Shown here piece by piece: positions 1-59,840 of a stretch of 59,840 nucleotides of DNA. The DNA comes from Planctomycetota bacterium (lineage in GTDB: Bacteria; Latescibacterota; UBA2968; UBA8231), in assembly GCA_047616505.1 (NCBI GenBank), contig JBLHGI010000002.1, positions 1 through 59,840 on the forward strand, in the 5' to 3' direction. The first letter of the stretch is position 1; every line of letters begins with the position of its first letter. The notes below the pieces were generated by a model. That model saw only the letters and a list, made by a program, of their open reading frames with translations, was not told the origin of the DNA and made no database searches. A program made the position numbers and the translations under genes.

Positions 1-680
1 GCGGCTGCGACAGGCTCAGAGGATGTTTCTTCTTTAACGGGAGGCGCCTGGACCTGCCGTCCCGCAAGCCAGGCGCAAATCACGATCAACGCTCCCAAAA
101 CCAAACACACCCACATCCACTCACTCGTCGCCAGATCGCGAATTTTCGAACGCACGATCGTCGAGCCAAAAGCCCCGCCCGCCACGCCGCCGAGACCGAC
201 TAAACCATAGATGCGTTTGGCCGTCGCCGAGTTGACACTATCGTTGAGAAAGACAAAGAACGTCGCCACCATCAGCGTGCTATAGAGGTCGCCAAACAAA
301 TAGAAAGACCAAACAACCAAAGCCGATGGCGCATCCAATAACAAGCTATAGAGCACATAGGCGATGGCAAAAAACACAGAAAATGCGAAGGTCAGCTGTT
401 GCCGCTGTAGCGTGCGCGCCAACAGCGTAAAAACGGTCACAGCGACAAGGGCGACGCCCATATTGAGCACTTTGGCAAGCAGCTCGGCCTGCGATCCACT
501 CATATGCCAGCTCAACAGTTGGAAACCGTCTTGCTCGTAAAAGGCGATAAACAGGCCTTTTTTAATTGGCTTGAGCACCCAGAATGTCGTGATGACCAGA
601 AAGAAATACGCACACATCGGGAGCGCCAACGGCCACTCTTCACGGCGGATGTCCAGCACTTGTTTGAGCGGATTAGCCAT
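1..680 (-). CDS. TLC/AAA-family (ATP:ADP antiporter-like, Npt1/Npt2-type) membrane transporter; N-terminal part only, gene continues beyond the left window edge
   Basis: I reverse-translated 680->1 by hand and the frame stays open from the ATG at 678-680 to the window edge. N-terminus is MANPLKQVLDIRREEWPLALPMCAYFFLVITTFWVLKPIKKGLF, followed by hydrophobic helices. The stretch FFVFLNDSVNSATAKRIYGLVGLGGVAGG matches the family pattern FW.fAN.i....AKR.Y.l.glG. The start lies 3 nt after the stop of the preceding gene. Confidence 0.65.
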   Translation of the reverse strand, partial: MANPLKQVLDIRREEWPLALPMCAYFFLVITTFWVLKPIKKGLFIAFYEQDGFQLLSWHMSGSQAELLAKVLNMGVALVAVTVFTLLARTLQRQQLTFAFSVFFAIAYVLYSLLLDAPSALVVWSFYLFGDLYSTLMVATFFVFLNDSVNSATAKRIYGLVGLGGVAGGAFGSTIVRSKIRDLATSEWMWVCLVLGALIVICAWLAGRQVQAPPVKEETSSEPVAA

Positions 681-683
681 CTC

Positions 684-2456
684 TTACTCCTCGCGCTCTA
701 CGCGCACGAGCTGGTAACGCCCGTCATCCCATAGATAGAAATAAGCGCGCACAGCCTTGCTCCACTTGGCTGCGCCGCGCTGCGTATGAATCTCGTAGCC
801 GTGAAATGCCATGGACTGCAAATCGGCGGGCAACGGTAAATAAACACGTGTGGAGGCACTCGGCCCCCCTCCAACACTGGCGACTCGCTTAAAGGACGCT
901 GAGCTAGCGCTTTGCACCCAATCCACACCGAGTCGCTCCAGATCGACATACGTCAATTCGCGCACTGCGCCGACGTTTTCCCCCTCGGCATCGAGACGCT
1001 GAAAACGGTAGCGCGTCGAACCAGCTTCTTGCAGTCCTCCCACCACGGCCAGATCGGCAAAGGCGAGCGCACCGTCATGCACGGCAAAATGATCCAATGG
1101 ATTGACGCGCGCATACCAGTACTGGCCGATCATATCGCGACGCTCGGCCAACAGACGAGTCAACTCCGCACCCGCTTGGGCATTGGAATAGTGTCCCGTT
1201 GACACCATGGCCACGATATCCTCGTCGCTAAAAGACATGACGATTTTGGCACCCCAATAACCATCGCGATTGGTGCAGCGCTCGAAAGCCGGGTTCGGGT
1301 AAGTCGGCACCCACGAACCGGCAGCAAACGTTTCGTTCTCAAAATAACCCAGCTCGGGATATGTTATCGGCAGCGGCTCTTCCCACGGCTTGCGGTAAAA
1401 ACCCAACGAAACGATCGAACGCAAAATAGTGCGTGGATCCCACACGTACTCGTTACCGTATTTCGGCAGGTGCGGCATCAAATTATTGGAGCCAAAGGCC
1501 GACCCCATATCAATTAGATAGTGTTTTATATAGCGCTGCCCCGCCTCGCCTTCTACCAACATATCGAGCGTGTTGGCGGCGCGGCGATCGGCGTCGTTCA
1601 TCCACGAACCAATAACGCGCAGACCGCGCAATTCGCGCCGGTGCTCGTGATCGACGCGATCGTTGGCATCGTCTTTGCGAAGACCGTGATAATCGAAAAT
1701 ACCCACGGGCTTACCCGACAAGAAGGCGCTGGCCACACAGCGCAAGGTGCCGTCGGGCTGTGGAATGATATTGTCGAGAATACCCTGCATATCGGCTTCT
1801 TGCATCGGGCGCTTGCCGCCATCGGACGTGGGTACCGTCGCCTTGCGTCCGACTTTTAAAATCTTGGGATCAAAATAAACGACGGAGTTTCGCGGCACAT
1901 TATAACCAGCGGCATAGAGCGCCTTGGTGGCGATAACTTCGGCGGCCGAACCCATTTCGTTATTGCCCTCGGAATCGAATTTGAGCAAAAAGCGCTGGCC
2001 GTTGGCATCCTTAATCGTAAAACCGGCGGTCCCGCCTTCAAACTTGCCGGCGACAATCTCCCATGGCCCTCCAGTATTGGGCACGGCCTCGCCCGCCCCG
2101 CGTTTGAGTTCTGCAATATTCAGCGGATAGAGAAAGTGACGATTTTCGTACCACGAAGAGTTCGGCACTTCGCCTAGCTCATTGAGATTGTCTGCCTGTT
2201 TGGGCGGCGCGATGTTGAGCAAATTGCCTATCCGGCGCGCGCTCCATCCCAAATCGAGTACTTTGCCAACCTGAAAGAAGAACGTGTGGTCGGCGATATC
2301 CCAGACCTGGTTCTCGACAATTTCCGCCGGCTCCTCAATCGGTCTACTATCGGGATCATGCCACTTTATAGGTGCCGTCGACAGCTCATCGGCGCCAGTC
2401 AATACGGGGAAGAGCAGAGCGCATATAGGTGCGATCAGCATAAGAGATATGCGCAT
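684..2456 (-). CDS. Secreted (signal-peptide) protein with protein-kinase-like / PI3-4K-HipA-like motif order; function unknown
   Basis: 590-aa ORF. Sec-type leader MRISLMLIAPICALLFPVLTGADE. Motifs occur in kinase-fold order: Gly-rich GKFEGGTAGFTIK, Lys in RFLLKFD, Glu in AAEVIATKAL, catalytic-loop-like WMNDADRRAANTL, and DFG-like LIDMGSAFG. Its ATG abuts the upstream stop (TAGATG). Confidence 0.6.
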   Translation of the reverse strand: MRISLMLIAPICALLFPVLTGADELSTAPIKWHDPDSRPIEEPAEIVENQVWDIADHTFFFQVGKVLDLGWSARRIGNLLNIAPPKQADNLNELGEVPNSSWYENRHFLYPLNIAELKRGAGEAVPNTGGPWEIVAGKFEGGTAGFTIKDANGQRFLLKFDSEGNNEMGSAAEVIATKALYAAGYNVPRNSVVYFDPKILKVGRKATVPTSDGGKRPMQEADMQGILDNIIPQPDGTLRCVASAFLSGKPVGIFDYHGLRKDDANDRVDHEHRRELRGLRVIGSWMNDADRRAANTLDMLVEGEAGQRYIKHYLIDMGSAFGSNNLMPHLPKYGNEYVWDPRTILRSIVSLGFYRKPWEEPLPITYPELGYFENETFAAGSWVPTYPNPAFERCTNRDGYWGAKIVMSFSDEDIVAMVSTGHYSNAQAGAELTRLLAERRDMIGQYWYARVNPLDHFAVHDGALAFADLAVVGGLQEAGSTRYRFQRLDAEGENVGAVRELTYVDLERLGVDWVQSASSASFKRVASVGGGPSASTRVYLPLPADLQSMAFHGYEIHTQRGAAKWSKAVRAYFYLWDDGRYQLVRVEREE

Positions 2457-3869
2457 CTAAAACTCCTGTTCTAACGTGAAACCGATCAATGCATTTTCGG
2501 CGGAACTATGACCAATGCGCAAACCAATTAAATAGGCCTCGGCCGTGCGGATATTTATGCCACCACCCCACGAAGAATGCAACTCGCCGGCTTCGATCTC
2601 GCCGAACTCGTCAAAAACCTGTCCTTCGTCCAAGAACAAATACGCGCTCCAACTGTCCCAGATTGGCCAGCGGTATTCGGCGCTCAACAAGAGCGCTCCT
2701 TCACCGCGAAAGTCGCCACGGCGATATCCCCTCAGTCGCTGGCTACCCCCCAAGGTAGGAAGCTCGGTATAGGGCACAATCGATTCACTACCCAAGGCGC
2801 TAACCTTGTCTAAACGCGCGCGCAATGCCAATATTCGATGGCGCCAAAAGAGGGTAAAGAAGCGCTGGACCTCAGCGCCGAGCCGCACAAAGCGCACCTC
2901 CTTATCCCCCGATACGAGATCGGCTTCGACCTGTAGTAGGCCGCCGCGTTCAGGATAGTAGATATCGCGGAACTGATGATAGAGATCGCCCTCCTTATGC
3001 AAAATTCGACCGGGCAAAACATAGTTGATAGGGTGGCTTAATTCTGTCGTTGGCTCACTGCTATCGCGATCGTCATAGGCCAAAAGCGCCCCGACGCTAA
3101 AGAGTGAAATATCAGCCCCCAAACCGAGCAGACGATCCGCTTCAACCGTATAACCGGGTGTTGGAAAAGGCCAGTCACCAACACCGGAGCGCTGCGTCAG
3201 ATCGCGGCGACCAAAACTCACGCGCCCCTCTACTACCGTGTTGCTAACAAATTGCTCCAGCGTATAATCGTGCAGACGCAAACCCAAACTAAAACGCGCA
3301 TCCAACTGTTCTACTGCCAAGCGTCGAATCTTGCTTTCGCGCCAACCGCCGTTGATCGTAGCGCTTTGATTACGCGTTTTTAGCCATTCAAATTGACTCA
3401 GCCAATAGAGTTTGCCACCCGCCACTTCTTCATCACTCAGCAGCGCTTGTCCCGTCTGCCCGCGCCCACCGGCATACACATAGAGCGCTTCGGCCTGCAC
3501 GCCGGCGCCAAAGAGATCGCTGTGGAAGCTGCGCAAACCACCCCCCGAACCCGTCTCGCCTCCCAATTGCACTTGCGGCAAGAGCCCAAAAGTCTGCGCC
3601 TCATTAGTAAACCAATTGTTGACCCGCTGTGGTAGGCGCGTATGCTCGGAGTAGATGGTAAATTGGCCCAATGGATAGACCAAACCGTTCCACAGCAACT
3701 GCGGGACTTGTAATGCGGGATAGTGTTTGCTTTCAAAGGCGAGGGAATCGGTCTCCACCTGCTCCTGTGCCTCGGCGGAGAATGCGCTCAGCACAACGAG
3801 TGTCAACAAAGAACAAAACAAAGCTATCGATCTGTGCACTGTGGATCCCTCCCTTGGGAATTTCGACAC
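2457..3869 (-). CDS. Omp85/BamA-family (bacterial surface antigen D15-type) outer-membrane beta-barrel protein
   Basis: 470-aa ORF with signal peptide (ALFCSLLTLVVLSAFSAEAQE). Omp85 signature LPTLGGSQRLRGYRRGDFRGEGALLLSAEYRWPI. Alternating beta-strand pattern and C-terminal aromatic residue (LEQEF). Confidence 0.75.
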   Translation of the reverse strand: MSKFPREGSTVHRSIALFCSLLTLVVLSAFSAEAQEQVETDSLAFESKHYPALQVPQLLWNGLVYPLGQFTIYSEHTRLPQRVNNWFTNEAQTFGLLPQVQLGGETGSGGGLRSFHSDLFGAGVQAEALYVYAGGRGQTGQALLSDEEVAGGKLYWLSQFEWLKTRNQSATINGGWRESKIRRLAVEQLDARFSLGLRLHDYTLEQFVSNTVVEGRVSFGRRDLTQRSGVGDWPFPTPGYTVEADRLLGLGADISLFSVGALLAYDDRDSSEPTTELSHPINYVLPGRILHKEGDLYHQFRDIYYPERGGLLQVEADLVSGDKEVRFVRLGAEVQRFFTLFWRHRILALRARLDKVSALGSESIVPYTELPTLGGSQRLRGYRRGDFRGEGALLLSAEYRWPIWDSWSAYLFLDEGQVFDEFGEIEAGELHSSWGGGINIRTAEAYLIGLRIGHSSAENALIGFTLEQEF

Positions 3870-4045
3870 ACTTCACCAACGGCGCTTAAGATAACATGTT
3901 CTCCGAGACCTTGGAAAGGGTCATTAATCCATTAAGCGGCTCATTAGACTGCTGCTATCGTCCTAACACACTGGTCGCAGGCGCGGCACTCTCTCGATTG
4001 CGTTAGGCATCAAGTCCTCCTATACGGCGCAGCTGAGAAAAGGTA

Positions 4046-7000
4046 TTAGTAGCTAAAATCTTTGTACTGAACTCTAAAAAAGAGCGAGTAGAGCACGGGC
4101 ACAACGCCCAACGTCAGCAGCGTGGCAAAGAGCAAACCGAATATAATAGTAATAGCCATCGGCTCGAACATAGGACCGCCTCCATACCACAGCGGCACCA
4201 TACCACCTATCGTCGTGCAAGTAGTCAACAAAATAGGCCGCAGGCGCCCCTGTGCTGCCTCTATCACGGCGCGCGGCGGTTCTAAACCGTTTTCTTCTAT
4301 TTCAATCTTGATGCGGTCGATTAGCACAATTGCATTGTTAATGATGATGCCAGACAGAGCGATCACCCCTAAAAAGGTTATAAAACCAAAATAGGAATTA
4401 GCAATCAGCAGACCAAAAACTACGCCGATCAAACCGAGCGGAATCGTCAGTAGAATAATGACGGGGCGGCGAATTGAATTAAACTGCCCGACTAATAAAA
4501 GCACGATAATCAGCAGAGCGATAGGCACCTTGACGCCAATCGATTCGTTGCCCTCGACCGAAGCTTCCCACTCGCCACCAAACTCGTAGCTATAGCCCAC
4601 GGGCCAGTTTTGTGTTTCTATATCGAGCCAACTGCGCAATTGTTCAAAAAGAGCGATCGCCGTCACGCCTTCTTCTATGCCGGCCGATACTGTAACGGTC
4701 TTCAAACGATCGCGGCGGAGGATTTTCGAAGGCTGCCAAACCACCTCAATATCGGCCACTTGTTTGAGCGGTACGCTACGGCCGCTCGCCTGAGAAAAAA
4801 TATTCAAGCTCTCCAACTTACCCACATCTTGGCGGTCGGCTTCGACCGAGCGCAGCGACACGGGAATTACCTCATCGTCCTCGCGATATTGCGTCGCCTC
4901 AAATCCGCTGAGCACCGTCTGCAACGACACGGCCACATCTTGGCTCGTCAGCCCAGCCCGACGCGCCCGCGCCTGATCGATGTGCACTTCTAATTTCTTA
5001 GTTCGCGGCCCCCAATTCTCGGCGATATTTTTGCTGCCAGGTATATTTTTCAGCTGCGCTTTAACCCGGTCAACTATGGCAAAGACCTGGTCCTGGTCCT
5101 CACCTGATATGCGCACCGCAATGGGGTTGGCCACCGGTGGCCCATTGAGCAAGCTGCGGATATCGGGTTTTACATCGGGATAATTTTTTAGACAAAATTC
5201 TTCCATGCGGGCGATCATATCGTGCAGAATGGCGTAGGAACTCGTATTGACCAGCAGCATCGCATATTCTGGGCTAGCGGGTTTTGAATTAAAGGCCAGA
5301 GAAAATTTAGGCGGCCCCTGGCCAATGAAACTCGCCCAGTTGACGATGCCTTCGGAACGCGCTTCACCCACTAATAACTCTTCGACAATAAAAGCCTCGA
5401 GCCCTTCGACAACCTTCTGCGTACGCTCAATAGGCGCGCCGATCGGCAGCTCGAATTCGGCGGTAAAAGTCGTCTGGTCTTTCGTCGGGAAAAAGATACT
5501 GGGAATCAGGCCAAAGCCCTGCATCGCGATAGCAAATACAGCGACGGTGATGGCAATACTGGCCCAGCGGTTACGCAGACACAGCAGAAGGAAATTGCGA
5601 TAGCGCACGTAAAAATTTGACTGCGCCGCCTCGTCGGCCGACTTGGGCTTGGCGCGCATAAATTTTACGCAAAAGAGCGGAATCATCGTCAGCGATAACA
5701 GCCAACTGCACAGCAGGGCAATGCTGACGACTTCAAAGAGAGGCGCCGTATATTCGCCGACGGTTGACTCGGCCAGATAGATGGGCAGAAAGGCAGCCGA
5801 AGTCGTCAGCGATGAGACCAGCAGCGGTACGCGCAACTCGCGTGCCGAATCCACGGCGGCCTCAACGGCATCCATGCCGCGCTCTAAGCGCACCAGCACC
5901 GATTCGCTCATCACAATGGCATTGTCGACCAGCAGTCCCAGAGCAATGATCAGCGCCGACAGTGACATTTGATCGAGACCAATCGACAAATAATTCATCA
6001 CCAATAGGCTGGTGACAACCGTCATCGGGATCAACGTAGATACGACCATGCCGGTGCGAAAACCCAAACTGATCAGCATCACGACAATGACGATGGCGAC
6101 GGCCTGTAGCAAGTTGACGACAAAGTCGTCCACCTTCTTCTCCACTATATCCGGCTGGAAAGAGATCAGGTCGAATTCGAGACCGATTGGATAGCGCTCT
6201 TCTAAGCGCCGCAGCGTCTCCTTGACGCCGCGGCCCAACTCGATGAGGTTGCCGCCTTCCTTTAGCGAAACCCCCAACGCCAGTGCGGGGATACCCGATG
6301 AACGCACGAGTTGCGTCGACGGATCGACATAGCCCCGATACACGCGCGCAATATCACCCAGATAAACCAAATCGCCGCTGCCGGGCACGTTGATAATGGT
6401 GCGGCTCAACTCTTCGACCGATTCGAAATTGCCCGAGGGCTCTAAAACTATGCGCTCGTAGCCCGTATTAATATCGCCGCCGGGCAGCAAAATATTGCGG
6501 CTGTCCAGTATATTTTTCAGGTAAAATGCCGAAATGCCCAGCTCGGCTAAACGAGCATTATGGTACTCGACAAAAATGCGTTCCTGCTGTGCGCCGTGGA
6601 TCTCGACCTTGGCAGTATAGTCGATTTTTAGCAGTTCGTTGCGCACCTGGTCGGCAACTTCTTTCAGCTCGGCATAGCTATAGCCCTCGCCCGTCAGCGT
6701 GACAATTGTGCCAAATACGTCGCCAAACTCGTCGTTGACAATCGGACCGATGACGCCGTTCGGCAGTTCCCGACTAGCGCGTTCGACTTTGCGCCGCACC
6801 TTGTCCCAGATCGGCCGCATATCGCTTTCGCTCTCTAGGATATTGACGATAACAACGGACAACCCCGTACGCGATGTGCTATTGACAAAATCGAGCTCCG
6901 GTATCTCCTCGATTGCCTTTTCCAGCTTGTCCGTGACCAAGAGTTCGACGCGCTCGGGACTCGCGCCGGGGAAAAAGGTCAGCACCTGTGCGGCGCGGAT

Positions 7001-7123
7001 GATAAAACCCGGATCTTCGTTGCGCGGCATCTGTTCGTATAGGCTCATCCCGGCGACAAAAATGACGAGCAGGGAGACGATCGTCACCCGACTCTTTTCT
7101 ATAGCCGTGCGCGTGATGTCCAT
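4046..7123 (-). CDS. RND (AcrB/HAE1-like) efflux permease
   Basis: 1025 aa with the typical AcrB-family N-terminus (IEKSRVTIVSLLVIFVAGMSLYEQMPRNEDPGF), 12-TM architecture with two large loops, and the conserved LLVDNAIVM motif. Confidence 0.95.
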   Translation of the reverse strand: MDITRTAIEKSRVTIVSLLVIFVAGMSLYEQMPRNEDPGFIIRAAQVLTFFPGASPERVELLVTDKLEKAIEEIPELDFVNSTSRTGLSVVIVNILESESDMRPIWDKVRRKVERASRELPNGVIGPIVNDEFGDVFGTIVTLTGEGYSYAELKEVADQVRNELLKIDYTAKVEIHGAQQERIFVEYHNARLAELGISAFYLKNILDSRNILLPGGDINTGYERIVLEPSGNFESVEELSRTIINVPGSGDLVYLGDIARVYRGYVDPSTQLVRSSGIPALALGVSLKEGGNLIELGRGVKETLRRLEERYPIGLEFDLISFQPDIVEKKVDDFVVNLLQAVAIVIVVMLISLGFRTGMVVSTLIPMTVVTSLLVMNYLSIGLDQMSLSALIIALGLLVDNAIVMSESVLVRLERGMDAVEAAVDSARELRVPLLVSSLTTSAAFLPIYLAESTVGEYTAPLFEVVSIALLCSWLLSLTMIPLFCVKFMRAKPKSADEAAQSNFYVRYRNFLLLCLRNRWASIAITVAVFAIAMQGFGLIPSIFFPTKDQTTFTAEFELPIGAPIERTQKVVEGLEAFIVEELLVGEARSEGIVNWASFIGQGPPKFSLAFNSKPASPEYAMLLVNTSSYAILHDMIARMEEFCLKNYPDVKPDIRSLLNGPPVANPIAVRISGEDQDQVFAIVDRVKAQLKNIPGSKNIAENWGPRTKKLEVHIDQARARRAGLTSQDVAVSLQTVLSGFEATQYREDDEVIPVSLRSVEADRQDVGKLESLNIFSQASGRSVPLKQVADIEVVWQPSKILRRDRLKTVTVSAGIEEGVTAIALFEQLRSWLDIETQNWPVGYSYEFGGEWEASVEGNESIGVKVPIALLIIVLLLVGQFNSIRRPVIILLTIPLGLIGVVFGLLIANSYFGFITFLGVIALSGIIINNAIVLIDRIKIEIEENGLEPPRAVIEAAQGRLRPILLTTCTTIGGMVPLWYGGGPMFEPMAITIIFGLLFATLLTLGVVPVLYSLFFRVQYKDFSY

Positions 7124-7124
7124 G

Positions 7125-8216
7125 TTAATTAGCCCCCATCAGGCGCACCCGCTGCCCATCTGAAATCCGGCTAATGCCCGCCGTCACTACGCGTTCGCCG
7201 TCTTGCAAACCCTCTAGTATTTCTAGGCCTTCTGTAGTTAGTTCACCGATGGCCACGGTGCGACGATGCACCGTGGCAAATCCCTCGTCGGCGGCCTCAA
7301 CGGTATAGGCAAAACGCCCGCTGCGATCCTCGCCAATAGCTACCGGCGGCACGTAGATGCGCTCGCGGTTGCCATTGCCAAAGCGCAAATCGACCTCGGC
7401 CGCCATGCCGGGACGCACCTCGGCGTCTTCGCCCTCGAGCCGCACGGCCACCGCAAAGGTCGTGGCCATACTCGTCGAAGCCACGCCGACTTCTGTTATC
7501 TTGGCGGACAGTACACGCCCCCCCAACGCGTCAAAACGCACTTCGGCGGCACTACCTTCGCGCACCTGGGCTATCAGCATCTCAGGCACGGCTACCTCGA
7601 CCTCCAAGCGCGCACCCGCGTTGAGCAAAATAATGGTTTGGCCCGGGCCCACATTCTCGTTGGCCTCTACCTGCAAAGCGGCAATCGACCCATCTAACGG
7701 AGCCAGCAAACGCGTATAACTCAGCTGCGAATTGGCCAACTGCAGGCGTTTCTCACCCGACTTGGCCTGTTGGTTCGCCGATTCATAGGCTGCACGTGCC
7801 GCATCGAGATCGCTGCGCGACGCGTTGCCATCCTCGTAAAGTTGCTGCGCGCGAGTAAAACGCGCCTGCGCGTTGCGCGTTTGCGCCTGGGCGCTCTTGA
7901 GCGCCGCCCCAGCCTCTTGCACCTGCAAGCGATAGTCCTGATCATCCAATTCTACCAGCATCTGTCCTGCACGCACGACATCGCCCACGGCCACCCCTAC
8001 GCTGCGCACGGTGCCCGTCACCTTAAAACTCAAGCGCGATTCTACGCCCGCCCGCGCCGTCCCCGAAAAGCTGCGAACGCGCTCCGCCCCCGTCGCATAG
8101 ACCAACACCGAACGCACCGGGCGTATAATGGGCTCGGGCGGCGGCACCTCGTCTGCACAGGCCACAAAGAACAGTAGACACAAAAACGAGCTCGACAGCG
8201 CGCGTTGCCTATTCAT
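7125..8216 (-). CDS. RND efflux periplasmic adaptor (membrane fusion protein), lipoprotein
   Basis: 363 aa with lipobox LLFFVAC. Coiled-coil hairpin region (QVQEAGAALKSAQAQTRNAQARF..) flanked by beta-barrel segments. Stop lies 1 nt before the RND permease ATG. Confidence 0.9.
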   Translation of the reverse strand: MNRQRALSSSFLCLLFFVACADEVPPPEPIIRPVRSVLVYATGAERVRSFSGTARAGVESRLSFKVTGTVRSVGVAVGDVVRAGQMLVELDDQDYRLQVQEAGAALKSAQAQTRNAQARFTRAQQLYEDGNASRSDLDAARAAYESANQQAKSGEKRLQLANSQLSYTRLLAPLDGSIAALQVEANENVGPGQTIILLNAGARLEVEVAVPEMLIAQVREGSAAEVRFDALGGRVLSAKITEVGVASTSMATTFAVAVRLEGEDAEVRPGMAAEVDLRFGNGNRERIYVPPVAIGEDRSGRFAYTVEAADEGFATVHRRTVAIGELTTEGLEILEGLQDGERVVTAGISRISDGQRVRLMGAN

Positions 8217-8277
8217 AAAAACATCCCTCTCATAAAATCGAAGTTAGCCCATTCGCCAACCCTATACTACGACCGTT

Positions 8278-10686
8278 TTATTCGCTTTTTTTGACGGCGA
8301 ACGTAGCCAGTGCCGCAAACCACGCATCCCGCTCTTCGGATGAAGCCCAAAAATAGAATTTGCCGACGGCCCGTTCGACCGCCATTAGATCCACTAGGAA
8401 GTCATAGGCCGAATTCGACGCGCCTTCTTCGGCCAGTGTCGCCGCATTCTGCGCATCTAGGAGACCCAGTATATTCACTGCGCCGCGCCCGTAGGCATCT
8501 TTGACCAACTCGTAGTTCTTATTAGCCGCCACCGCTGCTGCTGCCGCTAGACTAATACCCGCATAGGAGGCACCCGCCATATGCAGCGACGAGCGGATGC
8601 GCTGCTCGACGCGCTCGGCCAGTGCCTGCCGCTGCAGACGCAATTGCTCTAACTCGGCCTGTGTCTGTTGCCTCAGCGCAGATTTTCCGCCACCGGAGTA
8701 GAGTGGAAAACTCAGGTTCAGCGCCACGTCCCAATGCGTATCGTCGCCACTGACGGGAAAGGGCAGCTCTCCCGGCGCCGGCGTTCCCGCCCCCTCACCC
8801 CCTTCGTACAGGGTATGGTGCAACTGGCCGCTCAGCGCTGCCGTCGGTGCCCACAGCGCCCGCGATGCCGCTTTTAGCGCCCGTTCGCGCGCGGCAATTG
8901 CCACGTCTAAACGCTGTAGTTCCGGCGCCGAGCTCAGCGCATCTTCGACCATATAGGCACGCAGTGTTCTAAAATTTTTCGGGCTCGCCATATAGTGCAT
9001 AAAGCGCGCGTCGTGCGCCACGAGTGCCTCGTCGTGTAAACCCGTCTCCTGCACGGAAAATGCTTCTTCCAATGGACGCTGCAAAAAGCGATTGAGCGCG
9101 ATCTCTGCTACGTTGCGCTGTGCATTGGCGTCGATGACAGAGCGGCGACTACTGGCAATCTGACTTTCCCAACGGTAGACCTCTGCTGGACCGGAGGCAC
9201 CGGTGAGTTTACGCATCCGCGCCAGTTCTAAATTGGAGCGCGTCAATTCGAGATTGTGCGCCTGCACCCGTTCTAACGTTTGCGCGCGCAGCACATTCAA
9301 ATAAGACGTGGCCGCAGCTAGAGCAATATCGAGCCGCAATTCGCGCAATTGCAGACGGCGCTCTTTTTTTAGATAGCGCTGTATATCGCGGTTGGCACGA
9401 GCCCCCTCGGCATAGAGCAGCTGCGTCAAAGTAGCGTTAGTTGTCAAGCTTTGCTCTGCCTGGCTCAAGAAACCGGCACGCGACTCGTCTATCACCACTC
9501 CCGTAGCCGCCAACTCTACCTGGGGCAGCAGATCCGCCGTCGCCTGTCGCACCCCATGCGCAGCCACCGTTATATCGCCAGCGCCTGCCAACAGATCTAA
9601 ATTGGCGCGCATAGCCTCCTGTACCGCCCCGACCAAGGTCAAGCGGCGCACATTTTGCGTGGACTCGCCCCCTACTAACTTGGCTTCTGTCAGTATGCCC
9701 CAACTCGGATCGGCCCCAACGGCCCGCACCGTGGCCATATTGAGCGTTAGCTGTTGGCGACGAGAAAATACCACCGGCAACTCTTCGGGTTTCTCGCCCA
9801 GCAGTATGCGCTGCACGCTCAGCGCCGTGCGCCGCACTAAACGCTCGACATCGGCCCCCGAATGCACTCCCATCATAAATCCCTGAGCTACCTGGTCCGT
9901 ACTCAACGCTGAAAAAGAAGGTATCCGGCGCTGGGCCAATGCCTGCGCTAGACCCTTTTCGCCTGCCAATGGCAAATACAAAGGCAGCGCGATAAAAACG
10001 CCGTCGACATCCGCAGGCAATCCCTCCATCAATGCGTCCACATCCCCCTCTACAGGCAAGGGCACAGCCTCGATACCCACCTGAGCAGCTTCGTCTATAT
10101 GATGTTGTACGAGCTCCGGTATGGCGCGACCAATCGCACCGGCATAGAGCATAGCCACACGCTTTATGGGCACGACCTCGGCAAAGACTTCTAAATCGTT
10201 CTGGATATCGGAGGGGAAAACCACATAGCTCAGATTCGCCACGCCGCTAAACTGCCCGTGCAGCGGAATTCCCTGCACAGAAGCATTGATAACGACCGGC
10301 GCCAATACAGGTTTTGGCAAAGAGCTACGGCGCCCCGCTTCGTGCGATGCCAACACGCCCCCAGCAACCACCATATCAACTTCTGGGTCAGCTAGTAGGC
10401 GATCGAGTGCGCGCGCAACGCCTGTAGCACTCGCATCGGCAACGAGCGCTTTGTCGGCGGGAAAGCGCACGTCGAATTCACCGCGAGTCAATTCGACGAC
10501 CTCGCGCTCAAAGAGCGCGCGCACTTGTTGGTGATCCATACTCCAAGGTCCGTCAATCACGATGCCGATGCGCACGGGAGCGCCTTGGGCAAAGGCCCAC
10601 GTCTGGCTGCACAATAAGATGCATAGTACCTGCGTGCACCTGCGCACTAGCAATACAAGGCTCATAAAATTCTCGCTAATTTGCAC
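8278..10686 (-). CDS. TolC-family outer-membrane efflux protein with an N-terminal ~330-aa periplasmic-binding-protein-like (ABC_sub_bind-like) domain
   Basis: 802 aa with a signal peptide. The N-terminal half is alternating beta/alpha, PBP type-I-like (VRIGIVIDGP.., VDMVVAGGV.., RVAMLYAG.., VDGVFIALP..). The C-terminal ~450 aa is a typical TolC double repeat (LTLVGAVQEAMRANLDLL.., LLPQVELAATG.., WDVALNLSFPLYSGG). Confidence 0.8.
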   Translation of the reverse strand: MQISENFMSLVLLVRRCTQVLCILLCSQTWAFAQGAPVRIGIVIDGPWSMDHQQVRALFEREVVELTRGEFDVRFPADKALVADASATGVARALDRLLADPEVDMVVAGGVLASHEAGRRSSLPKPVLAPVVINASVQGIPLHGQFSGVANLSYVVFPSDIQNDLEVFAEVVPIKRVAMLYAGAIGRAIPELVQHHIDEAAQVGIEAVPLPVEGDVDALMEGLPADVDGVFIALPLYLPLAGEKGLAQALAQRRIPSFSALSTDQVAQGFMMGVHSGADVERLVRRTALSVQRILLGEKPEELPVVFSRRQQLTLNMATVRAVGADPSWGILTEAKLVGGESTQNVRRLTLVGAVQEAMRANLDLLAGAGDITVAAHGVRQATADLLPQVELAATGVVIDESRAGFLSQAEQSLTTNATLTQLLYAEGARANRDIQRYLKKERRLQLRELRLDIALAAATSYLNVLRAQTLERVQAHNLELTRSNLELARMRKLTGASGPAEVYRWESQIASSRRSVIDANAQRNVAEIALNRFLQRPLEEAFSVQETGLHDEALVAHDARFMHYMASPKNFRTLRAYMVEDALSSAPELQRLDVAIAARERALKAASRALWAPTAALSGQLHHTLYEGGEGAGTPAPGELPFPVSGDDTHWDVALNLSFPLYSGGGKSALRQQTQAELEQLRLQRQALAERVEQRIRSSLHMAGASYAGISLAAAAAVAANKNYELVKDAYGRGAVNILGLLDAQNAATLAEEGASNSAYDFLVDLMAVERAVGKFYFWASSEERDAWFAALATFAVKKSE

Positions 10687-10692
10687 CTAGGT

Positions 10693-11433
10693 TTACACGG
10701 CCTTCAGGCCGGCCTGTTCTCCAAGTAATTCCAAACCCGAACCACCCAACAACCACAACAACCACAGCACGCCGAGCGCCCAGGTCGCGCGTTTAATACC
10801 GATGCCGCCCAGCACGGCCAACCCCGCGCCCATTATCCAAACCTGCCAGATATCAAAAAAATTAATGCCCAAAAGCACGCGTCCAAAGAACGTAGCAGAA
10901 GCCGCATCCCCGACAAATACCCCCGGTCCCGTATAGACAAAGGGCGAGTCGGCTGCTAAAATAAGCACGGCGCGCACCAACCATTCCGGCGCCACGACCA
11001 GCGTTGCATACGCCTTGATAATTAGTGCCTGACGAAAACTCAACTCGACATGGAATATAAAGCGAGCCACAGCCATCAGCAGACCGCCGACGATGACCAA
11101 CGAGGTAAAAAGCCCGACGGGGATCATGGTCAAACCCTGCGTGCGCAACATCTCCACGCTGCGAGTATACTGCTGGCGCTGCGCTTCATCGAGGCCGTCC
11201 AATCTCTCCTGCACCGCCGGCGTATCGAGACTACCGGCTACATCGACCGTCACGTAATGAGCCGCCAAAGCCACCAGACACGTAAAAGTGATGGGCAATA
11301 GCCAGTCCCAGGCACTCTCGCGCCCCACCACAGCGGTAAAACTCGTTTTCGGCGCATAAAAAACGCGCTGAAACCGCTCCAGCCAGCTCGCTTCTTTAGC
11401 GGCAAAACCCGATCCTTCCATCTTATCTCCCAT
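10693..11433 (-). CDS. Yip1-domain-like integral membrane protein
   Basis: 246 aa. N-terminal cytoplasmic segment (WLERFQRVFYAPKTSF) followed by about 5 hydrophobic helices, resembling the Yip1/DUF1282 layout. Function unknown. Confidence 0.55.
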   Translation of the reverse strand: MGDKMEGSGFAAKEASWLERFQRVFYAPKTSFTAVVGRESAWDWLLPITFTCLVALAAHYVTVDVAGSLDTPAVQERLDGLDEAQRQQYTRSVEMLRTQGLTMIPVGLFTSLVIVGGLLMAVARFIFHVELSFRQALIIKAYATLVVAPEWLVRAVLILAADSPFVYTGPGVFVGDAASATFFGRVLLGINFFDIWQVWIMGAGLAVLGGIGIKRATWALGVLWLLWLLGGSGLELLGEQAGLKAV

Positions 11434-11510
11434 ATTCTAAAGGCCACTGATTAGGGGTGCCACAGACCATAGACGCCCCTGATCATTAGATGTCATTAAT
11501 CATGGATGTG

Positions 11511-13880
11511 TCAAGACGCTGCCGGTCGATTTTCGCGCCTTGGCAAAGCAATGCGCACGCGGGTTCCGCGCCCCACTTCGCTACCGATTTCGATCTGCCC
11601 CCCGTGGTCTTGCACGATGCGATAGGCACTAGAAAGCCCGGCACCCAACTTGACACGGGTGCTATCCGTGCGAAAGCCAAAATCAAAGATGTGTTCCAAC
11701 TCTTCGCGCGCAATGCCCACGCCCGTGTCTTCGACCGTCACATAGACGCCGTCCTCTTCCTCGCCTGTGCTTATCTTGACATCCCCCCCCTGCTCTACAG
11801 CCTGCAGCGCGTTCTTTATAACATTGAGAAAGACCTGGTTGAGCTGGCCCGGCGCACAGTACAACCGCTCTATATTGCCATAGGCCTTTTCTATTTTGAT
11901 CACCGCACCCATCTGCGCATGCAATAGCGTCAACGCACTATCGAGACCATCGTGAATATCTGCGAGCTGGAACTCCGCTTCGTCTAACCGTGCAAAATTC
12001 TTTAGGCTACCGACAATATGTGCTATGCGCTGGCCCGCTTCGCGTACGACCCCGCTATTATCGCGCAAGAGCTGTAGGATCTGCGCAAAACGCCCATTCT
12101 CCCGTAGTGCCTCGATGCTCGGTGCTGCCTCTACCTGCTGTTCGATGTGCTCAGCACAGCGGCGCGACACGTCATTGGCCGCACCAATGGCACCGATGGG
12201 ATTATTGATCTCGTGCGCCAACCCCCCGACTAACCCGCCCAGTGAAGCCATCTTTTCTTGTAGAAAAATACGCTCCTGCGCCTGACTCAACTCGCGCAAT
12301 GTATCCTCTAACTCATCGTTTTTTTTCTGCAAATCGCGCGTGCGTTCCCGCACTCGTTCTTCCAAGGTGCGATTGACGTCGGCTAGTTTTTCGTTGGAGA
12401 CGCGCAGATCGAGCGCATAGGCGTTGACGGACTCGACCATGCGATTGAAAGAGCGCGCCAAAAAACCAATCTCGTCTTCTCCGCGCACCTCTACGCGCGC
12501 ATCCCAATCACCGCGATCGACTTTTTCCACCCCTACTAAGAGCGCGCGCAATGGCCTGAGCAACGCCGAACGAAAAAAGAGTGGAAACAAAAGTAGCGTC
12601 GCCGCTAGCGATCCGCAGATAAAGAGCAGCAAAGAGCGGGCAAAAGCGTGAATATACCAGGCATATAGCGCATGCGGATAGTGGACGGCATAGAGAAAAT
12701 CGTCCTCGACAAAATAGTAGAGCGAAAACTGCAGGCGCTGGCTGAGCAATCCCCCCACGCCGTAGCGGTGCTGCGCGTTGACCATCTGCGTGCGCGTAAC
12801 CTTCTGCCCTTCCTCCATTTTGACGGCATTGGCATCGGTCTCACCGGCGCGCAGACGCGCAATAATGCGACGAGTAAATTTGTCGGCCACATATTCGCGG
12901 TGAAAAGCATCGCGCTCGGCGCCGGCGCGCGTATAGACCGGCTGCGCCTGCGGGTCTTCCGCTTTTATATAATGCACATCTACAAAGAGTATATCGCGCG
13001 GCAAAGCGCTAAAATTGCCCGCCGCTACTACATCGCGATAAATCGCCAGCTCTTTGCGACGCTCGCGGTCGTATTCCCCCTCGAACTTCCACAGGACAAA
13101 ACTGGCCAAATCACCCATCGCCAGCATGACGGCGACAACGGCCAAACCAACTAATTTGACACCAAAGCTCGAAGGTTCGGGCGAGTTGTTGATATATACG
13201 AGCACGAAAGCAAAGAGAAAGACGATAAAACTAGCGGAGACGATTTGTAGCAATAGCTGCACCGAGAGCAGGCCCATACTCTCCAATAGCACGGCACTGC
13301 TCAAGACGAGCCAAACCAGGGTCAGGCCAGCAAAAGCGCGCAGCGCGCGCGCCTGCCGCCCACAGGGCGAATAACAGTGCCCCGCCATAGTCTGCTCCTC
13401 TTCGTCGCAGGAAAACAACATCATCTTGCGCACAAAGACAGCAATGACCCACAGCACATTGCCCACGAACACCACGCCGATCAGCGTATAGGCCGAAGAA
13501 GTGACCGGGTAGCTCCACGTAGCGCGCAACATATGCGCCAGCGTAGCTATATCGATAATGGCAAATAGCACTAGGGCAATACGCGGCTCGCGACCGTGGC
13601 GATTTTCGGGAAAAGCATAGGCAAATTGCATGAGCAGCAGCATGCTAACAGACATCGCCGCCCCCTGAAAAAAAGCCATATACAATACCCACGGCGCATC
13701 AATCGAGAGCAGCGCGAGATTGTTGAGCAAGGCTAAGGAGAGGGAAGCAAAAAAAGCGACGAGCAAACGCGTCGGTTTACTCTTTTTGCGCACGGTCACC
13801 AAATATCCCGTAATAAGTAGGGATAGCGACAGCTGAGTAAATGCCTGCACCGAATATTTGCTAAATAAAAGAAGATCCAT
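11511..13880 (-). CDS. Multi-TM sensor histidine kinase (N-terminal polytopic domain, sensor loop, HAMP, HisKA, HATPase_c)
   Basis: H-box LGGLVGGLAHEINNPIG, N-box NVIKNALQA, G-boxes DTGVGI and GAGLSSAYRIVQDHGG, HAMP-like PLRALLVGVEKVDRGDWDARV..FLARSFNRM. The ATG at 13880 (MDLLLFSKY) is preferred; the longer ORF reaches 13904. Confidence 0.9.
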   Translation of the reverse strand: MDLLLFSKYSVQAFTQLSLSLLITGYLVTVRKKSKPTRLLVAFFASLSLALLNNLALLSIDAPWVLYMAFFQGAAMSVSMLLLMQFAYAFPENRHGREPRIALVLFAIIDIATLAHMLRATWSYPVTSSAYTLIGVVFVGNVLWVIAVFVRKMMLFSCDEEEQTMAGHCYSPCGRQARALRAFAGLTLVWLVLSSAVLLESMGLLSVQLLLQIVSASFIVFLFAFVLVYINNSPEPSSFGVKLVGLAVVAVMLAMGDLASFVLWKFEGEYDRERRKELAIYRDVVAAGNFSALPRDILFVDVHYIKAEDPQAQPVYTRAGAERDAFHREYVADKFTRRIIARLRAGETDANAVKMEEGQKVTRTQMVNAQHRYGVGGLLSQRLQFSLYYFVEDDFLYAVHYPHALYAWYIHAFARSLLLFICGSLAATLLLFPLFFRSALLRPLRALLVGVEKVDRGDWDARVEVRGEDEIGFLARSFNRMVESVNAYALDLRVSNEKLADVNRTLEERVRERTRDLQKKNDELEDTLRELSQAQERIFLQEKMASLGGLVGGLAHEINNPIGAIGAANDVSRRCAEHIEQQVEAAPSIEALRENGRFAQILQLLRDNSGVVREAGQRIAHIVGSLKNFARLDEAEFQLADIHDGLDSALTLLHAQMGAVIKIEKAYGNIERLYCAPGQLNQVFLNVIKNALQAVEQGGDVKISTGEEEDGVYVTVEDTGVGIAREELEHIFDFGFRTDSTRVKLGAGLSSAYRIVQDHGGQIEIGSEVGRGTRVRIALPRRENRPAAS

Positions 13881-13987
13881 GCTACCACTCCGCGACCAAC
13901 GCACTGACGGGATTTATAATCCCCTGAAAAATTGACTCCTTTAATATAGCTCTGCAGCGAACACTCCCAAATGGCCGAGCTTGCGCG

Positions 13988-15436
13988 GTGTCACCTACTG
14001 GGCGATTCTTGCTATACGCTACCACTACAACACGGGGGGGTCGATCTATCGACACCAATAACGCGGGTAACACGAGCGGAAAATGCCTAGACCGGCGCCT
14101 AGACCGGCGCCTAGTCCGCCCCATATTTTCCCTCGCGACCCCCGTAGCCCTCTCCTCGCAGCTAGATACCCTAGTCGGCGTGGCCGACATCTATTTATTC
14201 GGCCACCTGGGTGCCGATGCCATCTCGGCCGTGGGCATCTCGCAAATTCTCACAATGGTCGTAGGCGTAGTAATGATCGCCGTATCTACCGGCGCCTTCG
14301 CCTTAGTTGCCCAAGCGACCGGCGCCAACGACCCACGCACCGTCAGTGCGACGACCAAACAGGCCCTAGTGCTCGTCGCACTCGTCAGTATAGGGCTCAG
14401 TTTCTTCGGCGTGGCCGGCGCCCGTTTAGCCCTCGAGTTACTGAGCATGCCCGCGGCCGTCGTCGAATTGGGCACGACCTACCTGCACGTCTTTTTCGCC
14501 GGCCTGGTATTTATGACGCTCAATTTTACGCTCAACAACTGTCTCTACGGCGCCGGCGATGCCCGCACACCGCTCTATCTCAACATTTTTATGAGCCTAC
14601 TAAAAGTAGGTCTGAGCTGCGCATTCATCTTTGGCATCGGCCCACTGCCCGCGCTCGGCGTCATGGGCGCCGCCCTGGCCACGGTGCTCAGCCGCGCCGT
14701 CGGTTTTTCGCTCTCCATCGCCCTAATAAAAACCAACCGCCTCAAGCTGCGCTTCTTTGCCGACACTTCTTTTGTCCCGGAAAAAGAGCGCGCACAGCGC
14801 ATGCTGCGCATCGGTATCCCCTCCGCGATCCAAGGGATTTTCCGCAACGGATCTGGCCTCGTCTTCGTCAAACTCGTCGCCCTTACAGCCAATCCCATTA
14901 CAGCCGTGGCCGCCTTTTCTATTGGCAACCAAGTCGAGCGGATCGTGCGCCGCACCTCGCTGGCCTTTGGCACCGCAGCAACGACCTTAGTCGGCCAACG
15001 TCTAGGAGCTGGAGACAAAGACGAAGCCGAACGCTGCGGCTGGACCGCTATGGTAGTGGGTAGTTTCAGCATGGCGATCTTCGGTGCCCCACTGGCTTTT
15101 TTTGCCGACCATATCATGGGGATCTTCACGCAAGACAGCGCCATCATCGAAGTAGGAGTCGTGTATATATGGGCGATTGTCTTGGCCGAGCCGCTACACT
15201 GCTTAGCCATTACAGCCGGCGGCGGGCTGCGCGGAGCCGGCGATACCAAACCCGCGCTATATTATACTGTTATTGGCCAGTGGTTGGTGCGTCTGCCGGT
15301 AGGTTATGCCTTGGCGTTTCACTTTGGTTATGACATCGAGGGGCTGTGGTTCTCGTTAATTGCCTTTAGCGCTCTGCAAGGCTGGTTAACGGCGCGGAAA
15401 TTCGCCCTCGGCGAGTGGAAGGAACGCGAACTATAG
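13988..15436 (+). CDS. MATE-family multidrug/toxin efflux transporter (start codon uncertain)
   Basis: 12-TM protein with MATE-type N-terminus (PIFSLATPVALSSQLDTLVGVADIYLFGHLG) and an internal repeat. The listed start is GTG. The first ~35 codons are hydrophilic and include a tandem DNA repeat, so the true start may lie downstream. Confidence 0.85.
   Translation: MSPTGRFLLYATTTTRGGRSIDTNNAGNTSGKCLDRRLDRRLVRPIFSLATPVALSSQLDTLVGVADIYLFGHLGADAISAVGISQILTMVVGVVMIAVSTGAFALVAQATGANDPRTVSATTKQALVLVALVSIGLSFFGVAGARLALELLSMPAAVVELGTTYLHVFFAGLVFMTLNFTLNNCLYGAGDARTPLYLNIFMSLLKVGLSCAFIFGIGPLPALGVMGAALATVLSRAVGFSLSIALIKTNRLKLRFFADTSFVPEKERAQRMLRIGIPSAIQGIFRNGSGLVFVKLVALTANPITAVAAFSIGNQVERIVRRTSLAFGTAATTLVGQRLGAGDKDEAERCGWTAMVVGSFSMAIFGAPLAFFADHIMGIFTQDSAIIEVGVVYIWAIVLAEPLHCLAITAGGGLRGAGDTKPALYYTVIGQWLVRLPVGYALAFHFGYDIEGLWFSLIAFSALQGWLTARKFALGEWKEREL
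14085..14120 (+). repeat. 12-bp tandem repeat x3 (gcctagaccggc, gcctagaccggc, gcctagtccgcc)
   Basis: Read directly. Two perfect units and one degenerate unit, encoding LDRR-LDRR-LVRP in the MATE frame, upstream of the first TM helix. Confidence 0.9.
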
Positions 15437-15444
15437 AAGCGCGT

Positions 15445-15854
15445 TCAACGCTTCTTGGGCGTGTAGAGCATCAGCGTGCCGATCTCTTTATAACCGACGA
15501 GAGGATAGATTTTCGCGCCCGCGTGGCTAGCCGTCAGCACGGCTCGTTCGGCATCGACTGCTCGATCGTCACACAGCATCCGACACAGCATAGCGCGGTC
15601 AATGCCCCGGCGGCGAAACGCGGGCTGCACCCACATCATCTAAGACCTGGCGCCGACCGGCCGCTTTGTTGAGACGCTGCGCCATATCTTGGTCGAGCAC
15701 ACGCGCGGAATCCTCTTTAAATCGTACACCATCAAAGCTTCTGTGGCATTCAGCCAATAGCCCAAACTGACTCAATGCGCTCAGCTACATACGGGTGCGT
15801 AAAAATCTGAGTAAAACAAAAACCGCGCGCAAAGACCTCTAGGGCCTGCGGCAT
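15445..15854 (-). pseudogene. Frameshifted GNAT-family N-acetyltransferase remnant
   Basis: The C-terminal piece (15445-15639) carries the acetyl-CoA motif VQPAFRRRGIDRAML. My hand translation upstream finds plausible continuation in two other frames: LSALSQFGLLAECHRSFDGVRFKEDSARVLDQDMAQRLNKAAGRRQV and MPQALEVFARGFCFTQIFTHPYVAERIESVWAIG. These are separated by stops, which implies at least two frameshifts. Confidence 0.5.
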
Positions 15855-15895
15855 GCTAGCGCCCGCCCTCTTCGCCACTGCTCTTTTTCCTCGTG

Positions 15896-16597
15896 CTATT
15901 CGTGCGGCCACTCGGCCCTTATGATGACGGGACGCAATATATCACGCCAAATTTCGTAGCCATTGCGATTCATATGCAACTTGTCTTCTTTAAAAATGTC
16001 TGCACGCGGTTTGTCCTCATCATCGAGCATGCCAGCGGCTACATCGACATATACCAGCCGTTTATCGCCCTCGCACTCCTCCGCAATAAGCGCATTGGCT
16101 TCCTGCATCCTCGACCACATATGCCAACGGCTCATACTGGGTTTTATCGATAAGAAATAGATCCGCGCCTCCGGATATTCCGCGTGTATTTTTTCGACAA
16201 AGGCGCGAAATGTCTGCAAGATCTTATCCGGTGCAATGCCCTGAGCTATATCGTTATCTCCCTCATAGAGAACGACGGCACGCGGTTTATAGGGCAGCAC
16301 AATACGATCGGCATAATAGAGCGCATCGTTCATATTGCTGCCGCCAAAACCACGCGGGATAATCGTCAATGGCGCCAAATCGTCGTATATGCCCTCGTGC
16401 CAACCGCGCATGCTCGACGACCCGATGCAAACGATGGCCTTCTTTGGCGGCATTTCCTCTTCGTCGGCCATCTCAAACTCGCGAATGGCTTCTTCAAAAC
16501 GCGCCGGATCGGGATACTCTTTACCACTATTCTGATCCTGAGCCAGCACGGTAGCGGCTGCTAATACGATACACAGCAGAGCAAAATAAATTCTCAC
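15896..16597 (-). CDS. Secreted SGNH/GDSL-family hydrolase (esterase)
   Basis: Signal peptide MRIYFALLCIVLAAATVLAQ. SGNH blocks GSSSMRGW (I), GFGGSNM (II), EGDNDI (III) and DKLHMNRNGY (V). Confidence 0.8.
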   Translation of the reverse strand: MRIYFALLCIVLAAATVLAQDQNSGKEYPDPARFEEAIREFEMADEEEMPPKKAIVCIGSSSMRGWHEGIYDDLAPLTIIPRGFGGSNMNDALYYADRIVLPYKPRAVVLYEGDNDIAQGIAPDKILQTFRAFVEKIHAEYPEARIYFLSIKPSMSRWHMWSRMQEANALIAEECEGDKRLVYVDVAAGMLDDEDKPRADIFKEDKLHMNRNGYEIWRDILRPVIIRAEWPHE

Positions 16598-16650
16598 GAG
16601 CCCACCTTCTTCCTATAAAAATGCATCTCCATTAAAAGCAATAAATCGCC

Positions 16651-18303
16651 TTAGTCCAAACCGGCCGCATGACGGCCAGCCGCCGGATCACCTGCGGCAC
16701 TCATCGCACCACTGAACGAGTCGATGTGGAGCATAACGGGCTTAGCAATCGGTTCAGCCTTCACTTCTACTCGATGCCCGCGCTGTGCCAACTCCTCGCG
16801 CACCCCCGCATCGATAGCATCGCTAATAGACAGTGAGCCGACGGCTCCAAGCGTGGCCGTTCGTTCTGAATTTGGATCAAATGAGTCTTGGTGGTGCACG
16901 GTAGCAAAGCGCGGAGCGACGACCGCTGCGGCGGGCAGCTGCCCAAACTCGCAATAATCCAAGAGTAAATTCAGCGTTGCCTGATCCTGTAAGTCACCGC
17001 CAGCAACGCTGACGGCCAAGAGCGGCTTGCCGTCTTTTAAAACCAGCGTCGGCGTCAGTGTGATACGCGGGCGCTTGCCCGGCGCAATGCAGTTGGCATG
17101 TCCAGGCGTCGTGTTGAGGCTGCGCAGGCGATTGCCAAACGAAACACCCGCTTGACCGCTGCCCCCTTCGCGGTAAACGTTAGCACTCGGCGTAGCTGCC
17201 ACGACGTTGCCCCAGCGATCGGCCACCACACACGTCGTCGTCCCCCCGACGCCCGGGCGATACTGACCACCTCCAGCCAGCAGCGCCTCCATAGTATGTG
17301 GATCGCCCGGCCTGGCCTCTTTGGCTATTTGTTTAAAGTCAATCAGCGGTCGACGCAAGCAGTTATACTCCTCGGAAAACAACGTATCCAACGGCACATC
17401 AACAAAGTTCGGATCGCCGTAATACGTGTCGCGGTCGGCCATAGCGAGCTTGATCGCCTCGACTACGACGTGCACGTAATCGGCAGAAAAGTGTCCCATC
17501 CCCTTGAGGTCAAAGCCCTCCAATAACCGCAGCGCCTGACACAGAAACGGCCCCTGGGTCCACGGCCCACATTTGTAGACTTCGCAACCGCGATAGGAGA
17601 CCGACACCGGGGCTTCGATCAGCGTCCGGTGTGCCGCCAAGTCGCGCCTTCGCAGAAAACCGCCGTGCTCTATATAATGCGCCTCCAACTCCTCGGCGAT
17701 ATCATTGCGCTCTGGATGGCGCCCATAAAAACGGTCGCAGGCCGCCTGCAGACACTCGTGGCGACTGCCCTTCGTTCGCTGCTCTTCCTCGACCATGCGC
17801 CTTAGCGTATGGGCCAAACGCGGGTGCCACTCTTCGCTCCCTGCATCGAGCAAATCCAGCGCGGGTTGCACAATCTCGGCAAAAGTCTTGCTGCCAAAGT
17901 GCTGCAGCGTCGTAATACACAGATCCACCACCGAAGGCACCGGCGCCATCTTGATATCTTTGTCCGGAATGCCGTGTTCCATATACCAGTCGATAGCCGC
18001 CGGATCCAGCGGCGCCCCTCCCTGGCCCGAGAGCGAATGCACCTGCTCTTTTTTTGCGTCATATATGAGCAACGGCACTTCGCCACCAATCGAACAAGCG
18101 CCATGATCTGTCACATTCAGCGCCAAAATGGTAGCCGCAGCCGCATCGGCGGCATTGCCGCCTGCCGCAAGGATCTCTATTCCCGCCGCGACGGCACCCG
18201 CACCCCCTGCCGCCACAACTCCCGTCTTACTCTCGGCCTGCCAACCTATGTCCCGTGCTTTAATCTGCATACCTACACCCACTTTCTCTGTGCCCTGCAT
18301 CAC
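16651..18303 (-). CDS. Gamma-glutamyltransferase-family protein (no signal peptide seen)
   Basis: GGNAADAAAATILALNV near the N-terminus and the autoprocessing/nucleophile motif GGTTTCVVADRWGNVVAATPS. The start may be 18303 (GTG), 18300 or 18270. Confidence 0.85.
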   Translation of the reverse strand: MMQGTEKVGVGMQIKARDIGWQAESKTGVVAAGGAGAVAAGIEILAAGGNAADAAAATILALNVTDHGACSIGGEVPLLIYDAKKEQVHSLSGQGGAPLDPAAIDWYMEHGIPDKDIKMAPVPSVVDLCITTLQHFGSKTFAEIVQPALDLLDAGSEEWHPRLAHTLRRMVEEEQRTKGSRHECLQAACDRFYGRHPERNDIAEELEAHYIEHGGFLRRRDLAAHRTLIEAPVSVSYRGCEVYKCGPWTQGPFLCQALRLLEGFDLKGMGHFSADYVHVVVEAIKLAMADRDTYYGDPNFVDVPLDTLFSEEYNCLRRPLIDFKQIAKEARPGDPHTMEALLAGGGQYRPGVGGTTTCVVADRWGNVVAATPSANVYREGGSGQAGVSFGNRLRSLNTTPGHANCIAPGKRPRITLTPTLVLKDGKPLLAVSVAGGDLQDQATLNLLLDYCEFGQLPAAAVVAPRFATVHHQDSFDPNSERTATLGAVGSLSISDAIDAGVREELAQRGHRVEVKAEPIAKPVMLHIDSFSGAMSAAGDPAAGRHAAGLD

Positions 18304-18324
18304 AATATGACAAAACAGTTGTGC

Positions 18325-20121
18325 CTACTCGTACCACTGGGCCTGTAGGCGAAATAAATGACTATACTCGCCCTTGCTAAGCATCAGTTCGTCGTGGCTG
18401 CCCACTTCGATGATCTGTCCTTCTTTGAGCACGACAATTCGGTCACAGGTGCGCGCTGAGCCCAAGCGATGCGAGATTAGCACCGAAGACTTGCCGCGCG
18501 TCATTTCGCCAAAACGCTCGTAGATCTCGGCTTCTGCTTTAGGATCGAGTGCCGCCGTCGGTTCGTCGAGCACGACAATCTCGGCACCGCGCACCAGCGC
18601 TCGCGCCGTGGCCAACTTCTGCCACTGCCCCGTCGACAAGTCTTCTCCCCCCAACTCTTTCCCCAGCAGCGTATCGTATTTAGCCGGCATCTTTTCCGCG
18701 TACTCAGCTACGCCCGCCAACGCCGCCGCCCGCTCTACCTCTGCATCGGTCGCACGCCCCAAAGCGCCAAAGGCAATATTCTCGCGCACGCTAAATTGAT
18801 AGCGCACAAAATCCTGGAAAACCGCTGCAAACTGCAGGCGCACCGCTTCTTTGGGCCATTCGTCCAGCGCTTTGCCCCCTAGGTATATAGTCCCAGTCGT
18901 TGGCCGATAGAGCCCCATCATCAGCTTGACCAGCGTCGTCTTACCTGCCCCATTTTCGCCGACTAACGCCATGCGCTCGCCCGGTTTCAGCTCTAGACTA
19001 ACGTCCTTGAGCACGTCTTGCTCTGAGCCGGGATAACGAAAAGAAACCTTCTCAAAGCGCAGCGCACTATTGGCCGGTATCGCCAACTCTCTTTCCAATG
19101 ATGGTCTTTCTTCCGGTGCAACCTGTTCCAAGAATTCAAAGAGATCGCCCAAATACAGCGCCTCTTCGTGCAACGTACCCAACGAGCGCATAATCTGTTC
19201 TAAGCGCCAGGAAAACTGCTGCACCGCCCGCGTCAGCATGCCATACTGGCCAATCGTCAGCGTCGCCCCTGCCACCATCCACGCCAGGATTGCCATACAG
19301 CCCGTATACGTCCAACCGCCGACGCTATCGCCCAAGCCCCCGAGCCACGCCTGCTTGACCTCTAATCCGCGCCGTTCGCGCACCAGGCCTATAATCTTCT
19401 GCCGCCATTCATCCAAGAGATGCCCACGTAGCGTGAAGAGGCGCAACTCCACGGCCTGTTCACGCTCGCTGAGCAAATCGCGCAGATAGCGCAAGTCGCG
19501 ATAGGCCGGCGTGCGCTCGCGATAGACCCAGTGCGTCTTTTTGCTCATGCGCATCATCACCCACACGCCGGGTACCGAACCGATCACGACCAACGGCGCC
19601 AACACCCAGTGTCCCGTCAGTAGCACCGCTAAAATCGCGCCGAGCCCACCGGCGGCACTGAGCACATTGAGCAGCACATTGAGCAGGCTCAACAAACGGC
19701 CGCTCATATCTTCGTTGGCGCGCTTGAGCGCATCGTAAAAGGTCGGATGTTCAAAATGCATCAACTCTACGGCCCGCACTTTGTCAATTACTAAGCGCTG
19801 TAAACGCAGGCCGATCTTTTCCTGCACATCGACTTGTAATAGCGCCCGCCCCATCTCCAGCAGCATAAAAGCCAACAGCGTGCCAAAGAATCCCGCCACC
19901 CACGGCAACACGCGCCAAAAGCCCACGCTGCCCGCACCCAGGACCTGGGCCAACTCATCTATGACTTGCTGCGTCAGCCACAACTCCACCGCCGGCAACA
20001 AAGACCCGAGCAAGGCGATTAGAGCCAAGGCCACCGCACCGAGTGGATGCGTGCGCAGCGCTATACCCAATAGCTTTGGCAGCAGACGCAGACTACTCGC
20101 CTTTTTCTCTCGCTCGCTCAC
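18325..20121 (-). CDS. ABC exporter, fused permease/ATPase subunit (second half of a heterodimer pair)
   Basis: 6-TM domain plus NBD: Walker A GENGAGKTT, signature LSTGQWQK, Walker B IVVLDEPTAALD. I prefer the GTG at 20119-20121: it forms a GTGA overlap with the upstream stop and has GGAGGAG 5 nt upstream. The ORF track extends to 20148. Confidence 0.9.
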   Translation of the reverse strand: MSEREKKASSLRLLPKLLGIALRTHPLGAVALALIALLGSLLPAVELWLTQQVIDELAQVLGAGSVGFWRVLPWVAGFFGTLLAFMLLEMGRALLQVDVQEKIGLRLQRLVIDKVRAVELMHFEHPTFYDALKRANEDMSGRLLSLLNVLLNVLSAAGGLGAILAVLLTGHWVLAPLVVIGSVPGVWVMMRMSKKTHWVYRERTPAYRDLRYLRDLLSEREQAVELRLFTLRGHLLDEWRQKIIGLVRERRGLEVKQAWLGGLGDSVGGWTYTGCMAILAWMVAGATLTIGQYGMLTRAVQQFSWRLEQIMRSLGTLHEEALYLGDLFEFLEQVAPEERPSLERELAIPANSALRFEKVSFRYPGSEQDVLKDVSLELKPGERMALVGENGAGKTTLVKLMMGLYRPTTGTIYLGGKALDEWPKEAVRLQFAAVFQDFVRYQFSVRENIAFGALGRATDAEVERAAALAGVAEYAEKMPAKYDTLLGKELGGEDLSTGQWQKLATARALVRGAEIVVLDEPTAALDPKAEAEIYERFGEMTRGKSSVLISHRLGSARTCDRIVVLKEGQIIEVGSHDELMLSKGEYSHLFRLQAQWYE

Positions 20122-21938
20122 GCACTCTCCTCCCCACTGCGATACCACTGTGCCTGTAGGGAGAACAGCCGTGCGTATTGACCCTCTTTGCGCATGAGCT
20201 CTTCGTGGGTGCCATCTTCCAACAGATGCCCCTGGTCCAACACTATAATCCGATCTGCCACGCGCGCCGAAGCCATGCGGTGCGAGACAAAGACCGCCGA
20301 ACGCCCCTCGCTGAGCGAGCTAAATTGCTGAAAAACCTCTAGCTCCGCACGCGGATCGAGCGCGGCCGTGGGTTCGTCAAAAACGAGTAGCTGCGCCTCG
20401 CGAAAATAGGCACGCGAAATAGCCAGCTTCTGCCACTGCCCGCGCGACAAATCCTGACCGCCGTCAAAATAGCGCCCTAACATCGTCTCGTACCCCTGCG
20501 CCAGCGCCATCACCGTAGCATCGGCACCACCGGCAACCGCCGCGCGCTGCGTACGCTCCTCGTCATCTACCGCCTCAACCCTGCCAAATGCAATATTATC
20601 GCGCGCCGTGCGCTGATACTGGAGAAAGTCTTGGAAAACCGCCGCGCAGAGCCCGCGCATTTGCTCGGGGTCAATCTCACACATATCGATGCCATCGACC
20701 AACACGCGTCCAGCCGTGGGGCGATACAAACCCAATAACAATTTGATCAGCGTCGTTTTGCCGGCGCCGTTCTCGCCGACTATCGCCAGCTTCTCTCCCG
20801 GCTGCAGCGCAAAACTCACCCCATCTAACACCGGTTCGCCTCCCGGATAGGCGAAGGAGACGTTTTCAAAACGGATCTCCAGCGGCTGCTCGGACAGGGG
20901 TAGCATGCCCTCGTGCCACTCTTCTTCCGTCTCGATAAAGGCGCGTAAATCGCTCAGGTGCAGCATCTGCTCAAAAGTCTCTCCCACCTGCTGCATAAGC
21001 TGAGCCAGTACCATCTGGAAACGCGCGATCGCCTCGGCCAAAGCAAAGAAACCACCCAGCGTAATAGCGCCCGCCGTCGCCCGCCACAACAGCACGACCA
21101 GTGCCAGCATGGCCGAGACAATACCGGCCAGACGCCCGCCAAAAAGAAAGCGCTGCTGGCGCAGCGTCAGGCCAAAACGCTCGGCGCGCAGGTGCTGGGC
21201 TAACTCTTCCCAAGATTTGGCCAGGTGATCGCCCATGCCATAGAGGCGCAATTCTTTCGCCGCATCGCGATCCGTCATCAGTTTTACGAGATACTCGGCC
21301 CTTCGCTGTGCCGGCGTCTGCTCATGAAAGAGTGCGTAGACTTCGCGCCCGCGCCGCATCTGCGCCAGCAACATCGGCGCCGTGCCCAAAAAGAGCAGCA
21401 GCGGAATCGACCAGTGTCCCGTGATAAAGAGGGCGATGAGCGTGCAGAGCGTGATAAAGAGTTCGACGATGCTCACAGCAGATTCAAAGGTGCGAAAACC
21501 GCGCCAAATCGCCGCCCACTGCGCCCGCTGCATGCGATCAAAGAACGCCTTCTCTTCAAACAAGCTCAGCCGCACGGACGCCGCCCGCGACAACACTAAC
21601 TCCTGCAACTGCCAACTCGTGCGCTCGCGCACCAGCGAACGCGCGTGATCGCGCACGGCCCCCAACAGCGAACCGACCATGTGCAATCCGACCATCATCG
21701 CCAGGATCGGCACGATGCCGTCAAAACCCACCGCACCCTCACCGTAGACGGCATGCAGCGAGTCGACCAATTCCTTGACCAACAGAATGCGCAGTGCCGG
21801 TATAAATGCCGGCAAGAGTTGTGCGACCACACTGATAGCAAAGGCGATGGGGATTGCATCCCACAACAAGTGGGCAAACCAGCGCAGCGACTGCATATAG
21901 TCGGCGGCAAGAGCTTTTTTGTCGGCGTTTTCGTCCAC
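20118..21938 (-). CDS. ABC exporter, fused permease/ATPase subunit (first half of a heterodimer pair)
   Basis: TMD plus NBD: Walker A GENGAGKTT, signature LSRGQWQK, Walker B LLVFDEPTAALD. GTG start at 21938; an alternative ATG lies at 21896. Confidence 0.9.
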   Translation of the reverse strand: MDENADKKALAADYMQSLRWFAHLLWDAIPIAFAISVVAQLLPAFIPALRILLVKELVDSLHAVYGEGAVGFDGIVPILAMMVGLHMVGSLLGAVRDHARSLVRERTSWQLQELVLSRAASVRLSLFEEKAFFDRMQRAQWAAIWRGFRTFESAVSIVELFITLCTLIALFITGHWSIPLLLFLGTAPMLLAQMRRGREVYALFHEQTPAQRRAEYLVKLMTDRDAAKELRLYGMGDHLAKSWEELAQHLRAERFGLTLRQQRFLFGGRLAGIVSAMLALVVLLWRATAGAITLGGFFALAEAIARFQMVLAQLMQQVGETFEQMLHLSDLRAFIETEEEWHEGMLPLSEQPLEIRFENVSFAYPGGEPVLDGVSFALQPGEKLAIVGENGAGKTTLIKLLLGLYRPTAGRVLVDGIDMCEIDPEQMRGLCAAVFQDFLQYQRTARDNIAFGRVEAVDDEERTQRAAVAGGADATVMALAQGYETMLGRYFDGGQDLSRGQWQKLAISRAYFREAQLLVFDEPTAALDPRAELEVFQQFSSLSEGRSAVFVSHRMASARVADRIIVLDQGHLLEDGTHEELMRKEGQYARLFSLQAQWYRSGEESA

Positions 21939-22167
21939 GAGACCTATGCTCTAAAATTTGACAATTATTATAGCTTTAAACTAAAGCCACTAAGGCCAAC
22001 CGGCAATTTTTGCGTATCGGCGCACAGATCTAAGCTCGACACGCATTCTCCCCAGCTATTATCTCGGCTATTATTAAAGACCTCACGCCGATAGGCAATG
22101 TTACTATGGGTGAGTACTTTTGCGACGGGCAGTGATCTTTTCACAGCAATATTAGGAAGGCAGAGCC

Positions 22168-22467
22168 ATGAAATTGAAAGCGGCATCACCGACTCCTCCC
22201 AAAACACTGTGCGAATTTCTCGCCGACTTAGTTGACGGCGAAAACGGTTTTATGGGCACCCGCGTCCACGCTGGAGAAATTGCGCTGGAAGAGTTGCAAA
22301 AGCTGGGCGAGCGCCGCGCGCTTATTACCACCAGCGGCGACAATCCGCGCTCCATCCGCATCATCGAAGCCAACAGCGGCCAGTTCTGCGATCTGAGTTC
22401 GGATGCCGGGGGACCGTACCGACGCTACTGGATCGACTTAACGTCCGATGCCCATAGCCAGCGGTAG
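22168..22467 (+). CDS. Hypothetical small protein (99 aa)
   Basis: ATG preceded by GGAAGG about 8 nt upstream. GC-rich third positions resemble neighbouring genes. No recognisable motif. Confidence 0.4.
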   Translation: MKLKAASPTPPKTLCEFLADLVDGENGFMGTRVHAGEIALEELQKLGERRALITTSGDNPRSIRIIEANSGQFCDLSSDAGGPYRRYWIDLTSDAHSQR

Positions 22468-22501
22468 CCCCCCCAAGCCCCGCACTCGACTAAATTCAGG
22501 A

Positions 22502-23644
22502 TCAAGATCGGAGCCAATCCCAACTCATGTTGGCAGATCTGGGTATGGGCACATCATCAGTCGCTGGCATATTCAAGTCTGTAATACGCTTAGAAAATCT
22601 TAACCCCGCTTCCAATGCCCCCTCGATCAAACCGCCATTGCTAAAAGATGTTTCCGTTGAGATAAGTTCGAGTTTGCCATCCCACGCCTTGCCCAATTGC
22701 TGTCGGAACCCATACTGTGGGTGACGAGTCGGCGCTTGGCAATCGGCGGCATGAGTCGTGAACTCTTCCGTGCTCCAATCCTGCAAGTAAAATGCTTGCG
22801 ACCGCTCTGCTTCGCCCCCAAATAACGCAACTAATTGAGCCTTTGCTTGGCTTATAAATTCAGCGCGCCCCATACTCGACCGACTTTCTGCATCTAGCCC
22901 AGAAAAACCAAACAAACTGAAACTACGGCCAGAATTTGGCGAGGCATCGTGAATTTCAGCCAGTGGACCACATTGACTTATGGCTGTGCCACATAGGCCC
23001 TTTTGACGCCAAAAGGGCGCATCATAAACGGCAAAAAACTTCGCATGTCCCGCCATCCAAGTAGGTGTTGCGGCTAGCATCTGCTCGGTTGCAAGCGGCA
23101 GTTCCGGTGCAAATTTCAGCTCAGTGACCAAACGAGGAGGAATGGCCAGCGCAACCTGCTGCGCTTGTATCTGCACCGCTCCCGCAGGACTTACCGCATC
23201 GACCATAATGACATGCTCATTGCTCGAAAGCCCTGTAATTCTATGCGCGATAAAACGATGGGACTCATCAATTTCATTGGCAATCGCGTTTGTGAGATCG
23301 TTGATGCCGCCCTGAACCCGACGCGCCCCTTCCATAGGTGATGGATTTGCAACACGCTCGACGCGACCATCTACATGCTGAAACAACACCATGCCGTCGG
23401 CAAATTGCTCGTAATATGGGATCTTGAAATGGTCCAACAAGCCAGCCACAAGGGGTTGACCGGGCCAGAACCAAGAAGGTCCAAGATCACAATCCGCTCC
23501 CTCATCGCCTCCCACGGTCAAAATTCGGCCCCCAAACCGCGTCCTAGCTTCCATTACACATGCGTCTACACCGGCAGATTGCAGTTGCCATGTTGCCGTA
23601 AGTCCACTCAGCCCACCGCCCACAACTAAGACATCCGTCTGCAT
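22502..23644 (-). CDS. FAD-dependent amine oxidase (flavin monoamine-oxidase family)
   Basis: N-terminal dinucleotide fold MQTDVLVVGGGLSGLTATWQLQSAGVDACVMEARTRFGGRI and C-terminal amine-oxidase-like GGLIEGALEAG. Confidence 0.8.
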   Translation of the reverse strand: MQTDVLVVGGGLSGLTATWQLQSAGVDACVMEARTRFGGRILTVGGDEGADCDLGPSWFWPGQPLVAGLLDHFKIPYYEQFADGMVLFQHVDGRVERVANPSPMEGARRVQGGINDLTNAIANEIDESHRFIAHRITGLSSNEHVIMVDAVSPAGAVQIQAQQVALAIPPRLVTELKFAPELPLATEQMLAATPTWMAGHAKFFAVYDAPFWRQKGLCGTAISQCGPLAEIHDASPNSGRSFSLFGFSGLDAESRSSMGRAEFISQAKAQLVALFGGEAERSQAFYLQDWSTEEFTTHAADCQAPTRHPQYGFRQQLGKAWDGKLELISTETSFSNGGLIEGALEAGLRFSKRITDLNMPATDDVPIPRSANMSWDWLRS

Positions 23645-23684
23645 ACTTTGATTACCGTTGATAAATGATCATGATGACAACTCG

Positions 23685-25472
23685 TTAACGTATCTTCAAT
23701 TCCAACACAATGGGCAGTTCGCCTGCCCCGCGCGTCTCCCCTACGGCGGCCCCCAAAATCGCAATGCCATTGCGGTGCTCGGCGTCGGGCTCTACTTCAA
23801 AGCGCAGCACATTCTCACCCGCGCGCAGCAAACATAGCGGTGCCTCTTCGCCACGCTCTACAAACAATTCGTACACCGTGCCATAATAGCGGCGCGGCAC
23901 TACTTCTATTCGCCCTAATACCGCCCCGTTGAGCCGCACCGTCACATTAGAACGCCCCAGCGAATCGGCGCCGACGATAGGCGGAAAATCCGTCGACAGC
24001 CGCACGCGCAAACGCGCCGCAACCACAGCCCCATGCTCGCCTCTAAACTCATATTCAAAATAGCCGACGTCCTTGGCGTAGACAGAAGCAAAACCGCGCT
24101 CGGCTCCGTCCCAATAGCCGCTATTAATCCAACGCGCCTTTGTATAGGCTGTTATGGGGATGCTATAAGACAGCGCGGCCCCACTGTGCGCGGGCAATAC
24201 CAACGCCCGTTCGTAGACTTGCTCGGGAATCTCAACGCGAAATGCCAGATCACGCCTCTTTAGAGATCGCCGACTCAACGGCTCTTTATCTCGAGCAAAG
24301 CGCGGCCCCTCAGTCGCCAAGAGCGAGCATAGCGCCGCGTGCTCTTCTTCGCGCCAGTTAATCTCGAAAGCATCCTCCCACTTCGGATCGGAATAAGACC
24401 AGACGAGCACACCGGAGACCCCCTCAGAGAAGGCACTAGCCAAGAGCCGCTCATACCAGTATTCCCTGTCCTGCCCCTTCCATTTATCCCAACGCGAAAA
24501 ACCCACTTCGCCAATGACCAGGGGTTTGTTCGCGGCATAGTGGGCTAAACGCACGAGATCTTCAACCACTTCTTCTACAGCCCGCTCCCCCGCAAAGAGA
24601 AAGCGCTGATGATATGCCGCGGGATACAGGTGCACATCGGCGTAGTCCAACTCCGGCATCTGGATAGATTCTATGATATGCTCGCGCACCAACGCTCTTT
24701 CATAGAGTGAGAAACTGCTGCTGACTAGATGATTTGCATCGAGACTCTTCACGTAGCGCGCCATCTCGACGAGCCACTGCTGCATCGCCTTTGTATGATC
24801 AAATTCAGCGTGCGCTTCGTTGACTAACTCCCAAGCAAAAATCGCCGGGTCATCGCGATACAATCCACCCGTAACCGTATTGCGGCGCGTCACGACTTTT
24901 TCGATAAATGCCTTGGCGTATTCTCTCGTGCGAGCGTCTACATAAAACGAATCGTGGTAAGCATAGCTGCGCGCATCGTCTTCAATGCCCGCCCAATGCA
25001 GATACATGGGTATACCGCCATAGTCGCGCCAATTATTAAAGAGCGTCAGCACGACTTTTATATCGCGCGCGGCAGCCGCCGCCAGCAGCGTATCGAGCTG
25101 CACAAAACTCTGCTCCTGCCACCCAGCCTGCCCGGCCTGGAAATAAAACTGCTCGACGGGACGATGTTCGGCACTATCAGGGCTGGCCGCCTCGCCGATA
25201 ACCCATTGGCGCACGACACGCATGCCGCTCGCACGCATACTATCGAGTGCCTCAACGACCGTCTCGCGCTCGCGTTTCCCGTGCAACAGGCGCGTATTGG
25301 CACCGACAAAACGAAAGGGCTCGCCTTCTAAATAGAAGTCGCGCCCCTTGACGGTGACAAAATAAAACTCTTCCGGATGAAAGAAGCGCTGGTAGAGATG
25401 ATACTGCCGATCCGCAGCCCAGAGAGTTCCCCCAACAACAAACACCAAAAAAATAATAAAACGCGTTTTCAC
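23685..25472 (-). CDS. Secreted glycoside hydrolase family 5 (clan GH-A; mannanase/cellulase-like) with an extra C-terminal ~200-aa domain
   Basis: Signal peptide MKTRFIIFLVFVVGGTLWA. Acid/base motif FAWELVNEAH and nucleophile motif PLVIGEVGF at the spacing typical of GH5. Confidence 0.8.
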   Translation of the reverse strand: MKTRFIIFLVFVVGGTLWAADRQYHLYQRFFHPEEFYFVTVKGRDFYLEGEPFRFVGANTRLLHGKRERETVVEALDSMRASGMRVVRQWVIGEAASPDSAEHRPVEQFYFQAGQAGWQEQSFVQLDTLLAAAAARDIKVVLTLFNNWRDYGGIPMYLHWAGIEDDARSYAYHDSFYVDARTREYAKAFIEKVVTRRNTVTGGLYRDDPAIFAWELVNEAHAEFDHTKAMQQWLVEMARYVKSLDANHLVSSSFSLYERALVREHIIESIQMPELDYADVHLYPAAYHQRFLFAGERAVEEVVEDLVRLAHYAANKPLVIGEVGFSRWDKWKGQDREYWYERLLASAFSEGVSGVLVWSYSDPKWEDAFEINWREEEHAALCSLLATEGPRFARDKEPLSRRSLKRRDLAFRVEIPEQVYERALVLPAHSGAALSYSIPITAYTKARWINSGYWDGAERGFASVYAKDVGYFEYEFRGEHGAVVAARLRVRLSTDFPPIVGADSLGRSNVTVRLNGAVLGRIEVVPRRYYGTVYELFVERGEEAPLCLLRAGENVLRFEVEPDAEHRNGIAILGAAVGETRGAGELPIVLELKIR

Positions 25473-25598
25473 AGATTCATCACTCTAAGGAACAACACAC
25501 ATTTCATAAAATATCACCTAATAATTATACCCATAAGACTTGGACCTCAATCCCCACAGTGCTCCAGCAAACCCTCTCGTCCTCCCCAACACTAACAC

Positions 25599-27779
25599 TC
25601 ACTTAATCAGTTCCAACGCCTTTGCCGCTTCCTCATCAGCCAACTCTTCAATAAGCGTCGCCGCACGCTCGACAATAGGCCCACTACCCGGCCCCTCATC
25701 ATCAATCGTTTTGAGCAGGCCCGGCGTATACCACACCTGGGAGCCCTGCGTCCTGCGTTGACCAATGGCGTATTTTCCCATCCAGCGCACATAGCCGAGC
25801 AGCTCTTCGTAGTTTTCGGCGCAGTCCATGCGCACCAGCGCCATCGCCAGCGGCCCCAGCTGTTCTAAATCGGTGGGATAGCGCCGCTTGATCTCCTCAA
25901 ATTCCTTCATCGCCTTGCGCAGCGGTGTCAGACTGCCCGAGGTACAGGCGTGTGGTTTTTCCGGCAATGCCTCTAAGATCTCGCCCACCCGCGGCACCAA
26001 CACCGCAATTAAGTCGGCATCGATTAGCTCCTGCCCCGGCAACGAGCTCACGTCCTCACCGCGCGCTGTCCGCGCCGCCAATAGTGCCTTTTGTGCCGCT
26101 ACGATCACGCCCTGCTGTTCGGCGGCGAGCGGGTTGAGTCCTTCCTCGCTGAGTTCGGCATCTTCGACCAAAAACTCTTCGATAATGCGCTCGGCGCGCG
26201 CGCCACGCGAGACCAGTGCATTGACCATGCCCTGGTACTCAGGCGATACGTCCAGACACAGCGCCGCGCGCACCACGGCTTTCTCCAACTCGCCCATTAT
26301 TTCTCCAGCTATTCCCTCGCTAGCTACATCCCAGGCACTCTCATCCCGTTCTAAATTTTCCAAGAGCTCATTGATCTCCACGCGCTCGACGTGACGGTCG
26401 AGCAGGCGCCCCGCCTCGCCCGCCAAAACCGTCTCCACCTGCGCAAAGAGTTCACCGACGGTTTCTATCGCATTGATGACGTCCATCCGCCGCATATCGC
26501 CCGCACTCGCCTTGGCCGAAACCAAACCAATCAGCACGATGCGCACCCAATCGAGATCTTCCAACTCCAGCTTGCGACGCTTGGTCCGCACATCGACACA
26601 GAGCTGCACGACCGCTTTACAGCGCATAAACTCGGCACCGCGCTCTATAAACAAATAGAGGTTCTTGCGCCGCGACGTCATTTGCCCCAACACGGCGCGC
26701 GCACGCTCCACCAGTAGGGCTTTATAGTACCCGCTGACAAAAATATCGGCGACAAACTCTTCTATCAATCCTTCTATTCCCTGTGGGCCAAAACGAGCGG
26801 CCCAATGACACAGGGCATCGGTCGGCGACTCGGGCAACAGGTCAAAGCGCAGCGCATCGCGATAATCGTGACACGCCTCGTTCATATTCTGCGGCGCCGT
26901 TTCCATGCCGTAGGCCTCAGCCATTTCGTAGGCCGCCGGATGCACGATATCGCGGTCGAGCACCGAGCTACTAGGATAGTTCTGTTCTTCGGCAATCTGC
27001 ACGACCTTCGCCTCACCCCACAGCTCCTCCTGATACGTATTGTAGAGCGCCTTGACAATGGCATCGGGCTCGCTATCGCGAAAGCGCTGCTGCAACTTAA
27101 CGCCCAAACGCCCGTCGCCATCGGCGCGAATCGTATCGAGCAGGCGCTTCTCGTATTCGTAGAGAAACTCGTCCAACTCACTGATCGGCACGTCGATGCC
27201 GCTGTTCTCTTTTTTCTTGATTCGATCGGGGCTCTCGTAGGTGCTGCGATGTTTGTTGCGGTGGCGCACCATGCGGCGCACGGCATTATAGCCGGGCACC
27301 GAGACGTGGCGCTTGAGCATGAGCCGCTTGGCCAGGATTACCAGTTCGTAGAGCAGGATAAAGTCGAGTAACTGCGAGCCATCGCGCACCAAGATCTGCG
27401 CGATAGACCAATAGTCGTAGCCGTTGCGAAAAGCGACATCGAGGATTTTTTCCGGCAGGTAAATCGTGCGGCGGGTGCGGCCAATGTGGATGGCCTGGTG
27501 GTTGCGCACGTCTTTAAAGCAACACAGACCGCGACCAGCCACCAACGTCACGCTGATATTGCGCGCCAACAGCGCATCTAAAAAGTACTCCGGCAGCTGG
27601 CGCACGGCACTGTAGAAGAACTTGACTTGGTCGTGGCCAATATGAAAGCGCGGCAACTTCTCCTCGCCTTCGAGCAGCAGACCATCGCGCACGCGCGTCT
27701 GCCGCCCAAAGACAATCGTCTTCTCCGCCTCTTTCAGCGCCTCGTTGACCTCCGCATGGCTTATATCACCTTCGTGCAC
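25599..27779 (-). CDS. Hypothetical 726-aa soluble protein, last gene of the fliN-fliN-fliG-fliM operon
   Basis: Long uninterrupted ORF. GTG start with AAGGAG 5 nt upstream, and that RBS overlaps the fliM stop (cgcTAAGGAGcgcccGTG). No TM segment, no Walker A and no motif I can recognise. Helix-rich, with an acidic C-terminal half. Confidence 0.8.
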   Translation of the reverse strand: MHEGDISHAEVNEALKEAEKTIVFGRQTRVRDGLLLEGEEKLPRFHIGHDQVKFFYSAVRQLPEYFLDALLARNISVTLVAGRGLCCFKDVRNHQAIHIGRTRRTIYLPEKILDVAFRNGYDYWSIAQILVRDGSQLLDFILLYELVILAKRLMLKRHVSVPGYNAVRRMVRHRNKHRSTYESPDRIKKKENSGIDVPISELDEFLYEYEKRLLDTIRADGDGRLGVKLQQRFRDSEPDAIVKALYNTYQEELWGEAKVVQIAEEQNYPSSSVLDRDIVHPAAYEMAEAYGMETAPQNMNEACHDYRDALRFDLLPESPTDALCHWAARFGPQGIEGLIEEFVADIFVSGYYKALLVERARAVLGQMTSRRKNLYLFIERGAEFMRCKAVVQLCVDVRTKRRKLELEDLDWVRIVLIGLVSAKASAGDMRRMDVINAIETVGELFAQVETVLAGEAGRLLDRHVERVEINELLENLERDESAWDVASEGIAGEIMGELEKAVVRAALCLDVSPEYQGMVNALVSRGARAERIIEEFLVEDAELSEEGLNPLAAEQQGVIVAAQKALLAARTARGEDVSSLPGQELIDADLIAVLVPRVGEILEALPEKPHACTSGSLTPLRKAMKEFEEIKRRYPTDLEQLGPLAMALVRMDCAENYEELLGYVRWMGKYAIGQRRTQGSQVWYTPGLLKTIDDEGPGSGPIVERAATLIEELADEEAAKALELIK

Positions 27780-27788
27780 GGGCGCTCC

Positions 27789-29060
27789 TTAGCGAAAGCC
27801 GTCTTCGCGCTCTGCTGGTAGGGCCCCGGCCACTTTCACCGCATTCAGCCCATGCGCACTGGCGCAGGGCCAACCGAGAAATTTCGCATCGCCGCCGACA
27901 AAGACCGGCACCGGCTCGTCCGTCTTGCGATCCAAACCGACCACATCGCCGACCTTGAGCGCACGCGCCTGTGCCAAACTCAGCTCGCTGCGGCCCAACT
28001 CGGCACACACATCGAGGGCCATTCCGCCCAGACGCAGACGGTTGTCGCGCACGAGCGTATTCTGATTTCCCTGACGCATTTTCACATAGTTCTGCTGCCC
28101 CAAACGCGGCAAGATCGACTCCAGCGTAAAAAACGGATAACACAAGCTGATCAGCCCCGAGGCATTGGTCGAATTGACTTCAAAAGCCAGCAGAATAACG
28201 ATCTCACTGGCCGCCGTAATCTGCATAAACTCCGGATTCGTCTCCAGCTCGATATCGTGAATATTGACCGGAAGAATTGGCTCCCACGTCGCCTCCAAAT
28301 CCTCGATCATTTTCTTGACGACCGTGTTTATTTCGCCAATCTCAATCGGCGTCAGCTGCCGCGCATCGACGCCCTGCGAAGAGCCTTTGCCACCAAAGGC
28401 GCGGTCGACTTGGGCAAACACAACCGGCATGGCAATATCCAGTATCGCCTGTCCGTTGGTCGGCCCGAGCGTAAACTGATACGAGCAGGAAGGGTTCGAC
28501 AAGCTCATAATAAACTCGGCGTAGGTCGTCTGATCGACAAAGGCCGTATCCACATCGACAACCGCACGCATCGCCCCCGACAAAGTAGATGAAAGCAGGC
28601 GCGCAAAATTGTCGTGCAAGTTCTCTAAAGTGCGCAGCTGCTCTTTGTTGACACGCGCGGGGTGTTTAAAATCGTACGACGTGATGATGCGCTGTCCACT
28701 AGCTTTTTGGTGCCCTTTTTTCGCCTTTTCCTCAGCCTCGCGCTTCTGGTTTCCCTCACGCACGCGCCTCATCTCGGCCACTAATTCGACGACTTCTGGA
28801 TAGAGCGCGTCGATTTGTTTCTTGGTGAATTTCTTCTTGGCCGTGCGCGCCCTTTCGACCAGCACTTCCACTAGCTGATCATCGATATCGGCCTCTGGCA
28901 TATCGCTATGTAACACACCCACGACCTGCGTCGTTAACAAGCTGAGATCCTTCTCCTCCAAAGCCAGGCGCTCCACCAACCATTTATTTAGCATCGGGTA
29001 AACAGGCGTACTCACTTCCAATAACTCGTCGATCTCAGTCTGCGACAGTATATCTGGCAT
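27789..29060 (-). CDS. fliM: Flagellar motor switch protein FliM homologue (with extended N-terminal linker)
   Basis: N-terminal MPDILSQTEIDELL matches the E. coli CheY-P-binding peptide MGDSILSQAEIDALL. FliM middle-domain boxes: SYDFKHPARVNKEQLRTLENLHDNFARLL, VDRAFGGKG, LTPIEIGE, LETNPEFMQI. C-terminal SpoA/FliN-type domain: LDVCAELGRSELSLAQARALKVGDVVGLD. Confidence 0.9.
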   Translation of the reverse strand: MPDILSQTEIDELLEVSTPVYPMLNKWLVERLALEEKDLSLLTTQVVGVLHSDMPEADIDDQLVEVLVERARTAKKKFTKKQIDALYPEVVELVAEMRRVREGNQKREAEEKAKKGHQKASGQRIITSYDFKHPARVNKEQLRTLENLHDNFARLLSSTLSGAMRAVVDVDTAFVDQTTYAEFIMSLSNPSCSYQFTLGPTNGQAILDIAMPVVFAQVDRAFGGKGSSQGVDARQLTPIEIGEINTVVKKMIEDLEATWEPILPVNIHDIELETNPEFMQITAASEIVILLAFEVNSTNASGLISLCYPFFTLESILPRLGQQNYVKMRQGNQNTLVRDNRLRLGGMALDVCAELGRSELSLAQARALKVGDVVGLDRKTDEPVPVFVGGDAKFLGWPCASAHGLNAVKVAGALPAEREDGFR

Positions 29061-29072
29061 TTTCAGTTCTCC

Positions 29073-30305
29073 TTAACAAAACTGGTCGTCGGTTTCGCCG
29101 CGCACGATGGTAATCTCGCCTTTTTCCTCTAGCTGGCGCACCTGTTGCACGATGCGCAGCTGCACTTCTTCCACCTCGCTCAAACGCATCGGCCCCAAGA
29201 ACTCCATCTCTTCGGTAATAGCAGTGCGCACTTTCTCCGACATATTGCCGAGCACCTTATCCTTGAGCTCTTCGCGAGCTGCTTTCAGCGCCACGACGAG
29301 ATCCTTCTGGTCGACTTCGCGCATCACGATCTGAATCTCTCGATCCGTGAGCTTGGCGATATCGTGAAAAGTAAACATCAGATTGCGCACGCCCTCGGCC
29401 ACTTGTGGATCTTGCGTATCTATTTGATCCAGCACATTCTTTTCGACCGATGAGCCCGTCATATTCAGCATATCGGCCACGACCTTCGGCCCACCGACAT
29501 CCTGCAACTGGCTGCGCATTTCGCCAAACATAGAGCGCAACGCCCTTTCGGCCCGCTCCACCGTCGCCCGCGTCACATCTTCCATTGTGGCCATGCGGTA
29601 GGCCACATCCGCCTGTAGACGCTCGGGGAAATTATTGAGTATACCACCCGACGAGCCCGCAGGTATCTGCGATAGAATAAAGGCGATCGTCTGCGGATGC
29701 TCGTGGCTGATAAAGGGCGACACCTGATCGGGCCCCGTCTTTTCCAACAATTCCCACGGCGACTCGTCGGCCACCTGCGCTTCGTCCAGTATGCGGCTGG
29801 CCCACCACGGTGCTACTGCTCCGCTCATGAGAGCACGAGCAAGCTTCTCGCCACCCAAATCGAGATATTCGCCGTCTTCAACGCGTTGGCGCACCGTCTC
29901 CAGCGCGTGCATACCCGCGTTGTGTTTGACCGCTTCACAGGCCGCCACCGCTCGCCCCACCTGCGCCGCTTCGTCCTGCTCCAATTGGCGCAACACGCGC
30001 ACACCGACCTCTTGGCCCAGCGCGATAAAAAACGCGGCCACTACTTGTTCCGCACTCATGCCAGCCAACGGTCCTTCGCCACCAGCGCCACCCCGCAACA
30101 AACTGCGCACGACGGCGGCCGCCTCTTGCGCGTGCTGCCAGATATAGGCATGCGTACTATGGGCGGCCATACCTGCGGGCAGGTCTGGAGTCTCGTCGGC
30201 ACGGGTCGCGACGGACCATCCGCGCTGCCCAGCATCCTGCAACGGTTCTACTTCGCCCAACTCTTCTTCCGTCGGCAAGTGGTATACTTTCGCATTTTCA
30301 CTCAT
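29073..30305 (-). CDS. fliG: Flagellar motor switch/rotor protein FliG homologue (with ~80-aa N-terminal extension)
   Basis: Motifs EHPQTIAFILSQ, MFTFHDIAKLTDREIQIVMREVD, LVVALKAAREELKDKVLGNMSEKVRTAITEEMEFLGPMRLSEVEE and LEEKGEI are collinear with E. coli FliG. ATGA overlap with the upstream fliN-like gene. Confidence 0.92.
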   Translation of the reverse strand: MSENAKVYHLPTEEELGEVEPLQDAGQRGWSVATRADETPDLPAGMAAHSTHAYIWQHAQEAAAVVRSLLRGGAGGEGPLAGMSAEQVVAAFFIALGQEVGVRVLRQLEQDEAAQVGRAVAACEAVKHNAGMHALETVRQRVEDGEYLDLGGEKLARALMSGAVAPWWASRILDEAQVADESPWELLEKTGPDQVSPFISHEHPQTIAFILSQIPAGSSGGILNNFPERLQADVAYRMATMEDVTRATVERAERALRSMFGEMRSQLQDVGGPKVVADMLNMTGSSVEKNVLDQIDTQDPQVAEGVRNLMFTFHDIAKLTDREIQIVMREVDQKDLVVALKAAREELKDKVLGNMSEKVRTAITEEMEFLGPMRLSEVEEVQLRIVQQVRQLEEKGEITIVRGETDDQFC

Positions 30306-30571
30306 GAGTCCACCTCTTCTACTTCTACTAAACTCGTGACGCGCACCGCCATCTTATCGGTTACGACCACCACTTCGCCATGGGCAAAATGGTGGCCGTT
30401 GAGCCGAATTTCAAAGGCCTCACCCGCCAGTTTATCAAACTCGATTACGTCCTGCTCTTTTAGTTGATTTACTTCGCGCAGCGATATCTGCTTGCGCCCC
30501 AACTCGCAGCTGACCTGTAAGCGCGCGCTGCCCAAATGCGCCAAGCGCTCTCTTTCTTCATTAGTAGCCAT
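30302..30571 (-). CDS. fliN: FliN-like (SpoA / FliMN_C domain) protein, 89 aa
   Basis: SpoA-domain pattern LQVSCELGRKQISLREVNQLKEQDVIEFDKLAGEAFEIRLNGHHFAHGEVVVVTDKMAVRVTSL. There is a 1-nt gap to the upstream gene. Confidence 0.8.
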   Translation of the reverse strand: MATNEERERLAHLGSARLQVSCELGRKQISLREVNQLKEQDVIEFDKLAGEAFEIRLNGHHFAHGEVVVVTDKMAVRVTSLVEVEEVDS

Positions 30572-30572
30572 T

Positions 30573-30908
30573 TCAGACCTCGCCGACTATTTCCGTTATG
30601 CGCACGCCAAAATTCTCGGACACCGTCACCACCTCACCCCGCGCATAGAGCTTGCCATTGAGCTTTATGTCGACTGGATCGCCGACGCGTTTGTCCAACT
30701 CGATCAACGATTGCTCCCCTATCTTCAACGCATCGTCTAGCGTCTTCGAGGCACGCCCAAGTTCCGCACTCAAAGTCAAAGGCATATCATCGAGACATAC
30801 TCCACCAGCCGCCTTGGCAGCCGCTGGAACAACCGCTGCTTTTTTGGCAGGAGCCTTCTTCGCCGCATTTTTGGCTATCGTCTTTTTTACGACCGCTTTT
30901 GCCGCCAT
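30573..30908 (-). CDS. fliN: FliN-like (SpoA / FliMN_C domain) protein, 111 aa, with N-terminal Lys/Ala-rich tail
   Basis: SpoA pattern LTLSAELGRASKTLDDALKIGEQSLIELDKRVGDPVDIKLNGKLYARGEVVTVSENFGVRITEI, preceded by MAAKAVVKKTIAKNAAKKAPAKKAAVVPAAAKAAGG. RBS AAGGAG lies 8 nt upstream of the ATG. Confidence 0.8.
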   Translation of the reverse strand: MAAKAVVKKTIAKNAAKKAPAKKAAVVPAAAKAAGGVCLDDMPLTLSAELGRASKTLDDALKIGEQSLIELDKRVGDPVDIKLNGKLYARGEVVTVSENFGVRITEIVGEV

Positions 30909-31236
30909 GATCCGGTCTCCTTTTCAGAGTTTAATGCTACATAGCCCCTGTCGCTTTTACGACCAGCACCACGCCGATATAAATCCAACTTCCATTTATA
31001 CATCTATCTTATGTATCAGGCCGATTACCCCTTTTAGAGCGAGCTTAAAAAAAAGTAACCCTCAATCACCTCATATCCTTACGAATACACCAAAAAGGGA
31101 CGGGAGTCAAGAAAAAGCCCGCGTGAATCCTTTTAAGCAAAATACACATCCAACACTTCGGACGCACCAATCCAGTTTCATTCACCAAATAACACAGCAG
31201 ACTTACACCAGCGGCTCTATTTTTATTGCACAGCTA

Positions 31237-31266
31237 TTGACAAAACCACTCCATTGATTATATCAT
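31237..31266 (+). promoter_or_regulatory. Sigma70-type promoter candidate for the XRE-trxA unit (TTGACA-N18-TATCAT)
   Basis: Read directly: TTGACA at 31237-31242 and TATCAT at 31261-31266, about 40 nt upstream of the ATG at 31308. Confidence 0.45.
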
Positions 31267-31268
31267 TA

Positions 31269-31288
31269 TTGATATTAAAATATATCAA
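31269..31288. promoter_or_regulatory. Perfect inverted repeat TTGATAT-N6-ATATCAA (operator-like) just downstream of the -10 element
   Basis: Read directly. Additional TGAT(A/T)T half-sites occur at about 31254 and 31293. A plausible operator for the adjacent XRE-family regulator. Confidence 0.4.
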
Positions 31289-31307
31289 CTGTGATATAAG
31301 GATTTTT

Positions 31308-31541
31308 ATGCCTTTCGACTGTCAGTCCATCAAAAAATTCCGCCGGCATATGCGTCTAACTCAAGCGGAGTTGGCAGAGAGATTGGGCGTACCGCAACCC
31401 ACAGTCGCGCGTTGGGAATCGGCGCGCGCAGCGCCCTGCGCGCGCCATATCGGCATGCTCTGCGATATGGGACGCACCCAGGGTATCAATCCGAGCTTTT
31501 TCTTTCCGAACTTCAGTCACTACGAGCCCCAGGCTCATTAA
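31308..31541 (+). CDS. XRE-family helix-turn-helix transcriptional regulator (77 aa)
   Basis: HTH_3 signature RRHMRLTQAELAERLGVPQPTVARWESAR. The internal ATG at 31308 is preferred over the 31254 start because the upstream codons sit in AT-rich promoter sequence. Confidence 0.75.
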   Translation: MPFDCQSIKKFRRHMRLTQAELAERLGVPQPTVARWESARAAPCARHIGMLCDMGRTQGINPSFFFPNFSHYEPQAH

Positions 31542-31556
31542 TTAAAGGAGAACACA

Positions 31557-31880
31557 ATGGCTGATCTCGCCTCTTTTACCGATGCTAACTTTCAGACAGA
31601 AGTACTCGATTCCGACATACCCGTCGTCGTCGACGTCTTCGCCACGTGGTGCGGTCCGTGCAAAATGATCGCCCCCATCATCGAGGAATTGGCCAGCGAC
31701 TACGCAGGTCGTATCAAAGTCGGCAAACTCGACGCCGACACCGAGCAGAAAACGGCGGCAGAATTTCAGGTCCGCGGTCTGCCAACCGTGCTAATCTTCA
31801 AAGACGGTAAAGTAGCCGACTCGGTCGTCGGTGCCGCCGCTAAAGCGCAGTATATAGAAAAATTAGAAGCCGTGCTTTAA
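31557..31880 (+). CDS. trxA: Thioredoxin
   Basis: 107 aa with active site WCGPCK and the conserved GLPTVLIFKDGK. RBS AAAGGAG lies 7 nt upstream. Confidence 0.95.
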   Translation: MADLASFTDANFQTEVLDSDIPVVVDVFATWCGPCKMIAPIIEELASDYAGRIKVGKLDADTEQKTAAEFQVRGLPTVLIFKDGKVADSVVGAAAKAQYIEKLEAVL

Positions 31881-31903
31881 GCGACAAATATAGCATTGCA
31901 AAA

Positions 31904-31943
31904 GACAAAGCGCCGACTCCTGTAAAAGAGTCGGCGCTTTGTC
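31904..31943. terminator. Bidirectional hairpin terminator between trxA (+) and the PhyH-like gene (-)
   Basis: Perfect 16-bp stem gacaaagcgccgactc / gagtcggcgctttgtc with an 8-nt loop. The T-run follows the hairpin on the minus-strand reading. Confidence 0.7.
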
Positions 31944-31978
31944 GTGCGTCTATCAGAGTAGCTTAGCTACCGATTTTT

Positions 31979-32800
31979 TTAACGCGGCGGCCAAGCGCGA
32001 AACAAGTTACCCTGCGCCTCGCTAAAACGCGCAAACGTATCCTCTCTTATAAAGGGCGGCTCGTCCATCGTGGCGATGTTCTGCGACATCATCCAGTGCG
32101 GACCATAGCCCACGTGCAGGGTCTTGCGCACCTGCTCGGAGCGGTTAGTCAGACCACCGTGACGCAAGTGTTCCGTAAATAAGATCGCATCCCCCGCTTT
32201 CGCTTCTAGCCCTATCATACCCGGCTCGTCGTCCGGATTATTGCCATACGGACAGGGCAGGTTCGACTTATGCGTGCCCGGCACCACACAAAAGGCCCCC
32301 TGTTCATCGCTGCAATCGTGCACAAAATAGACCATGCGCACCATCATGCAGTCGATGCCCGCCTCGCCAAAGCTGTAGCGATACTTCTGGTTGGCCGCCC
32401 GCGATCCCCCGTGGCTAGACGAGGCATTGCCCTTGTAGCGAATGCGAATTTCCGAATTGTTGATCGTCGGCCGCGCTTTGACGATGGCGTGGATATAGTC
32501 CATGCTCTTTTTGTGGTCTAACAGTACGTCAAATGCCGTATCCGCATTCCAAAAATCCTCGACAATCAGCGTTTGCCCCTCGCCCTTGGTGCCCTGCACA
32601 TGGTAACCCTTTTCCAAATTGGCATGGTACTCGGCCCCCCACGCACTGCGTTTGCGCGGCGGCAGGTCGACGTGGGCGAGCGCGTGCTCTTCCAATGCGT
32701 CGGTGGCAGCGCTTAGTTTCTGCACTTCGTCAGTGTCGAGCATATCCTTGATAACTATATACCCCTGGCGATCAAACTCGTAGCTTTCCGTTTCGTTCAT
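31979..32800 (-). CDS. Phytanoyl-CoA dioxygenase (PhyH)-family Fe(II)/2-oxoglutarate oxygenase
   Basis: 273 aa with N-terminus YEFDRQGYIVIKDMLDTDEVQKL, typical of PhyH-family proteins, plus later VPGTHK and HGG motifs. Confidence 0.75.
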   Translation of the reverse strand: MNETESYEFDRQGYIVIKDMLDTDEVQKLSAATDALEEHALAHVDLPPRKRSAWGAEYHANLEKGYHVQGTKGEGQTLIVEDFWNADTAFDVLLDHKKSMDYIHAIVKARPTINNSEIRIRYKGNASSSHGGSRAANQKYRYSFGEAGIDCMMVRMVYFVHDCSDEQGAFCVVPGTHKSNLPCPYGNNPDDEPGMIGLEAKAGDAILFTEHLRHGGLTNRSEQVRKTLHVGYGPHWMMSQNIATMDEPPFIREDTFARFSEAQGNLFRAWPPR

Positions 32801-32874
32801 GGCACTTCCGTTTCCAATTTCTATGCGGCTCGAGCCGTTTATAGTATCCCCCTGTACTTCCGACTAAATTTCTC

Positions 32875-33690
32875 TCATTCAAAATTCAGCAACTTCGCCA
32901 GATTTCCCCCTTTTACTTTATCGCGCGCTACAGCACTAAAGTCCTGCATATGTATATCGACAATATCCGGCGAGCCGCTGCCCCAGACCAAACGCTCTGC
33001 TCCGAAGGCCTCTACCACGCGCTTAGTAAAAGGTCTGGCACTTTCATAGAAGGGCGCATCGCTGGCAAAGTGACTCAGACCGGAGAGTTTCATATAAACT
33101 TCCTTAAACTCGTCGCGATTGCTGCCCAACTCCAGTATGTGGGCAAATTCCACGGCGCTGCCCCACTGCGGTTCGGCCAAATGATCGATCAGCGCCACCG
33201 TCTCTGGTATATCGCGCAGCACCTGCCCAACTTGTTCAGCGTAATCGGGGCCAATATGCAATTCGATTATTAATCCCAGTTCGACCGCTTTTTCCCACAG
33301 CGCACGCACACCCTTTTCGGCAAAACTATCTAAATACATCTCCTTGCCCCGATGCGCATGAAAACGCGTCGCAATTATTTTGGGCTCCTGCGCGACCAGA
33401 TCCTCTAGTTTCTTGGGCGCATCCAGATCGTGGGGATAAAAGAGCGACGTCCCCCTAAAAATCTCCGGCTCACGCGCCAGGCAATCGAGCACCAAACGAT
33501 GGTCATCGCCATAGGGCTCGGGGTGCACAATAACGGCGCGGTCTATGGCCTCTGTCCGCATATGTTCGAGATAGGCCGCCAGCGGATCTTGCGGATGCTG
33601 AGACAGGTCCGGGCGATAAGCCGCCTTCTCGTGCAGCGGATACTTGGCCGTGTCCGGACTAAAAATATGTGTATTCCACTCGACGATCAT
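32875..33690 (-). CDS. Amidohydrolase-2 (TIM-barrel metal-dependent hydrolase/lactonase-like) family protein
   Basis: MIVEWNTHIFS start, AVIVHPE, HIGP and LVWGSGSP motifs. The ATG at 33688-33690 sits just after the upstream stop (33692), so it is preferred over 33720. Confidence 0.7.
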   Translation of the reverse strand: MIVEWNTHIFSPDTAKYPLHEKAAYRPDLSQHPQDPLAAYLEHMRTEAIDRAVIVHPEPYGDDHRLVLDCLAREPEIFRGTSLFYPHDLDAPKKLEDLVAQEPKIIATRFHAHRGKEMYLDSFAEKGVRALWEKAVELGLIIELHIGPDYAEQVGQVLRDIPETVALIDHLAEPQWGSAVEFAHILELGSNRDEFKEVYMKLSGLSHFASDAPFYESARPFTKRVVEAFGAERLVWGSGSPDIVDIHMQDFSAVARDKVKGGNLAKLLNFE

Positions 33691-33691
33691 T

Positions 33692-34909
33692 TTATGCCCC
33701 CTCGGAAAAACCGCGATCAACTTTTAAACGCTGTACCTCGGCCTCCGTCGCATCACCCCGCGCCGGATACGGCCCCCAATGATCGATGGCGCTCCACTCG
33801 GCCCGATCGCTGACGACGACGGTGGCATCGCTGCGCTCCTTCACGCCAACCTTGAGCCGCGTGCCAATCCCCGGCTCCTGCGACGCATACATAAATCCGT
33901 CGCGGATATCTACGTTCGGATCGACAAAGTCGTTGTACCAGCCTTTATAAAAGGAGGGCACGTGCTCCTGCATCATGGCGTTGGCCGAGCTGAAACAGAT
34001 ATGGCCACAGGCAAAGATATTCACCGGCCCCGTGGCGTCATGCGGCGCAAAGGGCACCTGATGCGCCGATGCCAGTATCGCTATTTTGTGCGTCTCGGAA
34101 ATACCGCCGGTCCAAATCAGATCGGGCATGACAATGCGCGCGGCGCCGTTCTCTATAAAAGCGCGCAACTGCCAGCGGCTCAGCAAACGCTCGGAAATAC
34201 ACACCGGGGCCCGCGTCGCCTCCTGCAAACGCCGCAGCGCCTCCGGATTTAACAGCGGCATCAAGTCTTCCTGCCACATCATCTCGTAGGGTTCCATCGC
34301 CTGGGCTATGCGGATGGCGCAGGGCAGATTCCACTTGCCGTGGCCGTCGTTGGCAATCTGCATGTCCATGCCCACCGCGTCGCGGATCTCGCGGATAGGT
34401 TTTAGCGCGCGGTCGAGGTCACCCGGATCGATATACTGGCCATCGCTGGCAATAGCTAGACCAATGGTCGGCCCCCCTTTCATGGCGGTGATGCCCTCGT
34501 CGAGCAACTCTTTCGCCAGATCGGCCGCGCCATCGTAGGGAATGCCCGTGGCATAAACGCGAATGCGCTTGCGCACGGCACCGCCCAGCAACTCATAGAT
34601 GGGCATCTGCGCCGCCTGCCCCTTGATATCCCACAGCGCCATGTCCAGGGCCGATATCGCGCGCATTTCACCGCCGCCAAAACCAGCGTGGTCCGACAGG
34701 CGAAACATCGCCTCCCAGTGGCGCTCAATTTCGAATGGGTCGCGGCCAATGAGCAATGGGCCAAAAAAATCGTGCACGGCGGCCTGTACTACCGTCGGTG
34801 CGTAATACGTTTCCCCCAGCCCAACTAACCCCGTGTCCGTGTATACTTGCACCCAAATGACCTGAGCTTGTTCAGCGACGCGAATCGTTTCTATCCTGGC
34901 AATTTTCAT
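33692..34909 (-). CDS. Enolase-superfamily enzyme (mandelate racemase / D-galactonate-dehydratase-like)
   Basis: MKIARIETIRVAEQAQVIWVQVYTDTGLVGLGETY N-terminal capping domain; ALDMALWDIKG. The ATG at 34909 has TAGGAGG 5 nt upstream, so it is preferred over 34966. Confidence 0.85.
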   Translation of the reverse strand: MKIARIETIRVAEQAQVIWVQVYTDTGLVGLGETYYAPTVVQAAVHDFFGPLLIGRDPFEIERHWEAMFRLSDHAGFGGGEMRAISALDMALWDIKGQAAQMPIYELLGGAVRKRIRVYATGIPYDGAADLAKELLDEGITAMKGGPTIGLAIASDGQYIDPGDLDRALKPIREIRDAVGMDMQIANDGHGKWNLPCAIRIAQAMEPYEMMWQEDLMPLLNPEALRRLQEATRAPVCISERLLSRWQLRAFIENGAARIVMPDLIWTGGISETHKIAILASAHQVPFAPHDATGPVNIFACGHICFSSANAMMQEHVPSFYKGWYNDFVDPNVDIRDGFMYASQEPGIGTRLKVGVKERSDATVVVSDRAEWSAIDHWGPYPARGDATEAEVQRLKVDRGFSEGA

Positions 34910-35037
34910 GAGGCCTCCTAAGTAGATTATCGCCGCAACTATACCGCGCAAAAATAGAGCTGTCAACTAGGATATAAACCTCAGGGTCTCTTGATCTTAG
35001 CCGTCTATTCGAGCAAGCCGAACCCAGCCATAGCCTA

Positions 35038-35066
35038 TTGACAATCCCTGCTCTTGCCGCTACTTT
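35038..35066 (+). promoter_or_regulatory. Sigma70-type promoter candidate for tRNA-Glu (TTGACA-N17-TACTTT)
   Basis: Read directly, about 30 nt upstream of the mature tRNA 5' end. Confidence 0.4.
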
Positions 35067-35096
35067 TTTGATTGTTGTGCAAACAAGATCTCGATC

Positions 35097-35172
35097 GGCC
35101 CGTTCGTCTAGAGGCCTAGGACGCTGGCCTCTCACGCCGGTAACGCGGGTTCGAATCCCGCACGGGCTACCA
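35097..35172 (+). tRNA. tRNA-Glu (anticodon CUC), CCA encoded
   Basis: GGCCCGTTCGTCTAGAGGCCTAGGACGCTGGCCTCTCACGCCGGTAACGCGGGTTCGAATCCCGCACGGGCTACCA. Cloverleaf folded by hand: 7-bp acceptor stem (G1-U72 wobble), anticodon stem CTGGC/GCCGG, loop CU-CUC-AC, T-arm GGGTTCGAATCCC. Close to E. coli tRNA-Glu. Confidence 0.9.
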
Positions 35173-35180
35173 TAATAAAA

Positions 35181-35218
35181 CGCCTTGGGAAGTGGCTTCG
35201 GCTCTCCCAAGGCGTTTT
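35181..35218 (+). terminator. Rho-independent terminator after tRNA-Glu
   Basis: Stem cgccttggga / tcccaaggcg (extendable with flanking A/T pairs) followed by TTTT. Confidence 0.75.
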
Positions 35219-35222
35219 GTAT

Positions 35223-35672
35223 ATGCCTATTTTCGTTTCTCTTTCGTACTATTTCATTGAAGATGGCAAAGTCGTCCGCGAAGGATATCTAGTCCAACTA
35301 GCATCATCGGGAATGCTCGTAACGACGTGGTCCAATATTGGCTTGAGCGGATTCTATGCCGGACCGAATGTACATATCATTGATTCTATTGCTTTAGCCG
35401 ACCCACTCCTATCCCGCCTACCGGCAATCGATAATCCGCAGTGGGGGCCCGGGCACTTTGGTCGTATTATGCCTGCTGGTTACATCGAAAGTTACCTCAA
35501 TGACCACAATGAAATTGCAGACCCAAACTTGGGGCTCTATTACGAGGTACTGGCACATGTAATCCGCGGCAGTCTACTATCCTCAAACCGCTTATTGGAA
35601 ATATGGAGACTCAACACAGGCTATTATGATCACCTAATAAACACGCGAGCCTATCGTTTCCCTTCGAACTAG
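35223..35672 (+). CDS. Hypothetical protein, lower GC; possibly the 3' remnant of a larger gene
   Basis: ORF begins inside the tRNA terminator T-run with no RBS. Visibly more AT-rich than its surroundings. The sequence (..IDSIALADPLLSRLP..WGPGHFGRIMPAGYIES..) reminds me of C-terminal regions of large membrane glycosyltransferases; this is unverified. Confidence 0.4.
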   Translation: MPIFVSLSYYFIEDGKVVREGYLVQLASSGMLVTTWSNIGLSGFYAGPNVHIIDSIALADPLLSRLPAIDNPQWGPGHFGRIMPAGYIESYLNDHNEIADPNLGLYYEVLAHVIRGSLLSSNRLLEIWRLNTGYYDHLINTRAYRFPSN

Positions 35673-35686
35673 AAAAAGCTCTTTCA

Positions 35687-36160
35687 GTGGTACGTATCAG
35701 ACCAGAAAACCCGACAAAGCTCCTCGTCTTGGCAGAAGAGCTCTTTGTCGCAAACGAAGCATTTATGCAGGCGATTGAATTAGCTAGAGATTCGTCGCCA
35801 CAGGACCGAGCAGAATTTTATAATGACCTTGCTACATCCCTGCTCCGCCTAGGCCGCATGGCAGAATCCGAAGATGCTTTTATCGCGGCGTCTAAGCTGG
35901 CTGAGGACAACTGGCAATCGTGCTATAATATTGCCGTAATTAGGATAAAACGGCTAGATTACCAAGGCGCAATACCTGCCTTATCAAAGGCGATAGATAG
36001 AGGTATGGGGGTAAAAATAGCGATAGGGTTGGGCAGGATACTCGTCCAACTCGAAGGCACTGGCATTGAAGAACTCTACCTCCGGATGTTAGGGCAACCG
36101 GACCTTCTGGAAGAAGATCGACAAATACTGAATAAAGAGTTACAAGCCCTAACTCAGTGA
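35687..36160 (+). CDS. TPR-like repeat protein (157 aa), lower GC; GTG start uncertain
   Basis: Helical-repeat pattern (AEFYNDLATSLLRLGRMAESEDAFIAASKL.., CYNIAVIRIKRLDYQGAIPALSKAI). Different frame from the preceding ORF and 14 nt after its stop. Confidence 0.45.
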   Translation: MVRIRPENPTKLLVLAEELFVANEAFMQAIELARDSSPQDRAEFYNDLATSLLRLGRMAESEDAFIAASKLAEDNWQSCYNIAVIRIKRLDYQGAIPALSKAIDRGMGVKIAIGLGRILVQLEGTGIEELYLRMLGQPDLLEEDRQILNKELQALTQ

Positions 36161-36206
36161 TTCATATTGGGGGAACAAAAGCTCATTTTCGTACCGACTA
36201 TCCCCA

Positions 36207-36755
36207 CTACGACAGCCGATCATTCACCAAGAGCGCCACATACCCATCGCCGCCGGCATCTTCTTCCACTTTAAAACCCAAACGCGTATGCAGGCGATGC
36301 GAGCGCTCGTTTTCACGGACAAAACCACCCAATAAACGAGGAATTTTCAACTCCGTAAAGGCGTACGCTATAATTTCCTCGCACGCTTCCGTCGCATACC
36401 CTTCCTTCCAATAAGCGCGACCCAGCGCAAAACTCAACTCGACTTCCACCTCATTATAGGTAGGCTCCTTTTCACCTGCAAAACGATACCAAAAATTGGG
36501 ACTCGCTTCCAGACCTACAATACCGATAAACTGCACGTCCTCTTTTCTGACAATCGCCCAGCGCTGAAAGTCCGCATGCCCCGCCTCTAAAATCCTATAG
36601 CCCAGATGCTCTTTAGCCTCTTCTAAAGACATCGGATCACCGCTATAATAGCGACACACTTCTTCATCGGAATAAATTAGGCCGTGATAATCCGCTAGGT
36701 CATCCTCTTGTAAAGTGCGAATCACAAGCCGCTCTGTTTCCCACTCGGATGCCAT
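36207..36755 (-). CDS. GNAT-family N-acetyltransferase (RimJ/RimL-like)
   Basis: TERLVIRTLQEDDLADYHGLIYSDEEV N-terminus and GYATEACEEIIAYAF with HRLHTRLGFK, typical of Acetyltransf_3-type GNATs. Confidence 0.85.
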   Translation of the reverse strand: MASEWETERLVIRTLQEDDLADYHGLIYSDEEVCRYYSGDPMSLEEAKEHLGYRILEAGHADFQRWAIVRKEDVQFIGIVGLEASPNFWYRFAGEKEPTYNEVEVELSFALGRAYWKEGYATEACEEIIAYAFTELKIPRLLGGFVRENERSHRLHTRLGFKVEEDAGGDGYVALLVNDRLS

Positions 36756-36919
36756 ATGCCCTCGATCGTATTAGGTGATAACCGCGGTGAAACGATAGAT
36801 CCAGTCGAGGTCTAATCTCTATGACTTAGTGAATAGTTACAAGTAAATTCTGCAGCGGGGATCACACCGGTAAAACCTGCACTCATTCCACCTGCGCAGG
36901 CATAAAAGAAACGCGCAGC

Positions 36920-37690
36920 TCAGAGCTGTAAAATCCGTTCGATATTACCCGCAAAAATCTGCTGTTTTACCACATCATCGACGTCCAATTCCAGCACGCG
37001 CCCCGCATTGACATAGTAGTCGGCCCCCGGCAAGTCCGTGCCAAAGAGCACGCGCTCGGGCCCGAGGATATCCAGCGCCATCTCGTAGGCGCCTTTCTCG
37101 TTAATACTACCCGAGTAATCGACGGCGACATTTGCACAGTGCTCTATCGCGCGCAGGCCGTGCTCGAATTGCGCGCCGAAGTGCGCCATAATAAACTGCC
37201 CCTGCGGATAGCGCTGCGCCCACTCGGCAATTTCCAAAGGCGGTGCTTCGTGCGGCGGCGCCTCGCCGTGCGGGCGATAATAGGAGTGGTAGAGAATAGG
37301 CCAACCGCGCGCCAAGGCAGCTTCCGTTACCGTGTACGTGCGCTCGTCGGTCGCGCGCTGGCTGACCCAGAACTTGAGCGCACAAAAACCTTGCTCTCCC
37401 CAGCGCTCAATTTCAGCCAGAGCGTGGTCCGTATGCGCGGCATTTACATAACAGAACGGCAGGATGCGCGCGCCAATAGCATCGCGCAAACGCGCCGTGG
37501 CCTCGTTGCTGGCCTCGATCTCGTGTGGCTCGGGATCAAAACCGCCCGTCAAATTGCTCAAGATCACAATGCCCTTTAGATCAAAGCGATCCAGGCACTC
37601 TTCCATATAGGCCGTGTCGGCGAAGAGGTTCCAATTGTGCGCGTGCGCGTCGATAACGCGAAAGCGGCGTAGCTCGTCAATCAAGCCCAT
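36920..37690 (-). CDS. Amidohydrolase-2 family metal-dependent hydrolase
   Basis: Metal-ligand motifs VIDAHAHNW (HxH), HF and LFGTDLPG (Asp). 256 aa TIM-barrel-size protein. Confidence 0.8.
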   Translation of the reverse strand: MGLIDELRRFRVIDAHAHNWNLFADTAYMEECLDRFDLKGIVILSNLTGGFDPEPHEIEASNEATARLRDAIGARILPFCYVNAAHTDHALAEIERWGEQGFCALKFWVSQRATDERTYTVTEAALARGWPILYHSYYRPHGEAPPHEAPPLEIAEWAQRYPQGQFIMAHFGAQFEHGLRAIEHCANVAVDYSGSINEKGAYEMALDILGPERVLFGTDLPGADYYVNAGRVLELDVDDVVKQQIFAGNIERILQL

Positions 37691-37697
37691 CTCTCAA

Positions 37698-38483
37698 TCA
37701 ATCCCATGTGAAAACTTTGTGCGCATTATCCGCCAATATACCGCGCCGCTGCTGATCATCCAGACGTGAGCCCTCTAACCCCAGTCGACTGCCCCCCCAA
37801 TAATAGAACGGCGCCCCACTGCCAAAGAGCGCGCGCTCGAGGGGAAACCACGTCGCCAACTCGTCGAGCGAAGCCACATTGGGTTTGCTACAGCCAAAAT
37901 CGACATACGCATTGGGCAATTCGTCCCAATTGACTTCGAGTGCCTTTAGCTCGCCAAAAAAGAACATCGACAGCACGAGGGTCGTTTCGCTATTTGCTCG
38001 TATGAAAGCCGCTACCTCTGCTAAGGGCGGCGCCTTTTGCTCAACAAAACGCGGGGCGATGCGATCGTCAAAAATCCGCCCCATCAAATTCACCGGCACG
38101 TGCAGTTGCCCAGCCATCTGCACGAGTTGGCGCACATTTGTGGCACCCAATCCATAGTGATGTATTGCCGGTACCAGCCGCACACCGGCAATGCGCGACT
38201 CTTGCGCAGCGCGATGCACCCCTTCTTGCCACTGAGGAAATTCGGGGTTGAGCACGGCGTAGAAATAAAGCCAGTCCGCCAGCGATTCGTACGCCTTTAA
38301 GTCTTCATCAAGGCCCATTAGCGGATCGAAATAGAGCAGCGAGCGAAAACCAGTGGCCACCGCTCTTTCTAACCCAGCTCGCTGACGCAACGCTAATAGA
38401 TCTTCTGGAGAAGAGGGCAGCGAACGGAAGGGGCAAGGACCCAACAGGAGTCCAGTGTCTACAGCCGCTATATCTACTGTCAT
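37698..38483 (-). CDS. Amidohydrolase-2-like paralogue lacking the N-terminal HxH motif
   Basis: Its C-terminus aligns by eye with the neighbouring gene (ERALFGSGAPFYYWGGSRL..ILADNAHKVF versus ERVLFGTDLPGADYYVNAGRV..IFAGNIERIL). No HxH near the N-terminus. The ATG at 38483 is preferred because it does not overlap the upstream ATPase gene; the ORF track runs to 38630. Confidence 0.6.
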   Translation of the reverse strand: MTVDIAAVDTGLLLGPCPFRSLPSSPEDLLALRQRAGLERAVATGFRSLLYFDPLMGLDEDLKAYESLADWLYFYAVLNPEFPQWQEGVHRAAQESRIAGVRLVPAIHHYGLGATNVRQLVQMAGQLHVPVNLMGRIFDDRIAPRFVEQKAPPLAEVAAFIRANSETTLVLSMFFFGELKALEVNWDELPNAYVDFGCSKPNVASLDELATWFPLERALFGSGAPFYYWGGSRLGLEGSRLDDQQRRGILADNAHKVFTWD

Positions 38484-38530
38484 GGGATTCGCATGCAAAT
38501 CAATTGCGTTTTTAAGAGGGAAGGATTGAG

Positions 38531-39556
38531 CTAAACGCCTTTTAGTTCGATCTCGCTCTGGTGATAACAAGCGGCTAAATGCATTCCATCGGCACGTGTA
38601 TTTTCCAATGTGGGCTGCCCCTGCCAGCACTGCTCACTGCTGTAGCGACAGCGCGGCGCAAAAGCGCAGCCATCTACGCTATCTTGCTCACCGGATTCAT
38701 CCGCATCGACCTCGTCGTCCTCCTCCATCCACACGGCATGTGGGTCGGGCGCGGGCGCGGCCTTGAGCAACATCGCCGTATAGGGATGCTGTGGGCGTGT
38801 AAACAATTGCTCCGTCTCGGCCTGCTCCACCAGTCGCCCCTTATACATGACGGCCACCTCGTCGCACAGATAGCGCACTACGCTCAGATCGTGCGCGACA
38901 AATAGAAGTGTTAGGTCCAAATCTTGTTGCAACTCTTTTAGTAAATTGAGGATTTGCGCCTGCACGCTGACATCGAGCGCCGAGACCGGCTCGTCGGCGA
39001 CAATCAACGACGGGCTCAGCGCCAGGGCGCGAGCAATGCCGATACGCTGGCGCTGGCCACCGGAAAAAGCGTGCGGATAACGGCGGATATAGCGCGGATC
39101 CAGCCCCACGCGCTCCATGAGCTCGGCGACGCGTGTTTCGCGGTCGGCGGCGTTCCAGCCGTGTGCCTTTAGGGGCTCGGCGATCAAATCGAGCACCGGC
39201 ATGCGCGGGTTGAGCGAAGAATAGGGGTCTTGGAATATCATCTGTGTTTCGCGGCGCACGTCTTTGATCGCCCTCCGCGACAGGGTCGCCATATCGACAA
39301 CCTCACCATTGTCGCGGCGAAAGAGCACATGACCCGCCGTCGGGTCGAGCACGCGCAGCACCATGCGACCCGTCGTCGTCTTGCCGCAGCCGCTCTCGCC
39401 GACGAGTCCCAGGATTTTGCCCTTCTTCAGCGTAAAACTCACGCCATCGACGGCCTTTATCCAGCCCGTCTGCCGCTGCAACAAACCGCGGTACACTGGG
39501 AAGTATTTCTTTAGACCTTCAACCTGCAAAATCGCGTCTGCATCCATTTCACTCAT
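38531..39556 (-). CDS. Oligopeptide/dipeptide ABC transporter ATP-binding protein (OppF/DppF-like)
   Basis: Walker A GESGCGKTT, signature FSGGQRQR, Walker B LIVADEPVSALD and the C-terminal oligopeptide-transporter extension with Cys residues. ATGA overlap with the upstream gene. Confidence 0.9.
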   Translation of the reverse strand: MSEMDADAILQVEGLKKYFPVYRGLLQRQTGWIKAVDGVSFTLKKGKILGLVGESGCGKTTTGRMVLRVLDPTAGHVLFRRDNGEVVDMATLSRRAIKDVRRETQMIFQDPYSSLNPRMPVLDLIAEPLKAHGWNAADRETRVAELMERVGLDPRYIRRYPHAFSGGQRQRIGIARALALSPSLIVADEPVSALDVSVQAQILNLLKELQQDLDLTLLFVAHDLSVVRYLCDEVAVMYKGRLVEQAETEQLFTRPQHPYTAMLLKAAPAPDPHAVWMEEDDEVDADESGEQDSVDGCAFAPRCRYSSEQCWQGQPTLENTRADGMHLAACYHQSEIELKGV

Positions 39557-40584
39557 GCGCTAGCTCCTTCTGGCCCATGGGCAAAACAGCTGGCATAGTG
39601 CTGTGGCCCAACTTCTATATGCGCCGGCATCTCCTGCTCGCAGATGGGCCCCACCTTTTTTGTGCAACGCGTGTGAAACGGACAGCCCGTAGGCAGTGCA
39701 TAGGCGCTCGGCACATTGCCTTCGATGGGCTGCAACGCCTGCGACTTGCTCGTCAGGCTCGGGATCGAATTCAATAGCGCGATCGTATAAGGGTGCGCCG
39801 GGTGGTCAAAGATCTCCGCGACCGGCCCCTCTTCGACCACGCGCCCCAAATACATCACATAGACATATTCAACGGTATGCGCGATTACGCCGAGATCGTG
39901 CGTGATGAGCATGAGCGCCAGCCCCAATTCACGCTGCAAACGCGCGATGAGTTTGAGCACGCGCGCCTGCACCGTCACATCGAGCGCCGTCGTCGGCTCG
40001 TCGGCAATCAGCAGGCGCGGGTTGCTCGCCAAAGCCATCGCAATCATCGCGCGCTGGCGCATACCGCCCGACAGTTGGAAGGGATAATCATCGGCGCGCT
40101 CTCCGGGGTCGGGAATGCCCACCAGGTCCAAAAGTTCTACTACGCGCCGCCGCGTCTGCTCCTGATCCATCTCATCGTGCAGCTGGACCATCTCAGCGAT
40201 CTGGTTGCCAATGGAGTGCACCGGCGAAAAGGCCGTCATCGGCTCCTGAAAAATCATTGAGATATCGCCACCGCGAATCTGCCGCATCTCGCCACTCTGC
40301 GCATCGATCGTAGCCAAGTCGACGACGCGTTCGTCTAGCTTGCGGCGATAGCGAATATACCCACTTGTAATTTCAGCGGCCGGCGGCAAAATGCGCAACA
40401 GCGCATTAGAGGTCATCGTCTTGCCACAGCCGCTCTCGCCGACAATGCCAATCGACTGGCCAGCGCGCAGACGAAACGAGACGCCATTGAGCGGCCGCAC
40501 CACGCCCTCGTCGCGCTCAATGCGCACACTCAGGTCGTGCACGTCGAGCAGCAGATCTCTCTCATCATTGGAATATTGACTCAT
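39553..40584 (-). CDS. Oligopeptide/dipeptide ABC transporter ATP-binding protein (OppD/DppD-like)
   Basis: Walker A GESGCGKTM, signature LSGGMRQR, Walker B LLIADEPTTALD. The ATG at 40584 (MSQYSNDERDLLLDVHDL) is preferred; the longer ORF overlaps the permease gene. Confidence 0.9.
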   Translation of the reverse strand: MSQYSNDERDLLLDVHDLSVRIERDEGVVRPLNGVSFRLRAGQSIGIVGESGCGKTMTSNALLRILPPAAEITSGYIRYRRKLDERVVDLATIDAQSGEMRQIRGGDISMIFQEPMTAFSPVHSIGNQIAEMVQLHDEMDQEQTRRRVVELLDLVGIPDPGERADDYPFQLSGGMRQRAMIAMALASNPRLLIADEPTTALDVTVQARVLKLIARLQRELGLALMLITHDLGVIAHTVEYVYVMYLGRVVEEGPVAEIFDHPAHPYTIALLNSIPSLTSKSQALQPIEGNVPSAYALPTGCPFHTRCTKKVGPICEQEMPAHIEVGPQHYASCFAHGPEGASA

Positions 40585-40591
40585 CCGAACC

Positions 40592-41722
40592 TCAATGCAC
40601 GGAGTAGGGATCGGCCGCATCACGCATGCCGTCTCCCAATACGTTAAAAGCCAGTACGGCGATGACGACGAAGAGCCCCGGCAACAAGAGCCACGGCGCC
40701 ATCGAAACGGCCTGGAAATTTTGCGCCTTTTGCAATAATACACCCCAACTAACGACCGGCGCCTGCAGGCCAATACCCAAAAAGCTCAGCGCCGTCTCGC
40801 CCAGAATCATACCCGGCACTGCCAGCGTCGCCGAAGTAATGACATGGCTAAGAAAGGACGGCAGCAAATGCTTAAAAATGATGGCGATCTCGCTCGTGCC
40901 CGAGATGCGCGCAGCCACTACGAAGTCCTCGTCGCGCATCGACAGAAATTTGCCGCGCACCACGCGCGCCAACCCCGTCCAACCCATCAGCGACAAAATA
41001 AGCGTCACACCAAAATACACTCTGAGCGGCGGCCAAGACGCCGGCAGTGCCGCACTCAGCGCCATCCACAGCGGCAGCTGCGGCACCGCCATCAGCACTT
41101 CGATGGCCCGCTGCACGATAATGTCGATCCAACCACCATAATAACCAGCCACGCCGCCGAGCAGAATGCCGACGAAAAAGGTCATGGCCACGCCGATCAG
41201 GCCAATCGTCAGCGAGATGCGCGCACCGTAGAGAATACGGCTGAGCAGGTCGCGACCCAAATCGTCAGTGCCAAAGAGAAAGAGCGGTGCCCCCTCACCG
41301 GCGCCAAACAAATGCCAACGACTCTTAAAAATTCCCCAAAACTCATATTCGGGGCCGCGCGTAAAAAAGTATACGGGGTAACGCTCCTTGTGATCGACGA
41401 CATATTTGCGCTGCCAATCGTCGTCCGTCATCTGCACTCCATAAACAAACGGACGCAAATGAAAACTGCCTTCTGCATCGACAAAGTGCGGCCACTGCGG
41501 CGGACAGAGCACATACTGCGCATTGCGCTGAGCAGGTTCGTAGGGCGCGACAAATTCGCAAAATGCCGCTACGCCGTAGAGCACGATTAGCACCACGCCG
41601 CCGGCCAGCGCCAAATGATGGCGGCGAAAGCGCATCCACATCAGCTGCCACTGCGAAGCAAAGGCCAGCTCCTGCGCCTCGGGCGCGCTCACTTCTTCTA
41701 TAGACATGATCGTTTCACTCAT
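40592..41722 (-). CDS. Peptide ABC transporter permease (OppC/DppC-like)
   Basis: BPD_transp_1-type permease with the motif FVVAARISGTSEIAIIFKHLLP. The start at 41722 gives an 8-nt overlap with the upstream permease stop. Confidence 0.9.
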   Translation of the reverse strand: MSETIMSIEEVSAPEAQELAFASQWQLMWMRFRRHHLALAGGVVLIVLYGVAAFCEFVAPYEPAQRNAQYVLCPPQWPHFVDAEGSFHLRPFVYGVQMTDDDWQRKYVVDHKERYPVYFFTRGPEYEFWGIFKSRWHLFGAGEGAPLFLFGTDDLGRDLLSRILYGARISLTIGLIGVAMTFFVGILLGGVAGYYGGWIDIIVQRAIEVLMAVPQLPLWMALSAALPASWPPLRVYFGVTLILSLMGWTGLARVVRGKFLSMRDEDFVVAARISGTSEIAIIFKHLLPSFLSHVITSATLAVPGMILGETALSFLGIGLQAPVVSWGVLLQKAQNFQAVSMAPWLLLPGLFVVIAVLAFNVLGDGMRDAADPYSVH

Positions 41723-42698
41723 AGCGTATACGCGGATCTGTGATAGCCAATAATATATCGGACAACAGCGTGCCAATTACGGTCAGCACGCTGAGCATCA
41801 ACAGGAAACTACCGGCCAGATACATATCTTGGTTCTTCAGCGATTCCAATAAAAGGGGCCCCGTCGTCGGCAAACTCAACACCACGCTGGTAATGGCCGA
41901 CCCAGAAATAAGCCCCGGCAACATCCAGCCCACCGTGCTGATAAAAGGGTTGATGGCAATGCGCAGCGGATACTTGATGACCAAGCGCGTCGGGCTCAGC
42001 CCCTTGGCCAGCGCCGTCGTCACATAGGGTTTGCCCAACTCGTCGAGCAAATTCGCGCGCATCACCCGCATTAGCCCAGCCATGCCGGCCGTGCCGATTA
42101 CCACAGCGGGTATCCACAGATGGCCCAATAAGTCGAGCAGTTTAGCCCCATCCCAAGCCGCATCCGCATACTCTGGCGAAAACAGCCCACCCACCGCAAT
42201 GCCGAACCACTCGTAGCCCAAATACATGAGCACGAGCGCCAACAGAAAATTGGGCGTCGCCAAACCCAAGAAGGCCGTCAGCGTCGCCGCATAGTCCAGC
42301 ACCGAATACTGCCGCAGCGCCGAATAGACGCCGACGGGAAAGGCCACTAACCAAGTGAGCAGCGTCGCCGTCGTCGTAATCAACAGCGTATAGCCGAGCC
42401 GCTCCCAAATCAGATTATTGACGGACTGCCCCAACATAATGGAATAGCCCATATCGCCCTGTAACAAACCACCGATCCACTTAATATACTGCACTTGCAG
42501 CGGATCGTTGAGATGGTAGCGCGCCCGCAAAGCAATAATCTGCTCCTCCGACACCTCCTGCCCTTCAGCCTGCAGTTGTTGCAAGCGCGAAGTGATAATA
42601 TCGCCCGGTGGCAACTGGATAATGATAAAAATCAACACCGAGATCACCGCGATCGTCGGTATCATTATCAGCACGCGGCGAATGATGTAGTTCAACAT
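41715..42698 (-). CDS. Peptide ABC transporter permease (OppB/DppB-like)
   Basis: MLNYIIRRVLIMIPTIAVISVLIFIIIQLPPGD N-terminus and YVTTALAKGLSPTRLVIKYPLR EAA-loop. Confidence 0.9.
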   Translation of the reverse strand: MLNYIIRRVLIMIPTIAVISVLIFIIIQLPPGDIITSRLQQLQAEGQEVSEEQIIALRARYHLNDPLQVQYIKWIGGLLQGDMGYSIMLGQSVNNLIWERLGYTLLITTTATLLTWLVAFPVGVYSALRQYSVLDYAATLTAFLGLATPNFLLALVLMYLGYEWFGIAVGGLFSPEYADAAWDGAKLLDLLGHLWIPAVVIGTAGMAGLMRVMRANLLDELGKPYVTTALAKGLSPTRLVIKYPLRIAINPFISTVGWMLPGLISGSAITSVVLSLPTTGPLLLESLKNQDMYLAGSFLLMLSVLTVIGTLLSDILLAITDPRIRYE

Positions 42699-42891
42699 AA
42701 AAAGTCACTCCTGTGCAGCTTTGTGGTACTATCGTTGTAGGAGGCATTACTGAAAAGGAATTGCAACTCGGCCCTGCGGGCCTCAGACAGCAATAGCCCT
42801 TTTGAGCAACGCTCTACCATCGTTCATAGCAATAAAATCCACCCCAACTAAAGCCAATTCCACTCTCACACCCCTACCTTCCACGCGACCG

Positions 42892-44931
42892 CTAGTCTTG
42901 TGAGAGATACCACGTCTCTGGATAATAAGGCCAAGACCAACGCGAATCCCATCCCCAATAGCCCTGCCGCGGCACATTCTTCAAATCGTCGCGCACGATT
43001 ACTGGGTGTGGCCCCAACCCAATGATACCGATAGCCCATACGTTTTCCGCCTGAGAACGCAGGATATTTTTCCCCATTCGCACGCGTTCTTCAATATCCT
43101 GCGTGCGCCGCAGCACCTCCCACCAAGCGATGAGCTGCTTGACTTCTGGCGGTGGCTCCCAACCGCGCACGCCGTCGGAGCGATACCAGCGCGACCATTC
43201 GGCCCAGTGGTTTACTTCTTGGCCGATGTGCATGGGCACATACCAGAACGGTTCAATGGGAAAAAGGATATCGGCGTTGCGGTCGGCATGCCATAGACTC
43301 ATATCCATGACGCCGCCACTGGCGCGAATACTTTTTAAACTGCCGCTGATCTGTTTGACGCCGATATGCAGCCCCACTTCGCGCCAGTGCGCCGTGACCA
43401 ACTCCACCGTGATCTCTTTCGGCGTTTCGCCGATCGAGTATTCGAACGTAATATCCAACGGCTGGCCGTCTATACCTTCGCGACGGCCATCGCCATCGCG
43501 ATCGATTAAGCCCATAGCATCGAGCAGCGCACCGGCCTGCTGTGGATCGTACTCGGCCCAAGCGGTGGCAAATTCGGGCTCGAAATAACGGCTGGCCGGC
43601 ACCACGGTCAGTTGGCGCGGCACCCCCTTGCCATAATAGGCGATATCATTTATTTCGTCGCGATTTATAGCCAGCGACAGCGCGCGGCGAAAACGCACAT
43701 CCTGGTAGATTCGGCGCTTGCGCTCGTCGTCGTGCGTCATGTTGATCATTATCGCCACATCTGATCCATAGGGACGAGGCCATAAATAAGTGGAATAGCC
43801 GTTGTCTTTTTCGAAGCGCTTAAAGAGCGGAATATCGGCTGTTGTAAACTGCCGACCCGCAATGACAACCTGTCCCGTAGAGGCTTTTGCCGCCATAATC
43901 TCGGCACTGTCGACACGCTGTACTTCGAGCGCATCGATATAGGGCAGTTGATTTCCTTCGCGATCGACTTTGGGATAAAATGGATTGCGGCGAAAACGGC
44001 TGCGCGTCGAGGTGCGGCTGATGATCACATAGGCCGTCTTTACGGGGCGATCAAAAACCATCAAATCGACCACATTATTGACGGCTTGAAAATAGGTGCG
44101 CCAATCCTGCAAGCCCAGCTCTTCGGCCTCTTTTTTCAACTGCTCGACGGGCGTAAAATCCGGGTGATAACGGCGCATAAAATGCGCGGGCAGCGAGATG
44201 CGCCAACCGCTGTGGGCGAGAAACTTCACAAAGAGCGGCTGCGGCTCGGGAAAATGGTAGCTAAAGTGGTAGGGATCGTGCACTTCCATGCGCGCCCCTT
44301 TAAAACGCCGTTCAACCACTGGCGTCAAGCGCTTGTCCATTAGCACATGGTCAAACCAGAACGCAAAATCGGCAGACGTGATGGCATGACCATCGGACCA
44401 GCGGTGGCCCGGGCGCAGGGCAATGGTCAGCGTGCGACTGCCGTTCGTATACTCGACACCCACCGCAAAATTAGGCAACGTCAAGCTCAGCTGTGGCCCA
44501 ACGCGCAGCGGCCCCTCGGGCACGTTGAGCAACTGCTCACCGGCCGTAAAAAGTGCGGCCGTGCCGCCGTATTGACCGATGCCATCAATTCCTTCCACTA
44601 CGATGGGATCGTCGGGCAGGCGCTCGGCAACGGGCGGCAATTCGCCGGAGGCTACCTGTGCGTCGAGTATCGGCGACTGCTGAAAGGTCTGCAAGCCCAA
44701 TTCGGACGCCTTGCGCGGCGCCTTAAACCAGCTTTCGGGCCAAGCCGAACGCGGTATATCGCCGCCCGTCGATGCCGTCGACTCTTGCCGGACTTGTGGC
44801 GCTACATCACGAGGCACCGCCGCGTCTTCGCCACCACAACCGGAGGCGAACAGGACCGCGAACAGTACAAAAAAGACCTTTATGTGCTGATGATATAGAA
44901 ACGTGCGATGTATAATCTGAGTATTGTCCAT
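42892..44931 (-). CDS. Peptide ABC transporter substrate-binding lipoprotein (SBP family 5)
   Basis: 679 aa with lipobox LFASGCGG. Large family-5 SBP architecture, first gene of the five-gene importer operon. Confidence 0.85.
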   Translation of the reverse strand: MDNTQIIHRTFLYHQHIKVFFVLFAVLFASGCGGEDAAVPRDVAPQVRQESTASTGGDIPRSAWPESWFKAPRKASELGLQTFQQSPILDAQVASGELPPVAERLPDDPIVVEGIDGIGQYGGTAALFTAGEQLLNVPEGPLRVGPQLSLTLPNFAVGVEYTNGSRTLTIALRPGHRWSDGHAITSADFAFWFDHVLMDKRLTPVVERRFKGARMEVHDPYHFSYHFPEPQPLFVKFLAHSGWRISLPAHFMRRYHPDFTPVEQLKKEAEELGLQDWRTYFQAVNNVVDLMVFDRPVKTAYVIISRTSTRSRFRRNPFYPKVDREGNQLPYIDALEVQRVDSAEIMAAKASTGQVVIAGRQFTTADIPLFKRFEKDNGYSTYLWPRPYGSDVAIMINMTHDDERKRRIYQDVRFRRALSLAINRDEINDIAYYGKGVPRQLTVVPASRYFEPEFATAWAEYDPQQAGALLDAMGLIDRDGDGRREGIDGQPLDITFEYSIGETPKEITVELVTAHWREVGLHIGVKQISGSLKSIRASGGVMDMSLWHADRNADILFPIEPFWYVPMHIGQEVNHWAEWSRWYRSDGVRGWEPPPEVKQLIAWWEVLRRTQDIEERVRMGKNILRSQAENVWAIGIIGLGPHPVIVRDDLKNVPRQGYWGWDSRWSWPYYPETWYLSQD

Positions 44932-45082
44932 AAAAGTAGAGGCGCCATAAAACCGCGAGCTATCTCGCCCGCACCTACAGCACCATAGACACCGAGTAAA
45001 AACAATTGCGACAACTCTTTGTGGGCCGTAGTATACGCATTAAATTTTATAAGAGCAATACACACAACGGCTAAACAAAGAT

Positions 45083-45875
45083 ATGGGAAGAGCTATGACA
45101 GACCGACCCAATATCCTCTTTATTTTTACTGACCAGCAGCGCCCCGATTGGCTCGGTAGCCATGCGGATATCCCCGTGCGCACGCCCCACCTCGATTGCC
45201 CTCGCGGCACGCGGCGTGCATCTGACCAATGCCGTATGTCCATCTCCCGTCTACGCCCCGACCCGCGCCTGCATCACCGCGGGCAACGAATACGATCGCT
45301 GCGGCGTACTCGGCAACAACACACTCTATCCCAGCACGCAGCCCCCCTACCAGCGCCGCCTGCGCGACGAGGCGGGTTATCACGTGATGGGCTGCGGCAA
45401 GTTTCACACCGGGCGTTCCGGCAGCGACGGCTATTTTGACTGGGGTTTAAAAGGCGATGAACGCTGCGAAGAATGGGGATTTTCCAGCGCCCGCTTCAAC
45501 GCCGGAAAAAACCAGGCCGTGCTCTTGGCGCGCAGCGCCGGCCAGCCGCGCGACCGCTATATGGCCTATCTGCAACAAGAGGGGTTGATGCAGATTCATA
45601 TAGACGACTACGCGCGCCGCTTGGCCTATGACGGTCGTTACAAATACATCGTCGGCTACGACCCACAAAAACGCCACGGCGACCAATTCGAAAAAATGGC
45701 GGTCTCTGCACAGGAGACGCTGCGCCTACAGGCAGAGCGCCCGGCGATTCTCTTTGATACACAGCGCGATGAGTGCACCAATATAATAGACGACGAAACG
45801 GATATAACCGCATACTTGCGCGCAAACTTGGAGGCCGACATACTGTCACAAATACAGCACAGAACGCAAAAATAA
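45083..45875 (+). pseudogene. Degraded sulfatase gene (frameshift, missing central region, catalytic Cys replaced)
   Basis: Frame A: MTDRPNILFIFTDQQRPDWLG..VRTPHLD. Frame B continues with IALAARGVHLTNAVCPSPVYAPTRACITAG..GYHVMGCGKFHTG...ILFDTQRDECTNII. The frame switch lies at about 45194-45198. The C-x-P-x-R formylglycine motif reads Y-A-P-T-R. The combined length is about 265 aa, against roughly 450-500 aa typical for the family (figure from memory). Confidence 0.7.
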
Positions 45876-46124
45876 GACGGATTCCATGCGCATGCCACTG
45901 CGCACCCAGCCGGCATTCGACAGCACGTGTTCGACCCCATCCGGACTGACGACGGGGATGATATAGAAGGTATTCTCGTCTACTATATCAGTGATCTCGT
46001 CATCTGTTCCATAGCCGGAGAGCAGGGTCCTAGCGAAATAGAGCGCCGCAGTCGAAGCCGTCACCTCGCTGCCGTGTATATTGCCGTCGACATAAAAACC
46101 CGGTTTTCCCGCCGCCGGCCCCAC
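45846..46124 (-). pseudogene. Remnant of an M14 zinc-carboxypeptidase gene
   Basis: GKPGFYVDGNIHGSEVTASTAALYFARTLL...TFYIIPVVSPDGVEH matches the HxxE zinc-ligand region and the NPDG-like block of M14 peptidases. There is no N-terminal part, and the reading frame degenerates after about 75 aa. Confidence 0.5.
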
Positions 46125-46202
46125 CGCCTAAACACACAGAAAGGCCGCAGGCATTCACCCCGCGACCTCTCTATTTTTTGCGCCGTATTAAAGGATTCTC
46201 CG

Positions 46203-46826
46203 CTACCCCTTAAAACCCGCTTCTTTATGCGCGCCATCGCAGAACGGTTTGTTCTTAGAGGCTCCGCAGCGACACAGCGTGTAGTGGTTTTGCGAGACGA
46301 CTTCAACGCCGTTGAGCACGATGCCGCCGCGCACGTGTAGCGGCCCATCTTTCTCTATAAAGACTTCGGCCTCACTAAAAAAATCGTCCTGTAGCTCGCC
46401 CTTCAATTTATAGGCCAGCGAACCAGAGGGGCATTTGCGAATGATCTCAATAATTTTCTCTCTCGCCTCTCCAGAAGGCACGCTCATGCGCTCGTCGCCG
46501 TCCCATTCAAAAAAGGCACCCGGTGCACCGTGAACGCATTCCCCCGCATGGCAACAGACGCCGATATTATCGACGATCGTCAAATCACCATCGACAAATT
46601 CCCTAGCCGGATAGGTTTCCTCGCGCTCTTTGTCACCGCTAAAACCAATATCTGCATGGGCGCCATCGCAGAATGGTTTGTTCTTAGAAGCTCCGCAGCG
46701 ACACAGCGCGATCACCTCCTTGGCCATCGCGACGGGTTGATCCTGCGCGTCGGTCAAACGCTGGAGATTCTTGACGATAAAAGGACCTTTGTCGGAAATA
46801 TCGATACTCGGTTTTACTTCGCTCAT
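46203..46826 (-). CDS. Double CDGSH iron-sulfur domain protein with a central ferredoxin-like Cys-rich domain
   Basis: Two copies of CRCGASKNKPFCDGAH flank CCHAGECVHGAP...CPSGSL. The ATG at 46826 has GGAGGT 7 nt upstream, so it is preferred over 46892. Confidence 0.85.
   Translation of the reverse strand: MSEVKPSIDISDKGPFIVKNLQRLTDAQDQPVAMAKEVIALCRCGASKNKPFCDGAHADIGFSGDKEREETYPAREFVDGDLTIVDNIGVCCHAGECVHGAPGAFFEWDGDERMSVPSGEAREKIIEIIRKCPSGSLAYKLKGELQDDFFSEAEVFIEKDGPLHVRGGIVLNGVEVVSQNHYTLCRCGASKNKPFCDGAHKEAGFKG
46231..46279. repeat. Intragenic direct repeat copy 1 (49 bp)
   Basis: gcgccatcgcagaacggtttgttcttagaggctccgcagcgacacagcg. 47 of 49 positions are identical to 46660-46708. Confidence 0.9.
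46660..46708. repeat. Intragenic direct repeat copy 2 (49 bp)
   Basis: gcgccatcgcagaatggtttgttcttagaagctccgcagcgacacagcg. Encodes the second CDGSH motif. Confidence 0.9.
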
Positions 46827-47308
46827 TAACATTACCTCCGTAGGGGTGCACGACAATACAGGCGAATATACACAAAGCAACGGCTCTTTCAAGAAACTAA
46901 CAACGGCTGTATTTATTAAGGCGATAAAGCGCTATTTATAACAGTGCGACACGGCGCTTGAAAAAATTGCGCCAAACTCAGCCCCCTCTCTTTATAAGAT
47001 ATACGTAAAAAATAGCCCGCGACAGATGAATACGGCTCATCGGAGAGATATCGCATGGCCCTGCAAGAGGGACTGTCAGCACTCAAAGACGCGCAAATGG
47101 GCTGCCGCGAAGGACAGCCGTCCAGCGCCGATTTTCACCCGTGGATCGTCGAAGCCTGGCGCAGCGGTCAGCGGCGCGCCGCCGCTGTTATAGTAGCATC
47201 GGTTTGGCCGTTATGATGGCGCTCGACGTAGCACCGGCTTGATAGGCGCTACGCGCCGAACTATTTTTTGCCGCACAACACGCGACCAATATACCCCGTG
47301 GAGAAACG

Positions 47309-48655
47309 ATGTACACTTATTCGAAGCAGATTCCAATCGTCGCACGCCCCGACGTACTCGTCTGCGGTGCGGGTTTGGCCGGTTTGGGCGCCGCCGTCGC
47401 CGCCGCGCGCAGCGGTGCCAAAACCATGGTCGTCGAGCGCATGGGCTTTGCCGGTGGGTTCTTTACCGCGATTATCGGCTCGGCCTTTGATGGTTTTGTC
47501 GACGAGCGCAGCGGCACCCCCGTCGTCGGCGGCATCGTATTTGAAATGCTCGAACGCATGGGCGTCGTCGAAAAAGGTCAGGCGCCCCATATTCGCTACA
47601 ACGTCAACGGCGATATCAACTTCGTCGCCATGCACCCCGAGCGCGCCATCCCGCGCTGCGACCCCGAACGCTTCAAGCGTGCCGCCGACCAGATATTGGA
47701 GGACGCCGGCGTCGAAGTGCTCTTTCACACTCAGGTCGCCGACGTAATTGCCCACAGCGGCCGCATTGAAAAAGTCATCGTCAGCAACAAGGCCGGTCTC
47801 GTGGCCATCGAACCTAAAGTCGTCGTCGATGGCACCGGCGATGGCGATGTGGCGGCCTGGGCCGGTGCCCCGTTCGAAAAAGCCGACCCCCTACAGCCGA
47901 TGAGTTTGCATTTTCGCATCGCCGATATCGAGCTGAGTTTCGACCTCGCTCGACGCTGCGCCCGCGTATTGGAAGAAGCGCACGCACGGGGCGAACTAGG
48001 GCTCTATGCAGGCCCCTACCCAGCTACTTTTTCCGGCCGCGACATCTACTTCAATGCCACGCGTTTTCCCGGCGACTGCACCGATCCCGACGATTGGACA
48101 CGCGCCGAGATCAAAGGACGCAAAGACGCCTGGAAAATGTTCGAATTATGGCGGGAACACATCGAAGAATTTCAGCAGGCTTATTTTATGACCAGCGGTC
48201 CAACGGCCGGCGCGCGCGAGTCTCGCCGCATCGTCGGCGACTACGTGCTCAACGGCGAGGACGTGCGCCAGGGACGACAGCACGACGATTGCATTGTGCT
48301 GGGTGCTTGGCGCCTAGATCGCCACCCACCCGACGCGGCCGGCTATCACGATACTCCGTGGACGCCGCCCTATGATATTCCCTACCGCACGCTCCTACCT
48401 CAGGGAATCGACAACCTGCTAGTGGCCGGACGCTGCCATTCTGCCACCTCGGAGGCACTGGCCTCTAGCCGCGTTACCGCCACGGCCATGGGCATGGGTC
48501 AAGCAGCCGGCACGGCCGCCGCGATAGCGTGTAACACGGGGAAGAATATGCGAGAGCTCGATATAGATATACTGCGGGATAAACTCCTACAAGCCGGCGC
48601 CATTCTCAAAGCGCCACCGGCCGAAGAAGTCGATGTCGGCGATCCCAATTGGTAG
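47309..48655 (+). CDS. FAD-dependent oxidoreductase (FAD_oxidored / GidA-like fold family)
   Basis: DVLVCGAGLAGLGAAVAAARSGAKTMVVER dinucleotide fold and NLLVAGRCHSATSEALASSRVTATAMGMGQAAG C-terminal FAD motif. RBS GGAGAA lies 4 nt upstream. Confidence 0.85.
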   Translation: MYTYSKQIPIVARPDVLVCGAGLAGLGAAVAAARSGAKTMVVERMGFAGGFFTAIIGSAFDGFVDERSGTPVVGGIVFEMLERMGVVEKGQAPHIRYNVNGDINFVAMHPERAIPRCDPERFKRAADQILEDAGVEVLFHTQVADVIAHSGRIEKVIVSNKAGLVAIEPKVVVDGTGDGDVAAWAGAPFEKADPLQPMSLHFRIADIELSFDLARRCARVLEEAHARGELGLYAGPYPATFSGRDIYFNATRFPGDCTDPDDWTRAEIKGRKDAWKMFELWREHIEEFQQAYFMTSGPTAGARESRRIVGDYVLNGEDVRQGRQHDDCIVLGAWRLDRHPPDAAGYHDTPWTPPYDIPYRTLLPQGIDNLLVAGRCHSATSEALASSRVTATAMGMGQAAGTAAAIACNTGKNMRELDIDILRDKLLQAGAILKAPPAEEVDVGDPNW

Positions 48656-48718
48656 CAGAATAGACCGTATTAGCATACGCTTTGCCAAGCGCGCTGCGCA
48701 CATAAAATAAACCACACA

Positions 48719-49876
48719 CTATTTCGTCGACGACACAATGCCGGCCATTACGCCACCGACCTTCCCGTTCCACCACTCGCGGCGCGGCCGTTCGCGCAAT
48801 AAATCAAAACGCTCACCGATATAGGGCGTAATAACTTCAATGGAGTGACGCCGCGCCGCCTTTAAAAGACGCTGAGGTGGTTCGTCCCACGCGTGCAGCG
48901 CCAGATCGAACGCCCCCCAGTGAATCGGCATTAAGACCTTGCCGCGCAGGTCCAAATGCGCTTGAGCCGTTTCCTCGGGCATCATGTGAATACTAGCCCA
49001 CTCCTCGTCGTACTGTCCGCACTCCATCAGCGTCAGGTCAAATGGACCGAAGCGATCTCCGATCTCTTTAAAACCGGCGAAGTAACCGGAGTCACCGCTA
49101 AAAAAAATGCGCACACCTTCGGCCTCGATCACCCACGAGGCCCACAGGGTGCTGTTGCCATCGTCTAAGCTTCGCCCTGAAAAATGCTGCGCCGGCGTCG
49201 CCGTCATCTCCACCCCGGCGCGCGTGGCAGACTGCCACCAGTCGAGTTCCACTATTTTTTCTTCTTCAACACCCCAGCGAAGCAAATGTGACCCCAATCC
49301 CAGCGGCACCAAGAATTGGCCCACTTTCTCTTTTAACGCAACGATGGATTCGTAGTCGAGGTGATCGTAATGGTCGTGAGAAATCACTACGATATCGATG
49401 AAGGGAATCTCTTGCAAAGAAAGCGGTAACTCGTAGTCGAAGCGACGGTTGATAAACGATACGGGGGAAGCCACCGGCCCCAGCATCGGATCGAGCAGAA
49501 TGGTAGCCCCTTCTATCTCCAGCATAAAAGCAGAATGACCAAACCACGACAACATCGCCTGCCCCGCTTCTACTTTTAGCTCAGATGGCCTAATCCTGCG
49601 CGCGGGAATCGGCCCTTGCGGCGAGCGCGAAGCCGATCCGACGAACCAATCGTACATAACGTCCATCGTTTTGACCAACCCCATGTCCATCGCAATATCG
49701 GCGCGGTTGCGAAAAGATCCCTCGCTAAACTGAGCGGACTGCGCCAACGCAGTTAACCGGTCTCCCTGCGGAGGACTCCCCAATTGCGGAGCCGTCTGGA
49801 CAAATAGCCAGATGGCTGCTACTAGCATCAAAAACATACCCGCAGGTATGCCCAAGCCTATGAGCCATTTTTTCAT
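48719..49876 (-). CDS. Membrane-anchored MBL-fold metallo-hydrolase (NAPE-PLD-like beta-lactamase-fold family)
   Basis: N-terminal TM helix and the MBL motif VVISHDHYDHLD. Further His/Asp ligands downstream (FFSGDSGY, HWGAF). Confidence 0.8.
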   Translation of the reverse strand: MKKWLIGLGIPAGMFLMLVAAIWLFVQTAPQLGSPPQGDRLTALAQSAQFSEGSFRNRADIAMDMGLVKTMDVMYDWFVGSASRSPQGPIPARRIRPSELKVEAGQAMLSWFGHSAFMLEIEGATILLDPMLGPVASPVSFINRRFDYELPLSLQEIPFIDIVVISHDHYDHLDYESIVALKEKVGQFLVPLGLGSHLLRWGVEEEKIVELDWWQSATRAGVEMTATPAQHFSGRSLDDGNSTLWASWVIEAEGVRIFFSGDSGYFAGFKEIGDRFGPFDLTLMECGQYDEEWASIHMMPEETAQAHLDLRGKVLMPIHWGAFDLALHAWDEPPQRLLKAARRHSIEVITPYIGERFDLLRERPRREWWNGKVGGVMAGIVSSTK

Positions 49877-50079
49877 GAAAGGTACCCGCCTTCGATAGGC
49901 CGCTCTATAGCGTCACCCTTCAACAGTTTTTTCTCCATGCTTTTGTTCTCCTCATGAGAGCTAATTTCCACTATCCACCAGTTCCCGCAAGCATCTCTTG
50001 AGGCAGGGCTTGTTTCTGCGTATGCTCACTGAACTCAATAATGCCTTTATCGCCCCCTATGAGAGAAAGAGTTCTTTAT

Positions 50080-50841
50080 ATGAGACCGAGCAAAACGCTA
50101 GAAAAAATCCGCACGGGCCGCTGTGCTCGTTTTGCCGCCTTAGGTCACTACCTGCCCTTCTATATACGCTATGCCGCCCACTTCGGTTTCGACGCCATCT
50201 GGCTCGACCTCGAACACCGCGCCATGGACCAACGCGAAGTGCAAAGCATACTTTCGATGTGCCATCAGCACAATATAGACTGCATGGTGCGCGCCCCAAC
50301 GCAAGAACGCACACGCCTCTATCGCTATTTCGAAGACGGGGCCTGCGGTTTGCTCATGCCGCTAGTAGCCGATGCAGCCGAGGCGCATCACATTGCCCAA
50401 GCCGTCAAATTTCCCCCCATCGGCAACCGCGGCATCGACGGCGCCGGTCTCGACGCCGACTTCGCGTTAGCCGCTGATAATTTCACCGACCAAGCAAATA
50501 GAGAAACCTTTGTTATCGTGCAGATAGAGACACTAGAGGCCCTGAAAAATGCCGATGAGATTGCCGCTGTAGAGGGAATAGATGGGCTCTTTGTCGGACC
50601 GGGAGATCTCGGACTGCGCTTAGGACTAGCGGCTGATGCTCCAAGCTTAGAGGAAGCAACGGCACAGGTCGCCGCCGCCGCCGCCCGCCACGACAAGTGC
50701 TGGGGCATTGCCGGCGGTGGGCCTGAGGAATGGAAACGCTGGCGACAGATGGGGGCGCAATTGCTCATTGGCTCTGGCGACTTTGCGCTGACCAAAGTAC
50801 TAGAAGAGGCCGAGAAGACTATGAATGCGGCGTTGGAGTAA
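50080..50841 (+). CDS. HpcH/HpaI-family aldolase (2-keto-3-deoxy-sugar-acid aldolase-like)
   Basis: GFDAIWLDLEHRAMD, MVRAP, QIETLEAL and DGLFVGPGDL motifs typical of HpcH/HpaI aldolases. The ATG at 50080 is preferred over 50041. Confidence 0.85.
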   Translation: MRPSKTLEKIRTGRCARFAALGHYLPFYIRYAAHFGFDAIWLDLEHRAMDQREVQSILSMCHQHNIDCMVRAPTQERTRLYRYFEDGACGLLMPLVADAAEAHHIAQAVKFPPIGNRGIDGAGLDADFALAADNFTDQANRETFVIVQIETLEALKNADEIAAVEGIDGLFVGPGDLGLRLGLAADAPSLEEATAQVAAAAARHDKCWGIAGGGPEEWKRWRQMGAQLLIGSGDFALTKVLEEAEKTMNAALE

Positions 50842-50983
50842 CCGCTCTACTGCTCCCAGGAACTGCGCATAAAAGGTCAGGCGCGAGTGGCGCGCCGCGA
50901 AGAAGACCAAGAAACGGGGGAAGTTGGAATGGGCTTTAGCTTCGTCGAAGCAGTGGACGCAGATAACTAACAGAGCAGGCGCG

Positions 50984-51490
50984 CTACTTTTCCCATTCCG
51001 CTATAGCCTGCTCTCGCAGTATCTGCATCTGCTGCGAACCGATCTCGTCGAAGCGATATATTTCACCGCCGTGCTCACGGGCAAAAACCTCGGCCTTTTT
51101 GCGTGCGGAAAACGGGGCCAAAGTCGGCCCCATGGCCCCCATCTTGGCACTGCCGACGACAAAGAACAGCACCTCTGCCCTAACCCAACCGTCGGCGTGG
51201 GCTTCCCACCTCGCATCGTCGAGTGCCTGGAACCATATACCCGCGACTTGGCGCCGCCGCACGGGATCGAGTAATTCACCAAAAATCTCTTTGCTGTCGC
51301 AGAAAAAGGCGCGCTCACCATTCTTGCGCAGCAGCTGCGCCTTGGGCCCTTCGTGATAGGCCAACAACATGCCGTCGAGCGCACAGGCCTCTGCCGCAGC
51401 GATGGGGGCCGATTCGATCTGCTGCACCTCCTTTGCTCCGCAGGCCATCAAGAGCACACAGGTTAGCAGCGACCATCTCCCACGCTTCAT
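50984..51490 (-). CDS. nosL: NosL copper-chaperone lipoprotein
   Basis: 168 aa with lipobox LLMACG. Last gene of the nos operon, with an ATGA overlap with nosY. The size and motifs (CALDGMLL.., FFCDSKE) fit the NosL family. Confidence 0.75.
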   Translation of the reverse strand: MKRGRWSLLTCVLLMACGAKEVQQIESAPIAAAEACALDGMLLAYHEGPKAQLLRKNGERAFFCDSKEIFGELLDPVRRRQVAGIWFQALDDARWEAHADGWVRAEVLFFVVGSAKMGAMGPTLAPFSARKKAEVFAREHGGEIYRFDEIGSQQMQILREQAIAEWEK

Positions 51491-52317
51491 CCACGATCTC
51501 TTTTCAGTGCCACCGGCCGATAGATCCGCGTCAGCTTATAGCCCGTGACCAGCAGTGGACCGACGATCCATACGGCGAGCATGGCGCTAGCCGCCGCGAA
51601 ACCGACGCCGCGCGCATAGAGCAGTGATTCGACTTGTTCGGGGAAAAAGTGTAGATAGCTAAGCAGGCGATAGCTGCCCAGCGGGTTGACGATGATCAGC
51701 GCATTAACTAACTCATCGGGCACATCGCCCTGCGTTGCAGCCAAGATGCCAACGACCAGAAAGTCGAGTAAAACCGCCAGCAATAGCCACGTCCCTATAC
51801 ACATCGACACGACGGTGCTGCGATTGAGACTCGCACTCGATACGAGCAATCCCACCGAGACGACGGCGCTCCCCAAAAGGGCACTATGCGACAACAGGAC
51901 GATAAATTCTCCAGCACTACCGCCAACGGCGACAAAGGCCATAGCCTGTAGAGCCAGACTCGGCACCAGCGCCACCGTCAAGCTAGCAAAGAGCCCAATC
52001 CACTTGCCAATTAGAAAACTCCACCACGGTACCCCCAGGGCCAAATGCACGTCGAACATGCCGCTTTCGCGCTCGGCCAACACCGCGTCATAGGCGATCA
52101 ACAAACCCAACAGCGGCACGATATAGAGCTGCAGGTGCACCAGCGACACCAGCACCGTATCCTGCCCGATCTGCCCCGATGCAAAAGAAAACCCGTACGA
52201 ACCCACCGCCCATGACAGAAGCGCACAGACGAGCCCCATAATTACTATCCACCAGCTCTTGAGATTGGCGATCAGCTCTTTATAGGCGACATAAACCGTC
52301 GTTACCCAGTGCGTCAT
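51487..52317 (-). CDS. nosY: NosY ABC-2-type permease
   Basis: 276-aa six-helix membrane protein. ATGA overlaps on both sides, with nosF and nosL. Confidence 0.85.
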   Translation of the reverse strand: MTHWVTTVYVAYKELIANLKSWWIVIMGLVCALLSWAVGSYGFSFASGQIGQDTVLVSLVHLQLYIVPLLGLLIAYDAVLAERESGMFDVHLALGVPWWSFLIGKWIGLFASLTVALVPSLALQAMAFVAVGGSAGEFIVLLSHSALLGSAVVSVGLLVSSASLNRSTVVSMCIGTWLLLAVLLDFLVVGILAATQGDVPDELVNALIIVNPLGSYRLLSYLHFFPEQVESLLYARGVGFAAASAMLAVWIVGPLLVTGYKLTRIYRPVALKRDRG

Positions 52318-53249
52318 GCGTTCTCTCCCGGGCTTTGAGCGCGAACGCCAACCTTGCCATTGGCCGAGAATCCAGATGGATCAGCGCTCATATGTAGATA
52401 GAGGTCGTCTAGGCTAGCATGATGCACCTCTATATCGCCGACTTCGATAGACGGCTCTGAGACGAGCTGCAACAAATGGCCCACTTGTTCGCGTTCTAAG
52501 ATAATATCCAATCCACCATCACTTTCTTGCACTTGCCAAGAGCGCGCCCGCGCGCTATCGCCTAACGCTGCTGCTCCGATGACCTGCCGCAAAATTACGC
52601 GACTCATCAGACCAGCGGCATGCATCAACTCAGCGCAGGGACCACTGGATGCAATCTTGCCCTGACGCAAAAAGGCCGCGTGCGTTATACGCCCTTCTAT
52701 TTCGGCCAGCAAATGCGAAGAGAGCACAATGGCCGCACCGGATTGCGCGCGCTCTTGTAATATCTCGTAGAATTTGCTGATACCGCGCGGATCGAGCCCA
52801 TTCGTCGGCTCGTCGAGCACCAATAGGTCGGGGTCGCCAATAATCGCCTGCGCCAGTCCCAGCTTCTGTTTCATGCCCTTCGAATAGGCGCCGACCTTCT
52901 TGTCGCGCGCTGCTTCCAGCCCAACTCGCTCTAAAGTCTCGGCCTGCCTCTCTTCGCTAGCGCCGCTATAGCGCGCAAAATAGCCCAGGACCTGTGCGCC
53001 GCTCAAATAGGGATACCACTGACAGTTTTCAGGCATATAACCGACGTGCGGCCGGCCATCGCGCGCGAGTAGTTGTCCATTATTAGGCCGCAAAATACCA
53101 GCGAGAATTTTGAGCAGCGTGCTCTTGCCCGAGCCATTTTCGCCTATCAGCCCGAGGATGCTGCCGCGCTCTACCGACAGACTCACGCCGCGCAGCACTT
53201 CTTCGCGCCCATAGCGCATGTACACCCCATCTAAACAACACAATTCCAT
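52314..53249 (-). CDS. nosF: NosF ABC ATPase
   Basis: Walker A GENGSGKST, signature YSKGMKQK, Walker B LLVLDEPTNGLD. Positioned between nosD and nosY. Confidence 0.9.
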   Translation of the reverse strand: MELCCLDGVYMRYGREEVLRGVSLSVERGSILGLIGENGSGKSTLLKILAGILRPNNGQLLARDGRPHVGYMPENCQWYPYLSGAQVLGYFARYSGASEERQAETLERVGLEAARDKKVGAYSKGMKQKLGLAQAIIGDPDLLVLDEPTNGLDPRGISKFYEILQERAQSGAAIVLSSHLLAEIEGRITHAAFLRQGKIASSGPCAELMHAAGLMSRVILRQVIGAAALGDSARARSWQVQESDGGLDIILEREQVGHLLQLVSEPSIEVGDIEVHHASLDDLYLHMSADPSGFSANGKVGVRAQSPGENA

Positions 53250-53251
53250 AC

Positions 53252-54469
53252 TCAGCGCCTCATCGCTAGCGGATTTACCATCAGCGGCCGCTCCTCTAAA
53301 ACGCCGGGGGGACGCATCACCGGAAACTGGGCCTCTAACCCCTGTAAGAGCAGCATCGCCGGCGAGTGCAGAACCAAACGCACAGCGGGAAAACGCCCCA
53401 CGAGATAGGCGGCAATATCACTCGGGTAGTGCCGCTTGTCGCCCACGCCATCGCCGTTGCGGTCCCAACCAACGTAGTCGCTCCAATAATTCCCGCTCCA
53501 AACCAGCGACGTATGATTCTGATAGTTTAGCTGCTGGCGATTATCGACAAAGGCATTACCCGCTACCAAGTTTTCGGGAGAATCCGAGACCAGTATGCCA
53601 ATTTCGTTAGCCGCGACGAGGTTGCCCCGCAGTGTATCAAAGCTGCAGCCGCTGAAGAAAAAACCGTCCTGACTGCTCTGCGTATCGTTGGCTTCAATTC
53701 GGCTATTGTAGAGGTTGCGCAGGAGAATGCCGTGCGTGTGGCTGGCGCGCACTTCGTTTTCGAGAACTTGTATGCCCTTCGAATACATCAGTGCAATACC
53801 GACCGACGAGCTATCCGTATAGTTGCCGACGACTCTGTTGTGATGCGAGTACATATAGTGGATGGCAAAGCGCGTGCGGTGAATGCGGTTGCGCGCGATC
53901 AGGCAGCCCGTCGAATTGGAAATGTAGACACCGTCGCGCCCTTTCTCTATATAATTATCGAGCACCGCGCCGTTTTTTACGTTGAAGAGATGGATGCCGT
54001 TGCCCAGATCGGATATAATGGCCTCGTCGTCGCGCCCCTCGACGCGGCAGCCTGCGATATGGGGCTCGTCTGCCGCATCGACCCAGATGCCAAAACCGCT
54101 TCGGTCTATTTGCACGCCGATAATGCGCGCGCCATCGGCCTCGCGATCGACCCAAATACCACTATGCTTGCCGCTCACGTCTGTGCCGCTGCCCGTCACG
54201 CGCAGATTCTCCACCGAGATCGCAGCGGCCATCAGCGCCAGCGTATGCCCCGAACCACCGCCGTCGACAACCGTTCCGACCCCTTGCCCGCGGATCGTCA
54301 GCGCCTTGTCGACGCGTGCACTGCCATAGTGCCCAATGCTCAAATCTAACGTATCACCAACGGCCGCCGCATCGACGAGTGCCTGTAGGTCTAGCGGCGC
54401 ACTAAGCGCGACACTAACACTTACGAGCACACAGAACAGGCTAAGAAGCAACGCGGTCGCCTTCTTCAT
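53252..54469 (-). CDS. nosD: NosD periplasmic parallel-beta-helix copper-maturation protein
   Basis: Signal peptide and repeated right-handed beta-helix units (GIWVD.., NGIHLF.., FAIHYMYS.., HGILLRN..). Operon position after nosR. Confidence 0.9.
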   Translation of the reverse strand: MKKATALLLSLFCVLVSVSVALSAPLDLQALVDAAAVGDTLDLSIGHYGSARVDKALTIRGQGVGTVVDGGGSGHTLALMAAAISVENLRVTGSGTDVSGKHSGIWVDREADGARIIGVQIDRSGFGIWVDAADEPHIAGCRVEGRDDEAIISDLGNGIHLFNVKNGAVLDNYIEKGRDGVYISNSTGCLIARNRIHRTRFAIHYMYSHHNRVVGNYTDSSSVGIALMYSKGIQVLENEVRASHTHGILLRNLYNSRIEANDTQSSQDGFFFSGCSFDTLRGNLVAANEIGILVSDSPENLVAGNAFVDNRQQLNYQNHTSLVWSGNYWSDYVGWDRNGDGVGDKRHYPSDIAAYLVGRFPAVRLVLHSPAMLLLQGLEAQFPVMRPPGVLEERPLMVNPLAMRR

Positions 54470-56510
54470 ATTTCTCCCAGATCTCGATCTTTAACAACGG
54501 CGGACAGACCTCTTCATCGCTCATCGTATTCGTGCACTCCAAACAGCCGAAACAGGTCTTGGGATCGATCTCACCCTGCGCATTAATGGCTCGCGTCGAA
54601 CAACCCTTGGCGCAAATATTACAGGTAGTGCAGAAGTTTCGCCGCGGCAGTCTGAATATTTGAAAACGAGACAGAATAGCCAAATAAGCACCCAGCGGAC
54701 ACAGATAACGACAGAAGAAACGCACCGTAACGGCACCCATAATAAATAGCCATGACCAATAGAGCACCAGATACCAGGGCCTATTCGTCACGCCCACTAA
54801 CCAGGTCGTCTTAAAAGGTTCTATCTCGGCTAACATCTCAGCCAAGTTGAGCGAAAAAAGCGACACGGTCAAAAGCGAGACGAATATAAAGTAAGGGAGA
54901 TACTTCAAACGGTCGTGCCAACTAGCGGGCATCTCATATAACTTGTGCCATTTTTTTGGCACGAGTTTGTTGCGCACAAAATGCGTCAACTCCAACATGC
55001 CACCGTAGGGGCATATCCAGCCGCAGAAAGGACCGCGCCCCCATAACAACGTGCCCACCGTAATCATAAGCCAAGAGACAAAGAGAAATGGTTCCGTCAG
55101 AAAGAGCCCCAAACCGCTGCCCGAGCGCAGCACATCGACAAAGGTGAAAATATTGACAACAGACGGCTGCCCCTTCTGCCCAATGCCGAGCAGTAGAATC
55201 GAACAAGCGATAATAGCTAGGTGGAAATACTCGAGGAATTTGCGATTTTTCGAGATGCGCTCGCGCAGCGCAAAGGAGAGCAAAACAATCGCCCACAGCG
55301 CGATATAGAGACCGATCCACACCTTTTTCCCAGACCAAATGCGCGCCGCCATAGAGGGGCTAGTCAATTCGCCAAAGGCAGCGGGTGGAGCGATGACGTA
55401 TTCTGCGGGCATTTCGTAGGGCACCTTGAAGTGCATAAATTTTTTTGATTTAGACGTCTCGTGACTGCGCTCCGTCACCAGCACTTCCAACTCCCAGGGC
55501 AGCGCGCCATTAAAAGCGTCATTGGGCACGATATAAATTGCTTTTTCACCTATATGCGGCGCATCTTCTAAAACGATGCGAAACTGGTAGTGATAGTCGC
55601 TGTCGCGAAAGCGAATAATCTCCAAGCCCTGCGTCAGCTGCAAACGATCAAAAATGCCGCCGCGCACAAAGCCCGAACCGCGAAAAGAGAAACTGCCATT
55701 ATTGAGTATCACCAACAGCGCCTTGCCCGGATGCGATGCCATCAGCGCTTGGTACGCCTCTTCGCCCAATAGGTTCGCACCCAGCGAGGGCTGGTTGAGA
55801 ATGCCGACATAGAGGTCCAGCCAATCGTCTTCATTCGCATACTCCTGGCCGCGCACCTCGGCGGCGCTCAGCGACACGTGCTCTAAGAGCCCCTTGCCCA
55901 TTAATTGCTGCCAGCCCAACATCTCCATCTGCTCGCTAATACGCGCTTTAGTCTTTCCCCCGACGGCTAGCAGCCCAATTTCCTGTGCCACGATCTTTGC
56001 CGCCGTAAATACAACTTGATCAGCCACCAATGCCGTCACGGTTGCCCCCGATACACCATCGAGCAAAATCTTCGACTCGCCGGCTATATTTTCCAAGAGC
56101 AGATCTTCTATATGCCGCCCTTCGAATTGGTCGATATAATCGTGTAAGACTTTCTCGGGGATTCCGACTAACAAGATGGGCTCGTGATGATCCATGAGGT
56201 CGGCGCGTTCAATGGTGCCAGTAGCGGAGAGAGCTACTAAAATCTCCAGTGGTTTGCCCGAATAGGCCACCATGTCCACGAACTCATGCGTGAGAAAAAC
56301 AAAACCAACTCGCTCCCCGTCCACGCGCGCTTCCATCACTGGCTTACCGGCCATTTCTATAGCCTGCCATTGCGCTCCGGCAAAGACGTCGGGAACATGC
56401 TCTTGCGGCAGACAAATAGGACGACCATCGCGCAGTTCAAGATGGGATACCGCTTCAACAGGAAGGGCAGTCGCTAGCAGTCCCAGCAGGCACGCAAGGG
56501 CAATAGACAT
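54441..56510 (-). CDS. nosR: NosR membrane flavo-iron-sulfur protein
   Basis: Periplasmic FMN-binding domain with flavinylation motif LLDGVSGATVTA, a polytopic region with CGWICPYG and CRYLCPLG motifs, and C-terminal ferredoxin motifs CTTCNICAKGC and CFGCLEC..CPP. Confidence 0.9.
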   Translation of the reverse strand: MSIALACLLGLLATALPVEAVSHLELRDGRPICLPQEHVPDVFAGAQWQAIEMAGKPVMEARVDGERVGFVFLTHEFVDMVAYSGKPLEILVALSATGTIERADLMDHHEPILLVGIPEKVLHDYIDQFEGRHIEDLLLENIAGESKILLDGVSGATVTALVADQVVFTAAKIVAQEIGLLAVGGKTKARISEQMEMLGWQQLMGKGLLEHVSLSAAEVRGQEYANEDDWLDLYVGILNQPSLGANLLGEEAYQALMASHPGKALLVILNNGSFSFRGSGFVRGGIFDRLQLTQGLEIIRFRDSDYHYQFRIVLEDAPHIGEKAIYIVPNDAFNGALPWELEVLVTERSHETSKSKKFMHFKVPYEMPAEYVIAPPAAFGELTSPSMAARIWSGKKVWIGLYIALWAIVLLSFALRERISKNRKFLEYFHLAIIACSILLLGIGQKGQPSVVNIFTFVDVLRSGSGLGLFLTEPFLFVSWLMITVGTLLWGRGPFCGWICPYGGMLELTHFVRNKLVPKKWHKLYEMPASWHDRLKYLPYFIFVSLLTVSLFSLNLAEMLAEIEPFKTTWLVGVTNRPWYLVLYWSWLFIMGAVTVRFFCRYLCPLGAYLAILSRFQIFRLPRRNFCTTCNICAKGCSTRAINAQGEIDPKTCFGCLECTNTMSDEEVCPPLLKIEIWEKYEEGDRVAS

Positions 56511-56609
56511 AACGCAATAACTCTTTCTTAGAATGGGGACAGAATAAACATAAGCACAGCAGCGCCGCGCGCGGCAACCAAGACCGCACGCGACGTGCTA
56601 TATAGCAAC

Positions 56610-58472
56610 TTAACTGACGATAAAACGGCCGCGCATTTCGAGGTGAAGCGCGTGACAAAACCACGGACAATAAAACCAGTAGACGCCCACCTTATCAGCC
56701 GTAAATGTAGCTGAAACCGTCTCCTGGGGAGCAATGCCGAAGTTTATATCATAGTGCGATAGATTGAAACCATGACATAAATCGTCGACCATATCGAGGT
56801 TCGTCAAGACCATCGTCACCTCGTCGCCCTTCTTTACGCGAATCTCGCCTAGACCGAAGGTAGGAGCGACGCTCGTCATAAAGACCGTCACCTTATTGCC
56901 TTCGCGGAAGACCTGATTCGTCGCCTCCAATTGGACACCGTGTTTCTCCGCCAACTTGCGTTCGAAATCAAACTTGGCGTCCGTGCGATCCCAGCGCTTC
57001 TTGGGCTGGAACGGACCGAGCGATGCGATGATGGCATCGTGTGGCTCAGAGTGGGTAGGCGAGTCGTGTACGATCTTCATCTTCTCACCCGAGACATCGA
57101 CGAGCTGTTCATTTTCCGGATGGAATGGCCCCACCGACAGGAAGCGATCCTTGGCAAATTTATTAAGCGCTATCAACCACTGGCCATCGGCCTTCTTGGT
57201 CTCGCTATTGGAAGCATTGATATGGCCGATCTGGTAGTGAATATCGAGTTTGTCGAGGATCGGATTTTCACCGGCCACCGCCTTGGCAATATCCCACTTG
57301 ACCACAGCCGAATCCAAGAACAGCGACGTATAGGCATTGCCGCGGCCATCAAAGGCCGTATGTAGCGGTCCCAAGCCCACTTCTGGCTCGGCGACTACGC
57401 AGTCGCGCGGTTTGATCTGGCCGGCAAAAGCGGCATCTATCTTTTGCAAGTCCACCACCGAACAAGTCGGCGATAGCTTGCCCGAGCAGATGGCGTAGCG
57501 CCCCGTCGGGTCTACGTTGACACCGTGCGGGCTTTTCGGGATCGGGATATAGAGCGTATAGGGATTGCCCTCTACGCGGCCATCGATGACGGGGACCTTC
57601 GAATCACCGATAGTAAAGGTCTTGCCAGCGGCCACCGCCTTTTCGATCTCGGCGATATTAAACACGACTAACCAGTCCCGGTCGTTGCCCATCATCTCGG
57701 CCAAACTCATGCCGCCCTCGCTGTTGTAGCAAGTGCCCATCGAGTATTTGCCCTCGTAGTCCGTCGCACACAAATCTAGATTGCCCTTAATGGCGACCTG
57801 CCACTTCACCGTCATTTCCTTGGCATCGATGCAGGTGTGCAGCGCCACATAGGATTCCAAGTCGTCGGCCGTCTGACCATTATTATCGATCGGCGTGGCA
57901 AACTCCGCATTGCAGTAGACATCTTTCAGCGTATGGCGCGATGGAAAAATGCCGTGCGTGCCCTGACAGTTGGGAATCTCGACAATGGCGTCGGTCTCCA
58001 TATAATCCAAGCGAATTCGCGCCAAACGAGCATGCGACTTGTCATTTACAAAGCCGTATTGTCCATCGTACCAACCGTCTTTGTAGGACAGGTGAAAGTG
58101 GTGCGTATCACCGGTCTTATACTCGCCGATAAGCTTCTTGCTATGATTGGTGATCCCATGGCCATAGGTGCAGTCAAAATTGAAGACGGGAACGCGTTTG
58201 AGCACACGCATCGACGGAATTCCGAGAATGCGCACCTCGCCGCTCTGACCACCTGACCAGAAGCCATAATAATCATCGAGTTCACCCGGCGGCACGTGAG
58301 GCGAATGCCCCTTAGCCGCACCCTGCGCTTCGACTGGCGCTACCGCACCGCCAACCAAGGCCGTTGCCGACAGAGCCAAACCGCCAAGACCACCCATTTT
58401 GAGCATGTCGCGCCGCGACACCCCTTCCTTCTTTTCTTGCTCGTGCTCTTTTCCTTGTTCTTGTTCTTTCAT
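56610..58472 (-). CDS. nosZ: Nitrous-oxide reductase NosZ, Tat-dependent (clade I-type leader)
   Basis: Twin-arginine leader SRRDMLKMGGLGGLALSA, seven-bladed propeller region, and C-terminal CuA site YCPWFCHALHLEM. RBS GGAGGG lies 5 nt upstream. Confidence 0.97.
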   Translation of the reverse strand: MKEQEQGKEHEQEKKEGVSRRDMLKMGGLGGLALSATALVGGAVAPVEAQGAAKGHSPHVPPGELDDYYGFWSGGQSGEVRILGIPSMRVLKRVPVFNFDCTYGHGITNHSKKLIGEYKTGDTHHFHLSYKDGWYDGQYGFVNDKSHARLARIRLDYMETDAIVEIPNCQGTHGIFPSRHTLKDVYCNAEFATPIDNNGQTADDLESYVALHTCIDAKEMTVKWQVAIKGNLDLCATDYEGKYSMGTCYNSEGGMSLAEMMGNDRDWLVVFNIAEIEKAVAAGKTFTIGDSKVPVIDGRVEGNPYTLYIPIPKSPHGVNVDPTGRYAICSGKLSPTCSVVDLQKIDAAFAGQIKPRDCVVAEPEVGLGPLHTAFDGRGNAYTSLFLDSAVVKWDIAKAVAGENPILDKLDIHYQIGHINASNSETKKADGQWLIALNKFAKDRFLSVGPFHPENEQLVDVSGEKMKIVHDSPTHSEPHDAIIASLGPFQPKKRWDRTDAKFDFERKLAEKHGVQLEATNQVFREGNKVTVFMTSVAPTFGLGEIRVKKGDEVTMVLTNLDMVDDLCHGFNLSHYDINFGIAPQETVSATFTADKVGVYWFYCPWFCHALHLEMRGRFIVS

Positions 58473-58520
58473 CGATCCCTCCTATGTACTATGCGCATAG
58501 CTTATGAGGTGATACATGTA

Positions 58521-58556
58521 ATTTTATAAAAAGACTATTTTATCTTTTTATAAAAT
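58521..58556. promoter_or_regulatory. Perfect 14-bp inverted repeat (ATTTTATAAAAAGA-N8-TCTTTTTATAAAAT) in the nosZ / cytochrome c divergent control region
   Basis: Read directly. It lies 49-84 nt upstream of the nosZ ATG. Confidence 0.5.
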
Positions 58557-58581
58557 CCTATACACTGCGATGGAACTAGTT

Positions 58582-58595
58582 TTGCTATTTCTCAA
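58582..58595. promoter_or_regulatory. Weak FNR/DNR-type box candidate TTGCT-N4-CTCAA
   Basis: Matches 8 of 10 positions of the TTGAT-N4-ATCAA consensus, keeping the TTG-N8-CAA core. Centred about 116 nt upstream of the nosZ ATG. Confidence 0.3.
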
Positions 58596-58940
58596 GCAAT
58601 GGCAAAACTCGTGCCTTGACGAAAGCTCTGCGGCTTTAAAAGAATCGATACGAGGGTAGTAATGAGGTTTTTATTGAAGGAAGTGGTTGGAAATGCGTAG
58701 TTTCGCGGTGAATACCGTCGATATCTTTTGTATTTTATGCCATGAGATCCACCCCAACAGCAGCAGGAGATAGCAAGCCGATCACGGCTATAGGCAAAAT
58801 AATATTCAACCTGAGGCACATAAGTCTCTTCGCTTTACCAATAAGCGAGACACCATTAGCTCTATTAAAAAGATAAAACATGATTTCTATCCATCACTCT
58901 CTTGAAAAAGAGTCCCATTCCCCCCAAGAAACGAGGCTTT

Positions 58941-59792
58941 ATGTCTTTTTTTAAGGAAAGTGTTCCCGTTGCAATACCCATTCTGATCAGTCTGGGTTTT
59001 ACGTTTGGCGTGCATAGTTATTCCAAAGCGGACACGACGCAGCGCCTAGAGCAAGTCGCCCTTAAAAAAACGCAACAAGAAGAGGCACAGGCCCAGCGAA
59101 AAGCAGCTTTTAACGAAGACTTAAGCGCCAACGTAAAGGCCGCGGACACGCGCGATGCAAAAATAACGGCGCAAGAAAATGCCAAAAAGAAAGAGGCGGA
59201 AAAAGTCGCTGTCGTCGCCGCACTACCCGGCGACCCCGCCAAGGGCAAGGGAAACTACATGACCTGCATGGCCTGCCACGGTCTAAAAGCGGAGGGACAG
59301 CGCATGCTCAACGCTCCCCGCCTCGCCGGGCAGACTCCGTGGTATGTCAAACGACAGTTATTCAAGTTCAAAGAAGGCGTGCGCGGAGTACACCCGCAGG
59401 ATGTATTGGGCATGCAGATGGCCCCGATGGCCAAGTTACTCTTTAACGACGCGGCCATCGATAATATCGTAGCTTATATGGCTACGCTGGATCCCGGTAA
59501 ACCGGCCGACCGCGGCAAGGGCGATCCAGCCAAAGGCAAGGAATCTTTTGCCATTTGTGCCACTTGTCACGGCCCCAAAGCCCAGGGCAACGAAGTGCAA
59601 AAAGCCCCCAAGCTAACCGGCCAGCACGCCTGGTACTTGGCCAGGCAACTGAAGAATTTCAAAGAGGGCGTGCGCGGCACGCACGCGCAGGATGAAGAAG
59701 GCCATCTCATGGGCCCCATGGCCAGAACGCTGCAAGACGCCGCCGCGATTGACGATCTAATTGCCTATATACAATCGCTGAGCGAAGAATAA
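58941..59792 (+). CDS. Membrane-anchored dihaem c-type cytochrome (cytochrome c4-like)
   Basis: N-terminal TM helix, a Lys/Ala/Glu/Gln-rich linker, and two class-I haem domains with CMACHG..MAPMA and CATCHG..MGPMA plus LAGQ..W/Y motifs. The ATG at 58941 has GAGG upstream; an alternative TTG lies at 58902. Confidence 0.85.
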   Translation: MSFFKESVPVAIPILISLGFTFGVHSYSKADTTQRLEQVALKKTQQEEAQAQRKAAFNEDLSANVKAADTRDAKITAQENAKKKEAEKVAVVAALPGDPAKGKGNYMTCMACHGLKAEGQRMLNAPRLAGQTPWYVKRQLFKFKEGVRGVHPQDVLGMQMAPMAKLLFNDAAIDNIVAYMATLDPGKPADRGKGDPAKGKESFAICATCHGPKAQGNEVQKAPKLTGQHAWYLARQLKNFKEGVRGTHAQDEEGHLMGPMARTLQDAAAIDDLIAYIQSLSEE

Positions 59793-59840
59793 CAGCTCAG
59801 CCACAGACAAAAACGACCGGCTTTCCCAGAGCGGAAAGCC

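Follow-up and report, generated by a model that had tools for sequence, protein, structure and literature searches.

A stand-alone fliN-fliN-fliG-fliM locus with a FliF-tail-like segment in FliG: a candidate FliF-independent switch module

FliG is docked to the flagellar MS ring by the C-terminal tail of FliF, and FlhA is normally the most conserved component of the flagellum. Expanded C-ring sets are known elsewhere (PMC6946799, PMC7225975), and a supplement to a study of Latescibacteria single-cell genomes reports a nearly full flagellar set (PMC4454575). Among the 79 metagenomic FliM loci that we compared, 32 belong to an operon type (T2), a full flagellar locus with its own fliM and fliN in the order fliF-H-I-J-K-flgD-E-motA-B-fliL-M-N-O-P-Q-R-flhB-A-F-G. 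T2 loci have no fliG, there being no room between fliF and fliH, and in L007 and L010-L013 the gene for plain FliG (clade b) stands by itself. A stand-alone type (T1), consisting of fliN-fliN-fliG-fliM, recurs in Latescibacterota/Gemmatimonadota-labelled genomes (L003-L006 and L008) and in 33 of the 79 loci. Neither tblastn with E. coli fliE-R over all 79 loci nor tblastn with T2-operon proteins over a subset of the T1 loci found another flagellar structural gene in the T1 flanks, with the exception of a MotA::FliG_C fusion. T1 is a recurrent, selectively maintained locus type that is separate from the phylum's own T2 operon.

The window, by which we mean the whole 59.8-kb stretch of DNA analysed, carries one such block on its minus strand (25599-30908), where genes for FliN, FliN, FliG, FliM and a 726-aa orphan protein (P726) are tightly packed. 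fliN1 (30573..30908, 111 aa) is separated from fliN2 (30302..30571, 89 aa) by a single nucleotide (TGAaATG); fliN2 overlaps fliG (29073..30305, 410 aa) through an ATGA; according to the coordinates, 12 nt lie between fliG and fliM (27789..29060, 423 aa); and 9 nt separate the fliM stop, where TAAGGAG is read, from the GTG start of the P726 gene (25599..27779). The only sizeable gap around the block is an intergenic region (30909..31253), presumably the promoter region of fliN1, bounded on its far side by a divergent XRE-HTH/thioredoxin pair. A simple scan found no sigma-70 site on the gene strand upstream of fliN1, and the window has no sigma-28 consensus. Comparison with a relative about 90% identical at the protein level shows purifying selection on each of the five genes (dN/dS 0.085-0.20). 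The preliminary description had reported this anatomy with its junctions, which agree with the ORF coordinates and with the gap and overlap sequences, and it had stated that the 59.8 kb hold no other flagellar, stator, export or chemotaxis gene. The latter claim is borne out by a Pfam scan of the larger ORFs, which found no further family of these kinds, and by tblastn with the full flagellar-operon protein set of the same phylum, which found nothing else. MotA::FliG_C and the signalling fusions of sister loci are likewise absent from the window.

The four C-ring proteins all matched the families expected of them in the preliminary description (FliG_N/M/C, FliM and FliMN_C). Both FliN proteins pass the FliMN_C cut-off of 23.8 bits (77.2 for FliN1, 75.8 for FliN2); only the first exceeds the 84.05 cut-off of the NCBIfam equivalog TIGR02480, with 85.2, the second scoring 71.8. 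FliN1 is a SpoA/FliN-domain protein whose SpoA domain shares 54-75% identity with the one FliN that T2 loci encode, but its N-terminal tail (aa 1-36) is basic, rich in Lys, Ala and Pro, whereas that of T2 FliN is long and acidic. FliN2 is a SpoA-only paralogue specific to the stand-alone locus type: every T1 locus whose upstream flank could be inspected has it, and T2 operons have nothing equivalent. In FliM, an N-terminal peptide region precedes the middle domain (Pfam FliM, 170.6 bits) with its GGxG motif (FGGKG, aa 222) and a C-terminal SpoA domain (FliMN_C, 47.3 bits); the protein scores 231 against the 219.6 cut-off of TIGR01397, and its core is 74-77% identical to operon-type FliMs (62-84% for T1 FliMs in general).

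The CheY-binding-type peptide that the preliminary description had considered conserved in FliM is present in the N-terminal peptide MPDILSQTEIDELL (aa 4-14, ILSQTEIDELL; 29019..29051, minus strand), and agrees with the way in which the phylum's operon-type FliMs begin, M(A/G)DILSQ(E/D)EIDALL. A second, internal copy of the motif, FTKKQIDALYPE (aa 78-89; 28794..28829, minus strand), sits within an insertion of about 100 aa that is specific to the window's subclade, and it is with this copy, not the N-terminal one, that a MAFFT alignment pairs LSQAEIDALL of E. coli and LSKDEVDAIL of L006. The charged ridge of FliG, also described as conserved, is there too: FliG keeps the EHPQ motif (aa 202), the GG linker and the charged helix (aa 355; MSEKVRTAITEEM). 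At the level of sequence, the FliM core and the SpoA domains remain highly conserved in T1, as do two parts of FliG, the predicted FliM-binding one (EHPQ and GG linker) and the predicted stator-facing one (charged helix).

FliG is recognized by Pfam as FliG_N (76 bits), FliG_M (90) and FliG_C (142), and by TIGR00207 with 268 bits against a cut-off of 226.7. These domains follow an N-terminal extension, and the identity between clade-a FliGs, to which the window's protein belongs, and plain clade-b FliGs falls to 27.5% in FliG_N, against 65.6% in FliG_M and 75.1% in FliG_C (66-75% overall for M/C). A caveat for the neighbour-joining tree is the great length of the E. coli branch that roots it. 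The extreme N-terminus of the extension carries a motif, KVYHLPTEEELGEVEPL (aa 6-22; 30240..30290, minus strand), that recurs at the start of clade-a FliGs (alignment A2) and in translated metagenomic FliGs. The extension also contains a segment that resembles the FliF C-terminal tail (ETPDLPAGMAAHSTHAYIWQHAQEAAAVVRSLLRG, aa 38-72; 30090..30194, minus strand). A profile seeded only with the tails of T2 FliFs picks up this segment in its third iteration (E 4e-6) and scores it with E 2e-20 at convergence; it matches 88 tail-bearing FliGs and none of about 200 decoys, nor the two plain clade-b FliGs that were checked (P0165 and P0185). Intermediate FliGs (L119, L130, L156 and L154) match FliF tails directly, with E-values from 1e-7 to 3e-15. 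The fourth-best PDB sequence match of the profile, which alone is not significant (E 0.16), is 12dr_A 550-565 (AREKPEDVAKLIRTWL), the C-terminal end of a flagellar M-ring protein whose structure has been solved. Divergence of the tail tracks that of FliG_N (Spearman 0.51; partial 0.37, p 5e-4). T1 FliG is a chimera in which a FliF-tail-like peptide directly precedes a FliG_N that has diverged together with it. The combination of tail and FliG_N is rare, with only 46 representative clusters among 1.84 billion, including four FliG_NM::HK(-REC) fusions and a single FliG::SpoIIE fusion.

We favour, with roughly even confidence, the view that the locus in the window is a FliF-independent auxiliary or signalling module and represents a family of stand-alone switch-complex operons (T1) that had not been described before. 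The tail in cis probably fills the FliG_N groove that normally co-folds with the tail of FliF, in which case T1 FliG need not, and probably cannot, dock canonically on the MS ring, and T1 proteins would build FliG-FliM-FliN1-FliN2 switch-type complexes independent of FliF. Since the docking tail is built into FliG, these are probably more than motor genes out of place, and they would encode a switch complex with an auxiliary or regulatory role. The window's complex, which keeps the CheY~P-binding-type peptide twice, could take phospho-receiver input, and with its stator-facing ridge it could face a MotA-type partner. Fusion genes in sister T1 loci (MotA::FliG_C, receiver::FliM, FliG_N-M::histidine kinase(-receiver), FliG::PP2C and receiver::PP2C) tie the module directly to signalling and stator components, which makes a regulatory or signalling platform the most likely role. 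T1 would most likely be a C-ring-derived platform that is auxiliary to the flagellum or survives without one. Of the two readings offered initially, scattered but ordinary C-ring genes or a repurposed module, the second is closer to the evidence, given the separate T1 and T2 loci and the FliF-like tail in cis. The initial idea of a host without a flagellum is not supported, and at least one relative has flagellar export genes on the contig that bears its T1 block.

A lineage-specific rearrangement is a less likely account: fliM and fliN would have left the large operon and joined fliG, fliN would have duplicated, and these would be ordinary C-ring genes in a cell that is flagellated as usual and has no other switch genes, the FliF-like tail being a by-product of cutting fliG away from fliF. 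The flagellar genes of the group are dispersed anyway, with fliG never within the operon; every functional motif is retained, the cores of FliM and FliG differ little from those of operon-type proteins, and Latescibacteria single-cell genomes reportedly have nearly all flagellar genes (PMC4454575). The window's genome, known from these 59.8 kb only, may have no second fliG, fliM or fliN. The same account draws on an 823,362-bp contig where T1 (L006) coexists with 'fliP-Q-R-flhB-A-F-fliA (L169), the operon's fliM-fliN part not having been seen there. The divergence of its T1 FliM from T2 FliMs exceeds what the contig's FlhA would lead one to expect by only about 4 points, so that a relocated orthologue accounts for it roughly as well as a paralogue does. 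However, fliP on this contig is cut by an IS element and T1 is intact, and none of the roughly 97 clusters in the FlhA group examined comes from the largest T1 contigs (4.14 and 3.63 Mb). It also counts against a rearrangement that T2 FliF retains its conserved C-terminal tail, that a FliG_N probably pre-loaded with a tail and only 27% identical to the plain form is hard to square with FliF docking, and that T1 is multi-copy: several T1 loci hold two FliM or two FliG-like genes, and the accession numbers of two clade-a FliGs differ by 268, a hint that both come from a single MAG. Finally, the MAG GCA_043816545.1 holds operon-type fliM-fliN (T2, L170) besides T1 (L171). It is the only MAG with both, and its contigs differ in GC content (67% and 74%), so that a binning error is possible.

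It is improbable, in our estimate, that T1 proteins are condition-specific paralogues which swap into the canonical C-ring and retune switching, torque or stator recruitment without forming a separate complex, in the manner of the spirochaete FliG1/FliG2 pair or the expanded C-ring of Campylobacter. Identities of 54-84% to operon-type proteins (FliG M/C, FliM core, FliN1 SpoA) make mixed assemblies plausible, the CheY-type peptide and stator ridge are kept, T1 shares a contig with flagellar export genes in at least one relative, and expanded sets have the precedent of PMC6946799 and PMC7225975. But a diverged FliG_N that is putatively capped by its own tail makes insertion at FliF sites less likely, the duplicated unit is a complete four-gene set and not a single subunit, the kinase, PP2C and receiver fusions suggest signalling output over motor tuning, and T1 is intact where fliP is broken. 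We give very little credence to T1 being the C-ring of a second, complete flagellar system of the polar and lateral kind with its remaining genes elsewhere. A second FlhA group, partly labelled Latescibacteria, does exist (57-61% identity), but the identity of T1 to operon-type FliM (62-84%) and FliG M/C (66-75%) is far closer than that between the two FlhA groups, and no second-system gene lies near any T1 locus examined.

The 726-aa protein, suggested initially as a partner of the module, is not a constant one. Its gene follows fliM in the window, L090, L099/L100 and L145/L146, is missing from the T1 loci L004, L005, L006 and L008, and occurs by itself in L001 and L002. Of the five-gene arrangement, fliN-fliN-fliG-fliM recurs in relatives, and the fifth gene goes with it in several lineages only. 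P726 may be a lineage-specific output or partner in the window's clade, the weakest step of our proposal. It has no Pfam, NCBIfam or PDB sequence match, and a Foldseek search against the PDB gave nothing significant (best, anthrax lethal factor, E 0.18). Its homologues form 86 clusters, all unnamed or 'hypothetical', in Latescibacterota/Gemmatimonadota-labelled MAGs. The AF2 models are confident (pLDDT 85 and 88). The N-terminal domain (aa ~1-345), which is conserved, combines an alpha/beta with a helical part, and a long stretch of helical repeats makes up the rest; the dN/dS of the gene is 0.085.

Five minus-strand genes make up the operon: fliN1 (30908-30573, 111 aa) and fliN2 (30571-30302, 89 aa), whose products both match Pfam FliMN_C; fliG (30305-29073, 410 aa), with matches to FliG_N, FliG_M and FliG_C of 75.9, 89.8 and 142.4 bits; fliM (29060-27789, 423 aa), matching FliM (170.6 bits) and FliMN_C (47.3 bits); and the gene of a 726-aa orphan protein (27779-25599), here called P726, for which neither Pfam nor NCBIfam gives a match at E values up to 10. 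The preliminary description had placed the ORFs at these coordinates and had read their junctions as a 1-nt gap, an ATGA overlap, 12 nt between fliG and fliM (counted from coordinates) and a 9-nt gap, all of which is confirmed, and the Pfam matches bear out its assignment of the four switch proteins. In the 9-nt gap between fliM and the P726 gene, a GGAG lies directly behind the fliM stop. FliG and FliM exceed the NCBIfam equivalog cut-offs (TIGR00207, 268.3 against 226.7; TIGR01397, 231.3 against 219.6), as does FliN1 (TIGR02480, 85.2 against 84.05), whereas FliN2 scores 71.8, under the same 84.05 cut-off, and far above its Pfam threshold (75.8 against 23.8). The FliG is identical to NCBI MGY8826655.1, labelled Candidatus Latescibacterota, and comparison with a relative about 90% identical in protein gives dN/dS values of 0.085-0.20 across all five genes. 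Neither inspection of the larger ORFs nor tblastn with proteins of the flagellar operon described below found another flagellar or chemotaxis gene in the window, and fliF, flhA/B, fliPQR, flg rod/hook genes, motAB and fliC were all missing from its 59.8 kb; the larger ORFs code for functions such as efflux and ABC transport, for amidohydrolases and for a nosZ cluster. Scans for promoters gave no sigma-28 consensus in the window, and ahead of fliN1 no sigma-70-type site that was convincing.

This arrangement is not confined to the window. FliG homologues at 50-90% identity are plentiful in MAGs labelled Latescibacterota or Gemmatimonadota, and the block fliN-fliN-fliG-fliM, which we call T1, stands between metabolic genes on contigs of 231 kb (locus L004), 3.63 Mb (L005), 823 kb (L006) and 4.14 Mb (L008). 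When JGI metagenomes were scanned with a FliM alignment, 79 loci were obtained and mapped by tblastn: 33 are T1, 32 carry fliM-fliN within a flagellar operon (T2) and 14 are too short to class. No further flagellar structural gene was found in the T1 flanks by tblastn with E. coli fliE-R across the 79 loci, or with T2 proteins across a subset of the T1 loci. The T2 order is fliF-fliH-fliI-fliJ-fliK-flgD-flgE-motA-motB-fliL-fliM-fliN, followed by fliO-P-Q-R-flhB-flhA-flhF-flhG-fliA, ten of these ORFs being called by Pfam and the rest by E. coli tblastn or operon position. The spacing between fliF and fliH is too small for fliG. A scan of species-representative genomes with a FliG alignment, which returned at least four close loci, revealed a plain fliG (clade b) as an orphan gene, seen at L007, on a closed 6.7-Mb Latescibacterota chromosome (L011) and in Gemmatimonadaceae MAGs (L012, L013). 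Several T1 loci contain two FliM or two FliG-like genes. When the neighbours in 26 T1 loci were clustered, none apart from the four genes themselves proved to be universal, and the amidohydrolase and PhyH genes that recur there reflect lineage synteny. In a neighbour-joining tree, whose rooting is unreliable, the T2 FliMs fall together in a single clade with short branches, and the T1 FliMs are diverse. T2 and clade-b FliG are the closest sequence relatives of the T1 proteins, with identities of 74-77% in the FliM core, 54-75% in the SpoA domain of FliN1, and 66% and 75% in the M and C domains of FliG.

By the usual view, the switch complex occurs only as a component of the flagellar motor, where the FliF tail and FliG_N anchor it to the MS ring. 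The FliG alignment separates two kinds of protein, clade a of about 410-440 aa with an N-terminal extension and the plain clade b of 347 aa, which are 27.5% identical in FliG_N, 65.6% in FliG_M and 75.1% in FliG_C; within clade b, conservation is uniform at 80-90%, with FliG_N at 80%. The C-terminus of T2 FliF reads …FERPETPHEMILGRVQQMVRERPEDAAKLIRTMLMEE, and the FliGs of L119, L130, L156 and L154 carry a near-identical peptide directly before FliG_N (E 1e-7 to 3e-15). A profile seeded with FliF tails only found aa 38-72 of the window FliG (…STHAYIWQHAQEAAAVVRSLL…) at its third iteration, with an E value of 4e-6, and in its final form it recovered 88 FliGs that bear the tail, while about 200 decoys and the two plain clade-b FliGs that were checked all went unmatched. 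Against PDB sequences, the C-terminus of a solved M-ring protein (AREKPEDVAKLIRTWL) was among its top matches, at a non-significant E of 0.16; this protein and the T2 FliF C-terminus share the motif …PE.AA..VR..L. Judged by its sequence, then, the extension of clade-a FliG is a relative of the FliF C-terminal tail. Clade-b FliG lacks such a tail and has a conserved FliG_N, and the T2 FliF bears the tail itself. FliGs with canonical-looking tails also have a canonical-looking FliG_N (71-79% to clade b), and those with diverged tails a diverged one (20-32%), a correlation that holds after control for divergence of the M and C domains, among sequences that are phylogenetically non-independent. 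The combination of tail and FliG_N is rare, with 46 representative clusters among 1.84 billion.

FliF_C and FliG_N co-fold at their interface. Because of this, and because FliF-FliG fusions work, we infer that the tail would bind FliG_N in cis. T1 FliG has the same order, tail and then FliG_N, as the fusions of Salmonella (full-frame) and Vibrio, which were made in the laboratory (PMC6079021 and PMC10941966, in excerpt); unlike these, it holds only the last 35 or so residues of FliF. The window FliG has no Pfam match to YscJ_FliF or YscJ_FliF_C, the ring-building part of FliF, and reading through its 82-aa extension and the longer ones of relatives brought no hydrophobic segment to light. Since the protein thus appears to have neither a transmembrane helix nor a ring-building domain, no MS ring would be attached to it.

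The four proteins resemble the canonical C-ring of E. coli and Salmonella, with the same three families and all of their Pfam domains. The window FliG has the FliM-binding EHPQ site (as EHPQT, with the conserved Arg), the GG-linker and the charged helix that contacts the stator, where E. coli K264, R281, D288 and D289 correspond to K, K, E and E, and Leu stands in the unconserved position of R297. FliM has the GGxG motif (FGGKG at aa 222) and an N-terminal CheY-binding-type peptide of the LSQxEIDxLL type (ILSQTEIDELL, aa 4-14), and SpoA domains are present in FliM_C and in FliN. Unlike the canonical genes, those of the window form a self-contained block in the order N-N-G-M, away from fliF/H and fliL/OPQR, and the proteins differ in having two FliN paralogues, a doubled FliM peptide, a basic FliN1 tail, and a FliG whose FliG_N is strongly diverged and preceded in cis by the tail-like peptide. 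The two FliM peptides are encoded at 29019-29051 and 28794-28829 (minus strand), and the segment of about 60 aa between them is kept only in the window's subclade. The FliN1 tail (aa 1-36; 30801-30908, minus strand) is rich in Lys, Ala and Pro and histone-H1-like. T2 differs in embedding fliM and fliN in a full operon and in having a single FliN, whose long N-terminus is acidic, so that the charge is inverted between the paralogues.

Sister T1 loci add signalling and stator domains to this set, as read from Pfam on genes inside the loci. A MotA::FliG_C gene lies directly upstream of fliN1 at L100 (1175-2587) and L114 (1012-2352) by Pfam, and at L111 (3307-4614) by a single ORF with tblastn matches; each is one ORF for a MotA-like four-helix membrane domain and FliG_C. 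At L100 and L114 no motB was seen directly upstream of it, and our literature search found no account of a stator-rotor fusion of this kind. Receiver::FliM::SpoA proteins occur at L154 and L156. Directly behind fliM, L101 (11139-14276) and L156 (10967-13909) encode FliG_N-FliG_M::HisKA-HATPase-receiver proteins, and L147 has an ORF of similar size with a FliG-like tblastn match. Receiver::PP2C proteins are found at L101 and L156, with members of the same blastp cluster at L095 and L147. A search of representatives added four more clusters of FliG_NM::kinase and one FliG::PP2C fusion; the proteins P0400, P0406, P0407, P0412 and P0410 comprise FliG_N-FliG_M::hybrid histidine kinases and full FliG::PP2C (SpoIIE). 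In the window itself, XRE-HTH and thioredoxin genes (31254-31880, plus strand) lie between a PhyH gene and fliN1, and in relatives (L095, L100, L111, L114) this slot holds a FliG_C-only or MotA::FliG_C gene.

Extra switch paralogues of spirochaetes and Campylobacter are encoded outside the main flagellar operon, and T1 is like them in adding switch proteins there; unlike them, it is a whole four-gene operon with a FliF-tail fusion. Such paralogues in flagellated bacteria include spirochaete FliG1/FliG2 and Campylobacter FliY/FliN/FliM (PMC7225975 and PMC6946799, in excerpt), and in the literature retrieved the kinase, PP2C, receiver and MotA fusions of sister T1 loci have no counterpart. The histidine kinase FlgS of C. 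jejuni senses the FliF-FliG complex of MS ring and rotor (PMC3760246). Sister T1 loci, which fuse FliG_N-M directly to a histidine kinase, offer a conceptual parallel, although FlgS is a separate protein in flagellar gene control and the window operon has no kinase.

The last gene of the window operon belongs to an orphan family. P726 has 86 homologue clusters, all unnamed, and profile searches against PDB sequences gave no match. Its predicted models are confident (pLDDT 85 and 88), and Foldseek searches of the PDB with the full and N-domain models found no solved fold, the best match being anthrax lethal factor (E 0.18). No support was found for a suspected HD-like motif (H280…H304-D305…D308). 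The preliminary description had proposed, as one of two readings, that the switch block works with this protein. In relatives the pairing recurs in part: P726 follows fliM at L090, L099/L100 (45% identical to the window protein) and L145/L146 (48-56%), and in further cases is found on one short contig with a clade-a FliG, but it is absent from L004-L006 and L008, and homologues stand alone at L001 and L002. Because the adjacency to fliM is kept across about 45-50% identity, the data suggest that P726 is functionally linked to T1 in some lineages, though not obligately. T1 defines this orphan family, whose predicted fold is confident yet without a match, and gives it a first functional context.

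The main rival to the reading put forward below is that T1 is simply the sole C-ring gene set of its hosts after rearrangement, which we regard as rather unlikely. An FlhA profile built from T2 loci matches about 97 clusters at 68% identity or more; matches under Latescibacteria-type labels fall into two groups, at least 68% and 57-61% identical to the query. The one secure same-contig case is the 823,362-bp contig, where T1 (L006) occurs with 'fliP-fliQ-fliR-flhB-flhA-flhF-fliA (L169); its fliP is cut by a transposase (IS element) and no fliM-fliN was seen at this locus. To tell a paralogue from a relocated orthologue on this contig, FliM distance was regressed on FlhA distance; the excess is only about one residual standard deviation, which fits either about equally well. 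The MAG GCA_043816545.1 holds a clade-a FliG (MFH1570056) and FlhA (MFH1570968), with motB-fliL-fliM-fliN-…-flhA (L170) and fliN-fliN-fliG (L171) on separate contigs; their GC contents of 67% and 74% differ, so that mis-binning is possible. Two clade-a FliGs bear neighbouring accession numbers. None of the FlhA matches falls on the T1 contigs of 4.14 and 3.63 Mb, which is suggestive only, with about 2.6 co-locations expected and 1 seen. On the closed 6.7-Mb chromosome OZ244235.1 (L172, 2023646-2045754), fragments of fliF, fliI, fliR and flhB precede an intact flhA-F-G-fliA, and these remnants of the operon argue that flagellar decay is under way in the group.

A second flagellar system is rejected as the source of T1, because the T1 proteins are far nearer to the operon type than one FlhA group is to the other. 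An injectisome sorting platform would likewise be built of SpoA proteins forming a cytoplasmic platform, and both FliNs match SctQ weakly; however, the SctQ models score 59.1 and 45.7 against a cut-off of 100.8, so that the scores favour FliN, the window has FliG and the FliM middle domain, no SctN, SctV, SctL or SctK is encoded nearby, and no T3SS gene was found in the window. The reading we put forward, on which we judge the case to be evenly balanced, is that T1 encodes a switch-type module which does not depend on FliF and which either is an accessory of the flagellum or outlives it, with a probable role in regulation or signalling. More tentatively, and less likely than not, T1 operons might encode a C-ring-derived machine that works without MS ring, export gate or filament. 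In that case FliG would cap itself with its captured FliF tail and, with FliM and the two FliNs, would build a cytoplasmic or membrane-proximal platform. A MotA-type unit, which some lineages fuse to FliG_C, and phospho-receivers could act on this platform, and its output could pass through lineage-specific partners, a histidine kinase, a PP2C phosphatase or, in the window, P726. T1 would persist where the flagellar operon decays or is gone. Such a machine would be a new class of bacterial signalling device, evolved out of the flagellar switch. Within the library searched, we found no account of this operon type or of such natural fusions.

If the proposed module is real, a FliG that has absorbed the tail within a conserved operon would show the switch complex to be capable of existing as a module of its own, a view strengthened by the fusion of T1 relatives to stator, receiver, kinase and phosphatase domains. 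It would also be a natural test case for the dependence of FliG_N folding on the FliF tail, would open a route to studies of C-ring assembly without a template ring, and would be an instance of motor parts re-used for signalling, possibly during loss of the flagellum.

Other features of the window deserve mention. Positions 51487-59792 hold a nosZ-type nitrous-oxide reductase cluster, encoding a 620-aa protein with nos_propeller and cupredoxin domains, a 689-aa 4Fe-4S protein, NosD, an ABC ATPase and an ABC-2 permease, and followed on the opposite strand by a di-haem cytochrome c. An 802-aa protein (8278-10686, minus strand), whose gene adjoins HlyD- and AcrB-type genes, joins ABC-type substrate-binding and outer-membrane efflux (OEP) domains in an unusual fusion. 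The only tRNA gene is tRNA-Glu(CTC), at 35097-35172 on the plus strand.

What the first reader, a model, noticed from the sequence alone, without database searches (positions are those of the whole stretch)
25599..27779. 726-aa protein with no recognisable motif, translationally coupled to fliM
Its GTG start has an AAGGAG RBS that overlaps the fliM TAA stop, which argues for stoichiometric co-expression with the switch proteins. By eye it has no TM helix, signal peptide or P-loop. It resembles none of FliF, FliH, FliL, FliY, CheC, CheZ, FlhF, FlhG or PilZ. The N-terminal ~170 aa is basic and mixed alpha/beta (VTLVAGRGLCCFKDVRNHQAIHIGRTRRTIYLPEKIL). The remainder is long, acidic and helical. 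It could be a novel C-ring accessory or an effector component.
Basis: partly seen in the sequence, partly recalled or inferred. Interest (0 to 1): 0.75.

Follow-up and report, generated by a model that had tools for sequence, protein, structure and literature searches.

The report
Orphan-family protein trailing a flagellar switch operon
The 726-residue protein encoded right after fliM is a real gene from a previously undescribed protein family confined to Latescibacterota, but it occurs in several copies per genome, mostly away from flagellar genes, so nothing shows that it is a dedicated part of the flagellar switch.

Summary
A 726-aa ORF lies on the minus strand at 25599-27779. It starts at GTG, and its AAGGAG ribosome-binding site overlaps the fliM TAA stop. 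It is the last cistron of an isolated fliN-fliN-fliG-fliM operon. It matches nothing in Pfam, NCBIfam, PHROGs, PADLOC or PDB sequences. Two confident AlphaFold models (pLDDT 85 and 88) have no significant Foldseek match in PDB or BFVD.

The "C-ring accessory" reading is only partly supported. The family is small: 195 clusters among 1.84 billion representatives. It is restricted to Latescibacterota-type MAGs and has 2-4 paralogs per genome, each in its own conserved neighbourhood. fliM-X adjacency was read directly in six loci (X 47-100% identical) and inferred from matching contig lengths for four more, but:
- the same Amidohydro_2-PhyH locus carries X without the fli cassette (L008, L015, L018);
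- that locus also carries the cassette without X (L071);
- the cassette sits elsewhere without X (L072);
- X is coupled just as tightly to PhyH where the cassette is missing.

Most likely X is a soluble protein with enzyme-like conserved ends and a variable helical middle. In this clade it is co-expressed with the switch proteins but probably works independently of them. A lineage-specific motor role is not excluded (about 0.2-0.25).

The parts
25599..27779 (-). Gene X: 726-aa soluble protein, founding member of an uncharacterised Latescibacterota-restricted family
   Evidence: ORF and translation. 86 homologues and 195 clusters, none named. No family hit. AlphaFold pLDDT 85.2, pTM 0.74.
26745..27779 (-). 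Conserved N-terminal module (residues 1-345): alpha/beta subdomain (1-120) plus helical bundle. Carries most invariant residues, including H8, N12, R92, H98, G100, Y107, W124, D277, H280, H304, D305 and D308.
   Evidence: Alignments A1 and A2. Separate model pLDDT 87.8, pTM 0.86. No significant PDB fold match; weak leads to selecase and anthrax lethal factor only.
25980..26744 (-). Variable all-helical middle region (residues ~346-600), the part that diverges most between paralogs
   Evidence: Mean column conservation is 0.21-0.37, against 0.6-0.78 in the N-terminal 150 residues, and gaps reach 48%. Single-sequence BLAST to distant paralogs covers only ~47% of the query. All helical in the model.
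25599..25979 (-). Conserved C-terminal module (residues ~601-726): helices plus a beta hairpin at 675-684. R650 is invariant in A1; P606, P635, D652 and Y657 are near-invariant.
27785..27791 (-). TAAGGAG: the fliM stop codon overlapped by the Shine-Dalgarno sequence of X, 5 nt upstream of the GTG start
   Evidence: Sequence read directly.
27789..29060 (-). fliM (423 aa), with the CheY-P-binding N-terminal peptide and a ~100-aa insertion before the FliM domain
   Evidence: PF02154 4.7e-50; TIGR01397 231 bits. Sequence.
29073..30305 (-). fliG, long form (410 aa) with an ~80-aa N-terminal extension
   Evidence: FliG_N/M/C domains; TIGR00207 268 bits. EHPQT motif. Long and short forms.
30302..30908 (-). 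Two tandem fliN genes (111 aa at 30573-30908; 89 aa at 30302-30571) that open the operon
   Evidence: PF01052 9e-22 and 2.5e-21.
31979..33720 (-). PhyH-family dioxygenase (31979-32800) and Amidohydro_2 (32875-33720). These neighbours mark the orthologous locus in genomes with and without the fli cassette.
   Evidence: Pfam. tblastn 64-92% identity across loci.

Best explanation
X is a soluble cytoplasmic protein of a previously undescribed, multi-paralog family restricted to Latescibacterota.

Shown:
- It has a strongly conserved N-terminal module (residues 1-345) rich in invariant His, Asp, Arg and Tyr.
- It has a conserved C-terminal module (residues ~600-726).
- A fast-diverging helical middle separates the two.
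- In the window it is the last cistron of the fliN-fliN-fliG-fliM operon and is translationally coupled to fliM.

Inferred:
- The conserved ends form a common, probably metal-dependent, catalytic or ligand-binding core shared by all paralogs.
- The variable helical middle sets partner or substrate specificity.
- The paralog next to fliM is co-expressed with the switch proteins because the fli cassette and X both occupy the slot downstream of Amidohydro_2-PhyH. X is not an obligate structural subunit of the C-ring.
- Its biochemical activity is the family's general one and does not depend on the flagellar motor.
For: No known family or fold.

The family is small and taxon-restricted. It has 2-4 loci per MAG, for example JABJJN01 with L023, L034, L048 and L067, and the 6.7-Mb chromosome OZ244235 with L039 and L042.

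Distinct paralog subfamilies each have their own conserved non-flagellar context.

Invariant polar residues are shared by all paralogs, whether fli-linked or not.

All four combinations exist at or near the PhyH locus:
- PhyH-fli-X in the window, L069, L006, L011 and L070;
- PhyH-X in L008, L015 and L018;
- PhyH-fli without X in L071;
- fli elsewhere without X in L072.

X starts 3-7 nt after the PhyH stop in fli-less loci, as tight as its coupling to fliM. In L067 X has decayed to a frameshifted remnant while Amidohydro_2-PhyH remain intact.
Against: fliM-X adjacency persists down to 47% X identity while the genes downstream of X differ in every locus (GH5, a Na/H exchanger, MotA/ExbB-like genes). 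This is the behaviour expected of functionally linked genes.

P0014, an X outside the main fli-linked clade, shares an 11,805-bp contig length with a long-form FliG and a MotA-FliG_C fusion.

In L011 X lies between fliM and two MotA/ExbB-like genes. In L027 a different X paralog is followed 46 nt later by two FliG_C-domain genes.

The catalytic reading rests only on the conservation pattern. No motif, family or fold match supports it.
Confidence: 0.55

Rival explanations
1. One reading: in this clade X is a genuine lineage-specific accessory or effector of the flagellar switch. It would dock onto FliM, FliG or FliN, or onto the MotA-FliG_C fusion proteins encoded nearby in related genomes. It would modify or regulate the switch and be made in fixed proportion through translational coupling.
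For: The RBS overlaps the fliM stop. MotA-FliG_C fusion genes lie upstream of the cassette in L006 and L010, and MotA/ExbB-like genes lie directly after X in L011. FliG or FliG_C genes lie near two other X paralogs, in L023 and L027.
Against: The cassette occurs without X (L071, L072) and X without the cassette (L008, L015, L018, L004, L014, L012, L013) at comparable divergence. Most paralogs have no flagellar neighbours. Coupling to PhyH is equally tight. There is no similarity to any known switch-binding domain: FliMN_C, CheC, PilZ and FliG profiles all fail. By a rough estimate that assumes about six FliG_C-domain genes per 5-Mb genome, one or two FliG_C genes within 10 kb of 57 unrelated loci is what chance would give. 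That estimate is my inference, not a tool result.
Confidence: 0.23
2. X belongs functionally with the Amidohydro_2-PhyH pair, for example as an enzyme, scaffold or regulator of a small-molecule catabolic pathway. The fli cassette would be an insertion that split that operon.
For: Amidohydro_2-PhyH-X with 3-7 nt spacing in L008, L015 and L018. Amidohydro_2-X in L004 and L014. PhyH-family genes also sit divergently 60-360 nt upstream of another X subfamily in L031-L034. PhyH-family ORFs account for 26 of 1079 ORFs in the flanks.
Against: PhyH genes appear highly expanded in these genomes, so adjacency may be chance; no genome-wide background could be measured. Other X subfamilies have no PhyH or Amidohydro_2 neighbour. 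L071 keeps Amidohydro_2-PhyH without X. X has no recognisable metabolic-enzyme fold.
Confidence: 0.12
3. X is cargo of mobile or defence islands, a fast-evolving multi-copy gene with a variable recognition region, and landed next to fliM by chance.
For: Some copies lie among transposases, toxin-antitoxin genes or recombinases (L001, L002, L004). The family is multi-copy with a variable middle region.
Against: No PADLOC or PHROGs hit, and no homologue on any plasmid or phage record. The largest subfamily sits in a stable housekeeping neighbourhood (aminotransferases, DHFR, Mla) in about 18 genomes.
Confidence: 0.05

Closest known systems
FliY / CheC / CheX (CheY-P phosphatases encoded with, or fused to, switch proteins in Bacillus and Thermotoga)
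   Same: A cytoplasmic protein encoded in the same operon as fliM and fliN. It could in principle act on the CheY-FliM axis, because the FliM here keeps the CheY-P-binding peptide.
   Different: No CheC or FliMN_C domain hit. X is twice the size of these proteins. Most family members are not next to flagellar genes.
Motor effectors that bind FliG/FliM/MotA (YcgR and other PilZ proteins, EpsE clutch, MotI)
   Same: The hypothesised role is the same: a soluble protein that regulates the rotor.
   Different: No PilZ or glycosyltransferase domain. No evidence of c-di-GMP binding. Those effectors are usually not encoded inside the switch operon (my own knowledge).
Zincin-like fold: minigluzincin selecase (PDB 4qhf) and anthrax lethal factor (1pwv, 1j7n)
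   Same: These are the only recurring structural leads for the N-terminal alpha/beta subdomain. Selecase gives TM 0.45-0.50 normalised to the target, over 85-89 aligned columns, rmsd 3.7 Å, 20% identity. Lethal factor aligns over ~330-370 columns.
   Different: Foldseek E-values are 2-5 and probabilities at most 0.33, which is not significant. No conserved HExxH or HxxEH motif exists; scattered matches in some members fall in non-conserved columns. At the position of the would-be active-site helix the sequence is P-E-x-x-L.
HD-domain phosphohydrolases (H...HD...D metal site)
   Same: Invariant H280 and H304-D305 lie 24 residues apart on consecutive helices, with D275, D277 and D308 nearby. This resembles an HD-type metal site.
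   Different: No Pfam HD-family hit from any of 46 members, even at E<=5. No HD-domain structure appears among the listed Foldseek hits. This is a resemblance of motif only.

Membership tests
Flagellar switch proteins (FliM / FliN / FliY, SpoA-type FliMN_C domain) | Presence of a FliMN_C (PF01052) or FliM (PF02154) domain | tested here: not met
   X has zero Pfam and NCBIfam hits, while its neighbours score 2e-12 to 4.7e-50 in the same searches. None of 46 family members hits these models at E<=5.
FliG / MgtE_N-like armadillo-repeat rotor proteins | Profile similarity to the FliG_N, FliG_M or FliG_C domains | tested here: not met
   hhalign of the X profile (A1) against a 23-sequence FliG profile (A3) gives probability 0.04 and E 0.92. 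No FliG structure appears among the listed Foldseek hits.
CheC / CheX / FliY and CheZ phosphatases | CheC-type domain or CheZ domain | tested here: not met
   No Pfam or NCBIfam hit. The S/D-x3-E-x2-N motif is not present at the conserved N-terminus, by inspection.
PilZ / YcgR-type motor brakes | PilZ domain with RxxxR and D/NxSxxG motifs | tested here: not met
   No Pfam hit for X or for any family member.
Zincin metallopeptidases | HExxH (or HxxEH) zinc-binding motif on the active-site helix | tested here: not met
   The window protein has no such motif. Matches in a few homologues fall in non-conserved columns.
Zincin metallopeptidases | Zincin fold: mixed beta sheet, backing helix and active-site helix | tested here: inconclusive
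   Selecase gives TM 0.45-0.50 normalised to the target but E 2.3-5.2 and probability 0.21-0.33. Anthrax lethal factor gives E about 2.
HD-domain metal-dependent phosphohydrolases | H...HD...D motif within an HD-domain helical fold recognised by family profiles | tested here: inconclusive
   H280 and H304-D305 are invariant. However, there is no HD-family Pfam hit and no HD-fold match among the listed hits.
Known anti-phage defence proteins | Match to a PADLOC model, or location on mobile elements | tested here: not met
   PADLOC gives 0 hits. PHROGs gives 0 hits. Plasmids and phages give no tblastn match.
Dedicated C-ring accessory (operational definition) | Co-occurrence and synteny with fliM/fliG wherever either partner is present | tested here: not met
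   The cassette occurs without X in L071 and L072. X occurs without the cassette at the same locus in L008, L015, L018, L004 and L014. Synteny holds only in a subset.
Dedicated C-ring accessory (operational definition) | Physical interaction with FliM, FliG or FliN | not testable with these tools

The most novel reading that the evidence does not exclude
In a subset of Latescibacterota, X is one component of an unusual, self-contained rotor-stator gene module. The module would comprise a MotA-FliG_C fusion protein, extra MotA/ExbB-like subunits, two FliN, a long-form FliG with an N-terminal extension, a CheY-responsive FliM, and X. It is encoded apart from the rest of the flagellar genes. X would act as a new enzyme-like regulator or assembly factor of this module. 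It would have no counterpart in model flagella and possibly a new fold.
Probability: 0.18. Interest if true: 0.78.

Novelty: categorically new. Interest (0 to 1): 0.45.

Why it matters
Three points.

1. X defines a protein family with no detectable sequence or structural relative, despite a confident structure model. That makes it a candidate new fold and a candidate new enzyme class from an uncultured phylum.

2. If X does act on the switch, it would be a new type of flagellar motor regulator, in a lineage whose C-ring genes are organised unlike any model system.

3. The negative result is useful in itself. Tight translational coupling and adjacency to fliM are weak evidence of function here. 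The same gene is coupled just as tightly to a dioxygenase gene in sister genomes, and the fli cassette is found without X.

Tried and rejected
Family and sequence searches
- Pfam, NCBIfam, PADLOC and PHROGs on X gave nothing.
- Pfam on all 46 aligned members at E<=5 gave only scattered noise such as TPR and PIN_5, with at most 3 members per family.
- A PDB sequence-profile search gave a best E of 0.043, to a de novo designed helical protein. I rejected it as helical-composition noise.
- tblastn of X against plasmid and phage records found no match.

Structure searches
- Foldseek of the full-length model against PDB returned only generic alpha-solenoids (IFIT5, Nup170, importins), with best E 0.34.
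- Foldseek of the residue 1-350 model against PDB had a best E of 1.2.
- Foldseek of the full-length model against BFVD had a best E of 0.18.

Ideas tested and dropped
- X as a divergent FliG-like helical protein was rejected by hhalign (probability 0.04).
- X as a zincin protease was rejected at motif level.
- The CheC-type active-site motif was checked by eye and is absent.

Searches that added little
- The promoter and terminator scan around the operon found no more sites than in shuffled sequence.
- A metagenome scan with X alone returned only two loci; both were fli-linked.
- Pfam on short or odd-architecture family hits from the exhaustive search found only Reg_prop repeats in P0196, which was not informative.
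- A literature search found nothing on natural MotA-FliG_C fusions or on this family.

Not possible
Full report
OBSERVATION

The ORF is real. It lies at 25599-27779 on the minus strand and encodes 726 aa from a GTG start. On that strand the junction reads CGC-TAA-GGAG-CGCCC-GTG. The AAGGAG Shine-Dalgarno sequence (27790-27785) therefore overlaps the TAA stop of the upstream gene, 5 nt before the start codon.

The upstream gene is a bona fide fliM. It scores 231 bits on TIGR01397 against a cutoff of 219.6, and 4.7e-50 on PF02154. It carries the canonical CheY-P-binding N-terminus MPDILSQTEIDELL. It is preceded by fliG (TIGR00207 268 bits; EHPQT motif) and by two tandem fliN genes. The operon is fliN-fliN-fliG-fliM-X.

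None of the other ~45 larger ORFs scanned in the 59.8-kb window is flagellar. The flanks encode PhyH, Amidohydro_2, MR/MLE, Opp and ABC transporters, a GH5-like protein, RND efflux proteins and nosZ/nosD.

The compositional claims hold:
- no P-loop and no HExxH;
- no convincing transmembrane segment;
- residues 1-170 have pI 9.3 and the remainder has pI 4.8;
- beta strands occur only in residues 1-109 plus one hairpin at 675-684.

WHAT X IS

X matches nothing in Pfam, NCBIfam, PADLOC or PHROGs. Scanning all 46 aligned homologues individually at E<=5 gave no consistent family either.

The word-indexed search of 5.8 billion proteins found 86 relatives. All are unnamed or "hypothetical". Where a source names an organism it is Latescibacterota, or a MAG labelled Gemmatimonadota. 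An exhaustive profile search of 1.84 billion cluster representatives found only 195 proteins at E<=0.001, many of them fragments. The window's own FliG is 100% identical to a protein that NCBI names as from a Candidatus Latescibacterota MAG.

AlphaFold2 with a 46-sequence alignment gave a confident model (pLDDT 85.2, pTM 0.74). It shows an N-terminal alpha/beta subdomain, then an all-helical body. A separate model of residues 1-350 was better still (pLDDT 87.8, pTM 0.86).

Neither model has a significant Foldseek match:
- full length against PDB: best E 0.34, generic alpha-solenoids;
- N-terminal module against PDB: best E 1.2;
- full length against BFVD: best E 0.18.

The only recurring leads for the N-terminal module are zincin-like. 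Selecase 4qhf gives TM 0.45-0.50 on the target over about 85 columns, with probability 0.21-0.33. Anthrax lethal factor also recurs. The family has no conserved HExxH, so I treat this as a lead and not a classification.

Conservation is strongly bipartite.
- Residues 1-150 and 250-340 are highly conserved. Twenty residues are invariant across the larger 61-sequence alignment, among them H8, N12, R92, H98, G100, Y107, W124, D277, H280, H304, D305 and D308. Y121, D122, Y123, D275 and R311 are invariant among 46 sequences and at least 90% conserved among 61.
- Residues ~600-700 are also conserved. R650 is invariant in A1, and D652 and Y657 are near-invariant.
- Residues ~350-600 are poorly conserved and rich in indels.

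An invariant set of His, Asp, Arg and Tyr shared by every paralog suggests a catalytic or metal/ligand-binding core. A variable helical region between the conserved ends suggests a specificity module. Both points are inference only.

IS X TIED TO THE FLAGELLAR SWITCH?

Evidence for a link. The arrangement fliN-fliN-fliG-fliM-X recurs in these loci:

| Locus | X identity to window |
|---|---|
| L069 | 90% |
| L006 / L007 | 61% |
| L010 | 49% |
| L011 | 48% |
| L070 | 47% |

X starts 4-9 nt after the fliM stop in these loci, while the genes downstream of X differ from locus to locus. On an NJ tree, P0014 lies outside the main fli-linked clade.

Evidence against a link.

1. The family is multi-copy. 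The GTDB genome scan returned 56 loci with 2-4 loci per MAG. Examples are JABJJN01 (L023, L034, L048, L067), CALFPI01 (L015, L020, L027) and the 6.7-Mb chromosome OZ244235 (L039, L042).

2. Clustering of flanking ORFs together with a tree shows several orthologous subfamilies, each with its own conserved non-flagellar neighbourhood. One has aminotransferases, DHFR and Mla genes in about 18 genomes. Another lies next to topoisomerase VI-like genes (my reading of the example sequences, not checked by a family search). Another has a divergently transcribed PhyH.

3. The window's locus is marked by Amidohydro_2-PhyH, which are 64-92% identical across the loci that carry both genes. At this orthologous locus:
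 - X is present with no fli gene in L008/L009, L015 and L018 (Amidohydro_2-PhyH-X) and in L004/L005 and L014 (Amidohydro_2-X);
 - X has decayed to a frameshifted remnant in L067;
 - the full cassette is present with no X in L071, whose PhyH is 82% and FliM 67% identical to the window's.

4. In L072 the cassette sits at another locus without X, although an X paralog lies 250 kb away on the same contig.

5. In the fli-less loci X starts 3-7 nt after the PhyH stop, with an AAGGA inside the end of PhyH. Tight coupling is therefore a property of X with whatever gene lies upstream. It is not a sign of stoichiometry with FliM.

6. X presence does not track the long FliM (408-423 aa: window, L006, L071) or the short FliM (324-333 aa: L010, L011, L072).

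7. The X profile has no similarity to a FliG profile.

X and the fli cassette are thus independently gained or lost units that often share one genomic slot.

RESIDUAL HINTS OF A MOTOR CONNECTION

These keep the accessory hypothesis alive.
- In L006 and L010 the gene upstream of the cassette is a MotA_ExbB + FliG_C fusion. This fusion is itself a sizeable family, about 430-440 aa, with both Pfam domains precomputed. Its N-terminal half is about 44% identical to the ordinary 257-aa Latescibacterota MotA.
- In L011 two small MotA/ExbB-like genes directly follow X.
- In L027 a different X paralog is followed 46 nt later by two FliG_C-domain genes.
- In L023 a stand-alone fliG lies 2.6 kb from another X paralog.

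These genomes evidently hold several FliG_C-domain genes. My rough estimate, which assumes about six such genes per 5-Mb genome, is that one or two of them within 10 kb of 57 unrelated loci is what chance would give. I therefore give these hints little weight.

Published genome analyses report flagellar genes in Latescibacteria single-cell genomes and in related marine bins (PMC4454575, PMC5596340). The cassette is therefore probably part of a real flagellum whose genes are scattered.

MECHANISM AND VERDICT

Best-supported explanation (confidence about 0.55). X is a soluble, enzyme-like protein of a new Latescibacterota-restricted paralogous family. It has a shared conserved core and a variable helical specificity region. 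In this clade it is the last cistron of the switch operon and is co-translated with FliM. Its activity is the family's general one, and it is not an obligate C-ring subunit.

Rivals:
- a true lineage-specific switch or stator accessory (about 0.23);
- a partner of the Amidohydro_2-PhyH pair (about 0.12);
- mobile or defence cargo (about 0.05).

No known family passed a membership test. By the evidence available here the family is new, with no relatives by sequence or fold, but its function is unresolved. Interest is moderate. The gene is nonetheless a clean target for a possible new fold, and the surrounding Latescibacterota motor genes are unusual.

Noticed in passing
window 27789-30908 (minus strand); also L071 9395-12524 and L072 9424-12291: fliN-fliN-fliG-fliM is a conserved four-gene cassette in Latescibacterota, encoded apart from all other flagellar genes; none lies elsewhere in the 59.8-kb window. 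Its FliG is a long form of ~410-430 aa, with an ~80-aa N-terminal extension carrying a conserved LPxG..STHA..W motif. FliM comes in a long version (408-423 aa, with a ~100-aa insertion after the CheY-binding peptide) and a short version (324-333 aa).
   Followed up: partly
L006 5609-6880; L010 2363-3883: Just upstream of the cassette lie natural fusions of a MotA/ExbB-type stator membrane domain with a FliG_C rotor domain. They belong to a sizeable family, ~430-440 aa, with PF01618+PF01706 precomputed on many members. The N-terminal half is ~44% identical to the ordinary 257-aa Latescibacterota MotA. A stator subunit carrying its own rotor torque domain is not mentioned in the papers searched.
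   Followed up: partly
L011 7252-7776 and 7793-8245; L023 3101-4067 (minus strand): Pairs of very short MotA/ExbB-like genes (150-180 aa, 55% identical to each other in L011). In L011 they lie directly after X. In L023 they lie 6 kb from another X paralog. No MotB-like partner was seen.
   Followed up: no
L023 14452-15489 (minus strand); L073 10001-11086: A short-form fliG (345-361 aa, 52-58% identical to the window FliG) stands alone among metabolic genes, with no fliF or fliH next to it. Contigs of sample ERZ26167216 that carry a long-form cassette (L072) and a short-form fliG (L073) have similar coverage (10.5x and 11.5x). One genome may therefore hold both forms.
   Followed up: no
L027 8740-12217: A different X paralog (736-aa ORF) is followed 46 nt downstream by two small FliG_C-domain genes (144 aa and 284 aa). 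The sister locus L041 lacks them.
   Followed up: partly
L067 7543-8310: After an intact Amidohydro_2-PhyH pair, X is reduced to four frameshifted fragments with residues ~128-566 deleted. It looks like a pseudogene, in a MAG that keeps three other paralogs (L023, L034, L048).
   Followed up: no
window 31254-31880 (plus strand): An HTH_3 regulator (95 aa) and a thioredoxin (107 aa, WCGPC) are transcribed divergently between PhyH and the first fliN. They occupy the ~1.07-kb PhyH-fliN gap, whereas PhyH and fliN are only 110-190 nt apart in L011 and L071.
   Followed up: no
window 30573-30908 (minus strand): The first FliN has a 36-residue Lys/Ala-rich N-terminal tail resembling histone H1 (MAAKAVVKKTIAKNAAKKAPAKKAA...). 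Pfam gives a weak HC2 hit at E 0.008.
   Followed up: no
window 53252-58472 (minus strand): A nitrous-oxide reductase cluster: a NosZ-like protein with propeller repeats and a cupredoxin domain, a 4Fe-4S protein, NosD and an ABC ATPase. It suggests that this Latescibacterota organism can reduce N2O.
   Followed up: no
L012 4933-7989; protein P0196: In L012 a 1018-aa sensor (Reg_prop beta-propeller, Y_Y_Y, SpoIIE/PP2C) ends 11 nt before an X orthologue. P0196 (411 aa) combines Reg_prop repeats with a region matching the X C-terminal module. This may be a domain fusion or a gene-calling artefact.
   Followed up: no
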